Part shown: in pieces, positions 1-64,000 of the stretch
Layout of the letters: every line of letters begins with the position of its first letter
How positions within the stretch are numbered: position 1 is the first letter of the stretch
Source of the DNA: an uncultured Alphaproteobacteria bacterium
GTDB taxonomy: Bacteria > Pseudomonadota > Alphaproteobacteria > RF32 > CAG-239
NCBI GenBank assembly: GCA_949297665.1
Contig: CASFTO010000090.1
Span: 33,378-97,377 of the forward strand
DNA length: 64,000 nt
Direction of reading: 5' to 3'
The notes under the pieces: model-generated
What the model saw: only the letters and a program-made list of their open reading frames with translations
Told to the model about the DNA's origin: nothing
Databases searched by the model: none
Made by a program: the position numbers and the translations under genes

Positions 1-981
1 GGCTTTCTCAAGTATTTGAGAAAAGCTTTCTACATTTTTTCGTTCGCTTGGTGCAAAACCGCATCCCGGCCATGGATTAAACGGTATTAAATTAAATAAT
101 GCTCTTATTTTGTATTTTTTTAGCAAGGTGATTAATTCTTGCGCATGCTCCGGTTTATCGTTTATATCTTTTAATAGCAAATACTCGAACGTTATATATC
201 GGCTATGATCCCCTTTCTGATATTCCGCGCAGGCTTTCATAACTTCCTCAATGCGAAATTTATCATTTATTGGCATTATTTGTGAGCGAATTTGATTATT
301 TGGAGCATGAAGAGATATCGCTAAACGAACTCCAGTTTTTTGCATGGCTTCTACAATTTTGGGCGCAATCCCTGATGTTGACATGGTGACGCGTCGTCTT
401 GAAATTCCTATTCCTTCACAATCTGTAATTATATTTAATGCTTTTGCAACATTATCTAAATTATTTAGGGGCTCGCCCATGCCCATAACTACAATATTCG
501 ACAGATAGCGCGTTTCATCTGTCGGACTCGGCCATTCTCCATAGGCATCCCTTGCTACCATAAATTGACCGACAATCTCACCTACTGTTAAATTTCTTGT
601 AAACTTCTGACTTCCGGTATGACAGAATCTACACCCCATCGCGCATCCAACTTGTGTTGATATACAAACAGCTCCCCTATCCTTCTCCGGTATATAAACC
701 ATTTCAACGCGTTCTTTATCTTTGAATTCCAATAACCATTTATGTGTCTTGTCAACAGATATTTGTTCTGCAACAATCGTGGGACGTGTTATTGTATATT
801 TTTCTTGCAACTTATTGCGTAAATTTAATGATAAATTGCTCATTTCATTGAAATCTGTTACGCCTCGAAAATATATCCATTGCCATAATTGTTTGGCGCG
901 AAACTTTTGTTCGCCTAATTTTTCTATTTCTTCGTATAACTCTTCTTTGCTTAAGTTTGTTAATTCTGTTTTATCTGTCAT
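1..981 (-). CDS. rlmN: 23S rRNA (adenine2503-C2)-methyltransferase RlmN, radical SAM; C-terminus cut by the window edge
   Basis: Minus-strand translation from the ATG at 979-981 gives MTDKTELTNLSKEELYEEIEKLGEQKFRAKQLWQWIYFRGV... It contains the radical-SAM cysteine motif region GAVCISTQVGCAMGCRFCHTGSQKF (around 600-680). The frame stays open to position 1. Confidence 0.8.
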   Translation of the reverse strand, partial: MTDKTELTNLSKEELYEEIEKLGEQKFRAKQLWQWIYFRGVTDFNEMSNLSLNLRNKLQEKYTITRPTIVAEQISVDKTHKWLLEFKDKERVEMVYIPEKDRGAVCISTQVGCAMGCRFCHTGSQKFTRNLTVGEIVGQFMVARDAYGEWPSPTDETRYLSNIVVMGMGEPLNNLDNVAKALNIITDCEGIGISRRRVTMSTSGIAPKIVEAMQKTGVRLAISLHAPNNQIRSQIMPINDKFRIEEVMKACAEYQKGDHSRYITFEYLLLKDINDKPEHAQELITLLKKYKIRALFNLIPFNPWPGCGFAPSERKNVESFSQILEKA

Positions 982-1485
982 TTATTTACACTTTGCGCTA
1001 ATTGCTTTGTATGCATTACTAAATCCCGCCAGGGAATATGTATCTTTGGTCTTTGTTCCTCTTGAAGAGGTGCCCTCTACTATCATTCTTTGCCCTCTTT
1101 TCATGGCTTCTACCAATTTTTTATCGGTCGATGTATCCGGAGCCCATGCGTTATCTCCGTTGGTAAATAAATTATTGAAAGCTGTCGTCCCTATTTTTAC
1201 AACAACATTTGATCCTTTTTTATAATCATATCCGGCCACAAAATTAACAACATTATAACTTTTATCTGCCGGTCTATGCGTTACTACGGCATAAATATCG
1301 CCTCTTTTTTTGTAATTCCCTTCATCCTTTTTGGGTGTCGATGCCATGTAACATACCAGATTCTTTCCTTCTTTATAGGAATATGCAGTCCAATCTCCAT
1401 ATTCTCCTAATTCTGTTGGAACATTGCTTGCTTGCGCTGTCGCTGACAATATTATTGATATAAATAAAATTACATACTTTTTCAT
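982..1485 (-). CDS. Secreted/periplasmic protein, possibly invasion-associated locus B (IalB) family
   Basis: N-terminal signal peptide MKKYVILFISIILSATAQA. Size about 17 kDa with two conserved Cys and a GDW..C pattern reminiscent of alphaproteobacterial IalB-like proteins. The family call is from memory and not verified. Confidence 0.55.
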   Translation of the reverse strand: MKKYVILFISIILSATAQASNVPTELGEYGDWTAYSYKEGKNLVCYMASTPKKDEGNYKKRGDIYAVVTHRPADKSYNVVNFVAGYDYKKGSNVVVKIGTTAFNNLFTNGDNAWAPDTSTDKKLVEAMKRGQRMIVEGTSSRGTKTKDTYSLAGFSNAYKAISAKCK

Positions 1486-1586
1486 GATATTATTTCCTAA
1501 AAAATCAACTTTGTTATACTATAATTAAGATATTTATAATAAACAATTAACAAGTTTCACAAAATGATAAATCTAAAGGTTATACG

Positions 1587-2780
1587 ATGTTTCATCCTGA
1601 ATATATCAATCCTGCAAAATTAATTACTAATGCAGATATCTTAAAATTATTTGAACTTGTTGAAAAACATGGTGGAGTGCTTCGTTTTGTCGGTGGTGCG
1701 GTCAGAGATGCTATTGCCGGAATTGAGCGGTCTGACGTCGATTTGGTTACGGATATGTCGCCTGCTGAATTTTCTGATATGTGCATTGATGAAGGCATAA
1801 AATGCGTACCCATCGGAATCCAATTCTTTACAACAGGGGTTATTGTTAATAATAGTTTCTTTAAAGTTACTTCTCTATCTTCTGAAGATGAAAATAGTAA
1901 AGATGAATGGAAAAACGATGCCGCTCAGCGCGATTTGACCATAAACGCAGTTTATGCCGATGATAAAGGTAATGTTTTTGATTACTATAATGGTATAAAA
2001 GATCTTGAACAAGGAAATATAAAATTTATAGGTTCGCCTCAGAAAACTATTGAAAATGATTATATCCGTATAATGAGATTCTTTAGATTTTGTGCTATGT
2101 TTGGAAAACATGTCGATCCTAAATCGTTAGAGGCTTGCATTAGAAATAAAGAGTTTTTACATAAAGTTTCCTTAGAAAAAATTAAGGAAGAATTGTTTAA
2201 AATTATTATGGCACCTAATGCCGTCGCGGCTTTAAAACTCATTTTTGATAATAATATTCTAAATTTTTTAATTGCTCCCCCCAAGAATCTTGATAATCTT
2301 AGTTTATTAGATTCTTTAATTGGCAAGCTGGGTATTTCCAAAAGTATAATTAGAAGAATTTATGTTATGTTTCAGCCTGATGTTAAAAGAGCTAATAGAT
2401 TAGCAGATATTTTTCGTTTAACTAAAGAACAAAAAGAACATTTAATTGAATTATGTAAGGCACGTATAACGTCGCAATCATTTAAAGACACCGTTTCCAT
2501 TCGTCAGGCGTTATTTAAGTATGGAAAGGAAATTTGTATTGATAAGTGGTTGTGCTTAAATTTAGATAATACTAATTCCGATTTTGTAAAATCTATTTTA
2601 AATACACTGTACAAAACAAATACACCATCTTTTCCGCTATCCGGAAAAGATCTTATTGATTTAGGCGCAGACACAAAACTTATTGGACTATATCTAGACG
2701 GATTAAAAAAAGATTGGTTCGAAGGAGGATGTTTTTCAAGTAAAGAGGACTTAATTGAAAAATATAAAGCAATATTTTAA
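1587..2780 (+). CDS. cca: CCA tRNA nucleotidyltransferase / poly(A) polymerase family
   Basis: N-terminal nucleotidyltransferase motifs GGAVRD and RDLTINA; a 397 aa head-plus-body architecture. Confidence 0.85.
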   Translation: MFHPEYINPAKLITNADILKLFELVEKHGGVLRFVGGAVRDAIAGIERSDVDLVTDMSPAEFSDMCIDEGIKCVPIGIQFFTTGVIVNNSFFKVTSLSSEDENSKDEWKNDAAQRDLTINAVYADDKGNVFDYYNGIKDLEQGNIKFIGSPQKTIENDYIRIMRFFRFCAMFGKHVDPKSLEACIRNKEFLHKVSLEKIKEELFKIIMAPNAVAALKLIFDNNILNFLIAPPKNLDNLSLLDSLIGKLGISKSIIRRIYVMFQPDVKRANRLADIFRLTKEQKEHLIELCKARITSQSFKDTVSIRQALFKYGKEICIDKWLCLNLDNTNSDFVKSILNTLYKTNTPSFPLSGKDLIDLGADTKLIGLYLDGLKKDWFEGGCFSSKEDLIEKYKAIF

Positions 2781-3054
2781 ATACATTGTTTTTATATAAC
2801 AAACCAATCAACAAAACAACGTTAAAACAATATTTTAACAAATCGTTCGTTTTTTAGCCATATAATGGGGAATTTTGTTTTTTTCAATATAACATTCGCA
2901 AAAACATTCTTTTCTTATCAGCGTTAAAAAAATCAGCTTTATTATGCTTTATAAAAAAAACGGCTTAAGTTTTATACATATAGCCATTTTTAATTTTATA
3001 ATATTATTTATACTTCATTAAAAGTATCTCAAAAACTGCTCTGTTATTGAGATT

Positions 3055-3945
3055 TTAATTAGTCTTATTTCTCTCAAAAATTTCTAATATTTGATTCAGC
3101 TCGGCAGGATTTTTATATTCAATAGTAATTTTTCCTCTATCATTTTCTCCTGCATTGATTTTTACTTTCATACCAATATTTTTAGATAAATCTTTCTCCA
3201 ATTCTTTTAGACTTGGATCTTTTTTTATACTTTTACTTATTTGAGTCAGAGCATTATTTTTTATTTTATTTACCAGATCTTCTGTTTGGCGAACCGTTAA
3301 ACCTTTATCTATAATTTTTTGAGCTATTTCTTCAGCATTATCTAGTCCTATTAAAGCTCTTGCATGTCCGGCGCTTAAGCTATTATTTTTTATCATTTCT
3401 TGAATTGATGTTGGCAAACTCAATAATCTTAATGTATTTGTTATATAGCTTCGTGATTTACCTATAATTTGCGATAACGCTTCATGTGTATGTGAAAATT
3501 CATTAATTAAACGATTAAAACCTTCCGCCTCTTCTATTGCAGTCAAATTTTCGCGTAATAAATTTTCAATTAATGCAACTTCGAGAACTTCTTGATTGTC
3601 TAATTCTTTCTCAATAACAGGAACCTCATTTAATCCAGCTAATTTTGAAGCTCTCCAGCGACGCTCTCCAGCGATTATTTCATATTTATCACCATTTTTT
3701 CTAACTAGTAAAGGTTGCAATACGCCTTTTTCTTTAATCGAATTAACGAGAGCATCTAACGCGTCTTGATTGAATTCTTTGCGAGGTTGATATTTACTCG
3801 GTTCCAAGTTATCAACTCGTATTGTTTTTATTCCTGCTTCAGATACGTCTCCAGCATTTATGCTGTCCAGATTAAAACTTAAATCATCTTCACCTAAAAG
3901 AGCTTCTAACCCTCTTCCTAATCCGTGTTTCTTGTTTATAGACAT
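3055..3945 (-). CDS. parB: Chromosome partitioning protein ParB
   Basis: ParB box (GERRWRA) and HTH region; located immediately downstream of parA. Confidence 0.9.
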   Translation of the reverse strand: MSINKKHGLGRGLEALLGEDDLSFNLDSINAGDVSEAGIKTIRVDNLEPSKYQPRKEFNQDALDALVNSIKEKGVLQPLLVRKNGDKYEIIAGERRWRASKLAGLNEVPVIEKELDNQEVLEVALIENLLRENLTAIEEAEGFNRLINEFSHTHEALSQIIGKSRSYITNTLRLLSLPTSIQEMIKNNSLSAGHARALIGLDNAEEIAQKIIDKGLTVRQTEDLVNKIKNNALTQISKSIKKDPSLKELEKDLSKNIGMKVKINAGENDRGKITIEYKNPAELNQILEIFERNKTN

Positions 3946-3947
3946 AT

Positions 3948-4718
3948 CTATATCTCCTTTTCTCTCTTTAAAACTTCTTTTGCTAAATTTAAATAAGCCT
4001 TTGCTCCGTTACTTTTAAAGTCATAAATCAATACAGGTTGACCATGGGACGGGGCTTCAGAAATTCGGACACTTCTTGGTATAACAGTTTTATACACTTT
4101 GCTTCCAAAATATTTGCGGACATCGGTTTCAACCATTTGACTGAGATTGTTTCTTTTATCAAACATTGTTAAAACTATGCCTTGCAAATCAAGTTTGGAA
4201 TTAAAATTCTTTTTGATTATATTAATATTCTTTATTAAATCGGTTAATCCTTCAAGTGCCAGAAATTCACTTTGTAGCGGAACAATAACGGAATCGGATG
4301 ATACTAATGCATTTATTGTTATTAGATTCAAAGACGGAGGACAATCTATCAAAATATAATCATATTTTCCGCTTAACATATTTAATGCATTCTTTAATAC
4401 ATACTCTCTTTTATTCACATCTATCAACTCAATTTCTGCAGCCGCCAATGCCGGTGCAGAAGGCAATATATCAAATTTTTTGATATCTGTTTTCACAATT
4501 GCATCTTCTGCGTTGCAGTTATTTATCATCAAATCATATGTCGAAAATAAACATTTATTTTTATTGATACCTAATGATGTTGTCGCGTTTCCTTGCGGAT
4601 CCATATCTAAAATAAGTACACGCTTTCCTATCGCAGCCATGGCTGTCGCAATATTCACAGCTGTTGTCGTCTTGCCAACTCCACCCTTACGATTGGCTAT
4701 AGATATAATTTTTACCAT
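3948..4718 (-). CDS. parA: Chromosome partitioning ATPase ParA
   Basis: Deviant Walker A KGGVGKTT; ParA/Soj family; placed between rsmG and parB. Confidence 0.9.
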   Translation of the reverse strand: MVKIISIANRKGGVGKTTTAVNIATAMAAIGKRVLILDMDPQGNATTSLGINKNKCLFSTYDLMINNCNAEDAIVKTDIKKFDILPSAPALAAAEIELIDVNKREYVLKNALNMLSGKYDYILIDCPPSLNLITINALVSSDSVIVPLQSEFLALEGLTDLIKNINIIKKNFNSKLDLQGIVLTMFDKRNNLSQMVETDVRKYFGSKVYKTVIPRSVRISEAPSHGQPVLIYDFKSNGAKAYLNLAKEVLKREKEI

Positions 4719-5335
4719 TACAATTTTCTCCTTAAATCGCTTATGCGTAAAATTTTTCCAACATCGCTAGTATCACTGTTATAAACTTCATATTTATATG
4801 ACCAACTTTTTTGAGCTTCCATATTTTCTAACGACCAATTTTCACCTTTAGGTAAAATTAATTTTGTTTCTTTTTTACAAAAAGGTTTTGCATATTCTAG
4901 AAGTTTTGGTAAAGAAGCCAATGCTCTTGACGTAATAATATCAACTTTCTCAATATTTAAATTTTCTATTCTTATTTGATGTATATCCATCTTTAGACTT
5001 AATTCTTCATTTACTGTTTGTAAGAAAGTTACTTTTTTACCAATACTTTCAACTAAATTTATTTTTAATTCAGGATATAACTCTTGGCAAGCTACAGCTA
5101 AAACAACACCGGGAAATCCTGCTCCGGATCCTAAATCTAATAATATTTTATCTTTTGCTGATATGTGTTTTATTAACTGAAGAGAATCGACTATATGTCT
5201 TTCCCAAACAGTAGCTTCCGTCGATTTACTTATTAAATTAAACTTGCTATTCCACTCCAAAACCAGAGCCTCATAGCTTTTTAATTTTTTATATGTTTCA
5301 TGTGAAACATTGTATGTTTTAACTATATCAATCAT
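4718..5335 (-). CDS. rsmG: 16S rRNA (guanine527-N7)-methyltransferase RsmG (GidB)
   Basis: SAM-binding motif LDLGSGAGFPG; located between mnmG and parA. Confidence 0.9.
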   Translation of the reverse strand: MIDIVKTYNVSHETYKKLKSYEALVLEWNSKFNLISKSTEATVWERHIVDSLQLIKHISAKDKILLDLGSGAGFPGVVLAVACQELYPELKINLVESIGKKVTFLQTVNEELSLKMDIHQIRIENLNIEKVDIITSRALASLPKLLEYAKPFCKKETKLILPKGENWSLENMEAQKSWSYKYEVYNSDTSDVGKILRISDLRRKL

Positions 5336-5692
5336 GCTGATTATACTATTTTACGATTTTAGCTTTGTGTATTAAAAAATTGACTTATAAACATATAATG
5401 TTTATTCTGTGTTTTCGGGCTCTAATTTTTATCAATATTTTTTAGTTCTTTCAAATAAATTATTTATAAAAAAATAACATTAAATAAAACTCTCTTGCTT
5501 TGCGAAATATTTTTCTCCTTGTGTGCCTAATTTAATTTTCACAAACATTTTTCTTCGCAGCATTTTTCTAATTTATTTTTTTGTGTCAGATTTGTTTCTT
5601 TATGTTCCTATACTTTAAATACATTGTTTTTTTTATTTAAAATCATAATCTCACACAACTTACATAGTCGCATTATTTTTACTCACTTAACC

Positions 5693-7540
5693 TTAATTGT
5701 TTTTCATATATCCCAAAATCGCCATAATTGCTGCGGGAGTTACACCTGATATTCGAGACGCCTCCCCAATCGTTTCCGGTCGAACCTTATCAAGTTTACT
5801 AACCATCTCCCGTGATAAACCTCCGATTTTGGTATAATCTATATCCTTCTTTATTTTTATTCCTTCATCTTTTTTGAATAATTCAATATCACTATTTTGC
5901 CGTTTCATATACCCTGCATATTTTGCTTCTATACATATTTGCTCATAAACATCTTTTGAAACTGTCTTGAATTCTGGAAACAATGCATTAATTGTTTCAC
6001 GTGAATCATCGTCGCAACCTAATAAATTAAAAATTGTTTTCTTTCCACCTTCTTTTTTTATTGGTAGCTTAAAATTGTCAATATCTTTTGATTGTATATA
6101 ATGCTCTTTGGCATATTTCATAAATTTCTCTAATTCCTCTCTCTTCCTTTTAAATACACTGTATCTACTCTCATTCACACAGCCAATATTATATCCTTTT
6201 TCAGTTAATCGTAAGTCAGCATTATCAGCTCTTAAGTATAAACGATATTCAGAACGAGATGTAAACATACGATAAGGTTCATCGACACCTTTCGTTATTA
6301 AATCATCAATCATTACTCCGATATATCCTTCACTTCTATCTATAACAAACTCTTTACCTTTATCTAAAGCATTTAAAGCGGCATTTATTCCGGCAACAAT
6401 TCCTTGAGCTCCAGCTTCTTCATATCCAGTTGTTCCATTTATTTGTCCAGCTAAATACAAACCGTCAACTTTCTTAACTTTAAGACAGTGATTCAACTCA
6501 AGTGGATCAACATAATCATACTCTATAGCATATGCATATCTGGTGATTTTTACATTCTCCAATCCTTTTATAGTATGAATAAATTCTTCTTGAACATCCG
6601 CCGGCAAAGATGTTGAAATACCATTTGGGTAAACAATATTTGTATTATACCCTTCAGGCTCTAAAAATATTTGATGGCTTGTCCTATCTGCAAATTTTAC
6701 AAGTTTATCTTCTATGCTTGGGCAATATCTTGGTCCAATCCCCGTTATTAAACCGGAAAACAACGCACATTTTGAAAAATTATCACGTATAATTTTATGT
6801 GTTTTTTCATTCGTCGCTGTTATGTAACATTTAATCTGAGGCTGATCTAAATGCTCCGTTAAAAAAGAAAAAGGCGTTGGACTTTTGTCCCCCTTTTGTG
6901 TATCCAATATATTCCAATTAATCGTGTCACCATCTAATCTGGCAGGTGTACCCGTTTTTAGACGTCCAACCTTTAACCCTGCCGATTTTAAATACGCTGT
7001 TACGCCTTTACAACTTACATCATTTATACGCCCTCCTATTGATGTTTGATGTCCTGTAAACATTATTCCATTAAGAAAAGTTCCAGTTGTTAGTACAACG
7101 GATTTTGCATAAAAACATTTTTCATTATCAAGTTTTATTCCTTTAATTACTCCGTTATCTAGAATTAAATGCTCTACGTTTCCTTCAATTATATCTAGGT
7201 TTTCTTGTTTACCTAAAGTCTCTTGCATAAATTTTTTATATAGATCTCTATCTGCTTGAGCCCTTGGACCTCGTACTGCTGGTCCTTTTGATGAATTTAA
7301 TAAGCGGAATTGTATACCTGCTTTATCAATTACACGCCCCATTACTCCATCTAACGCATCTATTTCACGAACTAAATGTCCTTTACCTAATCCTCCAATA
7401 GCAGGATTACATGACATTTCTCCTATGGTTGATATCTTATGTGTTATTAATGCTGTTTTTGCACCCATTCTTGCTGCTACAGCACACGCTTCGCATCCGG
7501 CATGTCCGCCACCTACTATCAATACATCGTATTCGTTCAT
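5693..7540 (-). CDS. mnmG: tRNA uridine 5-carboxymethylaminomethyl modification enzyme MnmG (GidA)
   Basis: 615 aa with FAD-binding N-terminus [13 protein letters not shown]; typical GidA length and motifs. Confidence 0.95.
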
Positions 7541-7704
7541 TTTTAATCCTTATTATCTTAAAATTTGTGGAAATTCTAATGCAATTGTCTTTTTTTTCAA
7601 GTGTTATATTTATTAATATTTTATTGCTCCTTTTTATATAAATTATTGACAAATAAAACTTTTGATTTATTTTACTTTATAAATCAACTTTTAATAGGTG
7701 TATT

Positions 7705-9051
7705 ATGAATATAACTCAAGAATCAATAACTATAAAAAAATATTCTCTTGTTAAAGGCATACTTACTAATTCTTGTAATAAAAAATTTTTTAATCAAATA
7801 GATGCTCTTATTTTAAAAAAATATTTTGACAATGCTTACGAGTATTCCCTAACAGAAAATATAGAAAGAATTAATGCTCATAATTTATCGTTTAACGATA
7901 TCAATAAAATTATAGATAATTTTATGTGTTGCGTTGAAAATCTATCTATTTTTCACAATCGTAGTTTATTTGAAATGGTAAAACTTTCTTTTTTGCCTTC
8001 GAAAAAATTAAATAGAGTTATTTCAATTGATACTTACGCTAAATTGGCAGCATATTTACATTATGTTTCACATGAAACAAATAAATTAAGTTTTGATTTT
8101 TTAATCCTAAGAATAACCGATAATTTATTATTAAAAATAAAAAATATTAATAATACAGATTTATCATCTACTTATAATAAATTAAAATCTGCTATCTTGG
8201 ATAAAATGATTATCTACGCTTATACCCCAGAAAAAAGAGGAAATGAAGCAACTATTTTATGTTGGATTGATAGATTATTATATGCTGTTATTGAAAAAGA
8301 AATAGATCTAGATTCTTTTATCATTTTATCTAAAAAAATTTTAGAAATAACGTCTAAATCAATTTATATTTATTGGAAGTTAATAAATGCTATCGACTAC
8401 CTATTATCTCAAAAGGATTATCATTCTTTCTCCAGTCTTAGAAAATATAAATCAGATTTGCAAAAATATATTGATGAAAAATATTTATATCTCAATTTAT
8501 CAACGGATGAATTGCAAAATATCTTCGTTAGTCTTCTAGCTAAACAAAATATTGTAAAAGAAGATTATTATTCTTTTTTTGAAGTATTAGCATCTTTTGC
8601 AAAAAAATCAGCTAGTAATAAATTATTTTGCCTTAAGTTATGTGACTATTTATTATATTTTAACCAGAAAAAACAAATCTTTGGTTATCGCTTTATTCGT
8701 AAATATTTTGTAGATGTATTACTTTCGTTATTTCATAAAAATGATTTGATAAATGTAAAAAATAAAGAACTGCAAATGCTAATTGAATTGTGGTTTAATG
8801 ATGCTTTTTTTTGTTTTGAAAGAAAAAGGTTGCTTTTTAGTATTGTTAATATTCTTAAATCTATTAATACTAATGATGCTAAATTAAGTCATAATAATTT
8901 TTATAAATATTGTGATATTTTAGATTATATTTTAGCAACCAGCCATGATAATGACTTTGCTGATATTATTGATTTTTTAGCTTTCAATAATGAAAATAAA
9001 AGCAAAATTGCAAAATACTTTAAGCTCACCAATTTGCGCAAAAATATTTAA
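7705..9051 (+). CDS. Hypothetical protein, very AT-rich, Asn/Lys/Ile/Leu-rich, no recognised domain
   Basis: 448 aa intact ORF, diverging from mnmG across a 164 bp AT-rich spacer. Composition is much more AT-rich than the neighbours. Its stop codon is embedded in a copy of the TTTAAATACA motif. Confidence 0.55.
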   Translation: MNITQESITIKKYSLVKGILTNSCNKKFFNQIDALILKKYFDNAYEYSLTENIERINAHNLSFNDINKIIDNFMCCVENLSIFHNRSLFEMVKLSFLPSKKLNRVISIDTYAKLAAYLHYVSHETNKLSFDFLILRITDNLLLKIKNINNTDLSSTYNKLKSAILDKMIIYAYTPEKRGNEATILCWIDRLLYAVIEKEIDLDSFIILSKKILEITSKSIYIYWKLINAIDYLLSQKDYHSFSSLRKYKSDLQKYIDEKYLYLNLSTDELQNIFVSLLAKQNIVKEDYYSFFEVLASFAKKSASNKLFCLKLCDYLLYFNQKKQIFGYRFIRKYFVDVLLSLFHKNDLINVKNKELQMLIELWFNDAFFCFERKRLLFSIVNILKSINTNDAKLSHNNFYKYCDILDYILATSHDNDFADIIDFLAFNNENKSKIAKYFKLTNLRKNI

Positions 9052-9059
9052 ATACACCG

Positions 9060-10448
9060 TTATTTTCCTATACAAAAACTTCCAAAAATATTGTTTAGTA
9101 TTTCACTAACTTCAACACATCCTGTTATTTTTCCAATAGCTCTGCAGGCAAGTCTGATATCCTCCGTAGCAAGTTCTATTTCTTTATCTAAATTAAAAAT
9201 CTCAAGATTTTCTAGACACTCTTCAAGAGCCTCCCTATATCTCATTCTGGTTATTAAACAATTTGAAGATAAAGAAAAATTATCTTTTATAGTTTCTATA
9301 ATGGCAGTTGTCAGAATATCAATTCCTTGATTGTATTTTGCAGATATTTTTATATGGTTCTTTTTTTCTATATTATTCTTAAGTGATACTTTATCGATTT
9401 TATTTGCTACATAAAATACCTTTCCGTGAAAATCTTTTAGAGCTTTAAATTCACTGTTTTTATTCGTAGAAGCATCATATAATGCGATTACGATATCGGC
9501 TTCGGATATTTTTTCTTTAGCAATTTCTATTCCTTGTTTTTCTATAGGATTCTCAGTTTCTCTTATCCCGGCTGTATCAGTTATTATTACAGGATACCCC
9601 CCCATATCTAAATTTATATCTATTGCATCACGCGTTGTACCGGCTATATCCGATACAATAACAGCGTTTCTTTTAACCAATGCATTTATTAAACTTGACT
9701 TTCCCGCATTCGTTTCTCCGGCAATTACTATGCGAAAACCATTTCTTAAACGCTCATTAACATTGTTTTTTTGTAAATGTTTTGCTATTTCTTTTTTCAC
9801 TTTAAATACAGTGTTTAAAATATCTTCACTCAAATTTTCAGGTATATCTTCTTCCGGGAAATCAATAAATGCTTCAAGATATGTTAAAACTTTTACCAAA
9901 TCTTCACGCCATGATGTATATAAATATCTTAAGTTTCCTTCCATTTGTTGCAATGCATATTTTTGCTGCATAGATGTTTCTGCATCAATTAAATCAGCAA
10001 GACCTTCTGCCTCCGTTAAGTCCATTTTTTGATTATAAAACGAACGTTTTGAAAATTCTCCAGGCTCAGCTAATCGAACATTATCAAATTCACTTAGCGC
10101 ATCCAAAATGCTTGATAGTACAGCTTTTGAACCGTGACATTGTATTTCGGCAATATCTTCGCCTGTAAAAGAATAGGGGGCCTTAAAGTATATAACCAAT
10201 GCTTTATCCAAAAGTTCTTGTGTATTCTTTTTCTTTATGTCGGTAAAGTAAGCATGGCGTTGCTTAATCGTTGCAATATTTATATTTGTCATTTGCGATA
10301 TTACATTCAGAACCTCTTCACCTGAAATTCTTATTACGGCAACACCTGACTTTCCATAAACAGTCGATAAAGCATATATTGTTGATGAAGACATTTTTAC
10401 TCCTTTTCTTTTTTTTCTTATAAGTAGCTTTTTTTGTATATTACGCAA
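9060..10448 (-). CDS. mnmE: tRNA modification GTPase MnmE (TrmE)
   Basis: G-domain motifs GETNAGKSSL and DTAG; C-terminal CIGK tetrapeptide at the very end. Confidence 0.9.
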   Translation of the reverse strand: MRNIQKKLLIRKKRKGVKMSSSTIYALSTVYGKSGVAVIRISGEEVLNVISQMTNINIATIKQRHAYFTDIKKKNTQELLDKALVIYFKAPYSFTGEDIAEIQCHGSKAVLSSILDALSEFDNVRLAEPGEFSKRSFYNQKMDLTEAEGLADLIDAETSMQQKYALQQMEGNLRYLYTSWREDLVKVLTYLEAFIDFPEEDIPENLSEDILNTVFKVKKEIAKHLQKNNVNERLRNGFRIVIAGETNAGKSSLINALVKRNAVIVSDIAGTTRDAIDINLDMGGYPVIITDTAGIRETENPIEKQGIEIAKEKISEADIVIALYDASTNKNSEFKALKDFHGKVFYVANKIDKVSLKNNIEKKNHIKISAKYNQGIDILTTAIIETIKDNFSLSSNCLITRMRYREALEECLENLEIFNLDKEIELATEDIRLACRAIGKITGCVEVSEILNNIFGSFCIGK

Positions 10449-10525
10449 TAAAAATTTATTTCTCTATATAAAATTATTCAAATTTTAATGTTTCTGATTT
10501 TATTTTGTTTCTGAAAGGAGATCAG

Positions 10526-11533
10526 ATGAATTCGGTTCGTATTGCTTTCTTTGATATTGCTAAATTTATTGCCATGATGATGGTTATTTTAGGACACTTT
10601 GGTGTACCGGATATAAATCGATTTGTTTTTACTTTTCATATTCCTCTTTTTTTTCTTATCAGTGGATATTTTTTTACCCCTTATGAAAAAACTTTTTCTC
10701 TTTTGAAAATTAAAGCCAGGCAGCTTCTTGTTCCCTATTTGACTGTCATGTTTGCTGTTATTTTTATTTATATCTGTCAAAATTTTCTCGAAGGATATTC
10801 GGCTAAAAATACACTAATAGGGGTTATGGATTATTTTATCGGCTATTTATATGGTAGCGGTTATATTGATGACTTTTTAGGACAGCATATCGAAATTGTC
10901 GGACCGATTTGGTTTTGTTTAGCTCTTTTTTGGGATTTTATTTTACTTAATTACTTCTTAAAAACTAAACATCCTTTTGTGGGAATCTTATTATGTTTTA
11001 CGGTTGGATATGTATCAAGCTTTTTTATATGGCTTCCGCTTAGTATTCAATCTGCTCTGACATCTTTGCTTTTTTTCTATTTGGGATATCAATCTAAAAT
11101 TCACGATTTTTTCAATAAATCTATCCATGTGTCGCGAATTTTACCCTTATTGTGTATTTGGGGGGTTGGATTAAGTTATGGTAGTCAATTTCTAATTGTG
11201 CAAAATTTTGCGGTTTCTTTAGTTAGTGATGTTATTGTTGCTCTCGCCGCTTGTTATTTGGTTTTACTTTATTGCCAATGGTTAGAACATAATACTAAAT
11301 CTGCAAAAATTATGGCTTTTTTGGGGAGATACACAATTGTTATGCTTTGTTTTCATAGTATTGATGTCAATATTATGCCGTGGAATGAATATTTCAAAAC
11401 GCCAAATACAACCAGTACTGTTATTTTGATAAAAATATTGATTACTTTTATTAAATTTTTGTTTCCTATATTTGGCGCTTTAATTGTTGCAAAATCTTCA
11501 ATATTAAGGAAATTCTTTGCTTTGAAAAATTAG
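10526..11533 (+). CDS. Acyltransferase 3 family integral membrane protein (OafA/OpgC-like)
   Basis: Multi-TM protein with N-terminal [18 protein letters not shown] and FFLISGYFF signatures of the acyltransferase_3 family. RBS AAGGAG precedes the ATG at 10526. The ORF track starts earlier at 10505. Confidence 0.75.
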
Positions 11534-12783
11534 CTGTTCATATTATCAAAGAAATCGCGGTTATCTTTCGATTGACGCAACTTATCAAGTAAAAATTCCA
11601 TTCCGTCGGTCATACCCATTTGCATCAAAACACGGCGCAATACCCACATTTTTGTTAAAGTTGCTTTATCAACCAGTAATTCTTCTTTTCTGGTGCCTGA
11701 ACGTGTTATATCAATTGTCGGGAATAATCGCTTATCCGTTAATTTTCTATCCAAGATAATTTCTGAGTTACCTGTTCCTTTGAATTCTTCAAAAATAACT
11801 TCATCCATTCTTGAACCGGTATCTATCAAAGCGGTTGCAATTATTGTTAAAGAACCTCCTTCTTCAACATTTCGAGCTGCACCTAATAATCTTTTCGGGC
11901 GTTGTAGAGCATTCGCATCTACGCCACCCGTTAAAACTTTTCCAGATGATGGTAAAACCGTATTATAAGCTCTACCTAAACGAGTTATTGAATCCAACAA
12001 AATGACAACATCTTTTTTAGTTTCAACCAAACGTTTTGCTTTCTCTATAACCATTTCTGCAACTTGCACATGACGAACAGCTGGTTCATCAAAAGTTGAC
12101 GATATAACTTCTCCTTTAACTGAACGTGTCATATCAGTAACTTCTTCGGGGCGTTCGTCTATTAATAAAACTATTAAGTAAATTTCCGGATGATTTATTG
12201 CAATGGCATGCGCTATATTTTGCAACATTACCGTTTTACCAGTTCTAGGCGGAGCGACGATTAATCCGCGTTGTCCTTTTCCTTGCGGTGATATTAAATC
12301 AATAACTCGTGTTGTATAATCCTTTTCTCCGCAAATTATATCAAAATTCAGTTTTTCCGTCGGATATAGCGGTGTTAAATTATCAAAATTTATGCGCAGT
12401 TTAGATTTTTCCGGATCATCGTAGTTGATTGTATTTATTTTAGTTAGCGCGAAATATCTTTCATTTTCTTTTGGGGCTCTAATTTCGCCTTCAACAGTAT
12501 CTCCGGTTCTTAATCCATAGCGTTTAACTTGTTGAGGGGATACATATATGTCGTCTGCTGATGCTAGATAATTTGATTTTGATGAACGTAAAAAACCAAA
12601 ACCGTCTTGCATTACTTCTATAACACCATCGCCATAAAGTATGTGATCGTCTTCAGCAACTTTTTTCATAATGGCAAAAATTAAGTCTTGAACACGCATG
12701 GATGATGCGTCTTCTACTCCCAACTCTTCCGCTTGACTTAAGAGTTGTTTGGGAGATTTATCCTTTAAATCTTTTAAATGCAT
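11530..12783 (-). CDS. rho: Transcription termination factor Rho
   Basis: 417 aa; Walker A PPRTGKT; RNA-binding N-terminus; high similarity pattern to Rho. Confidence 0.95.
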
Positions 12784-13298
12784 GGATTAAACCTATTGGG
12801 TAAGAATTTTTTAAGAATTTAATGTTAGTTTCTTTATAAGAGTTTTTTTTAAGATGTCAATTTAAAATGTTTTTTTGAAAAGTTTTGTTTTTTCTTTCAA
12901 AAGGGGGGTAGTTTTAGGTGATGTCGAAAAGTTATAAACAGGAAAAAGTGCCAAACATTTATTTTTAAATAATTTTTTTGTTATTTGTTTATCCTTGTTA
13001 ATTGTGTTGATAACTTTTTTGTAAACAGTTTTTTGCAGATTTTTTTGTAGTTGTTTAAAAGGCTGTGCAGGACTCCAAAAATTTGTTTTAAAATCAATTT
13101 TTTGATTAAATCGTTTTTCTTGTGGGTAAAGGTAACTTATCAACATATTTCACAAGATGGAATAAGTTCCTAAAAAATGTTTATAACTTGGGTTTATTTT
13201 TTGGCTTAATGGTGATTATTTGTTAATTGTTTTTTAAACAGTTTAGTTATGCACAGAGTTGCTTCTTTTTGTGCATAAAAATAAAATTTGAGGATGAC

Positions 13299-13871
13299 AT
13301 GATTTTTGTTGCTATTACGGGTTCTATTGGATGTGGCAAGACAACAGTTGCTCATATCTTAAGAAAACTAGGTTATTTGGTTTATGATGCGGATAAATGG
13401 GTGAAATTTTTATATTTTAAACAAGATTTTTTGTGTGAAATTCAGAAAAATTTTCCGCAGGTTTTTGTGAATGGAATTTTTAATAAAAAAATGTTGCGCA
13501 CTGTTGTTTTTCAAAATCCTAAACAATTGAAAATTCTTGAAAATCTAATCCATCCTTTTTTAACAAAAAAATTACGACAAATTATTCGTTATCGGCGTAA
13601 TGAAGGAATTGTTTTTTTTGAAGCGCCACTGCTGTTTGAATTAGGATGGGATAAGTTTTTTAATTACGTTATTGTAGCTGATGTGGAATATGAAATTCAA
13701 AAAGAACGAGTTATGAAAAGAGATAAAATTTCTGAAGATGAATTTATTAGAATCAATTCCTTACAAATGCCTAGGTGTGACAAAATTTGTCGTGCAGATA
13801 TGGTAATTGATACTGGGGTGGGTTTAGATAAATTAAGAAGAAATATTGTACAGATGTTGGGAGTTTTTTGA
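13299..13871 (+). CDS. coaE: Dephospho-CoA kinase
   Basis: P-loop ITGSIGCGKTT directly follows the ATG at 13299 with RBS GAGGA. The ORF track extends this to 13227 over a hairpin, which is unlikely to be real. Position upstream of dnaQ is typical for alphaproteobacteria. Confidence 0.85.
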   Translation: MIFVAITGSIGCGKTTVAHILRKLGYLVYDADKWVKFLYFKQDFLCEIQKNFPQVFVNGIFNKKMLRTVVFQNPKQLKILENLIHPFLTKKLRQIIRYRRNEGIVFFEAPLLFELGWDKFFNYVIVADVEYEIQKERVMKRDKISEDEFIRINSLQMPRCDKICRADMVIDTGVGLDKLRRNIVQMLGVF

Positions 13872-13872
13872 G

Positions 13873-14598
13873 ATGCAAGGTATTCGTGAAATTGTTTTTG
13901 ATACGGAAACGACTGGTTTTGATCCGGAAACAGGGGATAAATTGGTTGAAATTGGAGCTGTCGAACTTATTAATCATGTTCCAACTGGTAGAACATATCA
14001 TCAATATATTAATCCTGAAAGAGAAGTACCTGAAGAAGTTGTTAAAGTACATGGATTAACGACAGAATATTTAAAAGATTTTCCAAATTTTGCGGCGGTT
14101 GCTCAGGATTTTATCGATTTTGTCGGCGATGATGGTATTTTGGTTGCGCATAACGCAACGTTTGATATGAAGTTTATTAATTTTGAACTTCGTCATCTCG
14201 GATTTGAAGGATATAGCTGGGATAGAGTGATTGATACTTTGGAAATTGCTAAAAATAAATTTCCAGGGCAACGAAATAATTTGGATGTACTTTGCAAAAG
14301 ATTTGGAATTGATAATTCAGCCAGAACATTTCACGGAGCTTTACTTGATGCTCAATTATTGGCGGAAGTGTATTTGGAATTACTGGGAGGGGCTGAACCG
14401 TCAATGGAATTGGATGCTGTTCCAGCTGCTAAGAAAGAACAGCATGTGGAAACAAAAGAAGTGCAGCGTGTTTATAGGGAACCGAGAAATTTTCCTTTGA
14501 CAGAGGAGCAAATCGCTTTGCATCGAGATTTTTTAACACAAAATATAAAAGATTCACTTTGGCTTTCTGATGAAAAAAAAGAAGAGGCGGCTCAGTAA
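13873..14598 (+). CDS. dnaQ: DNA polymerase III epsilon subunit (3'-5' proofreading exonuclease)
   Basis: Exo I motif FDTETTG; Exo II and Exo III motifs are present (HNATFD, HGALLDA). Confidence 0.9.
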   Translation: MQGIREIVFDTETTGFDPETGDKLVEIGAVELINHVPTGRTYHQYINPEREVPEEVVKVHGLTTEYLKDFPNFAAVAQDFIDFVGDDGILVAHNATFDMKFINFELRHLGFEGYSWDRVIDTLEIAKNKFPGQRNNLDVLCKRFGIDNSARTFHGALLDAQLLAEVYLELLGGAEPSMELDAVPAAKKEQHVETKEVQRVYREPRNFPLTEEQIALHRDFLTQNIKDSLWLSDEKKEEAAQ

Positions 14599-15299
14599 TG
14601 TTTTATTTTTCTAATGTAAAAGGACGTAAAGTCTTAAAATCAGATTTTTTAAATGATGTGGAGCATTTTTTTACGACGCGTGAATTATGTCTTTTTGCTA
14701 AAGAAGATGATATGTCCGACAATAGGAAATTGATTGAAAATTATTTAGGACAGAAAATGGCAACCAATCAACCTGTTCATGGTACGCATATTGCAACAGT
14801 TGAGGATAATAATTTTTTTTATAGTCAGACTGATGGTTTGCTTATTTCTAAAGGGCAGGCGGCTTTTATGAATTTTGGGGACTGCGTTCCTATAATTTTT
14901 TATGTAAATAATATGGGAGTTATTGCACATGCCGGTTGGCGAGGAACAGTTCAATGTATGGCTAAAGTTGCTGTTGAAAAGCTGATAAGAGAGTATGGCA
15001 TTAAAGCTCAAGATATTAAAGCTGTTATTGGACCTGCAATTTGTTCTAAATGTTATGAAGTAGGGCAAGATGTTTTTGCTCAGTTGTATAAGACGGTTGC
15101 TAATCATTTTGAGGGGTTTTATCATAAGGATAATAAGTATTTTGTTGGGCTTAAAGAAATTAATAAACAACAATTGCTAGAGTGTGGAGTTGGCCAAATA
15201 GACGTTTGTCCTTATTGTACGGCATGTGGTGAAAAGTTATTTTATTCTTATCGCTTTGAGAAAACGGGGTATAGACATAGTGCTGTGTTAAAGTTATAG
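14598..15299 (+). CDS. pgeF: Purine nucleoside phosphorylase / laccase-domain protein PgeF (YfiH, DUF152)
   Basis: Cu-oxidase_4 family signature (GDCVPI, HAGWRG, C-terminal Cys cluster CPYCTAC). Confidence 0.8.
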   Translation: MFYFSNVKGRKVLKSDFLNDVEHFFTTRELCLFAKEDDMSDNRKLIENYLGQKMATNQPVHGTHIATVEDNNFFYSQTDGLLISKGQAAFMNFGDCVPIIFYVNNMGVIAHAGWRGTVQCMAKVAVEKLIREYGIKAQDIKAVIGPAICSKCYEVGQDVFAQLYKTVANHFEGFYHKDNKYFVGLKEINKQQLLECGVGQIDVCPYCTACGEKLFYSYRFEKTGYRHSAVLKL

Positions 15300-15324
15300 C
15301 TATCTTGTTTCGAACAAGATAGCT
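15298..15324. terminator. Perfect 12-bp inverted repeat (agctatcttgtt / aacaagatagct) between convergent pgeF and the outer-membrane protein gene; no U-tract
   Basis: Read directly from the sequence. Confidence 0.4.
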
Positions 15325-15332
15325 ATAATTTA

Positions 15333-15986
15333 TTAAAATAGATATCGTATTCCTAGAGATAATTCACTTATATTTTTAATGTAATCTTGTTTATGGTTTA
15401 GCATTGTTGTATATCTTCCCATGATTCGAATAGCCCAATTTGAATTGATATTAAATTGTAATCCAAGACCAGTTCTCATTCCTAGCGACTCCGCATTGTC
15501 ATTATCTTCGTAATATTGATTTAAGTGAGAAGCTTTGCCATTTATATCAAAGTCATAGTAGGCTAATCCTAGGGCCATGAGTATTTCAATATCTTTGTCT
15601 ATTGGTTGATATAGTAGTAAATCTCCTCCTAAAGCGAGATATTCAATGTTTGTTTCGATTGAATCGGGATAATAGGCTATTTTTTTGCTCTCATTGCTCG
15701 ATTTTTGTAAAAAAGCTTCTAATCCTATTTTAGGTGTGAAGCGGGAACCAAAATTTACACTGATTGTATTGTATTTGTCAGCTGCAATTTCTTTATAAGA
15801 GATATTTTCATCTTTATCAAAATCTATCCAAGATTGTCCTATATCTATTCCTAGTGAATATTTTGGGTATGTATTTGTTGTTGTATATAGTGGTTGAGAT
15901 GATGGGTGGGGAATATGCCAGTTTGAGGCAAATACGTTACCGGTTAGTAAAGTGAATATCCCGGCTATGAATATTATATTTTTCAT
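15333..15986 (-). CDS. Outer-membrane beta-barrel protein (OmpA-like/OmpW-like 8-strand barrel family)
   Basis: Signal peptide MKNIIFIAGIFTLLTGNVFA. Alternating amphipathic strands and a C-terminal ...GIRYLF ending in Phe, typical of outer-membrane barrels. Confidence 0.7.
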   Translation of the reverse strand: MKNIIFIAGIFTLLTGNVFASNWHIPHPSSQPLYTTTNTYPKYSLGIDIGQSWIDFDKDENISYKEIAADKYNTISVNFGSRFTPKIGLEAFLQKSSNESKKIAYYPDSIETNIEYLALGGDLLLYQPIDKDIEILMALGLAYYDFDINGKASHLNQYYEDNDNAESLGMRTGLGLQFNINSNWAIRIMGRYTTMLNHKQDYIKNISELSLGIRYLF

Positions 15987-16020
15987 ATCAAACTTCCTTT
16001 TTTCTAGTGGTTAAAGAAAA

Positions 16021-16196
16021 AGTCATCTTGCAAAAGATGACTGGAAGTTGAAAGCTATGATTAGTATAGTGCGGTATATTCACCGCGTAGGCTTATTTTA
16101 CCGCCTTCCAGTCTTCGACTGAAGGCATGTAAAAGTTTCGTCTTTACATGTAGACGCTAATCAGGAGGCTTTCAAACCTCAGAATATTTTTTTATA
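16021..16196 (+). ncRNA. Candidate structured RNA element (sRNA or structured leader): five consecutive stem-loops followed by a U-run
   Basis: Hairpins at 16021-16042 (9 bp perfect), about 16070-16085, 16103-16126 (10 bp), 16126-16150 (9 bp) and 16165-16180, then TTTTTTT at 16186-16193. Strand and function are unknown. Confidence 0.3.
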
Positions 16197-16400
16197 TTCC
16201 TTTTTCATTTTAGAAAAATAGAGCTTAATATTTAGTAAATATTTGATTGTTAAAACAAGGTGCAACAGTAAGTTTTTGCTTGAATATTCTTTTTTAGTAG
16301 TATAACTTCTTTCCAGAATTAATCGTTCTGCCGTTGGAACTTTTTAGTAAAGTTTCAGACGGTTGTTTTTAACTAATAAGCTGATAGGAGCTGAATAACC

Positions 16401-19100
16401 ATGAGTAAATGGGTATATACATTTGGTGATGGCAAAGCCGAAGGCGATGCTAGCATGCGTAATCTCCTCGGCGGTAAAGGTGCTAACTTGGCAGAAATGA
16501 ACAAAGTTGGTTTGCCTGTTCCTCCGGGATTTACTGTTACAACTGAAGTTTGTACATATTATTACAATAACAATAAAACTTATCCTGCTGATTTGAAAGA
16601 TCAAGTTAGAGCAGGTGTTGCTCATGTTGAAAGTATTATGGGCAAGAAATTTGCTGATGCAAATAATCCGTTGTTGTTCTCTGTTCGTTCCGGTGCAAGA
16701 GTTTCTATGCCGGGTATGATGGATACTGTTTTGAACCTTGGTTTGAATGATGAAACAGTTAAAGCTTTGGCTAAAGCTTCCGGAAGCGAAAGATTTGCTT
16801 ATGACTCTTATCGCCGTTTCTTGCAAATGTTCTCTGACGTGGTTTTGGGCGCTGATTTGGATTTGTATGAAGAAGCTTTGGATAATATGAAAAAAGCTAA
16901 AGGATATAAATCTGATACAGATTTGACTGCTGATGACCTTAAAGAATTAGTAAAAGAATATAAAGAAATTGGTCAAAAAATCGGTAAAGTAGTTCCTCAA
17001 GATCCATGGGAACAATTATGGGCAGGTATTGGTGCCGTATTCGGTTCTTGGATGGTTGATCGTGCTATTACCTATCGTAAATTAAATAACATTCCTGGTG
17101 ACTGGGGTACAGCTGTTAACGTTCAGACCATGGTGTTTGGTAATGCTGGTGACGATTGCGCTACCGGTGTTTGCTTCTCTCGTGACCCTGCTACCGGTGA
17201 AAATGTTTACTATGGTGAATATCTTGTAAATGCTCAAGGTGAAGACGTTGTTGCAGGTATTCGTACTCCGCAACCTATGGCTTCTAAGGGTGATGGTAAT
17301 TCTTTGGAAGAAAAATGGCCTCACCTTTATAAAGAATTAGTAGATGTTCGTAATAACCTCGAAGCTCACTATAAAGATATGCAAGATATGGAATTTACTA
17401 TTGAACATGGTAAACTCTGGATGTTGCAATGCCGTAATGGTAAAAGAACTGCCGCTGCTGCTGTTCGTATGGCTGTTGAAATGTATGAAGAAGGTATGCT
17501 TTCTAAAGAAGAAGCTATCATGCGCGTAGGTGCTGATCAACTTGATCAATTGTTGCACCCAATGCTTGATCCTAAAGCTGAAAAGAAAGTTATTGCTACA
17601 GGTCTTCCTGCTTCTCCAGGTGCTGCTGTAGGTCGTGCTGTATTTAATGCAGAAGATGCTGAAGCTTGGGCAGCTAAAGGTGAAAAAGTTATCCTTATCC
17701 GTAACGAAACATCTCCAGAAGATATTGGCGGTATGCATGCTTCTCAAGGTGTGATTACAGCTCGTGGGGGTATGACTTCTCACGCTGCCGTTGTTGCTCG
17801 TGGTATGGGTACTCCTTGTGTTTCCGGTTCTACAGATATTGTTATTGATTACAAAGCTAAAACAATGTCTACTAAATCCGGTGTTGTAATTAAAGAAGGT
17901 GATTGGGTTTCTTTGGATGGTGCTAAAGGCCAAATCATTGAAGGAAAAATTCCAACAGTTCAAGTTGAAATGACCGGTAACTTCGGTAAATTAATGACTT
18001 GGGTTGATGAAATCAAAACTATGAAAGTTCGTGCTAACGCTGAAACTCCGAAAGATGCTAAACAAGCTCGTGATTTCGGTGCTGAAGGTATTGGTTTGGC
18101 TCGTACAGAACATATGTTCTTTGATGCTAATCGTATTGCTGATATGCGCGCTATGATTTTGTCTGATAACGAAGCTGGTCGTCGTGCTGCATTGGCTCGT
18201 TTATTGCCATACCAAAAACAAGACTTTATTGACTTGTTCACAATTATGGATGGTCTGCCAGTTACAGTTCGTTTGTTAGACCCACCGTTGCACGAATTCT
18301 TACCGCATACAGATGCTGAAATGAAAGAATTAGCTGATAAAATGGGTATGACTTTGGAGCAAGTTAAAACTCGTTCTGAAAAATTGCACGAACAAAACCC
18401 GATGTTAGGTCACCGTGGTTGCCGTTTGGCTGTTACATATCCTGAAATTGCTGAAATGCAAGCTACTGCTATCTTAGAAGCTGCTTTGGAGTGCCAAGAA
18501 AAAGGTATTAAAGTAACTCCGGAAATCGAAGTTCCTTTGACAGGTTCTAAGAAAGAATTAGACATCGTTAAAAACGTTATTGATGAAACAGCTCAAAAAG
18601 TATTTGCAGCTAAAGGTAAGAAAATTGACTACCTCGTTGGTACAATGATTGAATTGCCTCGTGCAGCTTTGATGGCTGAAGAAATTGCAGAATCTGCTGG
18701 TTTCTTTGGTTTTGGTACAAACGATCTTACTCAAACAACTTTGGGTATGAGCCGTGACGATACCGGTGCTATCTTAGACGAATACAGAGCTAAAGGCGTA
18801 TATGTAGCTGATCCATTTGCTTCTATTGATGTTGATGGTGTTGGTAAATTGGTTCGCCGTGCAGCTGTTCATGGTCGTATGACAAATCCAGATTTGCACT
18901 TAGGTGTTTGCGGTGAACACGGTGGTGATCCTGCTTCTATTGAATTCTTCAATTCTGTAGGTTTGGATTACGTTTCTTGTTCTCCGTTCCGTGTACCTGT
19001 TGCACGTTTAGCTGCTGCTCAAGCTGCTGTTAAGCAAAAAGGACAACCTAAGGCTGTTGATGCAGCTAAAGAAGGTTGCTGCTGCAAAAAGGCTTGCTAA
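16401..19100 (+). CDS. ppdK: Pyruvate, phosphate dikinase
   Basis: 899 aa; phosphohistidine domain GGMTSHAAVVARGMG; PEP-utilising C-terminal domain; unusual C-terminal tail ...EGCCCKKAC. Confidence 0.95.
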   Translation: MSKWVYTFGDGKAEGDASMRNLLGGKGANLAEMNKVGLPVPPGFTVTTEVCTYYYNNNKTYPADLKDQVRAGVAHVESIMGKKFADANNPLLFSVRSGARVSMPGMMDTVLNLGLNDETVKALAKASGSERFAYDSYRRFLQMFSDVVLGADLDLYEEALDNMKKAKGYKSDTDLTADDLKELVKEYKEIGQKIGKVVPQDPWEQLWAGIGAVFGSWMVDRAITYRKLNNIPGDWGTAVNVQTMVFGNAGDDCATGVCFSRDPATGENVYYGEYLVNAQGEDVVAGIRTPQPMASKGDGNSLEEKWPHLYKELVDVRNNLEAHYKDMQDMEFTIEHGKLWMLQCRNGKRTAAAAVRMAVEMYEEGMLSKEEAIMRVGADQLDQLLHPMLDPKAEKKVIATGLPASPGAAVGRAVFNAEDAEAWAAKGEKVILIRNETSPEDIGGMHASQGVITARGGMTSHAAVVARGMGTPCVSGSTDIVIDYKAKTMSTKSGVVIKEGDWVSLDGAKGQIIEGKIPTVQVEMTGNFGKLMTWVDEIKTMKVRANAETPKDAKQARDFGAEGIGLARTEHMFFDANRIADMRAMILSDNEAGRRAALARLLPYQKQDFIDLFTIMDGLPVTVRLLDPPLHEFLPHTDAEMKELADKMGMTLEQVKTRSEKLHEQNPMLGHRGCRLAVTYPEIAEMQATAILEAALECQEKGIKVTPEIEVPLTGSKKELDIVKNVIDETAQKVFAAKGKKIDYLVGTMIELPRAALMAEEIAESAGFFGFGTNDLTQTTLGMSRDDTGAILDEYRAKGVYVADPFASIDVDGVGKLVRRAAVHGRMTNPDLHLGVCGEHGGDPASIEFFNSVGLDYVSCSPFRVPVARLAAAQAAVKQKGQPKAVDAAKEGCCCKKAC

Positions 19101-19123
19101 TTATTTAGTCTAGCTTATTTGGA

Positions 19124-19151
19124 ACCCCGCTCTGATAAGAGTGGGGTTTTT
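19124..19151 (+). terminator. Rho-independent terminator after ppdK
   Basis: ccccgctc-tgataa-gagtgggg followed by TTTTTT. Confidence 0.8.
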
Positions 19152-19264
19152 TGTATATATCTTTTATTTTTGTTTGATAAGATTTTTTTCTGACCTCATT
19201 ATAAATATAGATATATGGCTTAGTTTGCTAATATGTTCAAAATTTAAATGTAAGGGGGTTTGAA

Positions 19265-19771
19265 ATGGATAAAAGAGTGCAAAGTATTATAGATACAGTT
19301 AAGACAGAAGCTCTTAAATTGAAGGATATTGAAAAAGATAAAGCTGTTGCTATGCAGGTTGTAGCTGATTTGAAAAATGAAATTTTAAAACTTAAGGATT
19401 TAAATGCCGATAAATTTAAAAATGCTTTTAATAGCTATTTTGTAGAGTATTTGGCAAAGAATTATTTGACATTTGATGGTAGGGTTTCTCGCCGTCAGTA
19501 TTGGATGTTTGCTTTGTTTTCTGTTTTAGTTAGTTTTGTTATTGGATTAATTGGAGGGATTGTTCCTATTTTGAGTATTTTTTCTTTACTCTATGTTTTG
19601 GCTTTATGTGTTCCCAGTGTTGGTTTAGGTATCCGGCGTTTACATGATTTAGGTTTGTCCGGGTGGTTTTTCTTGATTGCTCTTATTCCTTATATAGGTG
19701 GTTTATTTTTAGTTGTTTTGTTTTGTATTCCTGGTGAAAATAAAGCTAATGAATATGGTGATAAAAAATAA
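19265..19771 (+). CDS. DUF805 family inner-membrane protein with an N-terminal coiled-coil extension
   Basis: GRVSRRQYW ... RRLHDLGLSGWF motifs of the DUF805 (YhaH-like) family; about 70 aa charged helical N-terminal region. Confidence 0.7.
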   Translation: MDKRVQSIIDTVKTEALKLKDIEKDKAVAMQVVADLKNEILKLKDLNADKFKNAFNSYFVEYLAKNYLTFDGRVSRRQYWMFALFSVLVSFVIGLIGGIVPILSIFSLLYVLALCVPSVGLGIRRLHDLGLSGWFFLIALIPYIGGLFLVVLFCIPGENKANEYGDKK

Positions 19772-19805
19772 TAGCGTTTCTTGTAAAAATGTCTTTATAT
19801 GAAGA

Positions 19806-19837
19806 AAACCCCGTTTTTTATGCGGGGTTTTTGTTTT
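19806..19837. terminator. Bidirectional intrinsic terminator between convergent genes
   Basis: aaaccccg-loop-cggggttt flanked by an A-run and a T-run. Confidence 0.75.
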
Positions 19838-20539
19838 TTAATATTCTATAAGAAATAATATTATTAAAGTTGAAATCACAATGGAGGGACCATAAGCATC
19901 TTGGCGTTTTTTATTGATAAAGCAACTTATTGCAAAAATTAGGCATGATAGGAGAATAACATAGGGTATATTGCTGAATCCTAACCATGCTCCGATTGCT
20001 GCTAGTAATTTTATGTCACCACCTCCAAAAGCGTCTGGATGCTTTTTTATTATAAATAGAGAGGCAATAACCGGAATTATATATCCTCCTAATGCGCCTA
20101 GTGCACTATTTGCTGTTGAAGATGCAATGTCATAGCCTAAACAATTTCCGGCAAAGGTAGCGTATAAGAAACCAACAATTAATAATGGAACTGTCAATAT
20201 ATCTGGCAATAAGAACATTCTTTTATCAATTTCCATGAGCATGAATAGAATAATAATTAAAAATGTAATCCATGGAGTTTCTTGAGTTGGAAGAACTTGC
20301 GATGCTAAAAAAATCACAGCAGAGGTAATAATTCCCCAACCAAGTGAACGCATAAAATATCTGTGGCACAGAAGTTGGTATTTGTGATTATTCTTTCTTT
20401 TGGCATAAGAAACGCTTTTGTTTATATGAAAGATTCTATATAAAGCATATGCTAAAGTTGCCGGCATAAATTTTGAGAAACGTCGCGCTAAATAGGGAAT
20501 TGTGAAGCCAAAAACAAAGCCTATGATTATGTATAACAT
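19838..20539 (-). CDS. Prepilin peptidase, A24 family (Flp/Tad-type CpaA-like)
   Basis: Multi-TM protein with the GGGDIKLLAAIGAWLG motif characteristic of A24 prepilin peptidases. Confidence 0.75.
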   Translation of the reverse strand: MLYIIIGFVFGFTIPYLARRFSKFMPATLAYALYRIFHINKSVSYAKRKNNHKYQLLCHRYFMRSLGWGIITSAVIFLASQVLPTQETPWITFLIIILFMLMEIDKRMFLLPDILTVPLLIVGFLYATFAGNCLGYDIASSTANSALGALGGYIIPVIASLFIIKKHPDAFGGGDIKLLAAIGAWLGFSNIPYVILLSCLIFAISCFINKKRQDAYGPSIVISTLIILFLIEY

Positions 20540-20605
20540 ACTTTATCTCCTAGATTTAATTTGCTTTCAGCTTAACATTGATTGGTAAATTTTTATTGAA
20601 TAGTT

Positions 20606-21232
20606 TTATATTAATCCCATTTTTTGAGCGGTGATAACTGCTTGAGTGCGATTATTAACTTTTAATGAGCGTAGTAATGCATTTATGTGTAATTTTACAG
20701 TTGCTTCAGATACACCCATATCGTAGGCAATTTGTTTGTTTGATTTTCCTTGAGCTATTAAGTCTAAAACTTGCGATTGACGATGTGTTAGATTTCTTTT
20801 TAATGGATTTGGGTTTATATTTTTGTTTTCTGTGTTATTTTCTAACATGGCCAGAGGAATGTATGTCCCTCCGTCTAAAATTAACTTAAATGCACCGCTT
20901 AATATATTACTGTCGGATTTTTTGGGAATGTATCCTTTTACACCGTTTGATAATATTTTTCTTATATTTCTGGTGTCTTCGGATGTGGAAATTGCAACTA
21001 TTTTAGTGGTGGGGCTGGTTGTCTTTATTTTGTTTATTGTTTCAATTGTATTTGGTTCTGCTAAATCAATGTCTAATATCAAAAGGTCTATGTCGGTGTT
21101 TTTAGATAATACCTTTTGCATTTCAAGTAAATTAGCTGCTTGAAGAATATCGATGTTTGGGTTTATTTGTTTGAGCCTTAATGACAGTCCGTCTCTGAAT
21201 AATGATTGTTCGTCCGTTATTAAAACTTTCAT
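20606..21232 (-). CDS. Two-component response regulator, NarL/FixJ (LuxR-type HTH) family
   Basis: Receiver domain (LLILDIDL phospho-acceptor region) plus a C-terminal LuxR HTH (LTHRQSQVLDLIAQGKSNKQIAYDMGVSEATVKLHINALLRSL). Confidence 0.85.
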   Translation of the reverse strand: MKVLITDEQSLFRDGLSLRLKQINPNIDILQAANLLEMQKVLSKNTDIDLLILDIDLAEPNTIETINKIKTTSPTTKIVAISTSEDTRNIRKILSNGVKGYIPKKSDSNILSGAFKLILDGGTYIPLAMLENNTENKNINPNPLKRNLTHRQSQVLDLIAQGKSNKQIAYDMGVSEATVKLHINALLRSLKVNNRTQAVITAQKMGLI

Positions 21233-21322
21233 TTATATCTCCTCTGAAATTCAACATAGGTGCTAAATGTAGTTGCAATATAAGTACGGATTGACGGTTT
21301 TAAAGATATGGTTTTAAGTTTT

Positions 21323-21787
21323 TTATTCTTTGGGAGGGAGTATCATTAGTTCAACGCCTGCTTCTTTTAGCATTTGTTCTGAATAGGTTATTCGATCTCT
21401 CCAAGTGTTTTGTGGCGTGTTTTTATCTATAACTAATGGGTTGGTAACTACCAGTTTTATTCCTGATTGAATAATAGCTCTAGTACAATCGGTACAGGGA
21501 AAGTGGGTTGCATACAAAACGCATCCTTTTACTTTTGTACCGCATAAGCAAGCGTTATAAATCGCATTTCTTTCGGCGTGTTCGAAAAAATCATATTTTG
21601 TTGGGCGTTCAAATCTTTCAAATACCTCATCATCTACGCCTCGTACAAAACCATTATAGCCTGTGGCTCGAATTTCTTTGTCAGGACCAACTATAACAGC
21701 TCCGGTTTTTGTGGAGGTGTCTTTTGACCATGTTGCAATTAATTTTGCCAGTTCCATAAAACGATAGTGCCATTTCATTGTAAACAT
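21323..21787 (-). CDS. dCMP deaminase / CMP-dCMP deaminase zinc-binding family
   Basis: HAERNAI and PCTDC zinc-binding motifs. Confidence 0.8.
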   Translation of the reverse strand: MFTMKWHYRFMELAKLIATWSKDTSTKTGAVIVGPDKEIRATGYNGFVRGVDDEVFERFERPTKYDFFEHAERNAIYNACLCGTKVKGCVLYATHFPCTDCTRAIIQSGIKLVVTNPLVIDKNTPQNTWRDRITYSEQMLKEAGVELMILPPKE

Positions 21788-21955
21788 TGTGTTTCTCCTG
21801 TCTTATTTTTTCTTTTTGTAGTCTAATGATTTTTTGTTATTTTACAAGATTTTTGTTATTAGAAACGATAAGATAAGATTTATATGTGGCTTGACTTTGT
21901 TAGCCTAAAAGTTATATTTAGTTACAATTTAAATTTTTATCATAGGAGTAAATAG

Positions 21956-23233
<1,278 letters not shown>

Positions 23234-23251
23234 ATATAGGGAGATTGTAAT

Positions 23252-23506
23252 ATGAAAGGTTTTTTATATTTCATAATTACTCTTGTTGTAATTGCTGGCA
23301 TTGTTTCGGCGTTTTGGTGGTTGATGGATGGATCGACTCCTGAAGAACAATTGGAATATTTGAAAGTTACTTTTAGTGAAGCTGTTGATGACAGTGCTGC
23401 GTCTAATACGGCTGAGTCCGCTTCTAAATTGGGACGCGTTCTTAAAGATAATTTTGAGGATGCTCAGCAAGTTTATGAACATGGCGCAGAAGCTAAATAT
23501 GAATAG
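23252..23506 (+). CDS. Small membrane protein (hypothetical; FtsB-like position downstream of eno)
   Basis: Single N-terminal TM helix followed by an acidic tail; RBS GGGAGA upstream; followed by a terminator. Confidence 0.5.
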   Translation: MKGFLYFIITLVVIAGIVSAFWWLMDGSTPEEQLEYLKVTFSEAVDDSAASNTAESASKLGRVLKDNFEDAQQVYEHGAEAKYE

Positions 23507-23530
23507 TATTCTTTAGCTCTTTGTATGAAA

Positions 23531-23560
23531 AGAGGGAATCAGAATATTCCCTCTTTTTTA
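23531..23560 (+). terminator. Rho-independent terminator
   Basis: agagggaat-cagaat-attccctct followed by TTTTT. Confidence 0.8.
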
Positions 23561-23660
23561 TTGCAGGGCTGTGTAAAATTATTCTTTTTTCTATAAAAGT
23601 GTTGAGATATTCATTGTTTGTGTTACTCTCTGCGTAATGAATTAATAATAGGCGTTTTTT

Positions 23661-26600
23661 ATGAAAGATCCAAAGTTCGTACATTTAAGAGTTCATACAG
23701 CATATTCTTTGGCTGAGGGGGCGATTATGTTGCCTACCTTGATTCATAAGTTGCATGATATGGGCGTTCCTGCTGTTGCTGTTACCGATAGTGCAAATAT
23801 GTTTGGGGGAAAGGCTTTTTCTAAATATGCGTCTGAGGAAGGTATTAAGCCGATTTTAGGTTGCCAGTTTTTGTTGAGAAATGCTGATTCTGATGATTTG
23901 ATGAAGTCTAAAGGTAAAGAACTGGAACCCGATAAAATTGTTTTGTTGGTTATGAACGCTATCGGGTATGGTAATATTATGAAACTGATGAAACGTTTTT
24001 ATTTGGATAATACAGAGAAAGGTTGGGCTCCGCAATTAACTTTAGAAAATTTGGAGAATTTTAATGAAGGCTTAATTGCTCTTACGGGAGGTGTTGAAGG
24101 AACAATAGGGCGTTTATTGCTTGAAAATAGGAAAAATGATGCGGAAAATTTTACGGTTAAACTGAAAGAAATTTTTGGTGATAGACTTTATATGGAAATC
24201 TCACGAATTGGTTTGGATAAAGAAAGGCAAACAGAAGATGATTTTATAAATTTAGCCTATAAATATGATATTCCTCTGGTTGCAACGAATGAAGTTTTCT
24301 TTTTAGATGAAGATATGTATGAGGCTCATGACGCTCTTGTATGTATTTCTGCCGGTGAATATGTGGCTAATGAGAATAGGCGTAAATTTTCTATCAATAA
24401 TCGATTGCGCTCTGAAGCTGAAATGGTTGAGCTTTTTTCTGATTTACCGGAAGCTGTAAACAATACTGTTAGGATTGCTAAACTTTGTAACTTCTTGTCT
24501 AAAAAGGTTAATCCGTTGTTACCTATTTTTGAGTGTCCTCAAGGTAAAACTCAAGATGAGTTTATTACGGAAGAGGCTTATCGGGGACTCGATGAACGCT
24601 TGAAAAAAGCGGTTTATTTTGAAGGAATGACCGAGGAACAAAAGGCTGATATTGATGAGCGATATTATGCGCGTTTGGAATATGAGCTCAGCGTTATTAA
24701 AAAAATGGGATTTCCTGGTTATTTCTTAATCGTGTCGGACTTTATTAAGTGGTCAAAAGGACATGGGGTTCCAGTGGGACCGGGGCGTGGTTCCGGTGCA
24801 GGATCTATTGTTGCTTGGTCTTTAAAAGTTACAGAACTGGACCCTTTAAAGTTGGATTTGCTTTTTGAGCGTTTCTTAAACCCCGAACGTGTTAATATGC
24901 CGGACTTCGATGTCGACTTTTGTCAAGAGAATCGTTACAAAACGATTGAATATGTGCAGAGAAAATACGGATTTGACCATGTAGCGCAAATTATTACTTA
25001 TGGTAAGTTGCAATCTAAGGCTGTTATTAGGGATGTGGCTCGTGTGTTGCAAATGCCATATTCTCAGGCTGATAAAATTTCTAAAATGATACCTGCCGGC
25101 GCACAAGGTAAGAATCCAACTTTACCTGAGGCTTTGGAACAAGTTCCTGAATTGGAAGAGTTAAGGCAAAATGATCCTCAAGTTAATAAGCTATTTGAAA
25201 TAGCTATTAAGTTGGAAGGATTATATCGTAACTCCGGTATGCATGCTGCTGGTGTGGTTATTGGCGATAGACCGCTGGAACAACTGGTTCCTTTGTATAA
25301 AGATCCAAGAGCGGATATGCCGGTGACAATGTATGATATGAAATATGTTGAAGAAACCGGATTGATTAAATTTGACTTTTTGGGGTTGAAAACGCTGACG
25401 GTTATTCAGCGTGCCGTGGATTGGATTAAGAAGGCTCAGGGAATCGATTTGGATATGGAAGCTGTGCCTTTGGATGATGCTGAAACATATAAAATGTTGC
25501 AGGAAGGGCGAACAACTGCGGTTTTCCAATTTGAATCGGCGGGTATGAAAGATGTTCATAAGCAGATTAAACCGGATAGATTTGAGGATTTAATCGCTAT
25601 TGTTTCGTTGTACCGCCCGGGGCCTATGGATAATATTCCGACTTTTATTAAACGTAAGCATGGTGAAGAGGAAATTCAATATTTGCACCCAAAACTTGAA
25701 CCGATTTTGAAGGAAACTTATGGTATTATGGTTTATCAAGAGCAGGTTATGATGATTGCTCGTGAATTAGGCGGATATACTATGGGGGGCGCAGATAAGC
25801 TCAGAAAAGTTATGGGTAAAAAAATGCGTGATGAGATTCCAAAGCAACGTATTATGTTTACGGAAGGCGCTATCAAAAACGGTATTGATGAAGAAGTTGC
25901 TAAAAGTATTTTTGACCAAATGGAGAAATTCGCATCTTATGGTTTTAATAAATCTCACGCTGCTGCGTATTCTTTGGTTTCTTATCAAACGGCTTATCTA
26001 AAAGCGCATTTTCCGGTTGAGTTTATGTGTGCCGTGATGGATTTGGATATTACCAATACTGATAAATTAGCCGGATTTAAAGCTGAATGTAAGGCTATGG
26101 GAATCGAGGTTCTTAAACCTGATGTTAATGAGTCTTTGGCTAAATTTAGTGTGCAAAATGGTAAATTACGATATGCCTTAGGGGCGATTAAAGGTGTTGG
26201 CGAATCTAATATGAACGCTATTGTTGAAGCTCGCGAAAAAGGTGGAAAATTTAAAGATATTTCCGATTTTATTAATAGAGTTGATGCAAAACAGCTTAAT
26301 CGTAAGCAATTGGAGCAACTTATTAAAGCCGGAGCCTTTGACAGTATTGATAAAAAAAGAGGAAAACTCTTTGCTAATATTGATACAATTTTGAAAAATA
26401 TTTCTTCCGCGACGGAAATGAAAACAAGCGCACAATCTTCGTTGTTTGGAGCGGAAGAGTACTCTTCTAAAGTTAAACTTTCTGATGCTCCTGATTGGCC
26501 GGATTTGGAAAAATTGCGCCTTGAAGCAGGTGCTATCGGGTTTTATTTATCCGCCCATCCTTTAGATGTTTATGCGGATAGTATGAAAAAGCTCGGGGTT

Positions 26601-27134
26601 AAGACTTGTCAAGATGTTATGGCCAATATTCGTGTCGGAGACAGTATTAAGGCTAATATTGCCGGTTGTGTTGAAAATTTTCAAAAACGCTTAAGTAAAA
26701 GTGGCAATAAATATGCTTTTTTGGGCCTTTCTGATACAACCGGAAATTTTGAAGGTATGCTGTTTTCTGACGGATTGGCAAAATATGAAGAAGTTATTAC
26801 TTCCGGTTGTCCGTTGTTGGTTAAGGTTACTATTAATAAACAGTCGGAAGAAGAAAATCCTCGGATTATGATTAATAGTGTCAAAACTTTGGATGAGGCG
26901 ATTGCAGAACAGGCAAAAGGCTTGATTATTGAAGTTGCTAATGTTGCGGCAGTTCCAGAAATTAAAAAGGTTTTGTATTCCGATATAAGAGGGTTGAATA
27001 AGGTTTATATTGAACCGGAATTGGATGATTGGGATGTGCGTATCGAACTTGATGGTGGTTTTGCTTTTTCGGATAGTATGATGCTGACTAAACTGAAAAG
27101 TATTCCGGGCGTTTCGGCTGTTAAAGAAATCTAA
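23661..27134 (+). CDS. dnaE: DNA polymerase III alpha subunit
   Basis: 1157 aa; PHP domain N-terminus; polymerase core and OB-fold; typical DnaE. Confidence 0.95.
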   Translation: MKDPKFVHLRVHTAYSLAEGAIMLPTLIHKLHDMGVPAVAVTDSANMFGGKAFSKYASEEGIKPILGCQFLLRNADSDDLMKSKGKELEPDKIVLLVMNAIGYGNIMKLMKRFYLDNTEKGWAPQLTLENLENFNEGLIALTGGVEGTIGRLLLENRKNDAENFTVKLKEIFGDRLYMEISRIGLDKERQTEDDFINLAYKYDIPLVATNEVFFLDEDMYEAHDALVCISAGEYVANENRRKFSINNRLRSEAEMVELFSDLPEAVNNTVRIAKLCNFLSKKVNPLLPIFECPQGKTQDEFITEEAYRGLDERLKKAVYFEGMTEEQKADIDERYYARLEYELSVIKKMGFPGYFLIVSDFIKWSKGHGVPVGPGRGSGAGSIVAWSLKVTELDPLKLDLLFERFLNPERVNMPDFDVDFCQENRYKTIEYVQRKYGFDHVAQIITYGKLQSKAVIRDVARVLQMPYSQADKISKMIPAGAQGKNPTLPEALEQVPELEELRQNDPQVNKLFEIAIKLEGLYRNSGMHAAGVVIGDRPLEQLVPLYKDPRADMPVTMYDMKYVEETGLIKFDFLGLKTLTVIQRAVDWIKKAQGIDLDMEAVPLDDAETYKMLQEGRTTAVFQFESAGMKDVHKQIKPDRFEDLIAIVSLYRPGPMDNIPTFIKRKHGEEEIQYLHPKLEPILKETYGIMVYQEQVMMIARELGGYTMGGADKLRKVMGKKMRDEIPKQRIMFTEGAIKNGIDEEVAKSIFDQMEKFASYGFNKSHAAAYSLVSYQTAYLKAHFPVEFMCAVMDLDITNTDKLAGFKAECKAMGIEVLKPDVNESLAKFSVQNGKLRYALGAIKGVGESNMNAIVEAREKGGKFKDISDFINRVDAKQLNRKQLEQLIKAGAFDSIDKKRGKLFANIDTILKNISSATEMKTSAQSSLFGAEEYSSKVKLSDAPDWPDLEKLRLEAGAIGFYLSAHPLDVYADSMKKLGVKTCQDVMANIRVGDSIKANIAGCVENFQKRLSKSGNKYAFLGLSDTTGNFEGMLFSDGLAKYEEVITSGCPLLVKVTINKQSEEENPRIMINSVKTLDEAIAEQAKGLIIEVANVAAVPEIKKVLYSDIRGLNKVYIEPELDDWDVRIELDGGFAFSDSMMLTKLKSIPGVSAVKEI

Positions 27135-27149
27135 TGAAAGGGGAGAAAT

Positions 27150-27953
27150 ATGTGTGAAAAGATTGTTCCAAATGAAGAAGGTGAAATAATTATGCCGTTT
27201 TGGAAAGGTTTTCTTTATCCTTTGCGGAAAATAGCTCAATCAGGTAGCAATTTCTTTATTTTGACAGGGGGATTTTCTTTTGTTTGTGCTCTTTTGTCTT
27301 CTGCTTTAGGTCGTTCTTTTTTATGCGGGGTAGGAATTGATGTACCGGGAATTTATTGCTCTTCAAGTTTGTTGAATTTTTTCTTATCTGCTTTGATTTT
27401 TATAGCTTGTTCCGGTTCTTATATAAGTTCTTGGTATAATGTTAGCGAAAATAATCAGAATATAAAAGTTCAATTTGGGGTAAAAGAGCTTAAAATTGCC
27501 AGTGGTGTTATGGGGTATTGTTTTTGTTGGATTGTGTTATCGGTCTTGGCGTATGTTTTAACTGTAAGAGCGCCTGTTCCTGATTGGAAAGTTGAATTGG
27601 CTTTCTTTTGTGGAATTTCCTTGGTTATGATGTTTGTTTTGTATGTGTTGTTAAATGCGGTTGTAGTTGTTCGTATTTTACAAGCTAAAAAAGAATGGCA
27701 TTTGCGAAAAGTTTTTGTGGTTATTTGGGATAATTTATATAAGCCTTTTGCGTGGTTCTTTATTTATGTTTTGTTTTTTTCTTTATTTTTAAGGGATTGC
27801 TTGGTGTTTTTTGTCAGATATGAGCAGTTTCCTGTTTGGCTTAATGCTTTTTGTGGCGATTTTGCTTTTTATTTTTTGCTTTATTGGGGAATCGCTGTCT
27901 TTATTTCTGTTTTGGTTTATCAGGCTAAGTATATTTATGCCGAGGAAAATTAA
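27150..27953 (+). CDS. Hypothetical polytopic membrane protein
   Basis: RBS AGGGGAG upstream; about 6 predicted TM helices; no recognisable domain. Confidence 0.6.
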   Translation: MCEKIVPNEEGEIIMPFWKGFLYPLRKIAQSGSNFFILTGGFSFVCALLSSALGRSFLCGVGIDVPGIYCSSSLLNFFLSALIFIACSGSYISSWYNVSENNQNIKVQFGVKELKIASGVMGYCFCWIVLSVLAYVLTVRAPVPDWKVELAFFCGISLVMMFVLYVLLNAVVVVRILQAKKEWHLRKVFVVIWDNLYKPFAWFFIYVLFFSLFLRDCLVFFVRYEQFPVWLNAFCGDFAFYFLLYWGIAVFISVLVYQAKYIYAEEN

Positions 27954-29188
27954 AGGCTGAATTCTTCTTGTATTTCTTTATTGGGAATGAGTGCAATTAT
28001 TTCATTTAGATGGGCTTGGGTTAGCATTTTTATAGCGTCTGTTTTAGATATTCCTCGTGATGTCAGATAAAATAATTGTTCTTTGTCGATTTCACCGCAG
28101 CTTGCTCCATGGGAACATTTTACATCATCCGCGAAAATTTCAAGTTCCGGTTTGCAATTCAATTCGGCATTGTCATTTAAATATAGGGCTTTGTGGAGTT
28201 GGTGACCTTCTGTTTTTACAGCTGATGGTGCGATATGTATTTTTCCTTGAAATACTGCTGCGGAATCGCTCTCTAATACGGCTTTAGCGTATTGGTTAGA
28301 GTGTGTTTCCGGTTGTAAATGATTTATATTGCTCGTAATGTCATTTAAACAGCCTTTTTTTGCAGTATAGGCAGAATATATTTCGGCTTGGGCTCTTGTT
28401 TGCTCTAGTTGTATATTTGTTTCTTGACGGCAAATTTTTGCGCCGTTGGCAAGGTAATACTGTTTGTAGGAGGCTTTTTTTTGAATCTTTACGCTATTTA
28501 ATGCAATATGATAGCTGTTTTTACTTTCTGTTTGCTTTTTATAGTGATGTAGTTGGCTATCCGGTTTTAGATAAATCTCGTTTACAATATTGGTTAGATA
28601 TTTATTTTCATTTTCGGAATTGAATAATTCAATTATTTCAAGTTGTGCTTCTTTTTCTAAAATGATTAAATTGTGTATGTTGATTTGGTTTTCAGAGCAA
28701 TCGCTTTGCTTATATTTTATGTAAATGGGCTGGGATATTTTTGTTGCTTTTTCTGCGTAAATGCAAATTCCTTGTTCCAGATAGACTCCGTTTAATGCAG
28801 CAAAAGGATGTTCTTCAAGGTTAAAACTATTGAGAAGATATTGCTTATATTCTCCTTCGTGTAAAACTTCCGGAAGAGGGATTATATTGAGTCCTTTAGG
28901 GAGATTATATTCTTCGATATGTAATTTTCCATTGCAGAAAGTGATTTCAACTTTTGATGAGTCTTTGTTGTGGTAACAACAATTGCACGAGCATTTGTGT
29001 TCTTCTGTGTTTACAAGTAGATTGCTTGAGAGAATCGGCTTTATATTGGTGTATTTCCATGCTTCTGTTTTTGTTGTTGGGTAATTTGTTTTTTTCAGAG
29101 CTTGCTTTGCTTTTTGTCGTAATCCATACACCGATGGCTTATCGTCTAAGTATAATTTAATATTGTTTAGTAATGGTATTTGTGTCAT
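27950..29188 (-). CDS. sufD: Fe-S cluster assembly protein SufD
   Basis: 412 aa SufB/SufD-family beta-helix C-terminal region. Lies immediately downstream of sufC, and its size fits SufD rather than SufB. Confidence 0.8.
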   Translation of the reverse strand: MTQIPLLNNIKLYLDDKPSVYGLRQKAKQALKKTNYPTTKTEAWKYTNIKPILSSNLLVNTEEHKCSCNCCYHNKDSSKVEITFCNGKLHIEEYNLPKGLNIIPLPEVLHEGEYKQYLLNSFNLEEHPFAALNGVYLEQGICIYAEKATKISQPIYIKYKQSDCSENQINIHNLIILEKEAQLEIIELFNSENENKYLTNIVNEIYLKPDSQLHHYKKQTESKNSYHIALNSVKIQKKASYKQYYLANGAKICRQETNIQLEQTRAQAEIYSAYTAKKGCLNDITSNINHLQPETHSNQYAKAVLESDSAAVFQGKIHIAPSAVKTEGHQLHKALYLNDNAELNCKPELEIFADDVKCSHGASCGEIDKEQLFYLTSRGISKTDAIKMLTQAHLNEIIALIPNKEIQEEFSL

Positions 29189-29194
29189 GAGTTA

Positions 29195-29953
29195 TTATTC
29201 TTCTTTGAGGAAATCTGTGTAACCGCTTTGTTCTAGTTCGGTTGCTAAACTTTTATTACCGCTTTTTATGATGTGGCCATCCGCGAAGATGTGAACAATA
29301 TCCGGTTCAATGTGATCTAATAGTCTTTGATAGTGGGTGATTACTAAAAAAGCGTTTTCTTTGCTTCTTAATGAGTTTACACCGTCTGATACAGTTTTTA
29401 GCGCATCAATGTCTAATCCGGAATCTATTTCGTCCAGTATGCAAAAATCCGGTTTCAATAAGGCCATTTGTAATGTTTCAAAACGCTTTTTTTCGCCTCC
29501 GGAGAAGCCAACATTTACGAATCTTTTCAACATTTCCGGCGAAATATTCAATTGTGCTGCTTCTTGTTTTAGGCGTTTCATAAAAGTAATGGTGTCAAGT
29601 TCTTTTTCTCCACGATGTTTTAAGATAGAGTTAAGAGATTGTTTCAAAAAGCTAGAAACCATCACACCAGGGATTTCTATGGGGTATTGCATGGATAGAA
29701 AAAGTCCGTTTCTGGCTCTTTCTTCTGTTGACATAGATAATAAATCTTGTCCTTTGAATGTTATACTTCCAGATGTTACGGTATATCCCTCTTTTCCGCT
29801 TAATACATAGGATAAAGAAGATTTTCCAGCGCCATTTGGTCCCATTATGGCATGTACTTCACCGGAATTGATTGTCAGATTTAAATCTTTGATTATTTCT
29901 TTATCTGCTACTCTGGCGTGTAAGTTTTTTATTTCCAATAACGGTGTTGTCAT
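29195..29953 (-). CDS. sufC: Fe-S cluster assembly ATPase SufC
   Basis: ABC ATPase with Walker A GPNGAGKS, signature FSGGEKKR and Walker B ILDEIDSGLD. Confidence 0.9.
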   Translation of the reverse strand: MTTPLLEIKNLHARVADKEIIKDLNLTINSGEVHAIMGPNGAGKSSLSYVLSGKEGYTVTSGSITFKGQDLLSMSTEERARNGLFLSMQYPIEIPGVMVSSFLKQSLNSILKHRGEKELDTITFMKRLKQEAAQLNISPEMLKRFVNVGFSGGEKKRFETLQMALLKPDFCILDEIDSGLDIDALKTVSDGVNSLRSKENAFLVITHYQRLLDHIEPDIVHIFADGHIIKSGNKSLATELEQSGYTDFLKEE

Positions 29954-29962
29954 TATTTTATC

Positions 29963-32662
29963 CTAAGCTACTTTTCCGTGACAGTGTTTGTATTTTTTGC
30001 CGCTTCCACACGGACAAGGACTGTTGCGGGAAATATTTTTCCATTCCGGATGTTCTTCAATGTTTTGATTTGATGGTTTGTTTTCAGGTGCGACTCCTGA
30101 TCTGTTTTCTATGGATTCATGAATCGCTTCCATCTTTCTATTTTGAGTTTTTTGTTCTTGTTCTTTTACATCTTGGTCACTACCTTGTTGGATGGTTGTA
30201 CGGCAAATCAAAACAGTAATTCTTTCTTTTAATAAATCAAGCATGTCTGAGAACATATTAAATGCTTCGCGTTTGTATTCGTTCAAGGGATCTTTTTGTC
30301 CGTATGCGCGAAGTACAATGGTGTGACGCATTAAATCCAGTGTGGCTATGTGTTCTTTCCATAATTGGTCTAAAGTTTGGAGAACAATGCTTTTTTCGAC
30401 AAGGTGAATTATTGAGGAGGGAACGAGAGCATTTTTTTGGGCTATTAATGTATCTGTTTCTTTGATGATTTTTTCTGACATATCTATACTGTCGATACCT
30501 TTTTCTTCTGCCCATATTTCAATAGGTAGGTTTAGACCGGTCGTGTTGAAAATGTCTTGTTTTAAGCGGTTTGTGTCCCATTCTTCCGGCGCACTTCCTT
30601 CGGGGAGGCAATTATTTACAATTCCGTTTAGATAGTCGTGACGCATATCTAAGATTGTGTCAGATATGTCTTCCGCTGACATCAGCTCTTTTCTTTGTTC
30701 ATAGATAACTTTTCTTTGTTCGTTCATGACATCATCGTATTTTAATAAACTTTTGCGGATGTCAAAGTTTCTTTCTTCTACTTTTTGTTGTGCTTTTTCA
30801 AGTGCTTTGCTTATAAATGGATGAACGAGTGCTTCTCCTTCCGGTAAACCCAGACGGCGCAGTACTTCGGACATTCTTTCCGAACCGAAAATGCGCATCA
30901 AATCGTCTTCAAGAGAGAGGAAAAATTTTGATGTTCCGGGGTCTCCTTGACGACCGGAACGTCCTCTTAATTGGTTATCTATACGACGGCTTTCATGACG
31001 TTCCGTGCCAAGTATGTATAAACCTCCAGCCGCTAATACCTTTTCTTTGTTTTCAGCAATTTCTTGTTTTATTTCTTCTTTTAATTTTGCTATCTCTTCT
31101 TCTGTTTCTTTACCGGTTAAACGTTTTTTTAATGCTACTTCGGGATTACCTCCGAGTTGAATATCTGTGCCTCGACCGGCCATGTTGGTTGCTATGGTTA
31201 CTGCTCCAAATACCCCTGCTTCGGCTACAATGGCAGCTTCTCTTTCGTGGTGTTTTGCATTTAATACTTCAAACTTAATGTCGGTTTGTTCTTTTAATAA
31301 TTGGGCAATTGTTTCGGATTTTTCTACCGATGTTGTCCCGACTAGCACAGGTTGACCTTTAGCGTGACATTCTTTTATGGTGTCAATAATTGCTTTGTAT
31401 TTTTCGCGTTCTGTCCTATATATGCAATCATGTTCGTCTTTGCGAATTACCGGACGGTTAGTCGGTATTTCTACGCAAGTTAAATTATAGATGTCACCAA
31501 ATTCGGCTTCTTCCGTCATTGCTGTTCCGGTCATTCCCGCTAGTTTGGGATATAAACGGAAATAATTTTGAAAAGTAATTGATGCTAAAGTTTGGTTTTC
31601 TGATTGAATTTCAACTCCTTCTTTGGCTTCAAGAGCTTGGTGTAAACCATCACTGTAACGGCGACCTTCCATTATTCTTCCCGTAAATTCATCAATAATC
31701 ATTACTTTGCCATCGCGTACTAAATAGTCTACATCTTTTGTGAACATAATGTTTGCGCGAAGTGCTTGATTGACGTGATTTACAAGTTGCACATTCTTTA
31801 TATCGTATAATCCGCCTTCGGTGATTAATCCTGCTTGTTTTAATAACTGTTCAACATGTTCCATACCGATTTCTGTTAAGGTGACATTTTTTGCCTTTTC
31901 ATCTTTTTCATAATCGGCTGCATTTATGTGTTTAATTATATTGTTTACCAAAATGTATTTTTCTGACGAATCTTCGGCAGCGCCTGAAATAATTAACGGT
32001 GTTCTGGCTTCATCTATTAAAATTGAGTCAACTTCATCAACAATAGCATAGTTAAAATCGCGTTGTACACGTTCATCCATGGAAAATTTCATGTTGTCAC
32101 GCAGGTAATCGAATCCTAATTCATTGTTTGTTGCATAGGTTATGTCTGCGTTGTATGCTTCTTTTCTTTGGTTGTCGTCTTTTTCATGTACAATGTAATC
32201 AACGGTTAAACCTAAGAAACGATATACTTGTCCCATCCATTCGGCGTCACGTTTAGCTAGGTAATCGTTTACGGTGACAATATGTACGCCTTTTTGTTCT
32301 ATAGCATTTAAATATGCAGCCAGTGTTGCAACTAATGTCTTTCCTTCACCGGTTTTCATCTCTGCAATCATGCCTTTATGCAGAACAATACCACCGATGA
32401 GTTGTACATCGTAGTGTCGCTGTCCAAGAGTCCTTTTGGCGGCTTCTCTTACAGTTGCAAAGGCTTCAGGGAGAATATCCTCTAATGTTTCTCCGTCTTT
32501 TAATCTGTTACGGAATTCGAGAGTCTTGTTTCTTAACTCTTCATCACTTAATTTTATGAAATCTGTTTCCAGTGAATTGATTTGTTCTACAATTTTATAT
32601 TGTTTTTTTACAAAACGATTGTTGGCTGTGCCGAATATTTTGCGTGCTATATCTGCTAACAT
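29963..32662 (-). CDS. secA: Preprotein translocase ATPase SecA
   Basis: 899 aa; DEAD-like motor; C-terminal zinc finger [14 protein letters not shown]. Confidence 0.95.
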
Positions 32663-32835
32663 TATCTTTACCTTATTATATATGAGTCTTTCTGCTACAT
32701 TTAGTGTTTATATAGAATAAAGTCAATACTATCAACAGAAGTTATAAACGCTAATTAAAAAATACTTGGAATATTTTATAAATAAGTATATATGATTTAT
32801 TGAGTATGAATAAACTTTTTATTTTGGAGGTTTTT

Positions 32836-33684
32836 ATGAAAAAGAGAATCTTGGGTTTTACAATCTCTGCTGTTGCTGTGGTTGTTGTTGCCGTCGCTTC
32901 TTTTATATCTTTTAAAGTATATAATGCAAACGCAGGTGCTGATAAAGGTGTTGCTGCGAAAGTTAATGGTGAAATTATTTATGTTAATGATTTGAAACAA
33001 AGTTATGCTGATCATCCGCAAATTCAAGATAAAGTTTCTTTTGATGAATTTTATGCTAAAACTTTGGATGTGTTTGTTAACAGTAAATTGGTTTATCAAG
33101 CTGCTAAGGCTGCGAAAATTGAAGAGACTCCTGAGTATAAAAGACAATTGGTTACAGCTCAGGAAGATTTAGCTCGTAAACTATATCTTGAAAAAACTGT
33201 TGATGAAAAAGTTTCTGATCAGGCTATTCAGGATTTGTATAACGATTATAAATCTAAATTTGAGAGTCAAAAAGAAATTAAAGCTAAGCATATTTTAGTT
33301 GATTCTGAAGATAAAGCTAAAGAAGTTATTGCTAAATTGAAAAAAGGTGAAGATTTTGTAAAATTAGCTAATGAATATTCTAAGGATCAGGTTGAGTTGG
33401 GATATTTTACCGAAGATATGATGGTGCCGGCTTTTTCTAAAGCAGCTTTTAGTATGGATAAAGGTGAATTTTCTAAAGCTCCTGTTAAAACAGAATTCGG
33501 CTACCATGTTATATTAGTTGAAGATATCAGAGCTTCTAAACCTTTGGAATTAAAAGAAGTTGAACCTCAGTTGAGAAATATTGTTACTCAACAAGTTATT
33601 GCTAAAATTTTTGAAGATTTACGCAATAATGCTGATGTTGAACGTTATAGTTTAGATGGTAATAAACTTCCTGAAAAGAAATAA
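32836..33684 (+). CDS. Parvulin-type peptidyl-prolyl cis-trans isomerase (PpiC/SurA-like), periplasmic
   Basis: Signal/TM anchor followed by a PpiC domain (GELGYFTEDMMVPAF...FGYHVILVED). RBS GGAGG precedes the ATG at 32836. The ORF track starts at 32800. Confidence 0.8.
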   Translation: MKKRILGFTISAVAVVVVAVASFISFKVYNANAGADKGVAAKVNGEIIYVNDLKQSYADHPQIQDKVSFDEFYAKTLDVFVNSKLVYQAAKAAKIEETPEYKRQLVTAQEDLARKLYLEKTVDEKVSDQAIQDLYNDYKSKFESQKEIKAKHILVDSEDKAKEVIAKLKKGEDFVKLANEYSKDQVELGYFTEDMMVPAFSKAAFSMDKGEFSKAPVKTEFGYHVILVEDIRASKPLELKEVEPQLRNIVTQQVIAKIFEDLRNNADVERYSLDGNKLPEKK

Positions 33685-33700
33685 TTTTAACATTAAAAAA

Positions 33701-33727
33701 AGGGGCTCAGCAGAGCTCCTTTTTTTA
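33701..33727. terminator. Bidirectional intrinsic terminator
   Basis: aggggctc-agca-gagctcct flanked by an A-run and a T-run. Confidence 0.7.
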
Positions 33728-33771
33728 TGGCTAAAATAGTATATATACACCATATTTAGCTGAATATGAAT

Positions 33772-34275
33772 TCATCTGGATGCGATTGTATCCAAAAGCT
33801 TTTTGTTGGCTTCTTCTAACGTTATATTATCGCAAACTGCTACTTCGCTCGCCAGACGTTCTAATGCGTGTTCGTATATTTGACGTTCACTGTAAGATTG
33901 ATCTGCAAGGTTTTCGCTACGATGTAAATCTCTGATAACTTCTGCTACAGCAATGGGGTTACCAGAATTGATTTTATTTTCATATTCTTGGGCTCTTCTT
34001 GACCACATTACTTTTTTGACTCTGGGTTTGCCTTTGAGTGTGGCCAGAGCTTCTTTCATGGTCAATTCGTCAGAAATTTTACGCAATCCAACTTGCTCTA
34101 ATTTGGACATAGGGACTCGCAGAGTCATTTTGTCTTTGTCAAAATTGACTACAAGTAGTTCCATTTCACTGCCTGCAATTGTTTGTTTGGCAATGTTGGT
34201 TACTTTTCCAACTCCTTGGGTCGGATAAACAACATATTCTCCTGAGTTAAAGGTAACAACAGAATTTTTTTTCAT
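33772..34275 (-). CDS. carD: CarD/CdnL family RNA polymerase-binding transcription factor
   Basis: N-terminal Tudor-like RNAP-interacting domain (YVVYPTQGVGKV) and C-terminal helical domain. Confidence 0.85.
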   Translation of the reverse strand: MKKNSVVTFNSGEYVVYPTQGVGKVTNIAKQTIAGSEMELLVVNFDKDKMTLRVPMSKLEQVGLRKISDELTMKEALATLKGKPRVKKVMWSRRAQEYENKINSGNPIAVAEVIRDLHRSENLADQSYSERQIYEHALERLASEVAVCDNITLEEANKKLLDTIASR

Positions 34276-34387
34276 GCAGTATTTCCTCCTAGGTTATTAG
34301 TTATTATGAAAACGAACTGACTATATCATATTTTTTGAAACAAATCTATACCTAAAATTAAATTTTTTTGTTTTTTATCAAAAAAAA

Positions 34388-34858
34388 TTATTTTTTAGGA
34401 AATAAATTGGTTTGGCGGAGGGCTTCTCCTACAACCATTACGGCCGAAACGGCGACATTTATGGAACGTGCTTTGCTATTCATTGGTATTAGCAATCGTG
34501 CGTCAGCTATTTGGTGTACGGCTTCCGGGACACCGGCACTCTCTCGACCCATTAGAATAATGTCATTGGGATGAAATTCAAAGGTAGTGTAGGGTTGACT
34601 TGCGTGTGTGGTTAATAGTATTATCCTGCCATATTCGTCTGAATGTTCTTCTTTGTATCTTAAAAAATCTTGCCAAGAATTATGGCGGCGATAGTTTGCC
34701 ATACTTAAATAGTCCATTCCGGCGCGTTTCATGGCTTTTTCGTTAAAAATAAAACCGCATGGTTCTATGATGTCTATCGGCAAGTCCAGACAGGCACCCA
34801 ATCGTAACAGAGTGCCTGTATTTTGTGGAATATCAGGTTGAAATAGTGCTAGTCTCAT
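34388..34858 (-). CDS. trmL: tRNA (cytidine/uridine-2'-O)-methyltransferase TrmL (SpoU/YibK)
   Basis: SPOUT knot motifs; 156 aa. Confidence 0.85.
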   Translation of the reverse strand: MRLALFQPDIPQNTGTLLRLGACLDLPIDIIEPCGFIFNEKAMKRAGMDYLSMANYRRHNSWQDFLRYKEEHSDEYGRIILLTTHASQPYTTFEFHPNDIILMGRESAGVPEAVHQIADARLLIPMNSKARSINVAVSAVMVVGEALRQTNLFPKK

Positions 34859-34859
34859 T

Positions 34860-35303
34860 TTAGTTAGGCTTTACAATTTGTTCTTTTTTACTTCTGTATA
34901 CAGCTGCAAAATCAACAGGTGTCAGCATGAGCGGCGGTAAGCCGGCATTTGCTAAATTTGATGAAATGATTTGACGTGCATACGGGAATAGTAATTTAGG
35001 TATTTCGATAAATAATACCGGTTCTAATTTTTCTTCCGGTAAATGAACGGTACATGCTGCAGCATATGCTAATTCAAATATGAATAGACTTTCGTTGTTG
35101 ATGTCGGCGTTTATTCGTATGTTTAGAGTTACTTCGAAGTTGTTTTCATTGAGTTTGTTGACATCTATATTTAAATCTACGTTGATTTTGGGTTGATTGT
35201 TTAGTTTTGAAAAAATAGATGGAGCATGGGGGACTTCTAAAGACATATCGCGGATATATTGCATATTCAGACTTACTTCACCTGTTTCTGGAGTATTACT
35301 CAT
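34860..35303 (-). CDS. secB: Protein-export chaperone SecB
   Basis: 147 aa with characteristic SecB core (FEV..N...P, LLFPYARQ). Confidence 0.85.
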   Translation of the reverse strand: MSNTPETGEVSLNMQYIRDMSLEVPHAPSIFSKLNNQPKINVDLNIDVNKLNENNFEVTLNIRINADINNESLFIFELAYAAACTVHLPEEKLEPVLFIEIPKLLFPYARQIISSNLANAGLPPLMLTPVDFAAVYRSKKEQIVKPN

Positions 35304-35438
35304 TTCTTTAATTCCTTTCCTTTGAAATTTTATATACCTTTAATATAGAAGTTTATTTTTATACGTCAAATATTATAGTTGATAATAAAGATATTTAACG
35401 CTATATTATATTTGTATCTTTAATAGAGGTGTAGAAAA

Positions 35439-36080
35439 ATGTCAGGATATTTGGATATAATATTTTTATTGGTTTTAGTTGTTATTATTTTTAGTAAGTT
35501 GAAAAGCGTTTTGGGGACAGGGGCTGAAGATGCTAAGGTTATTATGATCCCAAAAGAGCAATTTGAAAAAGTTTATCATGAATTGAAGAAAAATACTTTA
35601 AACGAATCTGTTGCGAAGGTTGATTTAGATAAATTGTCTCCGTTGGATAGAGATTTAGTTAGAATTCCTAATTTTAACAAGAATGTTTTTATTAAAGGTG
35701 CTCAAAAAGCCTTTGAAATGATTTTGTCTGCTTTTAGTAAAGGTGATGCTCGCGCTTTATCCAAGTTAGTTAATACTGAACTGCTGAAAAAGTTTGAGGA
35801 TGTTATTAAATCTCGTAAAGAGCAAGGAATTACCGCTGAAACAGATTTAATTGGTTTTATTGAAACAGAAGTGGAATCGGTTAAATTTGTTGAAAACGAT
35901 AAAGTTAATTTAGTTGTTAAGTTTGTTAGCGAGCAGGTTAATTTGTTAAAAGATGCCCATGGTGAAGTTATTGAAGGTGATGAAAATTATGTACAGACAA
36001 TTTCTGATGTTTGGACTTTTGAAAAACCTTTGAATCCTAGAGTTACTAATTGGTTGTTGTGTTCTACGAAAAAATGCTGA
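35439..36080 (+). CDS. Tim44-like domain protein
   Basis: N-terminal TM helix plus C-terminal Tim44-like/NTF2 fold region. The conserved alphaproteobacterial neighbourhood with secB and mltA supports the call. Confidence 0.7.
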   Translation: MSGYLDIIFLLVLVVIIFSKLKSVLGTGAEDAKVIMIPKEQFEKVYHELKKNTLNESVAKVDLDKLSPLDRDLVRIPNFNKNVFIKGAQKAFEMILSAFSKGDARALSKLVNTELLKKFEDVIKSRKEQGITAETDLIGFIETEVESVKFVENDKVNLVVKFVSEQVNLLKDAHGEVIEGDENYVQTISDVWTFEKPLNPRVTNWLLCSTKKC

Positions 36081-37231
36081 AAAAAGGACTTGTTGTTTTG
36101 GTCGTGGCCTTTTTAGCTTCTTGTTCTAGTGGGGAGAAAGAAGATGTTGTATCGTCCGCTTTTGATTTACATAAGGTTGAGTTTTCTCAGTTAAAAAACT
36201 GGAATGAGGATGATGCAGTTGGCTTTGGTAAGGCTTTGCGTGATGTTTGTATTAAACTGCAGCGCCAAACTTCTCCGTATTTAGGTAGTGAAAAAATTAA
36301 TTATTCTTTGAGTTCATATAAAAAGCATTGTCAGAATATTTTAGAACTTCATGATGATACTGAAGTAAAATCTTATATTGGACAATATTTTCAGCCTTAT
36401 GCTGTCGTTGTGGATGGAGATGTTAAGGGAAAGTTTACTTCATATTATGAGGCGACGCTGCGTGCTAGTTATACACGCGGAGGGAAGTATCAATATCCTA
36501 TTTATGGCAAACCTAAAGATTTAGTTGAAATAAATTTAAGAGATTTTGATAGCTCTTTGCCTAATATGCGTTTGGTTGGTCGTGTTAAAGATGGGAAAAT
36601 GGTTAAGTATTATACGCGCCAAGAAATAGATGAAGGGAAACTTGAGGCGCCTGTAATATTATGGGGTGATGATCCTGTTGATATTTATATTATGCAGATT
36701 CAAGGAGCAGGCGTGGCTACATTACCGGATGGTAAGGAAATACGCGTGGCGTATGCGGATAATAATGGGCATAAATTTAAGGGAATCGGTTCTATTTTAT
36801 TAGAAAAAGGATTGATAAAATCGGGTGACGCATCTATGCCGAAAATTCGTGAATGGTTGCGCGAAAATGGTGAAACGGCTAAGAAAAATATGTTGCTGAA
36901 TGATAGATTTATTTTTCATAAAATTGTTGACGCTGAAGGTCCTATCGGGGCAATGGGGCTTCCTCTTGTGGCTGGAAGAAGTTTAGCCGTTGATAAGCAT
37001 TATATCCCGCTTGGCTCTATTATGTGGTTGGAAACGACCGGACCTGATGGCGAACCTATCAACAAGTTGGTTATGGCTGAAGATGTCGGGAGTGCCATAA
37101 AAGGAGGAATTCGCGGTGATTATTTCTGGGGACATGGTGAGGAAGCCTTAGAATCTGCCGGAAGAATGAATTCTGAAGGGTGTTATTTTATTTTGATACC
37201 AAATGATGCTGAGGTCAAAATAAATGACTGA
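36074..37231 (+). CDS. mltA: Membrane-bound lytic murein transglycosylase A (MltA), lipoprotein
   Basis: Lipobox FLASC; MltA and 3D domains (IMQIQGAG, GSAIKGGIRGDYFWG). Confidence 0.8.
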   Translation: MLKKGLVVLVVAFLASCSSGEKEDVVSSAFDLHKVEFSQLKNWNEDDAVGFGKALRDVCIKLQRQTSPYLGSEKINYSLSSYKKHCQNILELHDDTEVKSYIGQYFQPYAVVVDGDVKGKFTSYYEATLRASYTRGGKYQYPIYGKPKDLVEINLRDFDSSLPNMRLVGRVKDGKMVKYYTRQEIDEGKLEAPVILWGDDPVDIYIMQIQGAGVATLPDGKEIRVAYADNNGHKFKGIGSILLEKGLIKSGDASMPKIREWLRENGETAKKNMLLNDRFIFHKIVDAEGPIGAMGLPLVAGRSLAVDKHYIPLGSIMWLETTGPDGEPINKLVMAEDVGSAIKGGIRGDYFWGHGEEALESAGRMNSEGCYFILIPNDAEVKIND

Positions 37232-37739
37232 TACAGATGAAAATGAAACGTGGGAAGAAGTGGTTAAAGGAGTTAAACCTTTAAAAACGAATCGTTTTGT
37301 AGGTGATGTTGAAGCAAAAGAAGTAGTTATTCGTCAAGATAAGATTACGACGGTTACATTTGATACGTTAAAAAAATATCGTTGCGTTGAAAAAGATGAC
37401 TTTTCGCAAATGGATGGCTCTTTGGCAAAAAGATTTAGGCGTGAAGAGTTTAAAATCGAAGCAACGCTTGATTTGCATGGAATGACGGAAAAGTCAGCGT
37501 TTGACGAAGTATGTGATTTTATTAAATCTGCTTATAATCAGGGTAAACGTTGCGTTTTGATTGTTACAGGAAAAGGTTATGATGATACCTTATTTAGTGA
37601 GAAAGGGGTATTGCGCAAATCTGTTCCAAATTGGTTATCTCATACGGAAATAAGTTCTTTGATTTTGGCATATAAAAATCCGTCAGAGGCAAAAGGCGGG
37701 GCGGGTGCTTTGTATATTTTATTGCGTAAAAAAAGTTAG
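37224..37739 (+). CDS. Smr domain protein
   Basis: C-terminal Smr domain LDLHGMT...VLIVTGKG. Confidence 0.8.
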   Translation: MTDTDENETWEEVVKGVKPLKTNRFVGDVEAKEVVIRQDKITTVTFDTLKKYRCVEKDDFSQMDGSLAKRFRREEFKIEATLDLHGMTEKSAFDEVCDFIKSAYNQGKRCVLIVTGKGYDDTLFSEKGVLRKSVPNWLSHTEISSLILAYKNPSEAKGGAGALYILLRKKS

Positions 37740-37762
37740 TTTTATTTTGTTTTTTATAAAAG

Positions 37763-37795
37763 AAAACCCCACTTTAGCGGTGGGGTTTTTCTTTT
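37763..37795. terminator. Bidirectional intrinsic terminator between smr and valS
   Basis: aaaaccccac-tttagcg-gtggggtttt followed by a T-run. Confidence 0.8.
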
Positions 37796-37811
37796 GTAGA
37801 GAGTTTATTAA

Positions 37812-40448
37812 CTAGCTCACTTTTTTCTTTTCAGGAATAAAGTTTTGGTCGAGCATAATATTTTCAACAGCTAACTCTGTTGATGGTTGGTATGCAATAC
37901 CACTTTCTATAATGTTTCCAACGTTTAATAGGTCAGAATCGTTAGATTTTAAGCAAGAAATTGTTTTTTCATCTGCTTTGATTACCAGACTTAAAACAGG
38001 GTTCTTTTGAGATTTATTCTCAATGGTCTTTTGCTTACGAATTTCTGTAGAAACGGTAGAAATTGTGTTGTACAGAAGAGCGTTTTCTGCACTAATAGAA
38101 TCTAAGCAACTTAATGATGTCCAAAGTTCTTTGTGAACAGAAATGTCTGTTGCTTTTTTCCATGGACGTGCTTGATATACTTCTTCAGTAATGAATGGGC
38201 AGAATGGAGCTAACAATTTGATAAAGGTATCAAGTGAGAGCTTTAAGGTTGCGATTGCTGAAGAGTTATCTTCGGAGTATGCACGTTTTTTTACAATTTC
38301 AACATAGTTATCGCAGAAATCCCAGAAACGTGTTTCTATTGCATCAAGAGCTAATGAATAGTCGTAGTTTTCAAAGCTCTGTTTTGCTGATTTTATGGTG
38401 TCTGCCAAATTCTTAATCCAAGATTTATCTAAGCTATTGGTTATATCATTCAGATAATCGGCAGATGTTGAATTGCCAACAATCATAAATACAAATTTGC
38501 TGGCGTTGTACATTTTTACAACCAACTTACGACCTTGTTGCATCATCTTTTCTTCAAAAGCCGTATCCGCACCGAGTTTTGCTTTGGCTGCCCAATAACG
38601 AACAGCGTCGGCAGAGTGATTTTCAATCAAATGCATCGGCGTTACAACGTTTCCTTTGGATTTGCTCATCTTTTTACGGTCTGGATCAAGGATAAAACCA
38701 CTGATGAGTGTTTTGTACCAAGGAATTGTGTTTTCGTGCATTAAGCTTTTGGCAATTGTGTAGAAAGCCCAAGTACGAATAATGTCGTGAGCTTGCGGGC
38801 GAATATCAAACGGCATAGATAAATTTGAGTTATCTTTTGCCATAGCCATTGCGATTTGTGGTGTTAAAGAAGATGTTGCCCATGTATCCATAACATCAGG
38901 GTCTCCGGCAAATCCGTTTGGTTGGTTTCTTTGAGCTTCTGTATAGCCGTTTGGAGTATCTGCCATTGGGTCTATAGGAAGTTGGTCTTTTTCTGGCAAA
39001 ATAACGCTATTATAATCAATATTTCCGTTAGCATCTACTTTGTACCAAACAGGGAATGGAACGCCAAAATAACGTTGACGGCTAATGCACCAATCTTGGT
39101 TTAATCCTTCGGTCCATGTTTCATAACGATGTTGCATATATGCCGGTAACCATTCAATTTTGCGTCCAGCGGAGAGCATTTCTTGTTTCATATCCATCAA
39201 GTTGATAAACCATTGACGAGATGGCACGAATTCAAGCGGTAAATTACCTTTTTCATAGAATTTTACCGGATGCATAATTTTTCTGGGTTCGCCGATTAAG
39301 TAGCCTTGTTCTTTTAACATTTCGGCAACTTTCTTTTTAGCGATATGCGCAGGCAAACCAATTAATTGATTAAAGTTCTGTTGAGCTTTTTCTTTATTAA
39401 GCGTAGTGAAAGGACCTTCGCCGTAGGTGATGTTCATGATTTTGCCATCAAGACCGATGATTTGCTTAATCGGCAGACCGGATTTTTTCCACCAAGCAAC
39501 GTCGGCGGCATCACCAAAGGTGCAGACCATCATAATACCGGTTCCTTTGTCTTTTTCAGCGTGTTCGGATGCAACAATCGGAACAGGAATATCAAACAAC
39601 GGAACAATGGCTGTTTTGCCGAATAAATGTTTGTAACGTTCATCATCCGGATGAGCCACAATAGCTAAGCAAGCGGCTAAAAATTCCGGACGAGTGGTAG
39701 CGATAGTAAAGGTTTCGTCGCTGTCTTTAACACTAAAGCGAATATCGTGGAAGTAACCCTCCATTTCTTTATCTTCAACTTCGGCTTGAGAAACAGCGGA
39801 TTTAAATGTAACATCCCACATAATCGGAGCTTCTACGGCTACGACTTTGCCTTTTTTGTATAAATCCAAGAAGGATGCTTGAGAGATTTTTATGGATGTC
39901 GGACTGATTGTGGAATAAGTCAAATTCCAATCATAAGAGTGTCCGATACGACGGAAAACGTTTTCAAAGATTTTTTCATCTTCTGCGGTTAGGGTTTCGC
40001 AGGCTTCAATAAAGTTTTTGCGGGAAATTTCTTTGCGTTCGTCTTTGCTGTTTTCAATATGAACAGGTTTGAAATTCGGGTCATAAGCAACTTTGGGGTT
40101 GCAAGCGATGTTATAATAGTTTTGAACACGGCGTTCTGTCGGTAAGCCGTTGTCGTCCCAGCCGATTGGGTAGAACACGGATTTTCCCTGCATGCGTTGA
40201 TATCTGGCAATAATATCGGTTTGAGTATAGCTGAAAATGTGACCGATATGCAAAGAGCCGGAGACGGTTGGCGGCGGGGTATCTATCACAAAACTGTTGT
40301 CACGGCTTTGTGTGGCATCATATTTATAAACCTCGTTTGCGCTCCAATATGCGTCGCAACGTTTTTCTATTTCTTCGGCATTAAATTGACTATCTAATCC
40401 TTGTTCTTCTTTATAAGACATTGTTTCGTTTACTCCAATAAAAATCAA
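37812..40448 (-). CDS. valS: Valine--tRNA ligase
   Basis: 878 aa; HIGH (SLHIGH) and KMSKS motifs; class I editing-type aminoacyl-tRNA synthetase architecture. Confidence 0.95.
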   Translation of the reverse strand: MIFIGVNETMSYKEEQGLDSQFNAEEIEKRCDAYWSANEVYKYDATQSRDNSFVIDTPPPTVSGSLHIGHIFSYTQTDIIARYQRMQGKSVFYPIGWDDNGLPTERRVQNYYNIACNPKVAYDPNFKPVHIENSKDERKEISRKNFIEACETLTAEDEKIFENVFRRIGHSYDWNLTYSTISPTSIKISQASFLDLYKKGKVVAVEAPIMWDVTFKSAVSQAEVEDKEMEGYFHDIRFSVKDSDETFTIATTRPEFLAACLAIVAHPDDERYKHLFGKTAIVPLFDIPVPIVASEHAEKDKGTGIMMVCTFGDAADVAWWKKSGLPIKQIIGLDGKIMNITYGEGPFTTLNKEKAQQNFNQLIGLPAHIAKKKVAEMLKEQGYLIGEPRKIMHPVKFYEKGNLPLEFVPSRQWFINLMDMKQEMLSAGRKIEWLPAYMQHRYETWTEGLNQDWCISRQRYFGVPFPVWYKVDANGNIDYNSVILPEKDQLPIDPMADTPNGYTEAQRNQPNGFAGDPDVMDTWATSSLTPQIAMAMAKDNSNLSMPFDIRPQAHDIIRTWAFYTIAKSLMHENTIPWYKTLISGFILDPDRKKMSKSKGNVVTPMHLIENHSADAVRYWAAKAKLGADTAFEEKMMQQGRKLVVKMYNASKFVFMIVGNSTSADYLNDITNSLDKSWIKNLADTIKSAKQSFENYDYSLALDAIETRFWDFCDNYVEIVKKRAYSEDNSSAIATLKLSLDTFIKLLAPFCPFITEEVYQARPWKKATDISVHKELWTSLSCLDSISAENALLYNTISTVSTEIRKQKTIENKSQKNPVLSLVIKADEKTISCLKSNDSDLLNVGNIIESGIAYQPSTELAVENIMLDQNFIPEKKKVS

Positions 40449-40507
40449 ACTGTTGCAGATTTTAGCAAGAGCTTATTTAAAAGTAAAGGATTTAAATGGT
40501 TTTGAAT

Positions 40508-40880
40508 GAGCGGTTTAAGCGAAAAAGGCGATTTTTTGAGATTGTGGGGCAAGGGAGATTTTGAGGTTTAAAGTCTATTTGTTTAAAAAAGCGGAGTCAA
40601 ATTGACGGAATCTACAAAAAAGTATTGAAAACAATAGAAAAAGATGTTATAGTTAAGATGTGAATTTATATTTAGGTGTTTTGAATTATTTTAGAGTTTA
40701 TTATGCAAGTGGTCTTTCGGGATTATTTACTGATAACTTCTCTGGAAGAATTTGAAATGCCTTTTTTATGTTGAATTTTTAATTTAATATCCATATGAGA
40801 GCAACAAATTTTTTCTTTAAAACAGCCTTATGTGCTGTTTTTGCATTGGTGGCGATAGCCATTAATGCTCAGAAGATTGT
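40508..40880 (+). repeat. Direct repeat copy 1 (promoter + 5' leader + signal-peptide coding) shared with 41723-42095
   Basis: Roughly 370 bp at about 95% identity by eye; includes identical Met-Arg-Ala-Thr-Asn-Phe-Phe-Phe-Lys-Thr... signal peptides. Confidence 0.9.
40625..40653 (+). promoter_or_regulatory. Sigma70-like promoter TTGAAA-N17-TATAGT inside repeat copy 1 (the identical element in copy 2 is at 41841-41869)
   Basis: Hexamers and spacing read from the sequence; lies about 140 nt upstream of the ATG. Confidence 0.4.
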
Positions 40881-41646
40881 TAATGGAGTGTCTTTGACCA
40901 AGAAAGAGGTCAAGGAACTCTTAGTGAAAGATCCCTCTATGAGAATTTCCATGGAGGAAAAAGAAATCTCTCGCGCGGCAGATTCTATCCGCGTAGAGAG
41001 AAAGATCGCGTACACACGCGATAATTCTTTTTTCTTTTATCGGGATACAATCTCCCGATACGTTGGGAATTCAAATGAAATTGATTTTGCCACGAAGGAA
41101 GCCGTGCTTCGTGGTGAAAAAGAAGTCCGCTCAAGCGCACAGCGTGCGGACGGAACCAGAATTAACGGTATCTATGTATCTGCTCTGGGAGGAGCGGATT
41201 ATGTGGATAAGACGCTGAACGCCAAGGCAGGTGTTCGCGTTGGTGTGAATTTTAAGCGCCTTCTGCTTGAAGTGGAAGGAGCTTATTCCACCAGCGCGCA
41301 TACTTCTCGCTCCACCTTGAGTGGGAAGTATGACATCATTGCCGTAAGTGGCAATGTAGGATATAAGTTCTGGCAAGACCGGAACTATCGTTCCTATATT
41401 GCTGCTGTATTGTCTGCCGGATATGCCCTGCAGACATCAAGCGGCTCGGATGATGTCGCCAGAACCCAGAATTACGGGTTCATTGGGGCGTTGAATCTGC
41501 GGGGAGCTTGGTCGTTTGCCCCTAGCTGGCTTCTCTTCGGAGAAGTTGGTGCCACCCTGAAGCCGGAGGTGTTCCATACGGAAGGATGGCAGCAGATGGA
41601 CAACATTGGTCCGTGTGCCGCTCTAGGGCTGACCTACCTCTTCTAA
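40795..41646 (+). CDS. Outer-membrane beta-barrel protein (paralog 1)
   Basis: Signal peptide MRATNFFFKTALCAVFALVAIAINAQK; C-terminal ...LGLTYLF; GC-rich body. Confidence 0.75.
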   Translation: MRATNFFFKTALCAVFALVAIAINAQKIVNGVSLTKKEVKELLVKDPSMRISMEEKEISRAADSIRVERKIAYTRDNSFFFYRDTISRYVGNSNEIDFATKEAVLRGEKEVRSSAQRADGTRINGIYVSALGGADYVDKTLNAKAGVRVGVNFKRLLLEVEGAYSTSAHTSRSTLSGKYDIIAVSGNVGYKFWQDRNYRSYIAAVLSAGYALQTSSGSDDVARTQNYGFIGALNLRGAWSFAPSWLLFGEVGATLKPEVFHTEGWQQMDNIGPCAALGLTYLF

Positions 41647-41722
41647 AAGACCACTTTATGAAACAGCAGATTTTAGGAATTCCCTAAAGTTTGCTGTTTC
41701 TTTTTGTTTTAAAAGGATTTTT

Positions 41723-42095
41723 TGAGCGGTTTAAGCGGAAAAGGGCGATTTTTTGAGATTTTAGAGAGAGGGGGAATTTGAGGTTTAAAGTCTATTTGTT
41801 TAAAAAAGCGGAGTCAAATTGACGGAATCTACAAAAAAGTATTGAAAACAATAGAAAAAGATGTTATAGTTAAGATGTGAATTTATATATTAGGTGTTTT
41901 GAATTATTCTAGAATTTTATTATGTGGTGGTCTCTTAGGGATTATTTACTGATAACTTCTCTGGAAGAATTTGAAATGCCTTTTTTATGTTGAATTTTTA
42001 ATTTAATATCCATATGAGAGCAACAAATTTTTTCTTTAAAACAGTCCTCGTGGCTGTTTTTGCATTGGTGGCGATAGCCGCTAGTGCTCAGAAAG
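41723..42095 (+). repeat. Direct repeat copy 2 of the promoter/leader/signal-peptide cassette
   Basis: See copy 1. Confidence 0.9.
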
Positions 42096-43024
42096 TGGTT
42101 AAAAATATCAATGTACGCGACACCACAGCGTGCGTTGCATATTTAAGTGAGAACTTAAGAGACACTATTGCGTCAGTGTCTCGTTGTGAGAGAAATGACA
42201 CCGTGTTCGTGAAAACGACGCGCGTGTTTGTAAAAAACAACGCTGTCGTTTTCCGGACAGACAGCGATGTCTATACACTAGATCCGGAATATCTGGCAAA
42301 GAAGGCTGAAAATGCTGCTTTGCTGGATACCCTCTACAAGAAGAGCGTTGGAGCTCTCTTTGTAGAGAAAGTGAAATCCGCAGGCGAGGAAAACAAAAGA
42401 GACACTTACTTCACGGAGGTAGGTGATTCTTTAAGAATTCCGCACGCCTCTGCGGACAAATACGGTGCGTCATTGGAAGTCTCTGGCGGTTGCTTGTTCT
42501 CCGAAACGGTGACAAGCCCGCTGATCAGCGTCGGCTTTGAATATTCCGGCTCATGGTGGGCTGGGATTTTAAACGCCGAGATTGGCTGGAACAAGTATAA
42601 TAAGAACGCGGTGAATGCCGGAAGTTCTTATTTAACTTACAGCACCGAACTCTTGGGTGCTGTACAGCCGTTCAAGCTCAACAAGGCCAACACCGCCAGA
42701 TTGTTTCTGGTCGGTGGTGCCGGCTTCCAGTGGTATTCCACTGACTCCAAGCCTTGGTTAGGCGAGGATGGTCAGTGGTACGATTTCCGCAGCGGCGGAA
42801 ATTCACCGTATTGGACGGCAGGTCTCCGCTTTGAGTGGCGGAAATTTGCCACTGGCAATAGCTGGACGGTATCAATACTTTACCGTCAGCTGACAGGTTC
42901 CGGAGTCATCCAGAACGCTTCTCTTGAAAGAGAGAATGGCGTGATGGTGAAGGTCGGATACTCGTTCGGTCTTTGCCGGAACAAGGTTGGTTCCGTTAAG
43001 GAGTCAAAGGCACTGGCTTACTAA
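42014..43024 (+). CDS. Outer-membrane beta-barrel protein (paralog 2; mature domain unrelated to paralog 1)
   Basis: Signal peptide MRATNFFFKTVLVAVFALVAIAASAQK; Gly/aromatic-rich strands; GC-rich body. Confidence 0.75.
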   Translation: MRATNFFFKTVLVAVFALVAIAASAQKVVKNINVRDTTACVAYLSENLRDTIASVSRCERNDTVFVKTTRVFVKNNAVVFRTDSDVYTLDPEYLAKKAENAALLDTLYKKSVGALFVEKVKSAGEENKRDTYFTEVGDSLRIPHASADKYGASLEVSGGCLFSETVTSPLISVGFEYSGSWWAGILNAEIGWNKYNKNAVNAGSSYLTYSTELLGAVQPFKLNKANTARLFLVGGAGFQWYSTDSKPWLGEDGQWYDFRSGGNSPYWTAGLRFEWRKFATGNSWTVSILYRQLTGSGVIQNASLERENGVMVKVGYSFGLCRNKVGSVKESKALAY

Positions 43025-43185
43025 TAATTGCAGGGAAAGATGAGGGCGTATGCTCTCGCTTTCTCTGCTTTTTTTATGGTTAAAAAGGGGATTTTTGAGT
43101 GTTTTTAGGATTATAGCGCGCGATTTTTGTTGTTTTAGACGGAAAAATAGGGTATAATTCTATTCAGAACTAAAATTATTTAGAT

Positions 43186-43800
43186 ATGAAGAAGAATTTT
43201 TTCGCAGTCATGGCAGCGATAGTTGTCATCTGCTCGGCTTTTGTTGGAAATGCGTCTGCACAGTGTCTTTACCGCTATGATTACGGTTATGGCGGGGGCG
43301 GTTTATTTGGTGAAGGAGCTAATTTCTACGCCGGATTTGGCGCAGGTGCCGCTCTGGTCAATGACCTTGCTTCTCCAACATTTAGCGCGCGTTTGGGCGT
43401 AGAAGCAGGACTCTTTGTGGCAGAGTTAGAGGGAAGCTATCTCTCTATCAATTCCGTTTATGATGATGGCTTTGAACCCGAAACAAACACCCTCTCTACC
43501 ATGACGGTGGGGGTAAACGTTGGGCTTAATATTTTAGCTTCCTCCGTGGGGCTCTTGTCCTTGATGCTCCATACGGGGTATGCACTGCAAGAGGAATGGT
43601 ATCATGGTGGTTATTATGACTATTATGGTCATGCCTACTATGGGCGTTATTATATCGGAGTCGGCTTAAACGGTTCCGTCAATCTGACGAATCGCTTGGC
43701 TCTCTTTGCAGAGGCAAGGTATCAGTCCATCCCGATTGACGGATGCGGAGAAACGAAATGGGGAGGTGTTCTCTCCGGCGGACTCCGTGTCTATTTCTAA
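43186..43800 (+). CDS. Outer-membrane beta-barrel protein (third, small Gly/Tyr-rich)
   Basis: Signal peptide MKKNFFAVMAAIVVICSAFVGNASA; C-terminal ...GLRVYF; a -10-like GGTATAAT upstream. Confidence 0.7.
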   Translation: MKKNFFAVMAAIVVICSAFVGNASAQCLYRYDYGYGGGGLFGEGANFYAGFGAGAALVNDLASPTFSARLGVEAGLFVAELEGSYLSINSVYDDGFEPETNTLSTMTVGVNVGLNILASSVGLLSLMLHTGYALQEEWYHGGYYDYYGHAYYGRYYIGVGLNGSVNLTNRLALFAEARYQSIPIDGCGETKWGGVLSGGLRVYF

Positions 43801-43963
43801 ATTATGTTGAACTCTTTTTAAGCGGTGGGAGAAATCTCGCCGCTTTTTTGCGCTCGCTGCTTTTTGTTTTTTTGATGTGGCTTTTTTGTTAGGTCGGACT
43901 TGAAAGAAGTTTGACGGTGATTATATCAACAGGGTATCGTTTTAATTTTGGAGGATGTTGTAC

Positions 43964-44281
43964 ATGAATAAATTGTTTATGGGGCTTTTGGCTATGGCCG
44001 CTTTGACACTCATTGTGACAAAGGCTATCGCCGGTGCCAGCAATACAAATAATAATGCGGCAAATGCTGCGGCTAATGCCGATAACGGAGGAGTCATGAT
44101 TATCGAAACTTATTCGGCATCTTCGGTTGCTACTCCGGGGAATGCTGATGGTAATAATGATATGCAACCACTGCCCGGCGATCCAGGGGTTGAAGTTGCA
44201 CCACTTGATTCTTCTGCCGCTCAACCGATTATGGTTGAAGAAGAGGATGTGATGATTCAACAAACAGAGGATGGTGAGTAA
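43964..44281 (+). CDS. Small secreted acidic low-complexity protein
   Basis: RBS GGAGG upstream. Signal peptide MNKLFMGLLAMAALTLIVTKAIA followed by an Asn/Ala/Asp-rich and Glu-rich tail. Confidence 0.5.
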   Translation: MNKLFMGLLAMAALTLIVTKAIAGASNTNNNAANAAANADNGGVMIIETYSASSVATPGNADGNNDMQPLPGDPGVEVAPLDSSAAQPIMVEEEDVMIQQTEDGE

Positions 44282-44426
44282 TCTCTTATCTTTAAATACA
44301 TCGTTTAAACACCTTTAAATACGCCGTTATCTTCAACGACGTATTTTTTTGTTGGAATGTTGTAAAAAAATGGTAACTCAAAGTCGCGAAAATGTTATTT
44401 AAATACACTGTGTAAATTTATATAAG

Positions 44427-44460
44427 AAAACACCTCGCACTTGAGCACGAGGTGTTTTTT
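44427..44460. terminator. Bidirectional intrinsic terminator downstream of rpsA (minus) and the secreted-protein gene (plus)
   Basis: aaaacacctcg-loop-cgaggtgtttt followed by TTTTTT. Confidence 0.75.
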
Positions 44461-44477
44461 GTGATTAAAGAATTAAA

Positions 44478-46160
44478 TTATTCTTTGTTTTTCAAAGCTT
44501 CGCCTAAAGCGTCACCTAAAGTAGAACCGGAAGCGTTTGAAGCTGAATATTCTTCAATTGCTTTCTTTTCTTCTTCAATCTCATAAGCCTTTACAGAAAC
44601 ACCTAATTTTGCGTTTTTGCGATCAACAGAAGTTAATTTTGCTTCCAAAACGTCACCTTCTTTGTAGCTTAACGGATCGTTGTTTTCTTTAGATAAATCT
44701 GCTTTCTTAATTGTTGCAGCAATGCCTTGAACTGTTACTTGAACACCTTTTTCATCAGCACCGGTTACGATTGCTTTAACAATGTCTCCTTTTTTCAAAG
44801 ATTCTAATGTCATGGCAACGTTGTTTTCAGACATTTGTTTAATGCCCAAGCTGATGCGCTCTTTTTCTACGTCAACATCAATGATTTTTGCTTCAATTGT
44901 TTGACCTTTGGTGTAATCTTTAACAGCCTCTTCGCCGGATTTTTCCCAAGAAATGTCAGACAAGTGAATCATACCATCAATTTCGTCAGACAAACCAATG
45001 AACAAACCAAATTCGGTGATGTTCTTAATTTTGCCTTCGATAACAGATCCTAATGGATGTTCTTCAATGTATGCAGCCCATGGATTTGGTGTGCATTGTT
45101 TGATGCCCAAACTGATACGGCGTTTTTCCGGATCAACTTCAAGAACTTTAACTTCAACTTCTTGTGATGTTGAAACGATTTTACCAGGATGTACGTTCTT
45201 GCGTGTCCAGCTCATTTCTGATACATGAACAAGACCTTCAATGCCGTCTTCGAGTTCAATGAATGCACCGTAATCAGTGATGTTGGTTACTTTTCCTTTG
45301 TAGATTTCGCCGACTTTATACTTGTCTGCAACAGCTTGCCATGGGTCATTTTCCAATTGTTTCATGCCAAGGCTGATACGTTGTGTATCTTCATTGAATT
45401 TGATAACTTGTACTTTTACGGTTTGTCCTAATGAAAGTACTTCTGCAGGATGATTGATTCTCTTCCATGAAATGTCAGTAACGTGTAATAAACCGTCTAC
45501 ACCGCCCAAATCGATGAATGCACCGTAATCAGTTAAGTTCTTAACGATACCTTCTAATACGGAACCTTCTTTGATGGTGTCTATTAATTCAGCGCGAGCT
45601 GATGCTCTGGTTTCTTCTAACACAACTCGACGAGAAACAACGATGTTACCGCGTACTTTGTCCATCTTCAAAATTTGGAACGGTTGTGAAATTCCCATTA
45701 GAGGTGTGATGTCTTTAATCGGGCGGATATCAATTTGTGAACCCGGCAAGAAAGCAATCGCACCATTCAAATCAACAGTGAAACCGCCTTTAACGCGACC
45801 GAAGATTACACCGTTTACTCTTTCGTTGTTGTTCATCATCTTTTCAAGGTCTTGCCATACTTCTTCACGGCGCGCCTTTTCACGAGATAATACGATGTTG
45901 CCGTCTTTGTCTTCGTATCTGTCTACCAATACTTCTACAACGTCGCCAACTTTTAATTCATCGTTTCTTCCGAATTCGCGAAGCGGAATGCGGCCTTCTG
46001 ATTTCAAACCTACATCAACAGTTGCGAAATCGTCTGTTAAACGAATGATTGTTCCTTTCATAACTGTGCCAACAATGCCTTTGTTGCCGAATTGTTCATT
46101 CAACAATTCTTCAAAATTTTCAGTCATTTCAGGAATTTGTATTTCTGCAGTATTTGCCAT
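44478..46160 (-). CDS. rpsA: 30S ribosomal protein S1
   Basis: 560 aa with six tandem S1 domains. Confidence 0.95.
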   Translation of the reverse strand: MANTAEIQIPEMTENFEELLNEQFGNKGIVGTVMKGTIIRLTDDFATVDVGLKSEGRIPLREFGRNDELKVGDVVEVLVDRYEDKDGNIVLSREKARREEVWQDLEKMMNNNERVNGVIFGRVKGGFTVDLNGAIAFLPGSQIDIRPIKDITPLMGISQPFQILKMDKVRGNIVVSRRVVLEETRASARAELIDTIKEGSVLEGIVKNLTDYGAFIDLGGVDGLLHVTDISWKRINHPAEVLSLGQTVKVQVIKFNEDTQRISLGMKQLENDPWQAVADKYKVGEIYKGKVTNITDYGAFIELEDGIEGLVHVSEMSWTRKNVHPGKIVSTSQEVEVKVLEVDPEKRRISLGIKQCTPNPWAAYIEEHPLGSVIEGKIKNITEFGLFIGLSDEIDGMIHLSDISWEKSGEEAVKDYTKGQTIEAKIIDVDVEKERISLGIKQMSENNVAMTLESLKKGDIVKAIVTGADEKGVQVTVQGIAATIKKADLSKENNDPLSYKEGDVLEAKLTSVDRKNAKLGVSVKAYEIEEEKKAIEEYSASNASGSTLGDALGEALKNKE

Positions 46161-46326
46161 TATTTTTTATTTTCAAAAAATGCCAGACCCTCATAAGAGG
46201 CGGACTTGTGCATATTAAAAATACTTCTTTATGCTGCACCGCATAAAAGAATTGTCAGACTCTTAGCTTTAAATATCTAAAAAGTCAAGAAAATTGTGTT
46301 AAAATCGGTGCTTTTGTTACTTTGTT

Positions 46327-47088
46327 TTAGACTTTGTACGGAAGGCGTTTGTATATGAAATCACTTATGCAATTGGGGAGAATGCTTCCTAACCATACGG
46401 CTAATCTCATTGGCCACGGAAAGGCTATTAAACCGATGTTCTTTTGTATCCTTTTAGCAATGATTTCTGCAGCTTTGTCGGCTTCCATAAAAAATGGCAT
46501 CGGACAGGTGTTTTTGTCGGTGATTCTTGAACGGACGAATCCGGGACATATTGTGTTTACTTGTATGTTGTAAGCTAGCAAATTTAAACGTAGAGCTTCT
46601 CCGTATGTTTTTACACATGCTTTGGTGGCACTGTATGATGGACAGGCAGGAAGTCCATGATAACCGGCAATGGATGCTGTGATGGCAATGATTTTGTCTT
46701 TATCGGTTCTTTTTTTATAATTTTCAATGGTGGGAGTGATTGTATTTATTACTCCCATGACGTTTGTATTGAATGTGTTGTATATATTTTCGGGGGTTTC
46801 TTCTAACGTGGCGACGCCTGCATTAGCAAAAACTAGATTTAGTGGTGTTGATTTTTCTGCGGTATTTATCCAATTTTCAACTTCTTCTTTGTTGGTTATG
46901 TTGATGATTTGGGCGTGAATTTTTGCTTTTCCGATTTTTTGACATGCTTTTTTTACTTTGCTTAATCTTTGTTGGTTTCGTCCACAGATGTATAGATTTT
47001 CTGTTTCTTGCTGTTGCGCGTAATATAATGCCAATGCTTCACCTATTCCCGATGATGCGCCCGTAATCAGAATATTTTTGATAATCAT
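46327..47088 (-). CDS. Short-chain dehydrogenase/reductase (SDR) family oxidoreductase
   Basis: TGASSGIG cofactor motif and a Y-x3-K catalytic region. Confidence 0.85.
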   Translation of the reverse strand: MIIKNILITGASSGIGEALALYYAQQQETENLYICGRNQQRLSKVKKACQKIGKAKIHAQIINITNKEEVENWINTAEKSTPLNLVFANAGVATLEETPENIYNTFNTNVMGVINTITPTIENYKKRTDKDKIIAITASIAGYHGLPACPSYSATKACVKTYGEALRLNLLAYNIQVNTICPGFVRSRITDKNTCPMPFFMEADKAAEIIAKRIQKNIGLIAFPWPMRLAVWLGSILPNCISDFIYKRLPYKV

Positions 47089-47223
47089 GGTGTAATCCTT
47101 TAAATAAAACTTTATTTATGTGTTTTATCATATATATTACTTCTTAAGAAATGTAAAAGGTTAGAAAAAATTATGAGGCTTTTTATGACTGATTGTAATT
47201 ATAGAAATAAAAGAAAAGGTACG

Positions 47224-47832
47224 ATGTTTATTTTTTCAGCTCCGAGTGGTGGCGGGAAAAGTTCAATTATTAGGGAAATATTAAAAAATTTGGATGATAT
47301 CCAACTTTCTGTTTCTGTTACAACGCGTTTGCCCAGAGATGGGGAAATTGAAGGTAAAGATTATTATTTTATTTCAGAAGAAGAGTTTGCTAAGTTGATT
47401 AAAAATAATGAGCTGTATGAATATGTTAATTCTGATTTCGGACCAAAGTACGGGACTCCTAAAATGCAGGTTGATAAGCTCTTAAATCAGGGAAAAGATG
47501 TTATTCTTGATTTGGATTTTTTCGGTGTTCAAAATTTAAGAAAATTGGCTGGTGACAGAGTTAAGGCTATTGCGTTAATTCCTCCGTCAATGAGAGTTTT
47601 GCGTGAGAGATTGGTCGGACGGGCTACCGATGCGGATGAAATTATTGAGCGCCGGATGAGTATGGCTGAAAAAAGAATTAAAGAATCAATGTTTTATGAT
47701 TATGTTATTGTGAATGATGACTTGGATAAGGCTGCGGATGAAGCTATTTCTATTATTAAATCGACTCGAGTTGAAAGAAAAAATATTTGCGAATTGGAAG
47801 AACTCATCAATCAGATTGTGGAAGATAAGTAA
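47224..47832 (+). CDS. gmk: Guanylate kinase
   Basis: P-loop SAPSGGGKSS right after the ATG at 47224 (RBS AAAGG). The ORF track offers an upstream alternative at 47173. Confidence 0.85.
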   Translation: MFIFSAPSGGGKSSIIREILKNLDDIQLSVSVTTRLPRDGEIEGKDYYFISEEEFAKLIKNNELYEYVNSDFGPKYGTPKMQVDKLLNQGKDVILDLDFFGVQNLRKLAGDRVKAIALIPPSMRVLRERLVGRATDADEIIERRMSMAEKRIKESMFYDYVIVNDDLDKAADEAISIIKSTRVERKNICELEELINQIVEDK

Positions 47833-48756
47833 ATGACTAAGATTTATAATTCAATTGTTGAAATGGTGGGGCATACGCCTTTGTTGAGATTAGGAAATCT
47901 GACAACGAAGTTTAAGTTAAATGCCGAGATCTTGGCAAAGTGTGAAATGTATAATCCTCTTTTTTCGGCAAAAGACAGAGTGGCGTTGTCAATGATTCAA
48001 AAACAAGAAAAATCGGGCGTAACCGATGATACGGTTTTTGTGGAGGCGACTTCCGGTAATACGGGAATTGCTTTGGCTGCGATTGTTGCTGCAAAAGGAT
48101 ATAAATTGATTATTGTTATGCCGGAAAATATGTCGCAAGAGAGAATCGCTTTAATGCGTCATTTGGGAGCAGAGGTTATTCTTACTCAGGCCGAAGATGG
48201 TATGAGCGGTGCTATTCATAAAGCCGAGATTTTAAAAGAAAGGAATCCTAATGTCGTTATTTTAAATCAATTTGAAAATGGGGCGAATCCTGATGCTCAT
48301 CGGATGGGAACAGCTATGGAAATACTAGAAGATACCGGTGGTGATTTTGATGCGATTGTTGCAGGGGTAGGAACTTCCGGTACACTTACAGGTCTTGCTT
48401 CTGTTTTGAAAACGTATAATCAGGATTTGTTTGTCGCCGCAGTTGAACCGGCCGGTAGTGCAGTCTTAAGCGGGGAAACTTCCGGTATTCATAAAATTCA
48501 AGGAATTGGTGCAGGTTTTGTTCCGGCTTTGTATGATAAATCTTTGGTTAGTGAGATTATTAAAGTTAGTGATGATGAGGCTATTGAAATGGCTAGAATT
48601 GTTGCTAAAACTGAAGGTTTGCCAATTGGTATTTCCGGCGGAGCTGCCGTTGTTGCGGCTGTCGAATTGGCAAAACGTGCGGAGTTTCTTAATAAACGCT
48701 TGGTGGTTGTTTTACCTGATAGTGTTGAACGCTATTTGTCTACAGGATATTTTTAG
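47833..48756 (+). CDS. cysK: Cysteine synthase A (O-acetylserine sulfhydrylase), PLP-dependent
   Basis: PLP lysine region SAKDRVA; TSGNTGIALA; GxGTSGT glycine loop. Confidence 0.9.
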   Translation: MTKIYNSIVEMVGHTPLLRLGNLTTKFKLNAEILAKCEMYNPLFSAKDRVALSMIQKQEKSGVTDDTVFVEATSGNTGIALAAIVAAKGYKLIIVMPENMSQERIALMRHLGAEVILTQAEDGMSGAIHKAEILKERNPNVVILNQFENGANPDAHRMGTAMEILEDTGGDFDAIVAGVGTSGTLTGLASVLKTYNQDLFVAAVEPAGSAVLSGETSGIHKIQGIGAGFVPALYDKSLVSEIIKVSDDEAIEMARIVAKTEGLPIGISGGAAVVAAVELAKRAEFLNKRLVVVLPDSVERYLSTGYF

Positions 48757-48761
48757 GATTT

Positions 48762-49874
48762 TTGACAATGATGAAACCAAATTCAATTTTAGGTTCTTAC
48801 CTTATTAAACAGACAATATTGAATTTCTTGTTTGTTTTGGGGATTATTTGCGCAATTATCATGATGTTTGATATGATTGAAATTTTGCGTAGGACTTCTG
48901 GTCGTCACGATGCGTCTGTTGGTTTTTTGTTGCAATATGTTATTGCTAAATTGCCGGAAACAGTTGATAAAGTTGTTCCTTTTATTGTAATGGTTTCAAC
49001 AATGATTGCTTTTTGGCGCTTGAGTAAAACAAATGAATTTGTGATTATTCGGGCAACCGGTGTGTCTATTTGGGGAGTTCTGACGCCGGTGTTGTTGGCT
49101 GTGTTTGGAATAGGTGTTTTTTGGGTGGCAGTCCTAAATCCGATTTCGGCTAAATTGTTTGAATTGAAAGAAACTATGTCTTATCGCTTATCTACGGATA
49201 ACCCTAATGCTATGCTCTTTTCTAATAAAGGACTCTGGATACGAGAGGGGAAAAGTGATGGTACTGTTGCTATTCTTAATGCCGGTAGTCTTAATTTGCA
49301 AGATGGGGTGCTATGGCTTAGGGATATCAGTATTATTGAAGTTGATGACAATACTCAAGTGAAACGTCGTCTTGAGGCTTTTGTTGCAACGTTGGAAGAC
49401 GGTGATTTGAATTTACGCGATGTGCGTATTTATAAAGCCGGTCAACAAGCTGAGATTTTAAATAGTCTTAAATATCCGACTGAGATGAATATCCAACGTA
49501 TTAAAGATAATTTTGTAGATCCGGAAGCTATTTCTTTTTGGAATTTACCGGATACAATTGAATTTTATGAAACCTCCGGTTTTTCTGTGCAACGTTATAA
49601 AATGAGATATTTAAGTTTAATTGCTTTGCCGTTTTTCCTGATGGCAATGGTTTTGGTTGCAGGAATTTTCTCATTGAAAGCTAGTCAGCGTCAAGGCGGA
49701 GTTTTGTTAATGATTGTATCCGGTATTGCAACAGGATTTACGGTTTATTTTACTTCGCAAGTTATTTCTGCTTTTGGGGTAAATGCGTATATTCCGGCGT
49801 GGTTTGCTGTTTGGGCTCCGGCTATTGTGGTTGCATCAATCAGTATCTCTGTTTATTTACATAAAGAAGAATAG
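48762..49874 (+). CDS. LPS export ABC transporter permease, LptF/LptG (YjgP/YjgQ) family
   Basis: 370 aa with six TM helices and a periplasmic beta-jellyroll insert. The sequence alone cannot distinguish LptF from LptG. Confidence 0.75.
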   Translation: MTMMKPNSILGSYLIKQTILNFLFVLGIICAIIMMFDMIEILRRTSGRHDASVGFLLQYVIAKLPETVDKVVPFIVMVSTMIAFWRLSKTNEFVIIRATGVSIWGVLTPVLLAVFGIGVFWVAVLNPISAKLFELKETMSYRLSTDNPNAMLFSNKGLWIREGKSDGTVAILNAGSLNLQDGVLWLRDISIIEVDDNTQVKRRLEAFVATLEDGDLNLRDVRIYKAGQQAEILNSLKYPTEMNIQRIKDNFVDPEAISFWNLPDTIEFYETSGFSVQRYKMRYLSLIALPFFLMAMVLVAGIFSLKASQRQGGVLLMIVSGIATGFTVYFTSQVISAFGVNAYIPAWFAVWAPAIVVASISISVYLHKEE

Positions 49875-49877
49875 TAA

Positions 49878-50315
49878 TTATTGGAGCAGTGATATTATTT
49901 CCGATGATATTTTACACGGACGCATATTTTCCAGACTTAGAAATACTAGAGTGATGTCTATTTCGCACAATATGTTTTCTCCGCGGTAAAGTTTCTGTTC
50001 CATTTTTAGAGATACACCTTTGATTTCTGTTATTTTGCACGTTATATCTAAAGCATCGTCGAGTTTTGCCGGAGATTTATAACTAATGTTACAGTCGCGG
50101 ACAACAAAGCCTTTTCCTTCTTTTTTGAGCATTTCTTCTTGATTGATTCCTAAATGACGGAGAAATTCCGTTCGGGCTCTTTCTGCGTATTTTAAATAAT
50201 TTGCGTAGTAAACTATGCCACCGGCATCGGTGTCTTCATAATAAATTCTTATAGGGAATGAAAATGTTTTATCTTCAAAGAGTTTTCCTTTTATTGTGTC
50301 TGTGGTATATGTCAT
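49878..50315 (-). CDS. ybgC: Tol-Pal-associated acyl-CoA thioesterase YbgC (4HBT family)
   Basis: Hotdog-fold motif YYEDTDAGGIVYYANYLKY; position next to ruvB. Confidence 0.8.
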   Translation of the reverse strand: MTYTTDTIKGKLFEDKTFSFPIRIYYEDTDAGGIVYYANYLKYAERARTEFLRHLGINQEEMLKKEGKGFVVRDCNISYKSPAKLDDALDITCKITEIKGVSLKMEQKLYRGENILCEIDITLVFLSLENMRPCKISSEIISLLQ

Positions 50316-50319
50316 CTTC

Positions 50320-51381
50320 TTAAATTCCTAAATCATCCATAAAACTAAATTGGTTATTGTTGTTTTTGAATTTGCTTATGCCTAAATATTTGCATCCTTG
50401 TTCAGATAAAACACGTCCTCTTGGTGTACGTTGTAAAAATCCCAGCTTTAGCAAATAAGGCTCAATTACTTCTTCAATTGTATCGCGTTCTTCTGATAAG
50501 GCTGCGGCTAATGTATCGGCTCCGACTGGACCTCCTCCATAGTTCTTTGCTATGCAATTTAAATATCTACGGTCAAATTCATCTAATCCATATGCATCGA
50601 CATCTAATAATCTTAGGGCTTTGTCGGCAATTGCTGAATCTATTTCAACATTACCGGCAACGGCTCCGAAATCTCGAACACGTTTCAATAAACGACCGGC
50701 AATACGCGGCGTGCCTCGCGAACGTTTGGCTATTTCCATGGCGCCGTCATTTGAAATCGGCATGTTTAATAAGTGTGCGCCTCTTAATACGATTTTTTGT
50801 AAATCTTCATGATTATAAAAGTCCATACGCAACGGAATTCCAAAGCGTTCTCTTAATGGGGTAGATACTAGACCCGAACGTGTTGTTGCGCCGACTAGTG
50901 TGAAAGGTTGTAAGTCTATTTTTACCGAACGAGCGGAAGGACCTTCCCCGATAATAATGTCTAGTTGAAAGTCTTCCATGGCGGAATATAAAACTTCTTC
51001 TATGGCGGGGTTTAGACGATGAATCTCGTCGATAAATAATACATCTCTGGCTTCTAAATTTGTTAATATTGCCGCTAAATCTCCGGATTTTGTTATCATT
51101 GGTGCTGATGTTGCCTTAAATCCTACTCCCAGTTCTTTAGATATAATGTTGGATAGGGTGGTTTTACCTAGACCGGGAGGTCCGTAAAGTAATACATGGT
51201 CTAAAACTTCACCTCTGCTTTTGGCAGATTGGATGAAAACTTTTAGGTTTTGACATACTTTTTCTTGCCCGACAAATTCATCTAATGTTGTCGGACGTAA
51301 ATTTATGCTTGCCGGAGAATTGTTTTCATCAGTGGAGAGTTTTTTTGCGCTTACAATTCTTTCTTTTTCATCGGACAGCAT
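50320..51381 (-). CDS. ruvB: Holliday junction branch-migration ATPase RuvB
   Basis: AAA+ Walker [10 protein letters not shown]; 353 aa. Confidence 0.95.
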
Positions 51382-51383
51382 AG

Positions 51384-52073
51384 TTATTTCTCCAGTTGAT
51401 TAAATTCTTTTAGAGCCAGACGTATTAATGTTCCTAAATCAGCTTTAGGATTATTTAAGCAAATTTCTGTGGCAACACGATAAGCATCGATTTTTTGATA
51501 TCCTAAATTGGTTAAGGCTGAAGTTACGTCTTCTGTGTTATTATAGGTTTGACTTTCTGTATCTTCTGTATCAGAGATTTTTGATGGGGAAACTTTGGCT
51601 GTTGTTTCTTCTGCGCTTACTTCTGTGAATTGTGCTTTTTCTATATCCGAGGTTCCCATATATTCAACGGGAATGGTGACAATTTTATCTTTTAATTCCG
51701 TTACTAATCGTGCAGCCAATTTGGGACCGACACCTGAAGCTCTGAGAAAAGAACTTTTATCTTGTGCGGCAACGGCTTGCGATAGTTGTGCCGGTGATAA
51801 TGCACTTAATATACTTAAGCAAACTTTTCCTCCAACGCCTTGTATTTTGGTCAGAGTGTTAAACCATTCCTTTTCCCACGGATTTTGAAAACCGAACAGT
51901 GTTATACTATCTTCTTTTATTACAGTTTCTATTAATAAAGAAGCATATTCGCTTTGTTTTAGTTTTGAAAGTGATCGAGATGACATGTTGACGAGGTAGC
52001 CAACCCCGTTTACGTCTATGATGCAACAGTCTTCTCCTATGTTGTCAATAATTCCTTTTAATTTTGCTATCAT
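51384..52073 (-). CDS. ruvA: Holliday junction DNA helicase RuvA
   Basis: [10 protein letters not shown]-terminus with RBS AAAGGA. The ORF track extends 17 codons further, to 52124. Confidence 0.9.
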
Positions 52074-52209
52074 CTTTTTTCCTTTGTTTTTTGTAAGTCT
52101 AAAGGTCTTTTTGTCGGCCTTCAAGTGTTTTTTTATATAACCCCCTTTTATTCGTGGTTTTGATGGTTATATCCGTGATGATGTTTAAACATTATTAAAG
52201 GATGTAAGG

Positions 52210-53355
52210 ATGAAAGAATGTAAGGTGTTTATTTTAGCTTTATTGTGTTTTATGGGGACGGAAAATGCCGGTGCGGAAAGTTTAATATCTGAGTATCAGC
52301 AGTTTAAAAATAATCTTAATCAAAAATACGGGTTTGATTATAATGTTGATGTTTCCGTATTAGGACAGCGAACCAGTCCAAGTGGTAAAAATAATGCGGT
52401 TCAAGCATATATTTATCCCGAATTTTCTTGGACGACTTTTGATAATCATTATGGTACCGGGACTTTAAATTTTGCTTATACAATTATTCGTTACGGAAAT
52501 CATAATGCAAATGATTTAGCGGGTAATTCCGGCTTTGTTACGGGAATTAATGATTATACCAATGACGAAAATCAGTTTGATGAACTCTATTATACTTATC
52601 AATTACCGGCGAATTGGAATTGGTTAACTTTTGCTCTCGGACAATTTCCTCTCTATAATTTTGACGGGACAAATTATGATTCTAATCAGCAAGTTAATTT
52701 CTTAAATGATTCTTTGGCACAAAACGCTTCGGCTTCATATTCTGATGCCGGTTTGGGTGGGTATGTGCAGATTACGCCTAATGATGAATGGAACTTTACG
52801 TTTGGTGGACAAGATGCTACAAATGTTGAGGCTCCCAGTATCCGTTTTAATCATTTGGATGAAAATCATTATACAACATTTGGATATGTTGCGTATACTC
52901 CCACTATTAAAGGTTTAGGGGATGCGGAAATTTCTTTGTTGGTATATAATCAACCGGCTGTTACAGAACAGCCTCAGACAACTAATGGGTGGTCGCTTAA
53001 TTTATCTCAAAATATTGGGGAAAAATTTAGTGTTTTTGCTCGTGTAAATGAAGTTAGCGGTAGTATGGAAGAAATTCGACAATCTTGGGTATTGGGAGGT
53101 GTTTATAACAATCCTTTAGATAGGAACCCTTTGGATCAAATAGGTTTAGCGTATGCTTATAATAAAATCGATGAAGCGGCTGTCGGTGAACAAATTTCTC
53201 ATAAGGCTGAACAAATTATAGAGGCGTATTGGGCGTGGGGAATTGGTGATATGTTGACGATTACTCCTGATGTGCAGTTGTATATTAATCCGGCGCTTAA
53301 TCAAAAATCTGATTATGGGGTGGTTACCAGTCTGCGTGCAACTGTGTTCTTTTAG
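52210..53355 (+). CDS. Outer-membrane porin (possibly OprB-like carbohydrate porin family)
   Basis: Signal peptide, beta-strand-rich sequence, C-terminal ...LRATVFF. The OprB-family assignment is tentative. Confidence 0.65.
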   Translation: MKECKVFILALLCFMGTENAGAESLISEYQQFKNNLNQKYGFDYNVDVSVLGQRTSPSGKNNAVQAYIYPEFSWTTFDNHYGTGTLNFAYTIIRYGNHNANDLAGNSGFVTGINDYTNDENQFDELYYTYQLPANWNWLTFALGQFPLYNFDGTNYDSNQQVNFLNDSLAQNASASYSDAGLGGYVQITPNDEWNFTFGGQDATNVEAPSIRFNHLDENHYTTFGYVAYTPTIKGLGDAEISLLVYNQPAVTEQPQTTNGWSLNLSQNIGEKFSVFARVNEVSGSMEEIRQSWVLGGVYNNPLDRNPLDQIGLAYAYNKIDEAAVGEQISHKAEQIIEAYWAWGIGDMLTITPDVQLYINPALNQKSDYGVVTSLRATVFF

Positions 53356-53415
53356 CCGATTGTTTTTACTTTTTTTGTTTCGACCTACTGTTGTTTGGGC
53401 AATGGTAGGTTTCTT

Positions 53416-53443
53416 TTTAAATACATTGTTTAAATACATCGTT
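53416..53443 (+). repeat. Tandem pair of the dispersed 15-mer TTTAAATACAYYGTT
   Basis: tttaaatacattgtt then ttaaatacatcgtt; other copies are listed in the findings. Confidence 0.85.
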
Positions 53444-53572
53444 TTTTCTTTTTTATTCATAAACGGCCTTTTTCGTTGTGTATTAATGGTATTTTCTTGA
53501 TGTTTCTTCTGTAAAAAAGGGGTATGTATTCGATATTAATTGAAGTTCTGGTAAGAGGTGAGTTTTTTTAAT

Positions 53573-54103
53573 ATGCGAAAGCTAGGATTGTTTGTTTTTA
53601 TAATGTTAATTTCTGCGTGTCAGTCTAAACAAGTTATTGTGCCGGCTGTTGTTCATAATGTTAGTACAACTCAGGAGGTTGTTGTGGAAAAAGCTCGTTT
53701 GCCGATTATCGGAGAAGTTGAACCAATTTATTTTTTACCGATGAAATCTCCGTTTGCTGCCAGAATTGATACCGGTGCGACAACGTCTTCTTTGGATTGT
53801 AATGATGTGGAATATTTTGAACGTGATGGCGAAAAATGGGTGTCCTTTAAACTTAAAAATCGTAAAACAGGTGAAGAACATTTGTTTGAAAAAAAAATTG
53901 AGCGTTCGTTTAAAGTTAAACGAGCCGGACAAGATGAGAGCCGTAAAGCTGTGAAAATGGATGTTAAAATGGGAGGAGAAGTCTTTTCTGCTGTTTTCTC
54001 TATCGCTGATAGATCTGATTTTGATTATCAAGGGTTAATCGGACGTAATATTTTAACAGGAAGATTTTTGGTTGATACATCTACTTCTTATACGCTGAAC
54101 TAA
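53573..54103 (+). CDS. Retropepsin-like (clan AA, DTGA-type) aspartic protease, lipoprotein
   Basis: Signal peptide with lipobox LISAC; catalytic AARIDTGATTSSL. The family is usually annotated as putative ATP-dependent zinc protease or clan_AA_DTGA. The ORF track starts at GTG 53558; the ATG at 53573 has RBS AAGAGGTGA. Confidence 0.65.
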   Translation: MRKLGLFVFIMLISACQSKQVIVPAVVHNVSTTQEVVVEKARLPIIGEVEPIYFLPMKSPFAARIDTGATTSSLDCNDVEYFERDGEKWVSFKLKNRKTGEEHLFEKKIERSFKVKRAGQDESRKAVKMDVKMGGEVFSAVFSIADRSDFDYQGLIGRNILTGRFLVDTSTSYTLN

Positions 54104-54112
54104 TTAGGATGA

Positions 54113-55663
54113 ATGATTATGAAACTAAATTTAACCAGATTTTTTACTATTAGAAAAGTTTTGAGTCTTTTGTTGATTTGTGCTGTAGGTTATGCAGCGT
54201 ATAGTATCTATTATAAGGTTAAATATTGGGGATTTTCTCTCTCTCCAAAGGCTGTTACTGATGTATGGACGGTAGATGCTAAAATTTCATTTAGGGCTCT
54301 TGGGGGAGATGTTAAAGTTTCTTTGGCTGTTCCAAATGATAGAGATGGTTTTAAAATCCTTAGTGAGGAAATTGTTGCTAAAGGTTATAAAATTACACAG
54401 GATAAAATTAATAGCCGTGTTGTCTTGGAGGGAAAGGATAAAGAAGGTAAGCAGAATCTGTATTATCGTTTGAGTATTTATGATGATGCGCAGAATGTTG
54501 CTCTTAATTCTTTGTTAGCAGCAAAAATCGATAGACCTATTTTATCTGAAGAAGAAACTATTCAAATGCGCAAAATTTGGGAATTGTCTGAGTTACAAAA
54601 AGGTGATAAAATCCAAAAGGCTATTTTGGCTATTAATCAAGAGGTTAATAATCCTACAATGAGTTTGATTCTGCCTCTTAATCATACAGCAAAAGAATTT
54701 GCGGAAAAAGTTATTCAGGTTTTGGCTTATAAAAGAATTCCTGCTCGTATTGCAAGAACGATTAAACTTGAGGAAGGGCGTAAAACCGAAAAGCCGGATA
54801 TTATGTTGGAGGCATATTATGACGGACATTGGACGCTTTATGATTTGAATACGGCTAAAATAGGGCTGCCTAAAAATTGGGTTATCATTCAAAGAGGCGG
54901 AGTTTCTCTTTTGGACGTTAAGGGGGGCGAGGATTCTACGGTCGTCTTCTCTGTTTTGAAATCGGTGGCTTCTCCTCTGAAAATGGCTGAGCATCGTGCT
55001 AAAGCTCATGATGAACTTTGGAGTTATAATTATTCTATGTATACTTTGCCGGTGTTTGAACAAAATACTTTAAAATGGTTGATGATTTTTCCTCTGGCGA
55101 TTTTAGTTGTTGTTATTATGCGTAATGTTATCGGTGTGTCTACCATGGGGACTTTTACTCCTATGTTGTTAGCTATGGCTCTGGTACGGACCGGATTTTG
55201 GCCGGGATTGATTTGTTTTTCGGTGATGATTGCTTTGGGTTTGGTTATGAGAGCTTTGGTGGCGAAATTGAATTTGTTATTGGTGCCGAGAATCTCTTTT
55301 GTTGTTATTTTTGTTATCTTACTTATTCAAGTTTTGACTGTTGTGGGCTATCGGCTTAATTATACAATTGTCAGTTCGGCTATTTTCTTCCCGATTATTA
55401 TTACCGCGTGGATTATTGAACGTGCTTCTATTACTTGGGAAGAAGAGGGGGCCGTTAATACTTTGAAAGAAATTTTGTTTACTTTTATAACGGCTGTTGT
55501 GACCTACTTTGTTATCAGTAATGAATATGTACGACATGTTATGTTTGCTTTTAATGAACTTAATTTGGTGATTTTATTTGTGGTTATGTTGTTGGGGACT
55601 TATACAGGTTATCGCGTAACGGAATTGATGCGCTTTGCACCGCTTATCCATAAGGAAAATTGA
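54113..55663 (+). CDS. Membrane protein: N-terminal inactive transglutaminase-like domain fused to a C-terminal 7-TM module
   Basis: N-terminal signal-anchor, a roughly 300 aa extracytoplasmic domain, then 6-7 hydrophobic helices (WLMIFPLAILVVVIM ... TYTGYRVTELMRF). The architecture and neighbourhood match the 7TM-transglutaminase partner of RimK-related ligases. Confidence 0.6.
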   Translation: MIMKLNLTRFFTIRKVLSLLLICAVGYAAYSIYYKVKYWGFSLSPKAVTDVWTVDAKISFRALGGDVKVSLAVPNDRDGFKILSEEIVAKGYKITQDKINSRVVLEGKDKEGKQNLYYRLSIYDDAQNVALNSLLAAKIDRPILSEEETIQMRKIWELSELQKGDKIQKAILAINQEVNNPTMSLILPLNHTAKEFAEKVIQVLAYKRIPARIARTIKLEEGRKTEKPDIMLEAYYDGHWTLYDLNTAKIGLPKNWVIIQRGGVSLLDVKGGEDSTVVFSVLKSVASPLKMAEHRAKAHDELWSYNYSMYTLPVFEQNTLKWLMIFPLAILVVVIMRNVIGVSTMGTFTPMLLAMALVRTGFWPGLICFSVMIALGLVMRALVAKLNLLLVPRISFVVIFVILLIQVLTVVGYRLNYTIVSSAIFFPIIITAWIIERASITWEEEGAVNTLKEILFTFITAVVTYFVISNEYVRHVMFAFNELNLVILFVVMLLGTYTGYRVTELMRFAPLIHKEN

Positions 55664-55664
55664 A

Positions 55665-56612
55665 ATGTTTGAGTGGCTCTTTAATGGAAAAAAATTGCGC
55701 GAAAACGGTGTGTTGGGGATGAACGATCGTAACTATTCGGTAATTGCAAAATATAATAAACGTTCTCTCTATACGCTGGTGGATGATAAAGTTAAAACGA
55801 AAAGATTAGCTAACAGTATCAATATTAATACGCCTAAAATGATTGGTATTATTGAATTCCAGTATCAGGTTAAAAATCTTTTGGATATTGTTAAGGGCTA
55901 CGATACTTTTGTGATTAAACCGGCTCACGGTAGCGGTGGAAAAGGTGTATTGGTAATAAAAAAATATGATGCGAAACATTTTTATAGTGCCTCAGGTGAT
56001 GTTTTGAGCTTTAAAGATGTTTACCAGCATGTTTCTAATACACTGAGCGGACTTTTTAGCTTAGGCGGAAAATATGATGTTGCGCTTATTGAAGAAGCTG
56101 TTAATTTTAGTGATGTGTTCAAAAATTTTAGTTATCATGGCGTACCGGATGTGCGCGTTATTGTCTATAAAGGTTTTCCGGCGATGGTGATGATGCGCTT
56201 GGCTACTAAAGAATCCGGCGGACGCGCTAATTTGCATCAGGGAGCTGTGGGCGTTGGCTTGGATGTCAGTACTGGTTTACCTCTTAATGCCGTTATGCAT
56301 AATAAACCTATTTTTGAACATCCTGATACAAAAGCGAATTTGATGGATTTGCGTGTACCGTTTTGGCGTGAACACTTGATTATCGGTTCTTTGGCCTATG
56401 ATATGACCGGTTTGGGATATTTGGGGGCGGATATTGTGTTAGATGAGAATCGTGGACCGATGATGTTGGAAGTTAATGCTCGTCCCGGGTTGGCTATCCA
56501 AATTGCGAACGGAAAAGGCTTGAAAACACGTTTGCAGGAAATTGATGAAAAGTATCCTTTGGGACTTTCTGCTGAAGAAAGAGTTGATTTTGTCTTGAAT
56601 CAAGGAAAATAA
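55665..56612 (+). CDS. Alpha-L-glutamate ligase-related (RimK-like) ATP-grasp protein
   Basis: ATP-grasp signatures IKPAHGSGGKGVLVI and ADIVLDENRGPMMLEVNARPGL. The likely start MFEWLF at 55665 abuts the stop of the 7TM gene. Confidence 0.75.
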   Translation: MFEWLFNGKKLRENGVLGMNDRNYSVIAKYNKRSLYTLVDDKVKTKRLANSININTPKMIGIIEFQYQVKNLLDIVKGYDTFVIKPAHGSGGKGVLVIKKYDAKHFYSASGDVLSFKDVYQHVSNTLSGLFSLGGKYDVALIEEAVNFSDVFKNFSYHGVPDVRVIVYKGFPAMVMMRLATKESGGRANLHQGAVGVGLDVSTGLPLNAVMHNKPIFEHPDTKANLMDLRVPFWREHLIIGSLAYDMTGLGYLGADIVLDENRGPMMLEVNARPGLAIQIANGKGLKTRLQEIDEKYPLGLSAEERVDFVLNQGK

Positions 56613-56782
56613 ATTCCTAAATATTAGCCAGAAATAAATTTTATTACGGAATATGTAGGGAGCTAATGATGTCTAATATTTTAGGAAAAAGTGAAACGAA
56701 AAGTTTGGATAAAAGTGATACGAAGAATTTAACCGCTGATGATACCAAAAAAATTGGTGTCAGCGAAACAAGAGGGAAAAAA

Positions 56783-57274
56783 ATGAAGTATTCTTATAAT
56801 GTGACAGACCCTGAAAATGCATTGGTTTTAAAACTCAAAGACGGGGATGTTGTTATTGAAATGTATCCCGATGCGGCACCAAATCATGTTGCAAGAATAA
56901 AAGAATTGGTTCGTCAAGGATTTTATAATGGCTTAAAATTTCACCGTGTTATTGAAGGTTTTATGGCGCAAACCGGATGCCCTTTAGGAAATGGAACTGG
57001 CGGTAGTGGTAAAAAGTTGAAAGCCGAATTTAATACAATTCCGCATACAAGAGGTATTGTTTCTATGGCGCGTGCTATGCATCCAGATTCAGCGGATAGT
57101 CAATTCTTTATTTGTTATGATGATTGTTCACATTTGGATGGGCAATACACTGTTTGGGGGAAAGTCGTTTCCGGTATGGAATTTGTTGATAAAATCAAAA
57201 AGGGCGATGGTTATAACGGTATGGTTAGCAAACCCGATGAAATTATCAGTATGCAGGTTATTGCAGATTTATAG
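56783..57274 (+). CDS. ppiB: Cyclophilin-type peptidyl-prolyl cis-trans isomerase
   Basis: FHRVIEGFMAQTGCP ... QFFICYDDCSHLDGQYTVWG. RBS AGAGGGA precedes the ATG at 56783. An in-frame upstream extension to 56666 encodes a Thr/Lys/Asp-rich tail of uncertain reality. Confidence 0.85.
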   Translation: MKYSYNVTDPENALVLKLKDGDVVIEMYPDAAPNHVARIKELVRQGFYNGLKFHRVIEGFMAQTGCPLGNGTGGSGKKLKAEFNTIPHTRGIVSMARAMHPDSADSQFFICYDDCSHLDGQYTVWGKVVSGMEFVDKIKKGDGYNGMVSKPDEIISMQVIADL

Positions 57275-57288
57275 GGGGATATAAATTT

Positions 57289-57318
57289 TTTGAAGGGCGT
57301 TCGAATGAGCGCCTTTTT
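57289..57318 (+). terminator. Intrinsic terminator after ppiB
   Basis: aagggcg-ttcgaatga-gcgcctt followed by TTTTT. Confidence 0.6.
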
Positions 57319-57331
57319 CTTTAAATGAATG

Positions 57332-57360
57332 TTGACAAAAAATATCTTGTATTTTAATGT
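57332..57360 (+). promoter_or_regulatory. Sigma70-like promoter, TTGACA then a 15-17 nt spacer then TTTAAT/TAATGT
   Basis: Consensus -35 with an AT-rich -10 about 40 nt upstream of the 57401 gene. Confidence 0.35.
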
Positions 57361-57400
57361 TTTGGCAAAATTAAATTATTGTAAAATCTAAAATTGTTAT

Positions 57401-58540
57401 GTGATGAAAAATACTATTTTAAAACAAGTCAATGCAATAGGTGCAGAACTTGTATTTCCATTTTATGTTTATCCCGATGGAACTTGCGGTAAATCAATAG
57501 CTTCAGGAAGGCTTAACGCAGTTATGGTGGTTAAAAAGAAATTTCCGGTTGAAGAACTTAAATCGGATTTTTTAACAGGTTCTCAAGGTTTGGATGAAAA
57601 TGTTTTGGCTCATTTGACCGAAATCGGTAATCAGTTGGGCTTTCTTTTTTATATCTATGCTGACGGAACGTGTGGTTTAACACCTTCTTCAACGCTGAAC
57701 AAATTTCCGTTTACGATGATGGTTAAAAAGCCGTTTGTTGTTAATCAGATGGTGATTGAGCCTGATGATGTTGTAAATTCTGTTTCTTCTACTGCTAAAA
57801 AAACAACCTCCTATCCTCATTCAATATGGACTTTGCCGGAGCCTCAGGTTTTTATGCCGACAGATGAAGAGTTAAAAATTCTTGAAAAAGCTCGGGAAAA
57901 AGTGCGGAAAAGAGGTTATTTAGACGAAGATACTGAAAGAGTTTATCTTTGTTTTTCTACAGATAAAGAATTTGAATATTTTGTTTTGAATAGAATTTTA
58001 TCAGGTTCTAACGAAAAATATATTCTTTTACGTGGAACGCAAGATTTGGTTAAAAAGTATGTTCTTAAGCATTGCTGGGATGATGCTGTTGTAGATCTTA
58101 TGGCGGAGCGTTGTTCTGATGACGTTATTTTAGCTTATTTTAGTAAGTGGCTTGTTCGTGTTAATGTAATAGAAAAATTACTAGAATTTGGGCGATTTGA
58201 GTTGATTGAGAAAATCCAAGAGGTTAGTTCTTTGGATGCTTGTAGGTTGTGTTCAGATAGGCATGTCGCCGCTATTATCAAAGCAGGTCATTCGGAATTG
58301 TTAAAAACACAAATTAAGAAACATGGTTTTCGTCATAAAGATGATGTCGAGGCACTTATTAAAACCGGAAATGTGGAGATGATAAAGTATTATTTGGATT
58401 ATCATTCTCTTTCTGAAAGTGCTCAAAAAGAGTTGATAGAGCTTGGTAACGCTCAGTTGGTTAAAATTTATCAAGAGCGATATGGTTTTTGCTCTGATTC
58501 TCTTAAATTGGCTAAATGGCGTGGGGTACTTTGTGCTTGA
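57401..58540 (+). CDS. Hypothetical protein with an N-terminal tandem duplication (about 45 aa modules carrying F-x-F-Y-[VI]-Y-x-D-G-T-C-G) and a helical C-terminal region
   Basis: Modules at residues about 10-55 and 70-115 (VFPFYVYPDGTCGKS / FLFYIYADGTCGLT, each followed by MVKK). No recognised domain. Confidence 0.6.
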   Translation: MMKNTILKQVNAIGAELVFPFYVYPDGTCGKSIASGRLNAVMVVKKKFPVEELKSDFLTGSQGLDENVLAHLTEIGNQLGFLFYIYADGTCGLTPSSTLNKFPFTMMVKKPFVVNQMVIEPDDVVNSVSSTAKKTTSYPHSIWTLPEPQVFMPTDEELKILEKAREKVRKRGYLDEDTERVYLCFSTDKEFEYFVLNRILSGSNEKYILLRGTQDLVKKYVLKHCWDDAVVDLMAERCSDDVILAYFSKWLVRVNVIEKLLEFGRFELIEKIQEVSSLDACRLCSDRHVAAIIKAGHSELLKTQIKKHGFRHKDDVEALIKTGNVEMIKYYLDYHSLSESAQKELIELGNAQLVKIYQERYGFCSDSLKLAKWRGVLCA

Positions 58541-58567
58541 TGTGACAACTTGGTTAATAATAAAAAG

Positions 58568-58600
58568 GCTTTCTTCTTATGAAGAGAGCCTTTTTGTTTG
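58568..58600. terminator. Bidirectional terminator between the 57401 gene and ruvC
   Basis: aggctttcttc-ttat-gaagagagcct followed by TTTTT. Confidence 0.65.
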
Positions 58601-58602
58601 GA

Positions 58603-59091
58603 TTATACCGCATGGTCTTTGTATGAATTGCGTAGATTGCAATGGGTTATTGCAATCGCTAAGGCGTCTGAAGAGTCATTGTTTTTAGGTTGACAGCCGG
58701 GGAGAAGAATTTTTACCATTGTTTCTACTTGGTTTTTATCTGCTTTTCCGACTCCGGTTAGCGCTTTTTTGATTTTGTTTGGTTCATATTCAAACAAAGG
58801 AATATTATAAAGTGTCGGCATTAAAAAAACGACACCTCTCGCCATACTTAATTTTAAAGAGGTTTCCGGGTTGGTGTTCAAAAATGTTATTTCTATTGAT
58901 GCTTCGTCGGGTTTGTATAGCTCAATTATTCTTTGAAGTTCCGTAAAAATCGTATGTAACCTCGTGGATAGGGATGCTTTTGCTGATGTCGGAATAAAAC
59001 CGTCTGCCACATAGGACAGACGGTTTCCGTTTATATCAATTATTCCCCAACCGGTGGAGGATATGCTCGGGTCTAAACCCAAAACACGCAT
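58603..59091 (-). CDS. ruvC: Crossover junction endodeoxyribonuclease RuvC
   Basis: 162 aa; N-terminal catalytic LGLDPS; RNase H-like fold. Confidence 0.9.
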   Translation of the reverse strand: MRVLGLDPSISSTGWGIIDINGNRLSYVADGFIPTSAKASLSTRLHTIFTELQRIIELYKPDEASIEITFLNTNPETSLKLSMARGVVFLMPTLYNIPLFEYEPNKIKKALTGVGKADKNQVETMVKILLPGCQPKNNDSSDALAIAITHCNLRNSYKDHAV

Positions 59092-59846
59092 TATTCAGCC
59101 TCCAGTTGAGCCATAATTTCTTCCGCAATTTCTGCATTATGGTAAACGTGTTGAACGTCTTCGTCATCTTCTAAAGCGTCAACAAATTCTAAGAACTTCT
59201 TAGCTGTTTCCAAATCCGTAATTTCTGTTTTAACGGTTGGTTTCCAGTCTAAACGAGAAGCTGACGGCGTTCCGAATTTCTTTTCCAATGCGTCTGTTAC
59301 GGCAGACAAATCATCCGGTAAAGTTTCGATAGCGTGGATTTCGCTGTCTGATATTACATCATTAGCGCCGGCTTCCAATGCTTCTTCAAACATCTTATCT
59401 GCATCTGCAACGCTTGCCGGATATTCAATATAACCGATACGTTCAAAGTTGAAAGATACAGAACCTGTTTCACCCATAGCACCGCCACGTTTGCCGAAAA
59501 TAGAACGAACGTTGCTTGCGGTACGATTTTTGTTATCGGTTAGTGCTTCTACGATAACGGCAACTTTGTTTGGAGAGAAACCTTCATAGCGCATGGAGGT
59601 GAAGTCTGCACCGCCGGCAACTTGGGTTGCTTTGGCAATAGCACGTTCGATATTGTCTTTCGGCATACTTTCTGCTCTTGCGGCTTGAATGGCTAATCTT
59701 AAACGTGGGTTTTTATCCGGTTCAGGTAAGCCACTTTTGGCGGCAACGGTTATTTCTCTGGCAAGTTTTGCAAATACTCTTGCTTTTTTTGCATCTTGTG
59801 CACCTTTACGGTACATAATGTTCTTAAATTGGGAGTGTCCTGACAT
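59091..59846 (-). CDS. YebC/PmpR family DNA-binding transcriptional regulator
   Basis: 251 aa with the typical YebC N-terminus MSGHSQFKNIMYRKG. Confidence 0.9.
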   Translation of the reverse strand: MSGHSQFKNIMYRKGAQDAKKARVFAKLAREITVAAKSGLPEPDKNPRLRLAIQAARAESMPKDNIERAIAKATQVAGGADFTSMRYEGFSPNKVAVIVEALTDNKNRTASNVRSIFGKRGGAMGETGSVSFNFERIGYIEYPASVADADKMFEEALEAGANDVISDSEIHAIETLPDDLSAVTDALEKKFGTPSASRLDWKPTVKTEITDLETAKKFLEFVDALEDDEDVQHVYHNAEIAEEIMAQLEAE

Positions 59847-59929
59847 TTAGCATCTCCATAATATCTGTTAGTTAATGTTTATTGTTGTTGTTTCTATAAA
59901 ATCATATAGGAAAAAGTGCAAGTGTTTTA

Positions 59930-60751
59930 TTACTCTGCTTCTTCTGCAAGTTTGGTATCTGTTAGTAGAAAAGCAGGTGCTTTTTTTCCGAAGACTTTAT
60001 AGCGTTTGGATAAATCCAGTGCTTTTTTATCCAATAAGGGAGGCTTTAAGTCTTGTTTTGCTCCGGGAATCGGTGTCTTTTCGATTTGTGGAGTGGTGTC
60101 CTTTTTTTCTTTTTTGTTCTTTTCTTGCGGTAAAGTTGGCTCTACTGAAGCAATTTCTTCTTGTTTTTTATCAACTTTAATTTCAGCTGGAGTTTTTAAT
60201 ATTTTATTTAATGTATCTTGCGTTTCTTTAGAACGTCTGGTGGTAAATACAATATTCTGCTTGTTGACCGGTAACAATGCCAATATTTTATCTAGATTGT
60301 TTAATTGGCGGTTTTTCTTTATTAAATTTATGTCGTCAACGACTAAGATATTTATGTTTGATAAATCTAAGCTGTTTTCATTTATATTTTCAAGCAACAA
60401 ATCTGGTGAAGCGATGATAACGTTTGCTTCTTGTTCTGTATTGTCGCTTTCGGTTTCGTTTATTTCGTGATATTTATTAAAAATCGAAAACTTATCGGAT
60501 ATGTTAACCGCTTCTTTGCTGTCTGCGGCGATAATTAAGATGTTTTGTCCTTCGTTTTTAGAGATAATATCAATTAACGGAAATATGTAGGAACAAGTTT
60601 TTCCGCAGGCATTGGGGGCTATCGTAAAAATGTCCTTGCCTGAAAGAATTGAGGGAATTACATCCTTTTGAACGGTTGTGGGTTCTTTGTAGCCCAAATC
60701 TTCAATGGCGTGGATGGTCTTTTCACTTAAACCTAAATCACTAAAACTCAT
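59930..60751 (-). CDS. DEAD-box helicase-like protein, single degenerate RecA-like domain plus a Lys-rich tail
   Basis: Q-motif FSDLGL...PTTVQ is intact. Motif I is degenerate (APNACGKT), motif II reads VVDD instead of DEAD, and motif III reads FTT instead of SAT. The second helicase domain is replaced by a Lys/Glu-rich tail. Confidence 0.65.
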   Translation of the reverse strand: MSFSDLGLSEKTIHAIEDLGYKEPTTVQKDVIPSILSGKDIFTIAPNACGKTCSYIFPLIDIISKNEGQNILIIAADSKEAVNISDKFSIFNKYHEINETESDNTEQEANVIIASPDLLLENINENSLDLSNINILVVDDINLIKKNRQLNNLDKILALLPVNKQNIVFTTRRSKETQDTLNKILKTPAEIKVDKKQEEIASVEPTLPQEKNKKEKKDTTPQIEKTPIPGAKQDLKPPLLDKKALDLSKRYKVFGKKAPAFLLTDTKLAEEAE

Positions 60752-60924
60752 GTTTCATTCCTATTTTTCGTATTTAATTTCTTGAATACTATAACTTTAT
60801 GACTTAGTGTCAAGACCTATGTGCGGTTGCGTGTAAAAATTCGGAATACTGAAATTTTTATATTAAAAAAAATAGCTTTTTTAGTTTTTTTATGCTATGA
60901 CTGAAGAAATTTTAATAAGGATTT

Positions 60925-62256
60925 ATGGATGAAATGGAAGAAACTCTTTTTTCTAGTCGAATAAAAAGACCTTTGGCAGACCGTTTGCGCCCCAAAAAAT
61001 TGGAAGATGTGGTGGGGCAGGAACAGGTTTTAGGTGAGGATTCTCCTTTGGGGAGAATGCTTTTTACGGGACGTGTTTCTTCTTTTATTCTTTGGGGACC
61101 TCCCGGGTGTGGTAAAACAACGATTGCCAGACTTATTGCGGAATATACAAATCTTTATTTTGAACAAATATCAGCTGTCTTTTCCGGTGTTACGGATTTG
61201 AAAAGAGTTTTTCAATATGCTCAGGAGCGTCGGGTTACTCAGGGAAAAGGAACGTTGCTGTTTGTAGATGAAATTCATCGGTTTAATAAATCTCAACAAG
61301 ATGGTTTTTTACCTTATGTTGAAGATGGTACAGTTATTTTGGTGGGAGCCACAACCGAGAATCCATCTTTTGAACTTAATGCCGCTTTGTTATCAAGATG
61401 TCAGGTTTTTGTGCTTAATCGCTTGACGCCCGAAAATTTTGAGGAGCTTTTACAACGGGCAGAGAAAGAAGAAGGAATGAAACTTCCGCTTGATGAAGAA
61501 GCTCGAGAATTTATGAAGAGTGTTGCTGACGGTGATGGACGCTATATCCTTAATTTGGCCGAAAGTGTTTGGGCTTATGCGAAACCGGGGGAAGTCTTTG
61601 ATAAAAATAAATTGATGAAAATTATTCGCTCACGCGCTCCTATTTATGATAAAGGACGTGATGGACACTATAATCTTATTTCTGCTGTGCATAAATCTTT
61701 GCGTGGCTCTGATGTTGATGCGGCTTTATATTGGGTGAGCCGGATGATTGTTTCGGGTGAAGACCCAAGGTATATTTTAAGACGCCTTATTCGGTTTGCG
61801 GTGGAAGATGTTTCTTTGGCTGATCCTAATGCGGTTACGCAGGCAATTGCTTGCGCCGAAGTTTATGAACGATTGGGATCTCCTGAAGGTGATTTGGCTG
61901 TTATGCAATTAACAGCGTATCTGGCAACGGCGCCAAAATCGGCCGCTGTTTATAAGGCAATGCATAGTGCTTTTGAGGCGGCTCGCCAGACCGGTTCTTT
62001 AATGCCGCCTAAACATATCTTAAATGCGCCGACCAAATTAATGAAAGAGTTAGGATATCACGACGGCTATATTTATGATCAAGATTTGGAAGATGGTTTT
62101 TCGGGGCAAAATTATTTTCCTGAAGAAATGGGACGACGGCGTTTTTATAATCCGGTTGATAGAGGGTTTGAGCGTGAAATAAAAAAGAGAATAGACTATT
62201 TTGATAAATTAAGGGCGGAAAAACAGAAAGAACGTGCTAAAATGAATAAAAAATAA
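60925..62256 (+). CDS. rarA: Replication-associated recombination protein A (RarA/MgsA), AAA+ ATPase
   Basis: Walker A GPPGCGKTT; 443 aa; MgsA C-terminal domain. Confidence 0.9.
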   Translation: MDEMEETLFSSRIKRPLADRLRPKKLEDVVGQEQVLGEDSPLGRMLFTGRVSSFILWGPPGCGKTTIARLIAEYTNLYFEQISAVFSGVTDLKRVFQYAQERRVTQGKGTLLFVDEIHRFNKSQQDGFLPYVEDGTVILVGATTENPSFELNAALLSRCQVFVLNRLTPENFEELLQRAEKEEGMKLPLDEEAREFMKSVADGDGRYILNLAESVWAYAKPGEVFDKNKLMKIIRSRAPIYDKGRDGHYNLISAVHKSLRGSDVDAALYWVSRMIVSGEDPRYILRRLIRFAVEDVSLADPNAVTQAIACAEVYERLGSPEGDLAVMQLTAYLATAPKSAAVYKAMHSAFEAARQTGSLMPPKHILNAPTKLMKELGYHDGYIYDQDLEDGFSGQNYFPEEMGRRRFYNPVDRGFEREIKKRIDYFDKLRAEKQKERAKMNKK

Positions 62257-62343
62257 AAAAACGCGGCAGTGTTTGAGCTTGATTTTTTCTTATTTGTTGG
62301 TATTTTATTTTTCAGTAAAAAATTATTTTAAAATTTAATTGTT

Positions 62344-62547
62344 ATGGGTGATTTGAAAGCGTTTGCAATGGAACTTGTTAATCTTCGGTGTAAAGAAGTG
62401 CAAGAATTGGTTAAAATTTTGAAAGAGGAATACGGCATTGAGCCAAAACAGGGGGCGAAATTAGAAAATTTGTGTGTTTCTGAAAATGTTGTTTCTCGTC
62501 AAGTTCGCCGTAAAATGGAACGAGAAGCTAAAAAAAGACGAAAATGA
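62344..62547 (+). CDS. Small hypothetical protein (67 aa, basic C-terminus)
   Basis: Intact ORF followed by a terminator. No clear RBS. The N-terminal region is loosely reminiscent of the bL12 N-terminal dimerisation helix pattern. Confidence 0.4.
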
Positions 62548-62581
62548 TTAGTTTCTAAAAGCGTATTAGTTTAAACGAAAG

Positions 62582-62606
62582 GCTCTTCAAATAGAAGGGC
62601 TTTTTG
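62582..62606 (+). terminator. Intrinsic terminator
   Basis: gctcttc-aaata-gaagggc followed by TTTTT. Confidence 0.55.
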
Positions 62607-62671
62607 TTTTATTTGCTTGTTTTTTTATAGCTCTTCTGTTACACTCCGAGAAGTTTACGAAAGGAATGCTA

Positions 62672-63601
62672 ATGTCGGGTGTTGAAATTGTAAAAGTTAA
62701 AGATTGTGATGATGGGATGCGTCTTAATCGTTGGTTCTTGAAATATTATCCAGGGCTGACTTTGGGACGGTTGCAAAAATTACTTAGAACGAAACAAATT
62801 AAGGTTAATGGGGCAAAAGCTGAGGCTAATACTCGTCTTGAAGTCGGGCAAGATATTAGAATTCCGCCTCTCGATAATGAAAAACAAGCTGTTCAACATC
62901 AGGAAATCTCATACAAAGATGCGGAGTTTATTGAAAAATTGGTGGTTTATAAAGATGACAACGTTATTGTCTTAAATAAACCTTCCGGTTTGGCGGTTCA
63001 GGGTGGAACCAATACAACTCGTCATGTTGACGGAATGCTCGAAGCTCTTAAATTTGATTATGAGGAAAAACCTAAATTAGTTCATCGTATTGATAAAGAT
63101 ACCAGCGGAATTTTAGTTTTAGCCAGAACGCGGAAAATGGCTGATGTTTTGACGAAGGCTTTTAGAGAGCATACATTGCGTAAAACTTATTTGGCACTGA
63201 CTCGTGGGGTTCCTAATCAAGAATATGGAGAAATAAAAGAGCCATTGGAAAAAATGGATGGGCGTGTTCAGGTTGTCGAAGGCGGTAAATCGGCTGTTAC
63301 GGAATATGAAGTGATTGATTGTGTCGGTGATAAATATGCATTGGTGGCAGCTTCTCCTTTAACAGGAAGAACTCATCAAATTCGAGCTCATCTCGAATTT
63401 ATAGGAACTCCAATTTGCGGTGATGATAAATATTTTGGTTATCAACGCGATAAAAATAAATTGTTGGTGAATAAATTACATCTGCATGCGTATAAAATCG
63501 ATTTATCTTCTGTGTATGGTAAAAAAATGGTTGTAAAGGCAAAATTGCCTGACTATTTTAAAGAAAGTTTGAAGTTGCTCGGATTAAATCTTGGGGAGTA
63601 A
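62672..63601 (+). CDS. RluA-family 23S rRNA pseudouridine synthase (RluC/RluD-like) with an N-terminal S4 domain
   Basis: HRIDKDTSGILVLA catalytic Asp motif; S4 domain at the N-terminus. The ORF track starts at 62666. Confidence 0.85.
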   Translation: MSGVEIVKVKDCDDGMRLNRWFLKYYPGLTLGRLQKLLRTKQIKVNGAKAEANTRLEVGQDIRIPPLDNEKQAVQHQEISYKDAEFIEKLVVYKDDNVIVLNKPSGLAVQGGTNTTRHVDGMLEALKFDYEEKPKLVHRIDKDTSGILVLARTRKMADVLTKAFREHTLRKTYLALTRGVPNQEYGEIKEPLEKMDGRVQVVEGGKSAVTEYEVIDCVGDKYALVAASPLTGRTHQIRAHLEFIGTPICGDDKYFGYQRDKNKLLVNKLHLHAYKIDLSSVYGKKMVVKAKLPDYFKESLKLLGLNLGE

Positions 63602-63606
63602 AGGGA

Positions 63607-64000
63607 AATGAAAAAATTTCTAAAATTTATTCTTATTTTTGTTGTTTCTGTTTGTGTGTTAGTAATTGCCGCCGGTTATGTGCTTCTGACACAAATAGAT
63701 TTTAATGCTTACAAAAACAGTATTGTAAAAATTGTTTATGAAAAAACCGGACGGCAATTAACTATGGATAATATTCAGTTGAAGCCTTCTTTTAATCCGA
63801 TTGTTGAAGTGCAAAACGTGACTTTCTCTAATGCAACATGGGCAAAAAGTCCGGAAATGGTGTCTGCTCAATCTATTGAGTTGGGGTTTGCTTTGTTGCC
63901 GTTGTTTCAAAAGAAAATTGAAATAGATACGTTTACCGTTCATAATGCGGTGGTAAATTTGGAAATAAATTCTCAAGGAAAAGCAAATTGGGAGTTTTCT
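63607..64000 (+). CDS. AsmA-family outer-membrane assembly protein, N-terminal part (runs off the window)
   Basis: RBS GGAG upstream. N-terminal TM anchor MKKFLKFILIFVVSVCVLVIAAGYVLL followed by beta-rich AsmA-like sequence. Open to the window end. Confidence 0.6.

Follow-up and report, generated by a model that had tools for sequence, protein, structure and literature searches.

A duplicated promoter, leader and signal-peptide module in front of two diverged, predicted outer-membrane barrel genes of an uncultured gut alphaproteobacterium

Two neighbouring genes, here named A and B, begin with almost the same promoter, leader and signal-peptide codons and continue into very different protein bodies. 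They lie in a stretch of 64,000 nucleotides from an uncultured alphaproteobacterium, which as a whole is called the window in the following. The locus raises the question of how the shared beginning arose, what keeps its two copies alike and which function the leader in front of both genes could have. The hosts are uncultured human-gut Alphaproteobacteria, a group about which almost nothing is known, and a literature search on the taxon RF32 returned nothing useful. Our comparison set comprises about 20 related human-gut MAG or metagenome contigs with the locus valS-A-B-C-rpsA; a scan of genome contigs found 7 relatives.

Extent of the repeat and architecture of the genes

The original prediction described a direct repeat of about 95% identity. 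The repeat exists and its copies are near-identical, at the somewhat lower figure of 92% (349 matches in 379 columns of a global alignment of 40508-40880 with 41723-42095). The longest exact run common to both copies is 112 nt, and the mismatches are clustered along the repeat. Its borders are sharp. In the 40-60 nt beyond either end identity is 20-28%. With a GC content of 29%, the module is AT-rich relative to the flanking genes. Exactly two copies per locus are found in nearly all relatives, and none elsewhere in the window. The locus is composed of the following elements:

40508..40880, + strand: module copy A, a direct repeat with the distal upstream region, the promoter, the leader and the first ~29 codons of gene A
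40795..41646, + strand: gene A, 283 aa, with signal peptide, small N-domain and eight-stranded beta-barrel; its body is hypervariable between strains
41660..41710, + strand: intrinsic terminator of gene A, an 18-pair stem followed by a T run
41723..42095, + strand: module copy B, the direct repeat with the same parts before and into gene B
42014..43024, + strand: gene B, 336 aa, architecture as in A; the barrel is too diverged for profile comparison
43085..43140, + strand: partial, diverged copy of the distal upstream region before gene C
43186..43800, + strand: gene C, 204 aa, paralogous to the A barrel and consisting of a barrel only; it has a short leader of its own and lacks the module

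Because gene A has its own terminator, A and B are separate transcription units. The coding part that they share in the window comprises the first 27-29 codons, and both the common N terminus MRATNFFFKT..VFALVAIA..AQK and the ORF lengths of 283 and 336 aa are as predicted. A weaker third fragment had been proposed in front of gene C; it is real but limited to the module's distal ~65 nt.

The two proteins had been called unrelated, and this description has to be given up. Comparison by hhalign finds the first ~85 residues of A and B to be homologous with 99% probability (E 8e-18), and the AlphaFold models of both proteins show the same order of signal peptide, helix-plus-three-strand domain and eight-stranded barrel of the same class. 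Both barrel models have eight long strands with pLDDT values of 75-92 in the barrel, and in Foldseek searches OmpA, NspA, Ail, OmpX and OmpW rank at the top for both (E 4e-6 to 1e-3, TM to target 0.5-0.68). By profile comparison, no homology is detected between the barrels of A and B or between B and C. A and C are matched with 96% probability, and both carry a C-terminal Phe. Family searches with Pfam and NCBIfam gave no hit above threshold for A, B, C, the small gene or any family member: the best Pfam score is 13.9 bits for OMP_b-brl_2 against a cut-off of 27, B has no Pfam match, and one relative matches Pfam OMP_b-brl at E 0.0016. A PDB sequence search with the A profile found no match. 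The profile alignment and the structure models indicate that A and B are old, strongly diverged tandem paralogs.

Apart from A and B the neighbourhood is conserved, and these two genes vary far more than any other part of it. Between the window and relative L013, valS is 97% identical at the nucleotide level and the region of module B 87-91%, compared to 43-62% for the body of A and 30-63% for the body of B. Gene C retains 91-97% amino acid identity in most of the close clade and 68% to L009. With their variability, A and B are likely to be under selection from phages or host immunity and can serve as strain markers.

Concerted evolution of the two modules

An assembler could produce such a locus by duplicating a single module or by misjoining two genes. 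Short-read contigs do break within the repeat (L001-L004, L006, L007), one scaffold (L005) has a gap of Ns inside copy A, and L027 lacks gene A and shows the arrangement valS-module-B. We nevertheless regard an artefact as highly improbable. Counting substitutions and indels together, 30 alignment positions distinguish the copies, and each has its own unique flanks. Each junction is recovered at 100% in independent contigs: the internal junctions are supported by L001 and L002, which are 100% identical to 40727-41875 and 40739-41832, respectively, and by L003 and L004, which match from 41946 and 41958. More than 15 contigs reach across both copies with the order unchanged, and these come from different samples and assemblers; the two-copy layout is also present in about 20 other assemblies. 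L027 is explained either by a loop-out deletion or by a repeat collapse, and the repeat itself accounts for the breaks that short-read assemblies of these genomes show here.

What keeps the copies alike can be read from their identities within and between genomes. The promoter blocks of A and B are 98-100% identical within a genome (10 genomes), and the means between genomes are 85.7% for A-A, 85.1% for B-B and 85.4% for A-B. For the leader, identity is 91-100% within genomes compared to 88-89% between them. The lack of an orthology signal, with A-A no closer than A-B, together with the high identity within genomes points to concerted evolution by gene conversion. The edge of the homogenised tract differs between genomes. 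In the window its 3' end is located at codon ~29, in L008, L010 and L012 it precedes the ATG, and in L029 it lies at codon ~83, which results in a chimera of B N-domain and A barrel. The two L029 copies are identical over 486 nt save one mismatch, and gene A then becomes the A sequence of L015 at a shared GGATAC. Signal peptides of A and B are 49 to 100% identical depending on the genome, and type-1 and type-2 signal peptides each occur on both A and B bodies. Lineage-specific variants are common to both copies, with L009/L016, L014 and L015 each having their own pair. The comparison sequences are mostly short-read MAG contigs, and fine mosaics between repeats of 92-100% identity may be partly mis-phased.

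Plain tandem paralogs, whose upstream regions stay alike through purifying selection and with no copying, would agree with the clear constraint on leader and promoter, which remain 73-82% identical where synonymous sites are saturated. Selection alone, however, predicts A-A identity to be at least as high as A-B identity, and every between-genome class is found at about 85% with 98-100% within the genome. It also fails to account for the variants common to both copies of a lineage, the shuffled signal-peptide types and the clean chimera in L029, and we consider it very improbable as the sole cause. Insertion of a small mobile or promoter-carrying element at two places was likewise considered, as the sharp repeat ends and the low GC content compared to the flanking genes would be expected for a MITE-like element. 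Such an element, or an IS remnant, should occur in many dispersed copies, but the repeat has just two, whose positions are the same in every relative. Neither terminal inverted repeats nor target duplications were seen, and the 3' end of the repeat enters the coding sequence at varying points. This origin was rejected, and its probability is close to negligible.

We conclude that the module is probably a duplicated expression unit, consisting here of ~290 nt of non-coding DNA and the signal-peptide codons, and that recurrent gene conversion between the direct repeats probably keeps its copies nearly identical within a genome. The predicted recombination or gene conversion at the 3' edge of the module is supported. 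Of the proposed cassette-style swapping, the movement of the 5' module, and sometimes of the N-domain, can be retained; the barrels are not exchanged between A and B. The conserved modules and their flanks could act as homology arms for the swapping of hypervariable A/B alleles, and recombination between strains, if frequent, could contribute to how conserved the module appears. Sharing a nearly identical promoter and leader, A and B would be co-regulated. The locus represents a clean and well-delimited case of partial gene conversion, in which a regulatory module is homogenised and the protein bodies are free to diverge.

Promoter, leader RNA and upstream ORF

The non-coding part of the module contains the following elements:

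40530..40540, + strand: GATTTTTTGAG motif, an exact 11-mer in the distal upstream region
40572..40615, + strand: best-conserved upstream blocks AGTCTATTTGTTTAAAAA and GTCAAATTGACGGAATCTAC; their counterparts in copy B are at 41789-41832
40625..40653, + strand: gene A promoter of sigma-70 type, TTGAAA-17-TATAGT with a TG extension before the -10 element, 10/12 consensus match
41842..41870, + strand: gene B promoter, the same TTGAAA-17-TATAGT
40674..40767, + strand: leader hairpin (40674-40762) and U tract (U6, 40762-40767) of copy A
41892..41986, + strand: leader hairpin and U tract (41981-41986) of copy B, from alignment and a covariance-model match (41873-42016, 135 bits)
40703..40774, + strand: upstream ORF of copy A, MQVVFRDYLLITSLEEFEMPFLC and stop codon, 23 codons; the stop lies 20 nt before the main ATG
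41922..41993, + strand: upstream ORF of copy B, MWWSLRDYLLITSLEEFEMPFLC and stop codon; the frame is kept via two compensating indels

The promoter was predicted correctly for both copies and is kept in all module copies compared. From its position, transcription of gene A would start near 40661. The leader has a length of about 134 nt, in line with the roughly 140 nt expected. Further upstream, exact copies of GATTTTTTGAG are also present at 41716-41726 and 41747-41757, which gives three in the window, in the modules only, and degenerate copies are found near 40553, 41775, 43090 and 43122. These copies are possibly sites for a regulator. The distal region that contains them shows no conservation in L014 and L015. 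AGTCTATTTGTTTAAAAA is unchanged in 21/21 module copies, and together with GTCAAATTGACGGAATCTAC it likely constitutes an activator or UP-type element. The blocks at 40572-40615 also make a weak promoter-like site on the minus strand.

The leader of copy A is predicted to fold with a minimum free energy of -33.6 kcal/mol (z -3.1), and the same fold is obtained for L014 (z -4.6). The hairpin spans ~90 nt with 29 consensus pairs, and 99.5% of the cells in these pairs are paired. All substitutions within the hairpin preserve pairing, including U-G to C-G, G-U to G-C or A-U, and C-G/U-G/U-A exchanges. There is little variation, both sides change in one pair only, and the observed covariation values are reached by 32-39 of 500 shuffles. 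In every copy the hairpin is followed by a U tract (T5-T8; T5 in L010_A). The stem contains internal loops and is rich in A-U and G-U pairs, with just 2-3 G-C pairs beside the U tract, and a simple consensus terminator scan did not flag it. An Rfam 15 scan of 40300-44500 with E values up to 10 gave best scores of 12.8-25.9 bits, far under the thresholds. Searched against the window and 24 loci, the covariance model of the leader recovers the two known copies per locus and single copies on truncated contigs and in L027; weak matches (E 0.15-1) lie mostly in short inter-gene regions. Leader identity between the window and L008, L009 and L014 is 99, 96 and 82%, compared to 65, 58 and 39% at the four-fold sites of valS. 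By these comparisons, the leader is conserved far more than synonymous sites, and it is a concrete candidate for a new regulatory RNA.

The upstream ORF starts within the hairpin and continues through its 3' arm and the U tract. It is open with an ATG or GTG start in nearly all copies, with the frame restored by compensating indels; L005_B has only a distant TTG start. The encoded peptide is not conserved between the deep lineages (L014/L015), in which the middle part is read in a different frame, so that conservation is found at the nucleotide and not at the peptide level. Ahead of A and B there is no Shine-Dalgarno-like tetramer, which is present for 30 of the 45 long ORFs in the window. We tentatively propose the leader as a candidate transcription attenuator in which read-through depends on translation of the upstream ORF. 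Ribosomes on this ORF would allow the polymerase to read past hairpin and U tract into the protein gene, and the same ribosomes may deliver initiation to the main start codon 12-21 nt downstream, which lacks a Shine-Dalgarno sequence. We infer from sequence where transcription starts, that it terminates at the U tract and that the upstream ORF is translated.

Promoter, hairpin and U tract could instead be an independent gene for a small RNA of ~100 nt that occurs in two copies and is conserved for a function in trans, with A and B expressed via read-through or processing only. The promoter at 40625-40653 is followed by a hairpin ending in U6 ~100 nt downstream, exactly this stretch is strongly conserved, and the 27 nt between U tract and ATG leave no space for a second promoter. 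A small RNA of this kind would, however, leave A and B promoterless and the open upstream ORF over the 3' arm unexplained; it is always located directly upstream of A and B and nowhere else, and it matches no Rfam family. We consider this reading unlikely. Release of a small RNA is compatible with attenuation, and the two are not exclusive.

The leader had also been suggested as a thermosensor, and a long hairpin in which A-U and G-U pairs are frequent, lying in the ~134-nt leader of genes for outer-membrane proteins, could be an RNA thermometer or an mRNA-stabilising 5' structure without attenuation. The 5' untranslated region of E. coli ompA, of similar length, is a known stabiliser. A thermometer was rejected, as the hairpin does not cover the main ATG, which lies 33 nt past it, and there is no Shine-Dalgarno sequence in A or B to mask; in addition, the temperature is constant for an organism of the gut. 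A stabiliser has no need for a U tract kept in every copy or for an open upstream ORF. As the whole function of the leader, thermometer or stabiliser is quite unlikely; mRNA stabilisation is possible as a part of it.

Beyond attenuation itself, the leader might represent an undescribed cis-regulatory RNA of gut Alphaproteobacteria, a translation-coupled attenuator of surface-protein genes, duplicated as two portable homology arms that exchange signal peptides, N-domains and hypervariable bodies within and between strains. We put forward this far-reaching reading as doubtful. If true, the duplicated leader would make the locus a built-in device for surface variation.

Comparison with known systems

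In the E. coli pyrBI leader, an ORF crosses the terminator hairpin and its U tract, and termination can be avoided when a ribosome follows closely. The ORF in the leader of A and B is predicted from sequence to cross hairpin and U tract in the same way. In contrast to pyrBI, neither a sensed metabolite nor regulatory codons are indicated, the hairpin is far longer and its pairing is weaker towards the loop, and the downstream genes encode membrane proteins. At the protein level, the predicted C-terminal domains of A and B superpose with the barrels of OmpA, OmpX, NspA and OmpW, from which they differ by an extra N-terminal domain of ~60 residues before the barrel.

The pattern of homogenised surface-protein genes is already known from other bacterial surface-protein genes. 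Neisseria opa and Brucella omp2a/omp2b are families of small barrel proteins or porins whose 5' regions are conserved and whose copies exchange sequence by gene conversion. Regulation of opa works through a coding repeat within the signal peptide, and in omp2a/omp2b conversion extends over the entire gene. Neither system is known to have a conserved hairpin leader of ~134 nt with an upstream ORF.

Concerted evolution among outer-membrane protein paralogs has been described for babA/babB, sabA/sabB/hopQ and homA/homB of Helicobacter pylori (PMC3960876). As in our locus, segments of these paralogs are closer within a strain than between strains, intragenomic recombination leads to chimeras, and the middle parts vary between alleles (PMC3960876). 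The binding function and phase variation of the H. pylori proteins have no known counterpart for A and B. In the bab and hom genes homogenisation affects the 3' end and the loci lie apart from each other, whereas in the window it is the promoter, the leader and the 5' end of adjacent genes in direct repeat that are homogenised, in front of small eight-stranded barrels.

Two module copies ahead of paralogous genes

Genes A and B, neighbouring outer-membrane protein genes, are each headed by a copy of the module, a repeated unit of promoter, leader and first codons. Gene C, which follows them, is not. The locus contains:

40508-40880 and 41723-42095: module copies A and B, a direct repeat
40625-40653 and 41842-41870: promoter-like site TTGAAA-17-TATAGT with TG extension, one per copy
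40674-40762: leader hairpin, one long predicted fold, with U6 at 40762-40767 directly at its end
40703-40774 and 41922-41993: 23-codon upstream ORF in copies A and B
40795-41646: gene A, 283 aa
41660-41700: strong terminator 3' of gene A
42014-43024: gene B, 336 aa
43186-43800: gene C, 204 aa
43955-44281: small gene (105-114 aa), downstream of gene C in all relatives
44282-44477: region corresponding to a 276-281-aa gene of related loci (L005:13564-14394, L008:6648-7478, L013:9612-10442)

The original prediction placed the repeat correctly and overestimated its identity at about 95%; global alignment gives 349 of 379 identical columns (92%). The 30 mismatched columns (18 substitutions and 12 gap columns) are grouped at a few places, no stretch of exact identity exceeds 112 nt, and just beyond either repeat end identity falls to 20-28%. 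Each copy comprises the predicted promoter, an AT-rich leader of about 134 nt and the first 27-29 codons of the ORF, close to the 27 proposed. The weaker upstream fragment predicted before the third barrel gene is a diverged copy, ahead of gene C, of the module's distal ~65 nt only. The exact GATTTTTTGAG motif occurs three times in 64 kb, every time inside modules, and a leader covariance model, run on the window and ~300 kb of related loci, detects no additional module copy. As gene A has its own strong terminator, A and B are separate transcription units. On the minus strand, a promoter-like TTGACT-17-TAGACT (9/12) lies at 40572-40600 and 41789-41817, within the two most conserved upstream blocks; that of copy A would face valS.

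An assembly artefact had been named as one of two outcomes that would overturn the observation. It is rejected by contigs from other assemblies, which match 40727-41875, 40739-41832, 41946-53024 and 41958-45892 at 99.97-100%. Short-read contigs usually end within the module, as expected of a true repeat.

The relatives of gene A that were found all come from human-gut metagenome assemblies and MAGs, labelled 'uncultured Alphaproteobacteria bacterium', 'uncultured Rickettsiales bacterium UMGS1453' or 'Acetobacter sp. 46_36'. All sufficiently long contigs share the layout valS(-), A, B, C, small gene, in some the 276-aa gene, and rpsA(-), with exactly two module copies, before A and before B. 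The sole exception, L027:424-4416 (ERZ1026944 NODE_3016, coverage ~5), has valS(-), a single module and gene B, with gene A absent; the alternatives are a loop-out deletion, as direct repeats predict, and short-read repeat collapse. In L005, the closest long relative, copy A is interrupted by a scaffold gap (NNNNN, 9805-9809) accompanied by a duplicated promoter stretch of 42 nt, an assembly problem due to the repeat. The small gene encodes a signal/lipoprotein-like N-terminus and a low-complexity N/A/D-rich middle and is without family match. Between it and rpsA, many relatives carry the 276-281-aa signal-peptide gene (ending ..ADFYYRIRFIP), which is missing from the window; no such ORF is listed for L009/L016 or L012.

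The proteins match no Pfam or NCBIfam family above threshold (best OMP_b-brl_2, 13.9 bits against a cut-off of 27), and a PDB sequence search returned no relative of A. AlphaFold models built from family alignments (mean pLDDT 66 and 68, barrels 75-92) show the same order of elements: signal helix, helix at ~36-46, three strands at ~51-89, helix plus a poorly modelled linker, and eight long strands. With Foldseek both models retrieve NspA, the OmpA transmembrane domain, Ail, OmpX, OmpW and the OprF N-domain (E 8e-7 to 1e-3). In profile-profile comparison the two families are homologous over their first ~85 residues (99% probability, E 8e-18), a score owed in part to the signal peptide, with the common YLVKNP-DT motif aligned too. 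The barrel of A is related to barrel-only gene C (96%), and the barrel of B has diverged too far for a relationship with A or C to be detected by this comparison. From the homologous N-terminal region, common element order and common structure class we conclude that A and B, originally described as unrelated, are old paralogs of the same architecture.

Genes A, B and C have a GC content of 48-49% (GC3 47-54%), compared with 35.8% for the window, a GC3 of 33-36% for valS and rpsA, or 30-36% once mltA is included, and 29% GC for the non-coding module. The same trend is seen in L005, L008 and L013. The cause may be foreign origin, or a recombination hot spot with GC-biased gene conversion.

Concerted evolution of the module copies

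Segment identities were taken from an alignment of 21-22 module copies from 11 genomes. Inside every genome the promoter-proximal blocks of A and B are 98-100% identical, whereas across genomes the means are 85.7% (A-A), 85.1% (B-B) and 85.4% (A-B). Leaders are 91-100% identical inside genomes and 88-89% on average across them. The copies thus pair by lineage and orthologous copies are no nearer than non-orthologous ones, the pattern that repeated gene conversion leaves. Where the tract ends differs between genomes. In L009, L014 and L016, A and B agree at 100% over both spacer and signal-peptide codons; the window has 86% identity in the codons and 100% in the spacer; in L008, L010 and L012 the codons reach only ~50% and the spacer 52-73%. 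Two signal-peptide types (..FFKT.L.AVFALVAIA.. and ..FLKSIIFMMMVAFVAMSA..) each occur on A and on B bodies, depending on the strain.

The clearest single conversion event is found in L029. Its module copies are identical over 486 nt but for one mismatch, reaching codon ~83, and its gene A changes to the sequence of L015 gene A at a common GGATAC, so that the product combines the B N-domain with the A linker and barrel. The sequence comparison shows that the copies are kept alike by repeated gene conversion with variable tract ends, which supports the proposed recombination or gene conversion at the 3' edge of the module. The comparison set consists mostly of short-read MAG contigs, in which mosaics inside 92-100% identical parts could be mis-phased; the signal-peptide/body pairings and the L029 junction should be reliable, as a single read can reach from them into unique sequence. 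In L030:283-1614 (P0004, ERZ16268252 scaffold_11642), gene A from residue ~81 onward (FFYRDT...) is fused to an N-terminal part of the DUF4143 family, giving an ORF of 443 aa. The junction contains no Ns and coincides with the L029 breakpoint, at CGGGATAC; the fusion could be genuine or the product of a mis-join.

Beyond the modules, the gene bodies are hypervariable.

Nucleotide identity between the window and L013
valS: 97%
up to 40500: 100%
module A: 82-92%
A body: 43-62%
intergenic region and module B: 87-91%
B body: 30-63%
gene C onward: 77-96%

At the protein level A and B are ~45% identical to those of L013, and gene C 92%. Mature A and B (40886-41646, 42181-43020) show this ~45% identity to strains with 94-97% identical valS DNA; for gene C the figure is 91-97% across most of the close clade. 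The distribution of the two deep allele classes of A/B does not track valS: L005 (valS 94.4% nt) carries window-type alleles and L013 (97%) the other type. This fits allele exchange between strains, in which the conserved modules and flanks would serve as homology arms.

Constraint and predicted function of the leader

Identity to the window (valS aa, valS nt, valS four-fold sites, leader, promoter block)
L008: 97%, 90%, 65%, 99%, 96%
L009: 96%, 88%, 58%, 96%, 91%
L014: 92%, 80%, 39% (saturated), 82%, 73%

Across all module copies 138 of 217 columns are invariant; in the distal upstream part, conservation is confined to the close clade. Together with the valS comparison, this places leader and promoter above synonymous sites and at least level with housekeeping coding DNA, showing strong constraint on the leader at the sequence level.

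Folded from a probable transcript start near 40661, the window leader forms a hairpin with an MFE of -33.6 kcal/mol (z -3.1), and the L014 leader, 18% different, adopts the same predicted fold (z -4.6). The consensus has 29 pairs with 99.5% of cells paired. Eight pairs vary on one side and one on both (U-G to C-G; G-U to G-C or A-U; C-G/U-G/U-A), with pairing kept each time; since variation is scarce, the covariation shuffle control is weak, 32-39 of 500 shuffles attaining the observed values. All copies have the U tract (T5-T8), and the leader matches no Rfam family. The upstream ORF starts within the hairpin and crosses first its 3' arm, then the U tract; it ends 12-21 nt ahead of the main ATG or, in two copies, overlaps with it. 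Nearly every copy keeps it open, with ATG or GTG as the start codon; in L005_B the only start is a distant TTG. Compensating indels restore its frame in window copy B (-1/+1) and in L014/L015 (-1/-2), and the middle of the peptide differs between deep lineages. Gene callers report it in L006 and as an N-terminal extension of P0008. These comparisons show a conserved predicted hairpin and U tract crossed by a small ORF. No Shine-Dalgarno-like tetramer is present at -22..-4 of A, B and C (starts 40795, 42014 and 43186), compared with 30 of the 45 long ORFs of the window that have one. The start regions of the three genes are almost purely A and T.

Genes A and B would be co-regulated through the same promoter. 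The leader could act as an attenuator in which translation of the small upstream ORF sets read-through, and its ribosomes may pass to the main start, which is without Shine-Dalgarno; we hold the attenuator reading tentatively, at somewhat below an even chance. The arrangement would resemble pyrBI-type attenuation, where read-through depends on translation of a small ORF. The main alternatives are that the leader is mainly stabilising, as is the E. coli ompA leader, or that it is a separate small RNA of ~100 nt. The three readings are not mutually exclusive.

The nearest known kind of system is found in Helicobacter pylori, where the outer-membrane protein paralogs babA/babB, sabA/sabB/hopQ and homA/homB likewise undergo concerted evolution and form chimeras (PMC3960876). 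These processes are therefore already known for such paralogs, and the leader is an undescribed candidate regulatory element. In H. pylori it is mostly 3' ends that are homogenised, at dispersed loci (PMC3960876), whereas here homogenisation affects two adjacent genes and covers their promoter, leader and 5' end.

Follow-up and report, generated by a model that had tools for sequence, protein, structure and literature searches.

The window, the whole 64-kb stretch of DNA that we analysed, has a GC content of 0.358, and within it four plus-strand genes at 40795-44281, here designated B1, B2, B3 and S4 (Table 1), stand out with GC contents of 0.46-0.49 and GC3 values of 0.39-0.54. An initial annotation had described a GC-rich island of G/C-ending codons at this position, and windowed GC and per-gene GC3 bore this out: 500-bp windows reached up to 0.51 GC in the island, compared to a mean of 0.353±0.044 and a maximum of 0.458 outside, and the barrel genes B1-B3 deviated by z-scores of +4 to +5 from the window's 51 other ORFs (GC3 mean 0.273, SD 0.051, maximum 0.362). 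The codon shift is general, with G- and C-ending codons both increased (AAG 0.66 vs 0.16 and CAG 0.85 vs 0.20, island genes vs the rest), GC raised at all codon positions and each base occupying ~25% of four-fold sites. The intergenic spacers within the island are AT-rich (GC 0.30-0.39). When segmenting the two tandem units, we observed a GC of 0.30 for the valS-B1 spacer plus signal peptide vs 0.50 for the B1 mature body, and 0.31 vs 0.50 for the corresponding parts of B2, with the step from 0.30 to 0.50 placed at the signal-peptide/mature junction, in agreement with the earlier claim of a compositional jump near 40880.

Table 1. Features of the valS-rpsA interval (window coordinates; z, GC3 deviation from the window's other ORFs)
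Feature	Position	Strand	Description	Basis
valS	37812..40448	-	Conserved left flank, recombination anchor; GC3 0.36	
Cassette copy 1, non-coding part	40505..40794	+	Direct repeat; GC 0.30	
Cassette copy 1, invariant 24-nt motif	40567-40590	+		Cross-species alignment
Cassette copy 1, promoter-like site	40625-40653	+	TTGAAA-17-TGnTATAGT	Promoter scan
Cassette copy 1, leader	~40674-40762 (long hairpin)	+	Leader ~140 nt; hairpin followed by U-run	Consensus fold, compensatory changes
B1	40795-41646	+	GC 0.482, GC3 0.493, z = +4.3	
Terminator-like hairpin 3' of B1	41660..41700	+	Intrinsic-terminator-like, 18-pair stem and T-run	
Cassette copy 2, non-coding part	41722..42013	+	Direct repeat	
Cassette copy 2, 24-nt motif	41784-41807	+		
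Cassette copy 2, promoter-like site	41842-41870	+		Promoter scan
Cassette copy 2, leader hairpin	~41892-41981	+		Consensus fold
B2	42014-43024	+	GC 0.488, GC3 0.543, z = +5.3	
Terminator-like hairpin 3' of B2	43041..43063	+		
B3	43186-43800	+	GC 0.486, GC3 0.473, z = +3.9	
S4	43955-44281	+	GC 0.456, GC3 0.385, z = +2.2	
rpsA	44478..46160	-	Conserved right flank; GC3 0.33	

Presumably highly expressed genes have a low GC3 (enolase 0.23, PPDK 0.25, rpsA 0.33), indicating that the GC3 excess of the island is not an expression effect. Another barrel outer membrane protein (OMP) in the window, an OprB porin (52210-53355), has a GC3 of 0.27; GC3-richness is thus not a general OMP property, and this surface protein does not share the island's composition. 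GC3 ranks B2 > B1 > B3 > S4 > valS/rpsA > rest and follows local diversity, and rpsA carries a small GC3 halo of +0.029 beside the island vs -0.021 in a clade without an adjacent island.

Structural modelling, for B1 and B2, and profile homology, for B3, support the proposal in the initial annotation that the island encodes three beta-barrels. AlphaFold2 models of moderate confidence (mean pLDDT 66-68) predict that B1 and B2 each consist of an N-terminal domain and an OmpA/NspA-like 8-stranded barrel. In B1 (283 aa), the signal peptide, which forms the end of an upstream cassette (to ~40883), is followed by a low-confidence N-terminal domain and a predicted barrel at residues 125-282, for which Foldseek returned the OmpA transmembrane domain, Ail and NspA with TM-scores up to 0.68. 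In B2 (336 aa), the models place an alpha/beta domain at residues 27-113 after the signal peptide, then a linker, the barrel (151-319) and a short C-terminal helix, with Foldseek matches to NspA, the OprF N-terminal barrel, OmpW and OmpX. The N-domains of the two proteins are homologous (HHalign probability 98.7%), and B1 and B2 are tandem paralogues. B3 (204 aa) comprises a signal peptide and a barrel without the N-domain, with a Tyr/Gly-rich variable insert; its barrel assignment comes from profile homology to the B1 barrel (HHalign probability 98.5%), which suggests a barrel-only paralogue, and its 25 homologues are nameless except for one 'hypothetical protein'. The barrel proteins gave no significant match in Pfam/NCBIfam, the top entry being OMP_b-brl_2 at 13.9 bits vs a cut-off of 27. 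S4 (108 aa), kept beside rpsA in 27 loci, has a signal-peptide-like N-terminus, a pI of 4.05 and a mature part with 14 D+E and 0 K+R, consistent with the small acidic secreted protein that had been proposed.

B1 and B2 have in common an AT-rich upstream cassette of ~380 bp (40505-40883 vs 41722-42102, 92-95% identical), confirming a further element of the initial annotation, and it comprises a conserved motif, a promoter-like site, a structured leader and the signal peptide. The motif is confined to this locus in the window and the nine metagenome contigs scanned. Signal peptides are identical within a genome and different between species, their types assort independently of body types, and the comparison shows that the cassettes of both paralogues are homogenised within each genome. 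On the valS side, DNA homology to relatives is 88-96% and reaches the cassette; the true valS start is likely the ATG at 40421, which gives the 869 aa also found in homologues.

Sampling around rpsA showed the locus to be syntenic, from valS/smr to rpsA, in ~25 related species, and the same held for every additional contig that we examined. The family is small, with 17, 44 and 25 matches in 5.8 billion proteins and 77 representatives in 1.84 billion, and all members with genomic context lie at the same locus in the same clade. The viral/phage contigs searched contained no copies of the family, the locus itself yielded no integrase, transposase or other mobility gene, tRNA or att-like repeat, and the window holds no further family member or fragment. 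Metagenome assemblies fragment at the locus. The hosts are probably a genus-level set of uncultured gut Alphaproteobacteria, with the block at 40795-44281 as their resident hypervariable surface-protein locus.

The relatives' loci compared with the window include L005, L006, L007, L023 and L085. Between the window and L006, DNA homology spans valS and the cassette up to 40886, exactly where the signal peptide ends and GC jumps; it is lost over the B1 body and returns at the stop codon of B1 (41646), from where it reaches 42177-42181, is lost over the B2 body and is back at 43020. B1 alleles fall into two classes (88-95% and 41-48% identity). Compared with hosts ~99% identical in flanking proteins, the window's B1/B2 reach just 43-45% identity, and allele identity among near-identical hosts is 43-48%. 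Between the window and L006/L007, dS is 0.14-0.31 in rpsA and valS and saturated in B1 and B2, where dN is ~0.55; between L006 and L007, it is 0.07 in rpsA vs 0.86 in B2 and 1.52 in B1. The alignments show that the B1/B2 mature-coding bodies have been swapped as whole units, with breakpoints at the signal-peptide end and the stop codon. Together, the breakpoints, the dS of flanks vs bodies and the independent assortment of signal peptides show that recombination has indeed grafted the bodies onto expression signals that stay conserved. One allele type is common to the window, L005 and L085 and is an outgroup to the alleles of more distant hosts; among these three loci dS is uniform at 0.24-0.57 over 14 genes and barrel dN/dS is 0.24. 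The window allele has passed down vertically since its lineage diverged from L005/L085; its dS matches that of the flanks, and its GC3 has not changed. Variation runs across the whole protein, including the N-terminal domain (periplasmic by topology), with no concentration in predicted loops, a spread that does not support a simple picture of surface loops under immune or phage selection.

The alleles are GC3-rich in ~30 related species whatever the host composition, with a barrel GC3 of 0.47±0.09 over hosts at GC3 0.19-0.56 (slope 0.24, r 0.28). One GC-rich host has barrels GC-poorer than itself, rumen-type contigs have a barrel GC3 of 0.55-0.67, alleles of AT-rich ruminant-type hosts reach 0.55-0.68, above the highest sampled host (0.56), and L023 holds two barrel pairs with different GC3 in a single host; alleles overall range widely, from 0.32 to 0.68. 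These comparisons show that GC-richness is a stable family trait in every species, decoupled from host GC3, and not the fading imprint of a donor. When polarising barrel changes by parsimony, which is biased by outgroup composition, we counted 24 W>S vs 23 S>W, giving an equilibrium GC3 of 0.54, where the actual value is now 0.53. Per GC site, the S>W rate was 0.097 in barrels vs 0.217 in host genes (p ~0.06 vs the host-rate expectation, by an approximate calculation on these 47 changes), and in type-B alleles W>S was at or above S>W.

The initial annotation had proposed that barrel bodies were acquired horizontally and grafted onto native AT-rich signals. The grafting holds, at 40886 and 42177-42181; recent acquisition from a foreign, GC-richer lineage is largely refuted and very improbable. 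Atypical composition at all codon positions, mosaic breakpoints at the cassette/body junctions and the phylogenetic incongruence of the window-type allele would suit a foreign donor, but the locus is syntenic and GC3-rich in all relatives examined, including a host GC-richer than its own barrels, the two protein searches (5.8 billion and 1.84 billion) gave no homologue outside the clade or locus, and the absence of family copies from viral contigs and of mobility features from the locus argues further against it. The window allele, vertical since the L005/L085 split, likewise bears no signal of amelioration toward host composition. Less probable still is programmed antigenic variation, in which silent copies at other sites of the same genome would donate bodies by gene conversion, as they do for msp2/p44, pilE/pilS and vlsE. 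The layout resembles an expression site, the body being variable while the promoter/leader/signal-peptide cassette before it and the 3' junction after it are conserved, and assemblies break here, yet neither an additional family member in the window nor a cassette motif beyond the locus was found in the sequence scanned, every family member with context sits at this locus, and alleles are stably inherited between species.

A clade-internal allele pool under no special GC force, with bodies moving between congeneric species through homologous recombination and a composition mirroring GC-richer congeners or an ancestor instead of the current host, is unlikely. Alleles have demonstrably been replaced between species-level lineages, barrel GC3 depends very little on the host and is close to the 0.44-0.56 of the GC-richer members, and the two unlike barrel pairs of L023 also fit; however, the barrels of AT-rich ruminant-type hosts exceed the host maximum, no near-identical allele was found between distant hosts, and the window-type allele kept a GC3 of 0.49-0.57 over vertical descent of dS ~0.3 in AT-rich hosts, with W>S and S>W changes balanced. 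Direct selection for GC-rich coding, whether for mRNA stability, for translation or for avoiding AT-rich internal promoters or silencing by AT-binding nucleoid proteins, is if anything less likely. It would account for a GC step that exactly matches the coding body, next to AT-rich spacers and leader, for family-wide GC-richness regardless of host and for S>W changes at half the host rate, but the low GC3 of enolase, PPDK, rpsA and another porin, a codon shift that is indiscriminate and unlike the usual optimal-codon pattern, and the wide range of allele GC3 all speak against it.

Our leading inference for the cause of GC-richness is a recombination-linked GC bias. In bacteria, GC content correlates positively with recombination (PMC4450053; PMC11879095), through GC-biased gene conversion (gBGC; Lassalle et al. 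2015, PMC4450053) or through selection being more effective (PMC11879095). The four genes are probably transcribed independently, B1 and B2 each from its own cassette copy, and the recombination that exchanges the B1/B2 bodies works through the conserved cassettes and flanks. The proteins may be abundant and exposed at the cell surface as targets of phages or host immunity, for instance, and balancing or diversifying selection on such targets could maintain the old allele classes. Recombination-associated bias, either gBGC or more effective selection for GC, would uphold GC-richness and act strongest where diverged alleles recombine. The GC3 excess of +0.2 to +0.35 seems large for a recombination effect, and the sharp boundaries and AT-rich island spacers fit gBGC only if conversion hits the mismatched bodies and the spacers are constrained.

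As in described recombination-associated GC enrichment (PMC4450053, PMC11879095), GC3 peaks here where recombination evidence and diversity peak, independently of optimal-codon usage and with a small halo in a flanking gene; the effect differs in being very large and limited to three or four genes, and the fixation bias is weakly supported. Anaplasma msp2/p44, Neisseria pilE/pilS and Borrelia vlsE likewise place a variable surface-protein segment between conserved 5' and 3' junctions, whereas here no silent donor copies were found in available sequence, variation lies between lineages and not demonstrably inside a single clone, and it extends over the entire mature protein instead of a central hypervariable region. 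With 8-stranded barrels such as the OmpA transmembrane domain, OmpX/Ail, Neisseria NspA/Opa and the alphaproteobacterial Omp25/Omp31 type, the proteins have in common a signal peptide, a predicted antiparallel barrel (Foldseek TM up to 0.68 to NspA and the OmpA transmembrane domain) and, in B1 (...TYLF) and B3 (...RVYF), a C-terminal aromatic residue. Several small 8-stranded barrels are phage receptors, adhesins or antigenically variable. Unlike these proteins, our family occurs in a single clade at a single locus, and B1/B2 carry an extra ~90-aa N-terminal domain ahead of the barrel, whereas the periplasmic domain of OmpA is C-terminal. Replacement-type flexible genomic islands and serotype-like loci (O-antigen, flagellin and porin alleles) are swapped by homologous recombination in conserved flanks. 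The present locus likewise holds a fixed position between core genes, with deeply diverged alleles in near-identical backgrounds, sharp homology breakpoints, no mobility genes and assemblies broken at the locus. Most islands of this kind are AT-richer than their genome, but this locus is GC-richer with a host-independent GC3; here, only the mature-protein coding body is exchanged, and the promoter/leader/signal-peptide cassette that bounds it exists in two copies, one per tandem paralogue, which are homogenised with each other.

The four same-strand genes between valS and rpsA, three predicted barrel genes (B1, B2 and B3) followed by a gene for a small acidic secreted protein (S4), differ sharply in base composition from the rest of the window, whose overall GC is 0.358. 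The 51 remaining ORFs average 0.273±0.051 in GC3 and reach 0.362 at most, and against these B1, B2, B3 and S4 reach z-scores of +4.3, +5.3, +3.9 and +2.2, respectively. When GC was computed per segment, the valS-B1 spacer together with the signal peptide gave 0.30 and the B1 body, the part encoding the mature protein, gave 0.50, after which the B1-B2 spacer and signal peptide fell to 0.31 and the B2 body returned to 0.50. Given these z-scores and this sharp alternation of segments, the initial annotation was correct in describing a GC-rich island with a compositional step near 40880, a pattern far beyond chance. The island genes also exceed all other genes in GC2 (0.43-0.44 compared to at most 0.41), and their proteins are enriched in Gly, Ala and Arg and depleted in Lys and Ile. 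Codons ending in G and those ending in C are both more frequent (AAG 0.66 vs 0.16, CAG 0.85 vs 0.20, GAG 0.42 vs 0.16), and at four-fold sites each base makes up ~25%. High expression was ruled out as the cause of the GC3 excess, as enolase (0.23), PPDK (0.25) and rpsA (0.33) lack it and the codon shift is indiscriminate; a general property of outer-membrane proteins was likewise ruled out by OprB, with a GC3 of 0.27.

Features of the island and of its duplicated expression cassette
Feature	Position	Length	GC	GC3	Remarks
B1	40795-41646	283 aa	0.48	0.49	
B2	42014-43024	336 aa	0.49	0.54	
B3	43186-43800	204 aa	0.49	0.47	
S4	43955-44281	108 aa	0.46	0.385	
Direct repeat	40505-40883 vs 41722-42102	~380 bp			92-95% identical; spans the region 5' of B1 and B2 and their signal peptides
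Invariant motif TTTAAAGTCTATTTGTTTAAAAAA	40567-40590 and 41784-41807	24 nt			5' of the -35 element, one per cassette copy
Promoter-like site TTGAAA-17-TGnTATAGT	40625-40653 and 41842-41870				In each cassette copy
Leader		~140 nt			One per cassette copy
Long leader hairpin, then U-run	about 40674-40767 (pairing to about 40762) and about 41892-41986				

Elsewhere in the window, a very AT-rich orphan ORF of 448 aa (7705-9051; GC 0.22, GC3 0.15; no Pfam match) sits between mnmG (5693-7540) and mnmE (9060-10448). Cumulative GC skew is lowest at about 11000-13300, beside the cluster of parB (3055-3945), mnmG and mnmE, so that this stretch is probably the replication origin region. On the island's left flank, the mechanically called valS ORF starts at a TTG at 40448 (878 aa), and the start in homologues and in called genes is the ATG at 40421 (869 aa).

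Reading the protein sequences, we observed hydrophobic N-termini ending in A-x-A-Q (MRATNFFFKT...AQK in B1 and B2, MKKNFF...ASAQ in B3), putative signal peptides as expected for the 8-stranded barrel class. AlphaFold2 models of moderate confidence (mean pLDDT 66-68) gave B2 an N-terminal alpha/beta domain (residues 27-113) joined by a disordered linker to eight strands (151-319), and gave B1 eight confident strands (125-282; pLDDT 75-93 across most of the barrel) preceded by a poorly modelled N-terminal part. Foldseek matched these two models to NspA, the OmpA transmembrane domain, Ail, OmpX, OmpW and the OprF N-terminal barrel (E 3e-6 to 1e-3, TM up to 0.68). Profile comparison with HHalign revealed that the N-terminal regions of B1 and B2 are homologous (98.7%) and that the B3 barrel, whose status as a barrel rests on this match, is homologous to that of B1 (probability 98.5%); B1, B2 and B3 are therefore paralogues. 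All three are predicted to form a closed eight-stranded barrel, a fold that would imply an outer-membrane location. A C-terminal aromatic residue is present in B1 (...LTYLF) and B3 (...LRVYF), and B2 ends in ...KALAY behind a short extra helix. With S4 being a small secreted protein of pI 4.05, the earlier description of three barrel proteins and an acidic secreted protein held at this moderate model confidence. Neither Pfam nor NCBIfam yielded a significant family for any of the four proteins; the best Pfam score was that of B1 to PF13568 (OMP_b-brl_2), 13.9 bits (E 0.059) where the cut-off is 27, and B2 and B3 did not match PF13505 (OMP_b-brl) or PF13568. The barrels are of the OmpA/OmpX/NspA class by fold and outside every curated family by sequence. 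The B3 family additionally has an insert that is hypervariable, abounds in Tyr, Gly, Cys and Asp, and reaches ~40 residues in some species (example CYDDYCYDCYGYYDYGCGYG); it lies at 43560-43660 in the window (residues about 136-158) and has homologues in the relatives' loci L015, L024 and L026.

Using rpsA-centred loci of GTDB species representatives, we identified the host by sequence as an uncultured gut alphaproteobacterium with relatives among human, ruminant, rabbit and chicken gut MAGs, the more distant of which are named Candidatus Scatocola. In ~25 species whose rpsA shows 91% identity or more, the island occupies the interval from rpsA to valS or, where valS has another location, from rpsA to smr; the sole exception is L029, where it does not adjoin rpsA; the same placement was observed on further contigs found through distant family members or the cassette motif. 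The sister clade (rpsA ~85% identical) has a different rpsA neighbourhood with no family member nearby. Searches of 5.8 billion clusters recovered 17, 44 and 25 matches, and a search of 1.84 billion recovered 77 representatives; these are either unnamed metagenomic proteins or 'hypothetical protein' entries from MAGs labelled Alphaproteobacteria or Acetobacter sp., and the two 'hypothetical protein' MAG entries checked for context were both at the island locus. Many assemblies end at the island and many family members stand alone on 1-1.6 kb contigs; an exact-match look-up of B1 found only ~1 kb contigs because assemblies break at the repeated cassettes. Sampled viral contigs contained no family copies, ruling out phage carriage of the island for these contigs. 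A tRNA or integrase island was ruled out as well, as the window has no tRNA, the island ORFs of the window and its relatives include no integrase or transposase, and no att-like repeats flank the island, whose sole repeats are the two expression cassettes. The absence of tandem or TR/VR-like repeats within the island and of a reverse transcriptase between valS and rpsA likewise ruled out the target of a diversity-generating retroelement. Gene content at the locus varies among relatives: L005, L007, L008, L010, L011 and L085 carry, between S4 and rpsA, a 276-aa ORF with host-like GC3 and no Pfam match (13564-14394 in L085) that is missing from the window through an ~890 bp indel at the 44348/44393 junction, and a ruminant MAG carries a type IVb pilin-like gene with PilS/Bundlin domains inside its island (L022:12651-13301).

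The cassette motif is conserved even among species with saturated synonymous sites and, across the window and nine JGI metagenome contigs searched, is confined to the island locus; it is probably the binding site of a regulator. Within the leader, hairpin pairs are kept through one- and two-sided changes (14 cassettes, 7 species), with compensatory changes in 7 of the 44 predicted pairs across the 7 species, and the L013 leader has no U-run. Hairpin and U-run together look like a terminator or attenuator, and the leader may act in regulated attenuation or as an mRNA-stabilising leader. A conserved small ORF in the leader was ruled out by reading the alignment, as nucleotides are kept between species and the frame differs, and an Rfam scan of the island returned sub-threshold chance matches only. 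Terminator-like hairpins also follow directly 3' of B1 and B2, so that these genes look like separate transcription units.

We then compared breakpoints between the window and the loci of three relatives, L006, L007 and L009, whose flanking proteins are 96-99% identical. Homology to L006 and L009 extends from valS through the first cassette up to 40886, and homology to L007, which has the other signal-peptide type, ends at 40800. The B1 body has no homology to any of the three, and homology returns at the B1 stop (41646); the next block ends at 42177-42181 against L006 and L007 and at 42102 against L009, after which the B2 body again has no homology until a restart at 43020 (L006 and L007) or 43030 (L009). 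Against L006 and L007, rpsA and valS show a dS of 0.14-0.31 and a dN of 0.002-0.006, compared to a dN of ~0.55 and saturated dS in B1 and B2; between L006 and L007 themselves, dS is 0.07 for rpsA, 0.86 for B2 and 1.52 for B1. The window has its allele type in common with L005 and L085, among which dS is 0.24-0.57 in each of the 14 genes spanning secB to lptG, the barrel genes among them, and dN/dS is 0.24 for the barrels and 0.006-0.11 for the other genes. These alleles form an outgroup, with 40-48% identity to those of L006, L007, L010, L009 and L011, and their hosts nest among the hosts of those same loci; L006, L007 and L010 alleles in turn share 63-69% identity with the alleles of L009 and L011, whose hosts are more distant. 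Allele tree and host tree are incongruent, and database matches to the family show either 88-95% or 41-48% identity, with a gap between. Collectively, these alignments demonstrate a fixed, clade-specific locus whose bodies have been replaced through recombination, with conserved cassettes and flanks as its anchors and old, discrete allele classes as the outcome. The earlier idea of bodies grafted onto resident expression signals is supported by the breakpoints at cassette/body junctions and by saturated body dS compared to low flank dS.

Signal-peptide types and body types are freely mixed; in allele type A, one of two body classes, 77% of signal-peptide positions are variable, and 4% are fixed differences between the types. 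In most species examined the signal peptides of tandem paralogues are identical (L007, L009, L011, L012, L019, L026 and L030) or near-identical (the window, L013, L021 and L023) but different between species, with L006 as an exception, and this likeness within genomes combined with unlikeness between species points to concerted evolution of the tandem signal peptides. The N-terminal domain, periplasmic by topology, varies as much as the barrel, and the distribution of variable sites, which are not concentrated in the predicted loops, did not support loop-focused diversifying selection. On one metagenome contig (L088:283-1614), a 443-aa protein fuses a DUF4143 N-terminal part to a B1 body of the window type (95% identity across 72% of B1), a fusion that may reflect either a rearrangement at the 5' cassette or a chimeric assembly.

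Across 22 species with a host GC3 of 0.19-0.56, B1/B2-type genes have a GC3 of 0.47±0.09, and regression of barrel on host GC3 gave a slope of 0.24 (r 0.28, p 0.09). Barrels in L011 (0.42-0.47) are GC-poorer than their host at 0.56, and those of ruminant-type lineages reach 0.55-0.68 in hosts at 0.27-0.43. At L023:12182-16341, where host GC3 is 0.22, there are two barrel pairs, each with its own common signal peptide, which differ in GC3 (0.43-0.45 vs 0.32). Given that single-outgroup parsimony is sensitive to outgroup composition, polarisation of changes was redone with a singleton-based design. Synonymous changes in type A barrels then numbered 24 AT-to-GC and 23 GC-to-AT, small counts for which host per-site rates predict roughly 31 and 52, and the implied equilibrium GC3 of 0.54 is close to the 0.53 observed. 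The GC-to-AT rate per GC site was 0.097 in barrels and 0.217 in host genes, based on 47 polarised changes and on taxon sets that differ. Type-B alleles presented a similar picture with no decay. The balance between changes in the two directions, small as the counts are, gives no sign of ongoing amelioration toward host composition.

The initial annotation had attributed the GC-rich bodies to a foreign donor, and the island does display the atypical base composition and codon usage by which foreign islands are recognized. This origin is nevertheless highly improbable, as we observed no sporadic presence, mobility genes, donor-lineage homologues or amelioration: the locus is resident in relatives, its GC3 is independent of the host without decay, and the homology search for a donor lineage returned only unnamed metagenomic or 'hypothetical protein' alphaproteobacterial MAG entries and no viral copies. 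Antigenic variation from silent cassettes, as in msp2/p44, pilE/pilS or vlsE, has the slimmest chance of the explanations considered, since neither further family copies nor silent cassettes that could act as donors were found in the 64-kb window or the ±10-kb loci. Exchange within an in-clade allele pool with no GC force would be unlikely, offering no account of alleles that exceed every host in GC, and direct selection on the GC of these mRNAs is no likelier.

A more far-reaching reading, less likely than not, is a locus-specific GC-favouring process that might hold the family at a GC3 of ~0.5 (0.32-0.68) in hosts at 0.19-0.56, with GC-biased gene conversion on heteroduplexes of deeply diverged alleles as the likeliest candidate, confined to the exchanged bodies and with the duplicated cassette as recombination anchor. 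The proteins would be abundant outer-membrane components, with pressure from phages or the host sustaining their diversity, and recombination-associated GC bias would raise the GC of the bodies. We favor this bias because GC3 follows local diversity in rank (B2 > B1 > B3 > S4 > valS/rpsA > rest), because rpsA has a small GC3 excess only in the clade where it adjoins the island (+0.029±0.026, n=19, compared to -0.021±0.041, n=42, in the clade with no adjoining island), because GC sites disappear from the barrels half as fast as from host genes, and because recombination and GC are documented as related. The GC3 excess is co-located with the evidence of recombination. In bacteria, GC is positively related to recombination, and whether biased gene conversion (PMC4450053) or more effective selection (PMC11879095) is the cause is debated. 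Counting against a GC bias are the razor-sharp boundaries, the AT-rich spacers, the few polarised changes and the equally variable N-terminal domain, and the GC3 effect seems very large for a recombination-linked bias. If GC-biased conversion does operate here, the island would represent an unusually clean and large natural case of recombination-driven GC evolution in bacteria and, for outer-membrane proteins, an exchange architecture of a cassette style not described before.

The island is also a cautionary case, in that a textbook GC-atypical island is a resident locus and not foreign DNA, and composition-based calls of horizontal transfer would therefore be wrong here. The outer-membrane protein family that it encodes is undescribed and restricted to one clade of gut Alphaproteobacteria, which are abundant but uncultured, and the swapping of bodies between cassettes bears on phage-host and host-immune interactions as well as on poor assembly at the locus. 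Its host-independent GC3 provides a natural test bed for whether biased gene conversion or more effective selection raises bacterial GC. By its genomic behavior the island matches replacement-type hypervariable surface loci, with which it has in common a fixed position between conserved core genes, an allele dS far above that of the flanks, sharp breakpoints and a host-incongruent allele tree. What is unusual is that the unit of exchange coincides exactly with the mature-protein body, that the promoter/leader/signal-peptide cassette is duplicated and homogenised, and that GC3 is independent of the host and high instead of low.

Follow-up and report, generated by a model that had tools for sequence, protein, structure and literature searches.

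A probably old, vertically inherited rloABC-type operon with a porin gene and an orphan-gene cassette between ruvC and ruvA of an uncultured gut alphaproteobacterium

How did six genes on the plus strand come to lie inside a recombination locus that is read from the minus strand, and do they form an accessory island? This question is raised by the DNA analyzed here (64,000 nucleotides, hereafter the window), for which a sequence-only reading had proposed that an insertion of about 6.4 kb splits the locus. The segment is real, was measured at ~6.5 kb, and parts yebC-ruvC (59846-58603, minus strand) from ruvA-ruvB-ybgC (52073-49878, minus strand). The gene coordinates and identities given in that reading were also correct, as judged from the ORFs and from Pfam and NCBIfam profile matches. 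The features are listed in the order of the window.

49878-50315, minus: ybgC, tol-pal-associated acyl-CoA thioesterase, backbone (TIGR02799, 159.8 bits against a cutoff of 141)
50320-51381, minus: ruvB, backbone (ORF; RuvB_N/AAA Pfam match on an identical contig)
51384-52073, minus: ruvA, 229 aa, ATG at 52073 (TIGR00084, 173.6 bits; gene callers also give 229 aa)
52074-52209, no strand: divergent intergenic region of ruvA and the porin gene, 136 bp (from the sequence)
52210-53355, plus: OprB/AaxA-family outer-membrane porin (PF04966, E 3e-15; 56.9 bits against 22.9)
53382-53411, plus: hairpin and U-run resembling an intrinsic terminator, 3' of the porin gene (-15.8 kcal/mol, z -4.8)
53416-53441, plus: 13-mer TTTAAATACAYYG, two exact tandem copies in the porin-rloA spacer
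53573-54103, plus: rloA-like retropepsin-type aspartic peptidase, predicted lipoprotein, 176 aa (PF05618, E 8e-28)
54119-55663 (start also 54113), plus: rloB-like inner-membrane protein, 514 aa (PF14400, E 9e-27; PF14402, E 4e-76)
55665-56612 (start also 55635), plus: rloC-like cytoplasmic ATP-grasp protein, alpha-L-glutamate ligase-like (TIGR02291, 412.5 bits against a cutoff of 314.2; PF14397, E 2e-84)
56669-57274 (start also 56666), plus: ppi, cyclophilin-type peptidyl-prolyl isomerase (PF00160, E 8e-45)
57292-57317, plus: hairpin and U-run terminator 3' of the cyclophilin gene, closing the rloABC-ppi unit (-15.4 kcal/mol, z -3.7)
57401-58540, plus: orf6, lineage-restricted orphan (no Pfam or NCBIfam match)
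58559-58598, no strand: terminator hairpin common to orf6 (plus) and ruvC (minus) (-24.0 and -16.6 kcal/mol, z about -7)
58603-59091, minus: ruvC, backbone (TIGR00228, 139.7 bits, above cutoff)
59091-59846, minus: yebC/pmpR-family regulator, backbone (NF001030, 333.9 bits, above cutoff)

The window RuvB shares 56% identity with E. coli RuvB, and a longer TTG-start ORF of ruvA extends to 52124. The promoters of ruvA and of the porin gene would both have to lie within 52074-52209; a promoter scan of the segment returned sites no commoner than in shuffled sequence.

A recent, horizontally acquired accessory island that disrupts a ruvC-ruvAB operon would account for six co-oriented, opposite-strand genes breaking an arrangement that is contiguous in outgroups, and it would suit the facts that most of what is known of Rlo operons comes from Gammaproteobacteria (PMC12239564) and that one of them is located on a Legionella plasmid. 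The composition of the segment argues against such an origin. Its GC content is flat (0.354-0.390 in the six genes against 0.364 ± 0.051 in the backbone), and in GC3 and codon-usage distance, too, none of the six genes leaves the backbone distribution; the comparison that the sequence-only reading had suggested thus left the genes indistinguishable from their surroundings. No integrase, transposase, or tRNA-like ORF occurs among the ORFs of the window, and a search for direct repeats at the borders yielded only short imperfect ones, none of which paired the two borders.

The gene content around ruvA, mapped by tblastn in 80 loci anchored on RuvA, speaks to the same effect. All of these loci come from uncultured Alphaproteobacteria of the gut or rumen; the relatives are all MAGs, and some arrangements could be assembly artefacts. 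Porin-rloA-rloB-rloC-cyclophilin adjoins ruvA in 32 of the 80 loci, which is, for five of the six genes, the shared arrangement that the sequence-only reading had said would mark ancestry in this lineage rather than insertion. The 32 module loci form one grouping on a neighbor-joining tree built from two proteins (RuvA and RuvB) without support values, span RuvA identities from 93% to 56%, and preserve the order of all five genes in both deep sub-clades. The identity of each module protein follows that of RuvB across the 32 loci (Spearman rho 0.88-0.93). Patchy presence of the five-gene block among close relatives was not seen in these loci, L067 being the sole loss of rloABC-ppi; orf6 alone is patchy. 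Retention at the site in all 32 clade loci, codivergence with RuvB, a backbone-like composition, and the lack of mobility genes and border repeats together largely refute recent acquisition for the five-gene block, and we regard it as extremely improbable. An apparent island in a core DNA-repair locus is here a lineage-fixed arrangement and should be left out of any tally of mobile or recently transferred DNA.

In seven Rhodospirillaceae-type outgroups, yebC-ruvC-ruvA-ruvB-ybgC is contiguous with ruvC-ruvA gaps of 29 to 170 bp, and in the sister gut clade the gap is either empty or holds an HD-domain gene. Because the outgroups are contiguous and the clade of the window has extra genes with order and orientation otherwise unchanged, something was inserted; by parsimony, the block entered once, long ago. 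An insertion into the core operon therefore stands as a deep-time event, but the label of accessory island does not fit five genes that are fixed at the site throughout the clade. The statement that the locus is normally contiguous likewise holds for the outgroup Rhodospirillaceae but not for E. coli K-12, in which the order is yebC-ruvC / yebB, yobI / ruvA-ruvB. Unrelated genes, one of them on the opposite strand, separate ruvC from ruvAB there too, although that gap is ~0.9 kb (a papain-like amidase and a small protein) as against 6.5 kb and six genes in the window. The ruvC-ruvA junction is generally permissive, as the HD-domain gene of the sister clade and yebB and yobI of E. coli K-12 attest. 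The pair ruvC-yebC lies on the far side of the module in 19 of the 32 loci and was not found beyond ppi in the other 13 (L006, L007, L008, L011, L020, L029, and the seven-locus L034 sub-clade); since the upstream flanks of these 13 are only 0.7 to 4.8 kb, ruvC-module-ruvA as the ancestral order rests on parsimony. We consider it likely that the 6.5 kb settled at the ruvC-ruvA boundary long ago, that it has since been passed on vertically, and that it is made up of three units: an rloABC-type operon, a porin gene, and an orf6 cassette.

Alternatively, the block could have been assembled stepwise at a rearrangement-prone junction, with the porin gene beside ruvA first, rloABC-ppi later, and ruvC-yebC split off or moved by inversions. 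The porin gene still adjoins ruvA at two loci without rloABC. At one of them (L052), placed with the sister clade on the tree, porin-ruvA-ruvB-ybgC forms an inverted block beside lptG, and because the porin gene occurs there without rloABC, the block may have arisen in steps; this genome sits on a long branch, however, and its placement is uncertain. At the other (L067), different genes take the place of rloABC-ppi, but the genome is nested among module-bearing ones, so that a secondary loss of rloABC-ppi explains it more simply. Stepwise growth would also be in keeping with the L034 sub-clade, in which extra genes part the porin gene from both rloA and ruvA, with the 13 module loci lacking ruvC in the available upstream sequence, and with the terminator between the porin gene and rloA. 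The identical five-gene order in both deep sub-clades is against it, and we judge stepwise assembly unlikely, preferring a single, old insertion.

In the segment, orf6 is the only truly variable, accessory gene, and its slot is hypervariable between sister species. Of the 80 loci, only three (L001, L002, and L024, the closest relatives) have the gene, whereas the slot beside ruvC holds unrelated proteins in L010/L012, in L015/L019/L021, and in L023, and is empty in L003, where the ppi terminator alone stands between ppi and ruvC. All 47 homologues of orf6 are of metagenome or MAG origin, and homologues were found at other chromosomal sites; against the PDB, orf6 gave nothing better than an E value of 0.0096. 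Residues ~2-53 are 37% identical to residues 63-116 (E 8e-12), indicating a duplicated small N-terminal domain, and the C-terminal part is modeled by AF2 as helical repeats forming an alpha-solenoid (pLDDT 83.5). Its description as a tandem-repeat hypothetical protein is thus apt at the protein level but not at the DNA level, where TRF yielded no meaningful tandem repeat in the gene. orf6 is probably one among several unrelated orphan genes gained and lost in the stretch bounded by the terminators of ppi and ruvC. Lineage-specific orphan genes have landed repeatedly at the ruvC-ruvA junction and in the slot by the ruvC terminator, and the finding as a whole is largely ordinary because five genes are fixed across the clade and only the sixth varies between close relatives.

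The three central genes share their protein families, order, and tight coupling (9 nt between rloA and rloB and 1 nt between rloB and rloC) with rloABC of P. aeruginosa, and also of Vibrio, Legionella, and Aeromonas. In P. aeruginosa, the system is involved in the tolerance of hypo-osmotic conditions and in homeostasis of the envelope (Lormand et al., mBio 2025; PMC12239564). RloC of the window shares 53% identity with the Aeromonas protein and 47% with that of Legionella, each encoded within an rloABC operon; identities to the gammaproteobacterial proteins are 24-34% for RloA, 31-32% for RloB, and 47-53% for RloC. The best NCBIfam match of RloA is RloA3 (104.6 bits, below cutoff), and the protein aligns with PDB entries 9g59 (E 8e-16) and 9g58 (E 4e-14). 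It carries a DTGA motif, of which the surrounding ARIDTGATT is kept in all clade members examined. In the alignment to the PDB homologues, and not to P. aeruginosa RloA, the second residue ahead of the catalytic Asp is an Arg, and the Arg of DRS is present; in the P. aeruginosa enzyme, the basic residues K46, R92, R114, and R137 line the channel for the poly-glutamate substrate (PMC12239564). By inspection, the N-terminus of RloA (MRKLGLFVFIMLISAC) bears a lipobox-like LISAC, with a Cys at the equivalent position conserved in both sub-clades, and the protein is predicted to be secreted and lipid-anchored. The rloA ORF extends upstream to a GTG at 53558.

RloB combines an N-terminal transmembrane helix, a periplasmic, inactive transglutaminase-like domain, and a 7TM module (PF14400, 94.5 bits; PF14402, 256 bits), and a reading of the sequence found no Cys in residues 35-320, the predicted periplasmic domain. 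It is 100% identical to P0048, and it scored 257 bits against NF052267, whose cutoff of 900 is tuned to close RloB orthologues. Since the NCBIfam scores of RloA and RloB are far below the curated cutoffs, the two are only candidate functional equivalents of the Pseudomonas proteins. A DTG peptidase, an N-terminal secretion signal (by inspection), the RloB fusion, an ATP-grasp RloC, and the order rloA-rloB-rloC are nevertheless all found here, and by its sequence the operon is assigned to the Rlo system of envelope homeostasis known from P. aeruginosa. It differs from gammaproteobacterial Rlo in its host, an uncultured gut alphaproteobacterium, and in that RloA is a predicted lipoprotein. The RimABK system of S6 glutamylation also pairs an ATP-grasp glutamate ligase (RimK) with a retropepsin-like poly-glutamate peptidase (RimB) (PMC12239564), but RimB is cytoplasmic, lacks a signal, and has no membrane partner of the RloB type, whereas the window peptidase bears a lipoprotein signal and is accompanied by RloB. 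As a candidate family for the window ATP-grasp protein, RimK was rejected, with a score far below cutoff (TIGR00768, 36.9 against 143).

By homology, cytoplasmic RloC would make a glutamate-rich (poly-alpha-glutamate-like) product or modification, inner-membrane RloB with its catalytically dead periplasmic domain would present or transfer this product at the periplasmic face, and periplasmic, lipid-anchored RloA would trim or remove it, so that the three together might tune osmotic tolerance, cell shape, and vesiculation. In P. aeruginosa, RloA cleaves glutamate stretches of at least 8, and mutations in rloB and rloC suppress the defects of an rloA-null strain (PMC12239564), while disruption of an RloB homologue in Shewanella leads to more membrane vesicles (PMC12096838). 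A complete rloABC-type operon, a kind characterized in 2025 and described as gammaproteobacterial, is now placed in abundant uncultured gut and rumen Alphaproteobacteria, and its lipoprotein version of the protease, together with a constantly linked cyclophilin, offers comparative material on the Rlo substrate.

The ppi gene lies directly 3' of rloC in all 32 module loci, with a spacer of 44 to 66 nt (53 nt in the window) that contains no hairpin, and is probably cotranscribed with rloABC. Its product has an N-terminal extension of ~45 aa, rich in Lys, Ser, Thr, and Glu and conserved in both sub-clades; the tail consists of (S/D)ETKxL repeats. The terminator that follows ppi is kept in close relatives and is the sole hairpin between ppi and ruvC in L003, which is without orf6. 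Because hairpins with U-runs follow the porin gene, ppi, and orf6, the segment appears to comprise three transcription units, namely, porin, rloABC-cyclophilin, and orf6, of which the first is probably monocistronic. At 58559-58598, either strand yields a strongly folding hairpin, which has an A-run upstream and a T-run downstream, and bidirectional terminator, as it had been called at 58568-58600, is a fair term for it. Since a terminator follows ruvC, its transcription apart from that of ruvAB is plausible, but such a separation is unremarkable, as other bacteria also have intervening genes (E. coli yebB).

The porin matched NF051888 (porin AaxA) over nearly its full length with 282 bits (E 1e-83), and its N-terminus looks signal-like by eye in the translation. 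It resembles chlamydial AaxA of the AaxABC arginine-agmatine system in that nearly the whole AaxA model is aligned and an OprB Pfam domain is present; however, the score is under half of the equivalog cutoff of 600 bits, the neighbors are ruvA and rloA, and no genes of the aaxB or aaxC type are adjacent. Identity as an AaxA equivalog was thus rejected, with membership of the OprB family retained. The porin gene is probably a stable neighbor of rloABC-ppi, yet a separable unit.

A closer relation would follow if the porin, the lipoprotein protease, RloB, the ligase, and a dedicated cyclophilin formed one trans-envelope machine, a five-component variant of Rlo. The window differs from the Legionella and Aeromonas loci examined in having a porin gene on the 5' side and a cyclophilin with an N-terminal extension on the 3' side, and the colocalization of the five genes in ~32 genomes, the constant and terminator-free position of ppi, the clade-specific extension, and a tandem 13-mer conserved in the porin-rloA spacer would all suit such a machine. 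On the other hand, the porin gene has its own terminator and persists without rloABC (L067), other genes separate it from rloA in some genomes, both a porin and a PPIase are missing from the gammaproteobacterial rloABC loci, and the cyclophilin could be a plain housekeeping enzyme. We find the machine doubtful, and somewhat more doubtful still an extension of Rlo to a five-part trans-envelope module in which the tandem TTTAAATACAYYG, a 13-mer also dispersed genome-wide on one strand only, would control expression or uptake. This element had been described as a dispersed 15-mer at 53416-53443; a dispersed repeat does occupy the spacer, but its unit is the 13-mer, with copies at 53416-53441. In the window the 13-mer occurs 10 times, always on the plus strand, against an expectation of 0.85, and most loci of the sub-clade to which the window belongs carry 1 to 3 copies at the same porin-rloA spacer.

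In the window, whose GC content is approximately 36%, the stretch from ruvA to ruvC carries six ORFs on the plus strand, which separate yebC-ruvC from ruvA-ruvB-ybgC on the minus strand. ORFs and family matches confirmed this arrangement and agreed with the gene list and coordinates of the sequence-only reading, which had described an insertion of about 6.4 kb between the two gene sets that looked like an accessory island. Start codons were taken from independent gene calls on the identical public contig.

Genes of the ruvC-ruvA segment and its flanks
59846-59091, minus strand, yebC; above curated cutoffs where checked
59091-58603, minus strand, ruvC; above curated cutoffs where checked
52073-51384, minus strand, ruvA; above curated cutoffs where checked
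51381-50320, minus strand, ruvB; above curated cutoffs where checked
50315-49878, minus strand, ybgC; above curated cutoffs where checked
52210-53355, plus strand, OprB-family porin; matches the chlamydial AaxA model over near full length, at 282 bits against a cutoff of 600
53573-54103, plus strand, rloA, retropepsin-like DTGA peptidase
54119-55663, plus strand, rloB, inactive transglutaminase-7TM protein
55665-56612, plus strand, rloC, ATP-grasp protein; passes TIGR02291 'alpha-L-glutamate ligase-like'
56669-57274, plus strand, ppi, cyclophilin
57401-58540, plus strand, orf6, 379 aa; without family match

RuvA of the window (51384-52073) has 229 aa versus 203 aa in E. coli, and the surplus is an acidic, Ser/Thr-rich linker at residues ~150 to 190, ahead of the C-terminal domain.

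A RuvA-anchored scan with one genome per species yielded 80 loci, onto which the window proteins were mapped; the relatives are all MAGs, and they were arranged on a simple neighbor-joining tree of RuvA and RuvB calculated without support values. The loci come from uncultured gut or rumen Alphaproteobacteria, except for the most distant ones (Rhodospirillaceae-type, RuvA 43-48% identical). The seven most distant loci have the order yebC-ruvC-ruvA-ruvB-ybgC with ruvC-ruvA gaps of 29 to 170 bp. In a large gut clade, ruvC and ruvA are adjacent (37-120 bp) or are split by an HD-domain gene of ~0.8 kb or other short inserts. The group of the window is the sister of this clade, and here porin-rloA-rloB-rloC-ppi adjoins ruvA in 32 loci, which form two deep sub-clades and range in RuvA identity from 93% to 56%. 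At the far end of the module, ruvC-yebC follows in its ancestral orientation in 19 of the 32; the remaining 13, with only 0.7 to 4.8 kb of upstream sequence covered, have other genes after ppi. The identity of each module protein follows that of RuvB over the 32 loci (rho 0.88-0.93), as vertical co-inheritance predicts. Relatives share five of the six genes at this position, the kind of finding that the sequence-only reading had named as refuting an insertion. This five-gene block is ancestral to a family-level lineage, and it is derived relative to the outgroups. The best 120 matches in an RloB homologue search were all clade members (≥55% identity); the block may stem from a translocation or from an ancient horizontal transfer.

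The ruvC-ruvA junction is generally permissive. In E. coli K-12, ruvC and ruvA flank yobI and the oppositely oriented yebB, and in the sister gut clade the HD-domain phosphohydrolase gene fills the junction instead. This gene encodes ~235 aa on the same strand as its neighbors (L042:9188-9904, L030:8511-9224, and some 20 further loci of that clade).

The segment itself carries no island signature. The GC level is flat over the segment and its flanks, and the GC, GC3, and codon-usage distance of the six genes all fall within the range of the other 50 ORFs of the window. Neither an integrase nor a transposase was found among the segment ORFs, and a search of the borders for direct and inverted repeats gave short imperfect matches only, none pairing the two ends. 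A tblastn search of RloB against plasmids returned only two records, from Aeromonas and Legionella, and the Aeromonas 'plasmid' has the size of a chromosome; we used both as gammaproteobacterial comparison loci and not as evidence of mobility. The proposed insertion thus holds as ancient history, given the contiguous outgroups, but the label accessory island does not suit five genes that are fixed in the clade, resemble the backbone, and lack mobility genes; it does suit orf6, which occurs in only three loci. The locus combines a porin and rloABC-cyclophilin block that was fixed long ago with a hypervariable slot for orphan genes, at a naturally permissive site where two DNA-repair transcription units meet.

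Hairpins followed by U-runs were detected at 53382-53411, 3' of the porin gene, and at 57292-57317, 3' of the cyclophilin gene, both folding far better than shuffled controls. A third, between the convergent genes orf6 and ruvC (58559-58598), also beat shuffled controls and can form on either strand (−24.0 and −16.6 kcal/mol), in line with the bidirectional terminator previously noted at this border. The gaps are 9 nt between rloA and rloB, 1 nt between rloB and rloC, and 53 nt, without a hairpin, between rloC and ppi. With hairpins after the porin gene, ppi, and orf6, and short hairpin-free gaps inside rloABC-ppi, the most economical reading predicts three units, namely, porin, rloA-rloB-rloC-ppi, and orf6. 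A promoter scan gave 37 sites against 35.5 in shuffled sequence; there was no excess, and therefore no promoter is claimed. The 136-bp region upstream of ruvA, inspected by eye only for a LexA-type operator, showed no GTTC-N7-GTTC sequence.

In the module loci, ppi is always directly downstream of rloC, and its co-transcription with and functional tie to rloABC are plausible. The cyclophilin has an N-terminal extension of ~45 residues (56669-56800), rich in Lys, Ser, Thr, and Glu, with three or four (S/D)ETKxL-like repeats. The length and motif are kept in both sub-clades, at RuvA identities down to ~56%, which argues that the extension is under selection; we are not aware of a function described for it. 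The porin is the more separable neighbor. In L067 (L067:1-9900), a relative nested in the sub-clade of the window, it still adjoins ruvA, but a TetR-like gene and chromate-transporter-like genes occupy the place of rloABC-ppi, which was apparently lost secondarily or replaced. The porin also persists in L052, a locus of uncertain tree placement lacking rloABC-ppi, where, relative to the window, the block of porin-ruvA-ruvB-ybgC has been inverted in place beside lptG (L052:5000-12200: cysK-lptG, the porin in reverse, then ruvA-ruvB-ybgC). In part of the L034 sub-clade, a seven-locus group among the module loci, inserted genes set the porin gene apart from both rloA and ruvA. Since the porin has its own terminator, persists in L067 and L052, and is flanked by inserts on both sides in part of that sub-clade, the block may have been assembled stepwise.

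Judged from family matches, the succession of a retropepsin, an inactive transglutaminase-7TM protein, and an ATP-grasp protein corresponds to the rlo operon of Pseudomonas aeruginosa, which was characterized in 2025 (PMC12239564). RloA proteases, which are secreted and retropepsin-like, cut runs of at least eight glutamates, and cells that lose all three RloA paralogues are defective in hypo-osmotic tolerance, cell shape, biofilm, and β-lactam resistance (PMC12239564). Mutations in rloB or rloC suppress these defects (PMC12239564), which implies that RloA is needed to remove a product of RloB and RloC. Disruption of an RloB homologue in Shewanella increases membrane-vesicle release (PMC12096838), and, as cited there, Iyer et al. 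2009 (Mol Biosyst) predicted these gene neighborhoods. The Legionella plasmid and Aeromonas have the same three-gene order without a porin or PPIase nearby. All three window proteins have Pfam matches, RloC passes the TIGR02291 cutoff, RloA has the DTG motif and a lipobox-like secretion signal conserved clade-wide, and the periplasmic domain of RloB lacks cysteine. These proteins thus match Rlo at the family level. The scores of RloA and RloB are far below the NCBIfam orthologue-level cutoffs, and we therefore file the locus as a distant member and not an equivalog. By homology, RloC would ligate glutamate into a poly-α-glutamate-like product or tag, RloB would handle this product at the inner membrane, and RloA, as a lipoprotein, would trim it in the periplasm, with envelope homeostasis as the expected net outcome. 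The locus adds a new and somewhat elaborated member, from an uncultured lineage, to an already known system, and the feature is of modest interest.

The repeat earlier reported as a dispersed 15-mer is a 13-mer, TTTAAATACAYYG. It occurs 10 times in the window versus 0.85 expected (2597, 2776, 5614, 6149, 9047, 9801, 44291, 44398, 53416, and 53429), always on the plus strand, however the local genes are oriented; in the copies at 2776 and 9047, the TAA also serves as stop codon for a plus-strand ORF. A tandem pair (53416-53441) directly follows the porin terminator. The porin-rloA spacer has one to three copies in most loci of the sub-clade of the window and none in the L034 sub-clade or the sister clade. 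The 13-mer could be a polar chromosome motif, an uptake-type signal, or a regulator site.

Among the 80 loci, orf6 is confined to the three closest (L001, L002, and L024). In the close relative L003, ppi and ruvC are 64 bp apart with the ppi terminator only, and its sequence rejoins that of the window exactly at the point after the orf6 terminator; in L004 and L025, two hairpins remain, separated by a short spacer. In other species, an orphan of 427 to 441 aa (L010, 3330-4613; L012, 3282-4607), a fast-evolving helical family (L015, 3449-4465; L019, 3462-4460; L021, 3112-4782), or an OMP β-barrel protein (L023, 3360-4307) fills the slot that runs from the ppi terminator to ruvC, and none of these resembled orf6 by BLASTP. 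At least four mutually unrelated families, three orphan and one OMP β-barrel, occupy the slot in different species, all co-oriented with ppi, and lineage-specific genes repeatedly land or turn over here.

The 47 members of the orf6 family all come from metagenomes or MAGs, and more distant ones lie at other chromosomal sites, again at convergent gene ends. The protein contains an internally duplicated α/β unit of ~50 residues that carries a conserved PFYVYxDGTCG motif, and a helical-repeat solenoid follows the duplication (AF2 pLDDT 83.5). Orf6 has no Pfam or NCBIfam match, Pfam hits to its homologues (BibA_N and others) were all sub-threshold with no reliable domain match in the 47-member family, and Foldseek against PDB gave only generic armadillo/PUF/ankyrin-like solenoids (E 0.0096 or worse); therefore, no function is assigned. 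Two loci of related gut Alphaproteobacteria have, ~5 kb away from their orf6-family gene, a gene that encodes 892 aa with numerous ankyrin repeats (L086:12430-13038; L087:12186-13038), and eukaryote-like helical-repeat proteins seem to be common in this group.

Follow-up and report, generated by a model that had tools for sequence, protein, structure and literature searches.

What kind of signal is a 15-nt sequence that recurs along a bacterial chromosome segment and always reads on the same strand? The question was raised by the initial annotation of the 64,000-nucleotide stretch of DNA analysed here (the window), which had noticed a dispersed, same-strand 15-mer and had listed a global regulator site, a strand-oriented architectural or polarity motif with KOPS/Chi-like logic, and a miniature repeat as candidates. 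The recurrence itself was confirmed by our counts. The sequence TTTAAATACAYYGTT starts at positions 2776, 5614, 9047, 44291, 53416 and 53429, and all six exact copies lie on the + strand, against 0.03 copies expected from dinucleotide-preserving shuffles of the 64-kb window. When up to two mismatches were tolerated, 18 matches were found in the window, 17 of which were on the + strand, against 2.5 expected. The motif unit can be written as G-TTTAAATAC-R-N-Y, and the refined consensus as TTTAAATACRNYGTW, that is, TTTAAATAC-R-N-Y-G-T-W. The 9-mer core TTTAAATAC occurs 12 times on the + strand of the window and never on the - strand. Likewise, 11 exact and three one-mismatch matches to TTTAAATACRNYGTW were detected on the + strand, and zero and one, respectively, on the - strand; at two mismatches (9 versus 4) the signal is lost in the background. 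The motif holds ~26 bits of information over 15 informative positions, with G13 and T14 being invariant, and no conservation was found in its upstream flank. It is asymmetric, and only the variants with A at W15 contain ATACA-N-TGTAT.

The 14 copies present in the window with no more than one mismatch form three clusters, nine copies lying at 2.4-9.9 kb and five in the arrays at 44.3 and 53.4 kb (Table 1). At the same threshold, both the interval from 9.9 to 44.3 kb and the 9-kb flank to the left of the window contain no copy. Six of the 14 copies are embedded in coding sequence, and two further copies supply the stop codon of a gene that is convergent with its neighbour. The initial annotation was right in placing the TAA stops of cca and of the ORF at 7705..9051 inside the motif, at motif positions 3-5. 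The coding copies that it had given (cca 2597, mnmG and mnmE 9801) are all real, but those at 2481, 6987 and 9444 had been overlooked. Its coordinates needed small corrections: the tandem partners start at 44314 and 53429 instead of 44315 and 53430, the mnmG copy occupies 6149-6163, and the copy at 44398-44412 is present but carries one mismatch, as it ends in G. The degenerate copy reported at 57320 was recovered as the 14-mer TTTAAATGAATGTT, located just after a terminator hairpin, and the neighbourhood matching 57320 in the relatives L125 and L144 contains a strict motif copy. The one-mismatch copy at 9444..9458 may be lineage-specific or may have arisen by chance.

Table 1. Motif copies and adjoining hairpins in the window
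Position	Strand	Feature	Remark
2481..2495	+	One-mismatch copy TTTAAAGACACCGTT inside cca, sense	Same variant at the same place in relative L178
2597..2611	+	Copy inside cca, sense	Frame xxT TTA AAT
2776..2790	+	Copy that supplies the cca stop (TAA at positions 3-5)	cca = 1587..2780; convergent with parB
5614..5628	+	Intergenic copy between mnmG stop and rsmG start	Antisense to both genes
6149..6163	+	Copy in mnmG, antisense, read as Y-S-V-F-K	Shared by 7 species at the same codons
6987..7001	+	Second copy in mnmG, antisense, read as T-x-Y-L-K	Ranks third in conservation among the 15-nt windows of mnmG
9047..9061	+	Copy whose TAA (positions 3-5) is the stop of orphan ORF 7705..9051	Position kept in relatives; ends one base beyond the first base (9060) of the convergent mnmE stop codon
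9444..9458	+	One-mismatch copy in mnmE, antisense	Not conserved in other species
9801..9815	+	Copy in mnmE, antisense, read as N-T-V-F-K	
44291..44328	+	Site B array: copies at 44291 and 44314, degenerate unit TTTAAACACC at 44304	10 nt past the stop of a 108-aa secreted-protein ORF; convergent with rpsA
44317..44352	+	Terminator hairpin followed by a T-run	Last site B copy is the 5' arm, a partial inverted copy the 3' arm (AAATACGccGTT..AACgaCGTATTT)
44398..44412	+	One-mismatch copy (final G)	Adjoins the bidirectional terminator of rpsA (44431-44466); kept in L069 and L074
53382..53411	+	Intrinsic terminator hairpin of the porin gene	Immediately before the site A array
53416..53443	+	Site A array: two copies, 13 nt apart	4 nt past the terminator hairpin of the AaxA-like porin gene; 115 nt upstream of a rloA3-like gene
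57320..57333	+	Degenerate 14-mer TTTAAATGAATGTT	Right after the terminator hairpin of a PPIase gene

The motif is common to ~25 related gut alphaproteobacterial MAGs and to many metagenome contigs, where it occupies orthologous positions. A GTDB scan with a 19-mer yielded 41 loci from ~25 gut alphaproteobacterial MAGs, among 119 stretches, and a complete metagenome scan with a 22-mer tandem yielded 42 clade-derived stretches. Flanking proteins assign nearly all of these loci to three sites of the window, and the positions proved orthologous between species with only 30-80% protein identity. In 84 clade loci, 208 strict copies were counted on one strand of each locus and none on the other, and the spacing of tandem copies was 13 nt in 35 cases and 26 nt in 20. 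Arrays orthologous to site A, with two to four copies, were found at 14 GTDB loci and 13 metagenome loci, and those orthologous to site B at 7 and 19, respectively. At site A, the intergenic surroundings and the hairpin sequence have diverged between species, but the array has not.

The copies inside genes made it possible to separate constraint on the DNA from constraint on the protein. Ranked by conservation, the top three 15-nt windows of mnmG comprise one parS-like site and the two motif copies. In a 7-species alignment of mnmE, the most conserved 15-nt window is the copy at 9801..9815, with a nucleotide identity of 0.96 in the motif window against a gene mean of 0.65. Synonymous codon pairs are identical in 91 of 91 comparisons for the mnmG copy at 6149..6163 (7 species) and in 120 of 120 for this mnmE copy (8-species alignment). 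More generally, the fraction of identical codons among identical amino-acid pairs is 1.00, 1.00 and 0.87 for the motif copies; parS reaches 0.94, and the gene-wide value is 0.49-0.52. Where amino acids do change in the embedded copies, the changes coincide with degenerate positions of the motif. Since synonymous codons are frozen in the mnmG and mnmE copies, selection acts on the DNA itself, and the motif is thus under purifying selection as DNA, even within genes.

The nine leftmost copies, which extend from cca to mnmE, lie 3-10 kb to the left of a putative oriC at ~13 kb, recognised from a DnaA-box cluster at 13005-13396 (boxes with one mismatch) together with a switch in GC3 skew. They are interleaved with parS-like sites at 5294, 5993 and 8064 (one mismatch each), and the motif is densest in this 8-kb centromere region beside oriC, which comprises the parS sites and parAB-rsmG-mnmG-mnmE. 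The DnaA-box cluster itself contains no motif. Similarly, the origin-proximal syntenic block accounted for 38 of the 42 clade-derived metagenome tandem matches, and no tandem was seen outside it on contigs of 380-400 kb. The motif is found outside the origin region too, as shown by copies located ~105-109 kb leftward of oriC in one relative.

The orientation of the motif follows no rule known to us from other site families. It reads on the + strand both to the left (2.4-9.9 kb) and to the right (44.3 and 53.4 kb) of oriC, and the copies ~105 kb to the left of oriC in the relative are on the same strand, in a region of negative GC3 skew. The initial annotation had stated that the orientation disregards gene direction, and by our own count a co-oriented gene precedes ~8 intergenic site classes and is lacking ahead of ~7. 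A rule linking orientation to the upstream gene was rejected, as ~8 versus ~7 is a chance split. The motif orientation is independent of neighbouring genes and of replication direction. One orientation on both sides of oriC excludes the logic of KOPS, Chi, Ter and DUS, as well as a mobile repeat. Among the three candidates first proposed, a strand-oriented architectural motif is therefore the nearest, in that the motif is oriented and selected as DNA, but its KOPS/Chi-like part did not survive, as there is no strand switch at the origin marked by GC3 skew and DnaA boxes and the motif is far too rare.

Elsewhere, the motif returns at a few other fixed positions, frequently right beside stop codons and intrinsic terminators. 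Two to three repeats separate the stop codon from the terminator in the arrays of TrkA, yfiH-end and site B, and in most species the site A arrays lie past the T-run of the terminator. The 66-nt stretch at 44285-44350, which includes the hairpin at 44317..44352 and a smaller one upstream, folds with -9.8 kcal/mol (z = -4.0). The motif alone shows no folding (0 to -1.7 kcal/mol, which does not surpass shuffled sequences), and an RNA or DNA structural role is thus unlikely; the earlier statement that the motif is not a terminator hairpin was correct, genuine hairpins merely adjoining it. That the motif so often touches a stop codon or terminator would be compatible with a role in ending transcription too, which is a counterpoint to a landmark function. 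On the downstream side, the start codon of a rloA3-like gene follows the array after 100-145 nt in >20 species, as does that of gatC in L099 and L112. The distance from the site A array to a conserved promoter-like box ranges from 11 to 70 nt and is not phased, and terminators or a ~500-nt insertion can intervene. Three simple identities were rejected: a promoter (hexamers with A second and T sixth are absent, and often no gene is faced), an RNA gene (no match to an Rfam family or tRNA, and no fold) and a phage origin (the tandem had no match in viral contigs).

The reading that we favour, tentatively and at somewhat less than an even chance, is that the motif represents a cis-acting, oriented family of binding sites for a putative protein, serving as a landmark in the organisation of the origin domain or as a barrier. 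Both protein binding and landmark function are inferred. The asymmetric motif would be the recognition sequence of a putative sequence-specific DNA-binding protein of this clade of gut Alphaproteobacteria, and this protein may bind single sites as well as head-to-tail arrays with a 13-bp repeat. The complex of protein and motif would then act as an orientation-dependent chromosomal landmark, the likeliest role being organisation of the origin/centromere domain, or insulation against RNA polymerase, SMC or the replisome, rather than promoter control. Each family of such landmarks (parS, matS, KOPS, Ter and DnaA boxes) has revealed a machine that segregates, folds or replicates DNA. The motif shows the hallmarks of a landmark, as its copies are rich in information, few, conserved in position throughout an uncultured lineage of gut bacteria, selected as DNA even in essential genes, and concentrated at the centromere and origin, and it adds a rule absent from the known families, namely one absolute orientation on both sides of the origin.

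Among the known families, parS is similar in that short, high-information sites lie within ~10 kb beside parAB and oriC, are embedded in coding sequence and are conserved there as DNA. Nevertheless, parS is a 16-bp palindrome without orientation, close to TGTTTCACGTGAAACA, whereas the motif is asymmetric, co-oriented and arranged in 13-nt head-to-tail arrays, and unlike parS it also occurs 30-105 kb from oriC. Since canonical parS-like sites exist separately, ParB has its own sites. The systems matS/MatP, ram/RacA, maoS/MaoP and NBS/Noc each use a few specific sites in one chromosomal domain, for organisation and not for transcription. The motif resembles them in forming a small specific set both in and between genes, its concentration in one domain being only partly shown. 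By contrast, the sites matS, ram and NBS are palindromes without orientation, and there is just one maoS site; to our knowledge, none of these families has been described in Alphaproteobacteria, and none in tandem arrays beside terminators. We also know of no bacterial site family that keeps one absolute orientation on both replichores, and literature searches for the motif sequence and for the concept returned nothing relevant. Most domain-marking sites are palindromes, and against this background the asymmetry of the motif is a counterpoint to the landmark reading, whose proposed role would be without precedent.

The initial annotation had found no match to CtrA, DnaA, LexA or Fur boxes, and we agree. 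The CtrA box is TTAA-N7-TTAA, whereas in tandem copies of the motif the TTAA starts are 13 nt apart, corresponding to N9, and single copies have only one TTAA. The DnaA box TTATCCACA differs from TTAAATACA at three central positions. Boxes for LexA and IHF were rejected on comparison by eye only; that of IHF came closest (AATACA-N4-TTA versus WATCAA-N4-TTR), but it leaves the invariant G13 and T14 and the high information content unexplained.

The first alternative to be weighed is a polar transcription roadblock or terminator helper, in which the motif or a protein bound to it stops rightward RNA polymerase on the + strand, backing up intrinsic terminators of that strand and suppressing antisense transcription into the leftward parAB-rsmG-mnmG-mnmE operon. 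This is unlikely in our judgement, albeit with real points in its favour. Copies overlap or directly follow the co-oriented stops of cca, the orphan ORF, the 108-aa ORF, the porin gene, TrkA, a yfiH-like gene and a cation-efflux gene, a same-strand intrinsic terminator abuts the arrays in most instances of site A, site B, TrkA and yfiH-end, and the last copy of site B even forms a hairpin arm. Nevertheless, of the ~8 places on the right arm where genes converge, only one carries the motif, no co-oriented gene precedes roughly half of the intergenic site classes, and the position of the site A array beyond the T-run in most species makes an RNA-level signal unlikely there. Furthermore, housekeeping genes are transcribed all the time, and sense transcription would run over the copies inside them.

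Alternatively, the motif may be the operator of a global transcription factor with a conserved regulon, its arrays controlling the rloA3 operon and gatCAB from upstream. The arrays ahead of rloA3-like genes and gatC described above, together with high information content and conserved positions, would be typical of operators. We nevertheless regard this as improbable, as the distance to the promoter-like box varies and can be interrupted, most copies fall within genes or in convergent intergenic gaps, places not expected to hold a promoter, strict co-orientation regardless of the direction of the target gene is not operator-like, and the neighbouring genes share no common function. The earlier suggestion of a global regulator site is weakened by the same facts, namely the coding and convergent copies and the lack of promoter phasing at site A. 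If the motif nevertheless turned out to be an ordinary operator, the frozen codons of mnmG and mnmE would still show how such sites constrain coding genes.

An improbable but attractive speculation is that the motif is bound by a bacterial protein that forms an orientation-dependent barrier and whose logic would resemble that of Ter/Tus or CTCF. Both Tus-Ter and RTP-Ter rely on asymmetric sites that act with polarity, and Ter sites can block RNA polymerase in a polar way. CTCF is eukaryotic and acts as an orientation-dependent barrier to loop extrusion in vertebrates; its likeness to the motif, an analogy only, is that of an asymmetric motif of 15-20 bp whose orientation, and not presence alone, would carry information, and we know of no bacterial counterpart. 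The sites point in one direction across the origin and are densest between the parS centromere and the left arm. According to this speculation, a machine leaving the origin (the replisome, SMC loaded at parS, or RNA polymerase) would meet a barrier through which the two arms differ for it, and the base-composition skews around oriC in the clade, which are not mirrored, would be the footprint of that barrier.

The skews also bear on a Ter-like polar barrier to replication forks, which would let rightward forks pass and hinder leftward ones, so that replication would be asymmetric or conditionally one-sided. We consider this a poor prospect. The motif shares with Ter the asymmetry, the importance of orientation and a low copy number per genome, its high-information, co-oriented copies are clustered between oriC and the remainder of the left arm, and in four species the skews to the left of oriC are weaker than those to the right and are not their mirror image. 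However, two genes of a relative that lie ~105 kb leftward of oriC have a GC3 skew of -0.5; with a skew so clearly negative, the left arm is normally replicated leftward. A one-sided block of forks as the source of the odd skews was rejected, as by our own arithmetic GC3 and AT3 need incompatible fractions of wrong-way replication. Known fork traps lie in the terminus half as two opposed groups mirrored about ori/ter, whereas the motif clusters by oriC in one absolute orientation. The similarity to the Ter sequence is weak (9/15 by eye), and no Tus- or RTP-like protein was found among the window genes.

An RNA-level element, in which UUUAAAUACANYGUU repeats in 3' UTRs or in small RNAs derived from them bind an RNA-binding protein or nuclease, appears very unlikely. 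The copies of TrkA, yfiH-end and site B would sit in a 3' UTR, but the best-conserved copies are antisense to mnmG and mnmE, the site A arrays lie past the terminator in most species, and neither an Rfam match nor a structure was found.

The two readings that remain are largely refuted. There is hardly any chance that the motif is a DNA uptake sequence of the DUS/USS kind or a replication-oriented skewed oligomer of the KOPS/Chi kind, even though the word is clade-wide, conserved and strictly strand-biased. DUS/USS are, like the motif, clade-specific words that occur in genes in preferred frames and at gene ends, and one inverted pair of the motif forms a terminator stem; however, DUS/USS occur at ~1 per kb on both strands, unlike the rare, clustered motif, whose copies are confined to one strand of each locus (208 to 0). 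With KOPS and Chi the motif shares a strict strand bias independent of gene direction, but those are frequent, genome-wide, G-rich 5-8-mers that switch strand at oriC, whereas the motif is an A+T-rich 15-mer with ~14 copies in the 64 kb of the window, empty intervals at 9.9-44.3 kb and in the 9-kb left flank (at one mismatch or fewer), and no switch. In the ~73 kb of this genome that was covered, a type IV leader peptidase-like gene is present at 19838-20539, which is not diagnostic of competence. The faintest candidate is a functionless miniature repeat spread by a mobile element or by slippage, as the initial annotation had also suggested: the variation of site A from two to four copies between species fits slippage of a 13-nt unit, but this reading fails on orthologous positions at 30-80% protein identity, frozen synonymous sites, a motif unchanged in diverged intergenic surroundings and hairpins, the lack of a hairpin, terminal repeats, target duplications or a transposase, and the lack of viral-contig matches.

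If a protein reads the motif, as in the landmark reading that we favour, it would be a new player in the origin-domain biology of Alphaproteobacteria, and the sites would be a handle for finding it. Scans with NCBIfam and Pfam revealed no obvious candidate binder among the window proteins. The orphan protein of 448 aa encoded between mnmG and mnmE belongs to a family confined to the clade (54 homologues), and its model is an all-alpha solenoid (pLDDT 86) with only weak ARM/HEAT-type matches in the PDB (TM ~0.2) and no DNA-binding fold. In L025 and L131, this protein is missing between mnmG and mnmE but the motif is kept; its link to the motif is weak, given its absence from the locus in two motif-keeping species and the lack of a DNA-binding fold, and it was rejected as the binder.

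The 15-nt word TTTAAATACAYYGTT matches the window exactly six times, always on the + strand, against 0.03 matches expected from dinucleotide-preserving shuffles; with up to two mismatches it matches 18 times (2.5 expected), 17 of them on the + strand. Its core, TTTAAATAC, occurs 12 times on the + strand and not once on the - strand of the window. The initial annotation had described dispersed copies on one strand, and this polarity was borne out, with the coordinates correct to within one base; within the window, the comparison of counts with expectation that it proposed likewise gave enrichment on the + strand. The consensus built from 121 instances pooled from the window and related loci is TTTAAATAC-R-N-Y-G-T-W(-T), with tandem partners offset by 13 nt and no conservation of the upstream flank among these instances. 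Exact consensus matches in the window number 11 on the + strand and none on the - strand, and one-mismatch matches three and one, respectively; those with two mismatches (nine versus four) represent background. Folding of the motif alone yielded no secondary structure, in agreement with the earlier remark that it is not a terminator hairpin.

Of the 14 copies in the window, nine fall between 2.4 and 9.9 kb, where they are interspersed with three sites resembling parS, the centromere site of ParB, and the remaining five make up two arrays, site A and site B. Coding sequence holds six copies, and two more supply the stop codon of a gene converging on its neighbour, namely the TAA of cca and that of an orphan ORF, as had been noted. 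The copy at 9444 shows no conservation and may be a chance match. The 9 kb to the left of the window contain no motif copies, and no Rfam families or tRNAs were found in the window. On the + strand, the skew at third codon positions for G and C (GC3) is about -0.2 up to mnmE and +0.3 to +0.6 from coaE onward, regardless of gene strand, and six DnaA-box-like 9-mers (13005-13396) lie within and just past the rho-coaE spacer; the replication origin is therefore most likely located in this spacer.

Features of the window bearing on the motif (positions in nt unless stated)
Feature	Position	Strand	Remark
ialB-like gene	982-1485	-	NCBIfam/Pfam
cca	1587-2780	+	NCBIfam/Pfam
parB	3055-3945	-	NCBIfam/Pfam
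parA	3948-4718	-	NCBIfam/Pfam
rsmG	4718-5335	-	NCBIfam/Pfam
parS-like site 1	5294-5309		1 mismatch to TGTTTCACGTGAAACA
mnmG	5693-7540	-	NCBIfam/Pfam
parS-like site 2	5993-6008		1 mismatch to TGTTTCACGTGAAACA; inside mnmG
orphan ORF	7705-9051	+	
parS-like site 3	8064-8079		1 mismatch to TGTTTCACGTGAAACA
mnmE	9060-10448	-	NCBIfam/Pfam
acyltransferase	10505-11533	+	NCBIfam/Pfam
rho	11530-12783	-	NCBIfam/Pfam
putative oriC	12784-13400		rho-coaE spacer and just past it
coaE, then dnaQ	from 13227	+	NCBIfam/Pfam
terminator hairpin	15299-15326		AGCTATCTTGTTTCGAACAAGATAGCT; perfect, bidirectional
surface-protein-like genes	40795-43800		three genes
site B array	44.29-44.41 kb	+	3' of 108-aa secreted-protein ORF, convergent with rpsA
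site A array	53.416-53.443 kb	+	between terminator of AaxA-like porin gene and rloA3-like operon
promoter-like box	53444-53557		TTGTGTATTAAT ... TTGATGTTTCTTC; in >20 species
rloA3-like/rloB-like/ATP-grasp operon	53558-56612		downstream of the box

mnmG was aligned by codon in seven species (68-80% protein identity to the mnmG of the window); among its 15-nt windows, the embedded parS-like site ranked first in conservation, and both motif copies took the next two places. In mnmE, also ranked over seven species, the top window was the motif, with a nucleotide identity of 0.96, the mean of the gene being 0.65. All of these rank above catalytic motifs with invariant amino acids. Among species pairs sharing the amino acid, the fraction of identical codons was 1.00 for the mnmG copy at 6149 (91/91) and for the mnmE copy at 9801 (120/120; eight species), 0.87 for the mnmG copy at 6987 and 0.94 for the parS control, against 0.49-0.52 across mnmG and mnmE; values as high as those of the two best copies occur in fewer than 1% of random 5-codon windows. 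Protein variation within the copies (S/G/A, T/N/D, P/A/S) maps to the degenerate motif positions 11-12. Site A has diverged in its intergenic sequence, and its terminator hairpin differs in sequence from species to species, but the array is kept, with 2-4 copies. These alignments show that selection acts on the DNA itself. The initial annotation had listed a miniature repeat as a candidate; a neutral or mobile repeat is excluded, as (i) the synonymous codons are frozen and (ii) the array has outlasted the divergence of its flanks.

A GTDB scan with TTTAAATACAYYGTTTAAA, one genome per species, matched at least 119 stretches. At least 41 of those listed came from ~25 uncultured gut Alphaproteobacteria of human, ruminant, deer and mouse samples, variously labelled Alphaproteobacteria, Rhodospirillales, Rickettsiales or 'Acetobacter sp.'; the other listed matches were single chance matches in A+T-rich genomes. 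By tblastn with window proteins, nearly all clade loci among the matches listed were orthologous to three window sites: site A (at least 14), site B (at least 7) and the cca-to-mnmE region (at least 10, plus one locus, L070, just to its left). At least four loci lay at the trkA end, at least three at the moxR-DUF58-glycosyltransferase and gatC locus, and at least two were unplaced; the matches listed also included a site where a cation-efflux gene ends, immediately to the left of ialB. When a metagenome collection was scanned completely with the true tandem TTTAAATACRNYGTTTAAATAC, 53 stretches matched: 19 at site B, 13 at site A, four ~3 kb right of dnaQ (the end of a yfiH-like gene), two each at mnmE, the trkA end and a new rumen site, and 11 unrelated, so that the origin-proximal syntenic block holds 38 of the 42 clade-derived tandems. 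On 380-400-kb contigs carrying this block the tandem was found nowhere else, and viral contigs gave no matches to it.

All 208 strict copies in 84 clade loci follow one strand per locus, with none on the opposite strand; start-to-start spacings of 13 nt (n = 35) and 26 nt (n = 20, the middle unit decayed) recur. Within coding sequence the motif reads antisense to mnmG, mnmE and rsmG but in the sense direction of cca, the orphan ORF and other genes; of the intergenic site classes, by our count, ~8 come after a co-oriented gene and ~7 do not. The orientation is independent of genes. It is also independent of replication: window copies occupy the + strand on either side of the GC3-skew switch, and on a 127-kb contig of a related MAG one strand carries both the copies of the parS region (107.7-114.6 kb) and those of the moxR and gatC locus (8.5 and 12.6 kb), which lies 105-109 kb left of oriC. 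The comparison on this contig assumes that its GTDB and ENA versions have the same orientation, as the sign of the skew supports: at the distant locus GC3 skew is negative, as expected of the left replichore. KOPS, Chi and Ter are oriented as mirror images about the origin; the motif keeps one strand across oriC, and their mirrored logic, including the KOPS/Chi-like one proposed initially, is therefore ruled out.

The motif family is thus clade-specific, high in information, asymmetric, positionally conserved, under purifying selection as DNA, densest at the centromere and origin, and of one absolute orientation. We regard it with high confidence as a functional DNA site and with good confidence as bound by a protein; confidence in the particular role is modest. 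A dedicated protein would read the motif both singly and in head-to-tail arrays with a 13-bp repeat, and the complexes would act as oriented landmarks in the organisation of the origin domain or would hinder machines travelling along DNA. In behaviour the nearest known sites are parS and the domain-marking families matS, ram and NBS, from which the motif differs in not being palindromic, their defining property.

The main rival is a role in ending rightward transcription. Most intergenic arrays do touch a same-strand intrinsic terminator, which immediately precedes the array at site A and immediately follows it at site B, trkA and the yfiH end, and the last motif copy of site B forms a hairpin with a partial inverted copy; nevertheless, the motif is present at only one of the ~8 right-arm junctions between convergent genes. 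As for an operator, akin to the global-regulator site suggested initially, the distance at site A between the array and a conserved promoter-like box (TTGTGTATTART...TTGATGTTT) varies from 11 to 70 nt, and terminators or a ~500-nt insertion may intervene; phasing with the promoter is therefore unlikely, and the six coding and two stop-codon copies also weigh against an operator. A DNA uptake sequence is at odds with the density of the motif and its restriction to one strand.

Family scans gave no obvious binder among the window proteins. The orphan ORF (448 aa, 22% G+C), situated mid-cluster between mnmG and mnmE, has 54 homologues in these gut alphaproteobacterial MAGs only, is fast-evolving (32-86% identity) and belongs to no Pfam family; it is confidently modelled as an all-alpha solenoid (pLDDT 86), to which ARM/HEAT-type structures of the PDB bear only a weak resemblance (TM ~0.2). 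It is linked to the motif by proximity only, and two species lacking it between mnmG and mnmE still keep the motif.

Around oriC the base-composition skews of the clade do not mirror each other (the window, its left flank L122, and related loci L178, L112 and L132+L131). In the window species and one relative, the corresponding A-T (AT3) skew of the + strand stays negative to the left and to the right of oriC, for genes of either orientation, while GC3 skew flips; a human-gut relative shows the reverse, AT3 flipping and GC3 not. A simple one-sided fork block does not fit these data; the asymmetry is noted here since it has the same absolute polarity as the motif.

Six of nine sense coding copies called are in the frame xxT TTA AAT, that of a -1 slippery heptamer (window 2597; L013 958, L026 6143, L039 4419, L070 3685 and L073 4446 in related loci), probably because the TAA-containing frame is forbidden and nothing more. 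The perfect hairpin right of dnaQ separates the yfiH-like gene from a convergent outer-membrane protein gene; at the same junction a human-gut relative has the tandem motif and a terminator. In Proteobacteria rpsA is usually followed by ihfB; after the rpsA end (44478) there is no ihfB-like gene, the motif array and the convergent small secreted-protein gene lying there instead. The three nearby outer-membrane/secreted-protein-like genes have ~48% G+C against ~36% around them, a GC3 skew near 0, and 30-45% identity between most relatives against ~90% for flanking genes, and may represent a fast-evolving or acquired surface-protein island.
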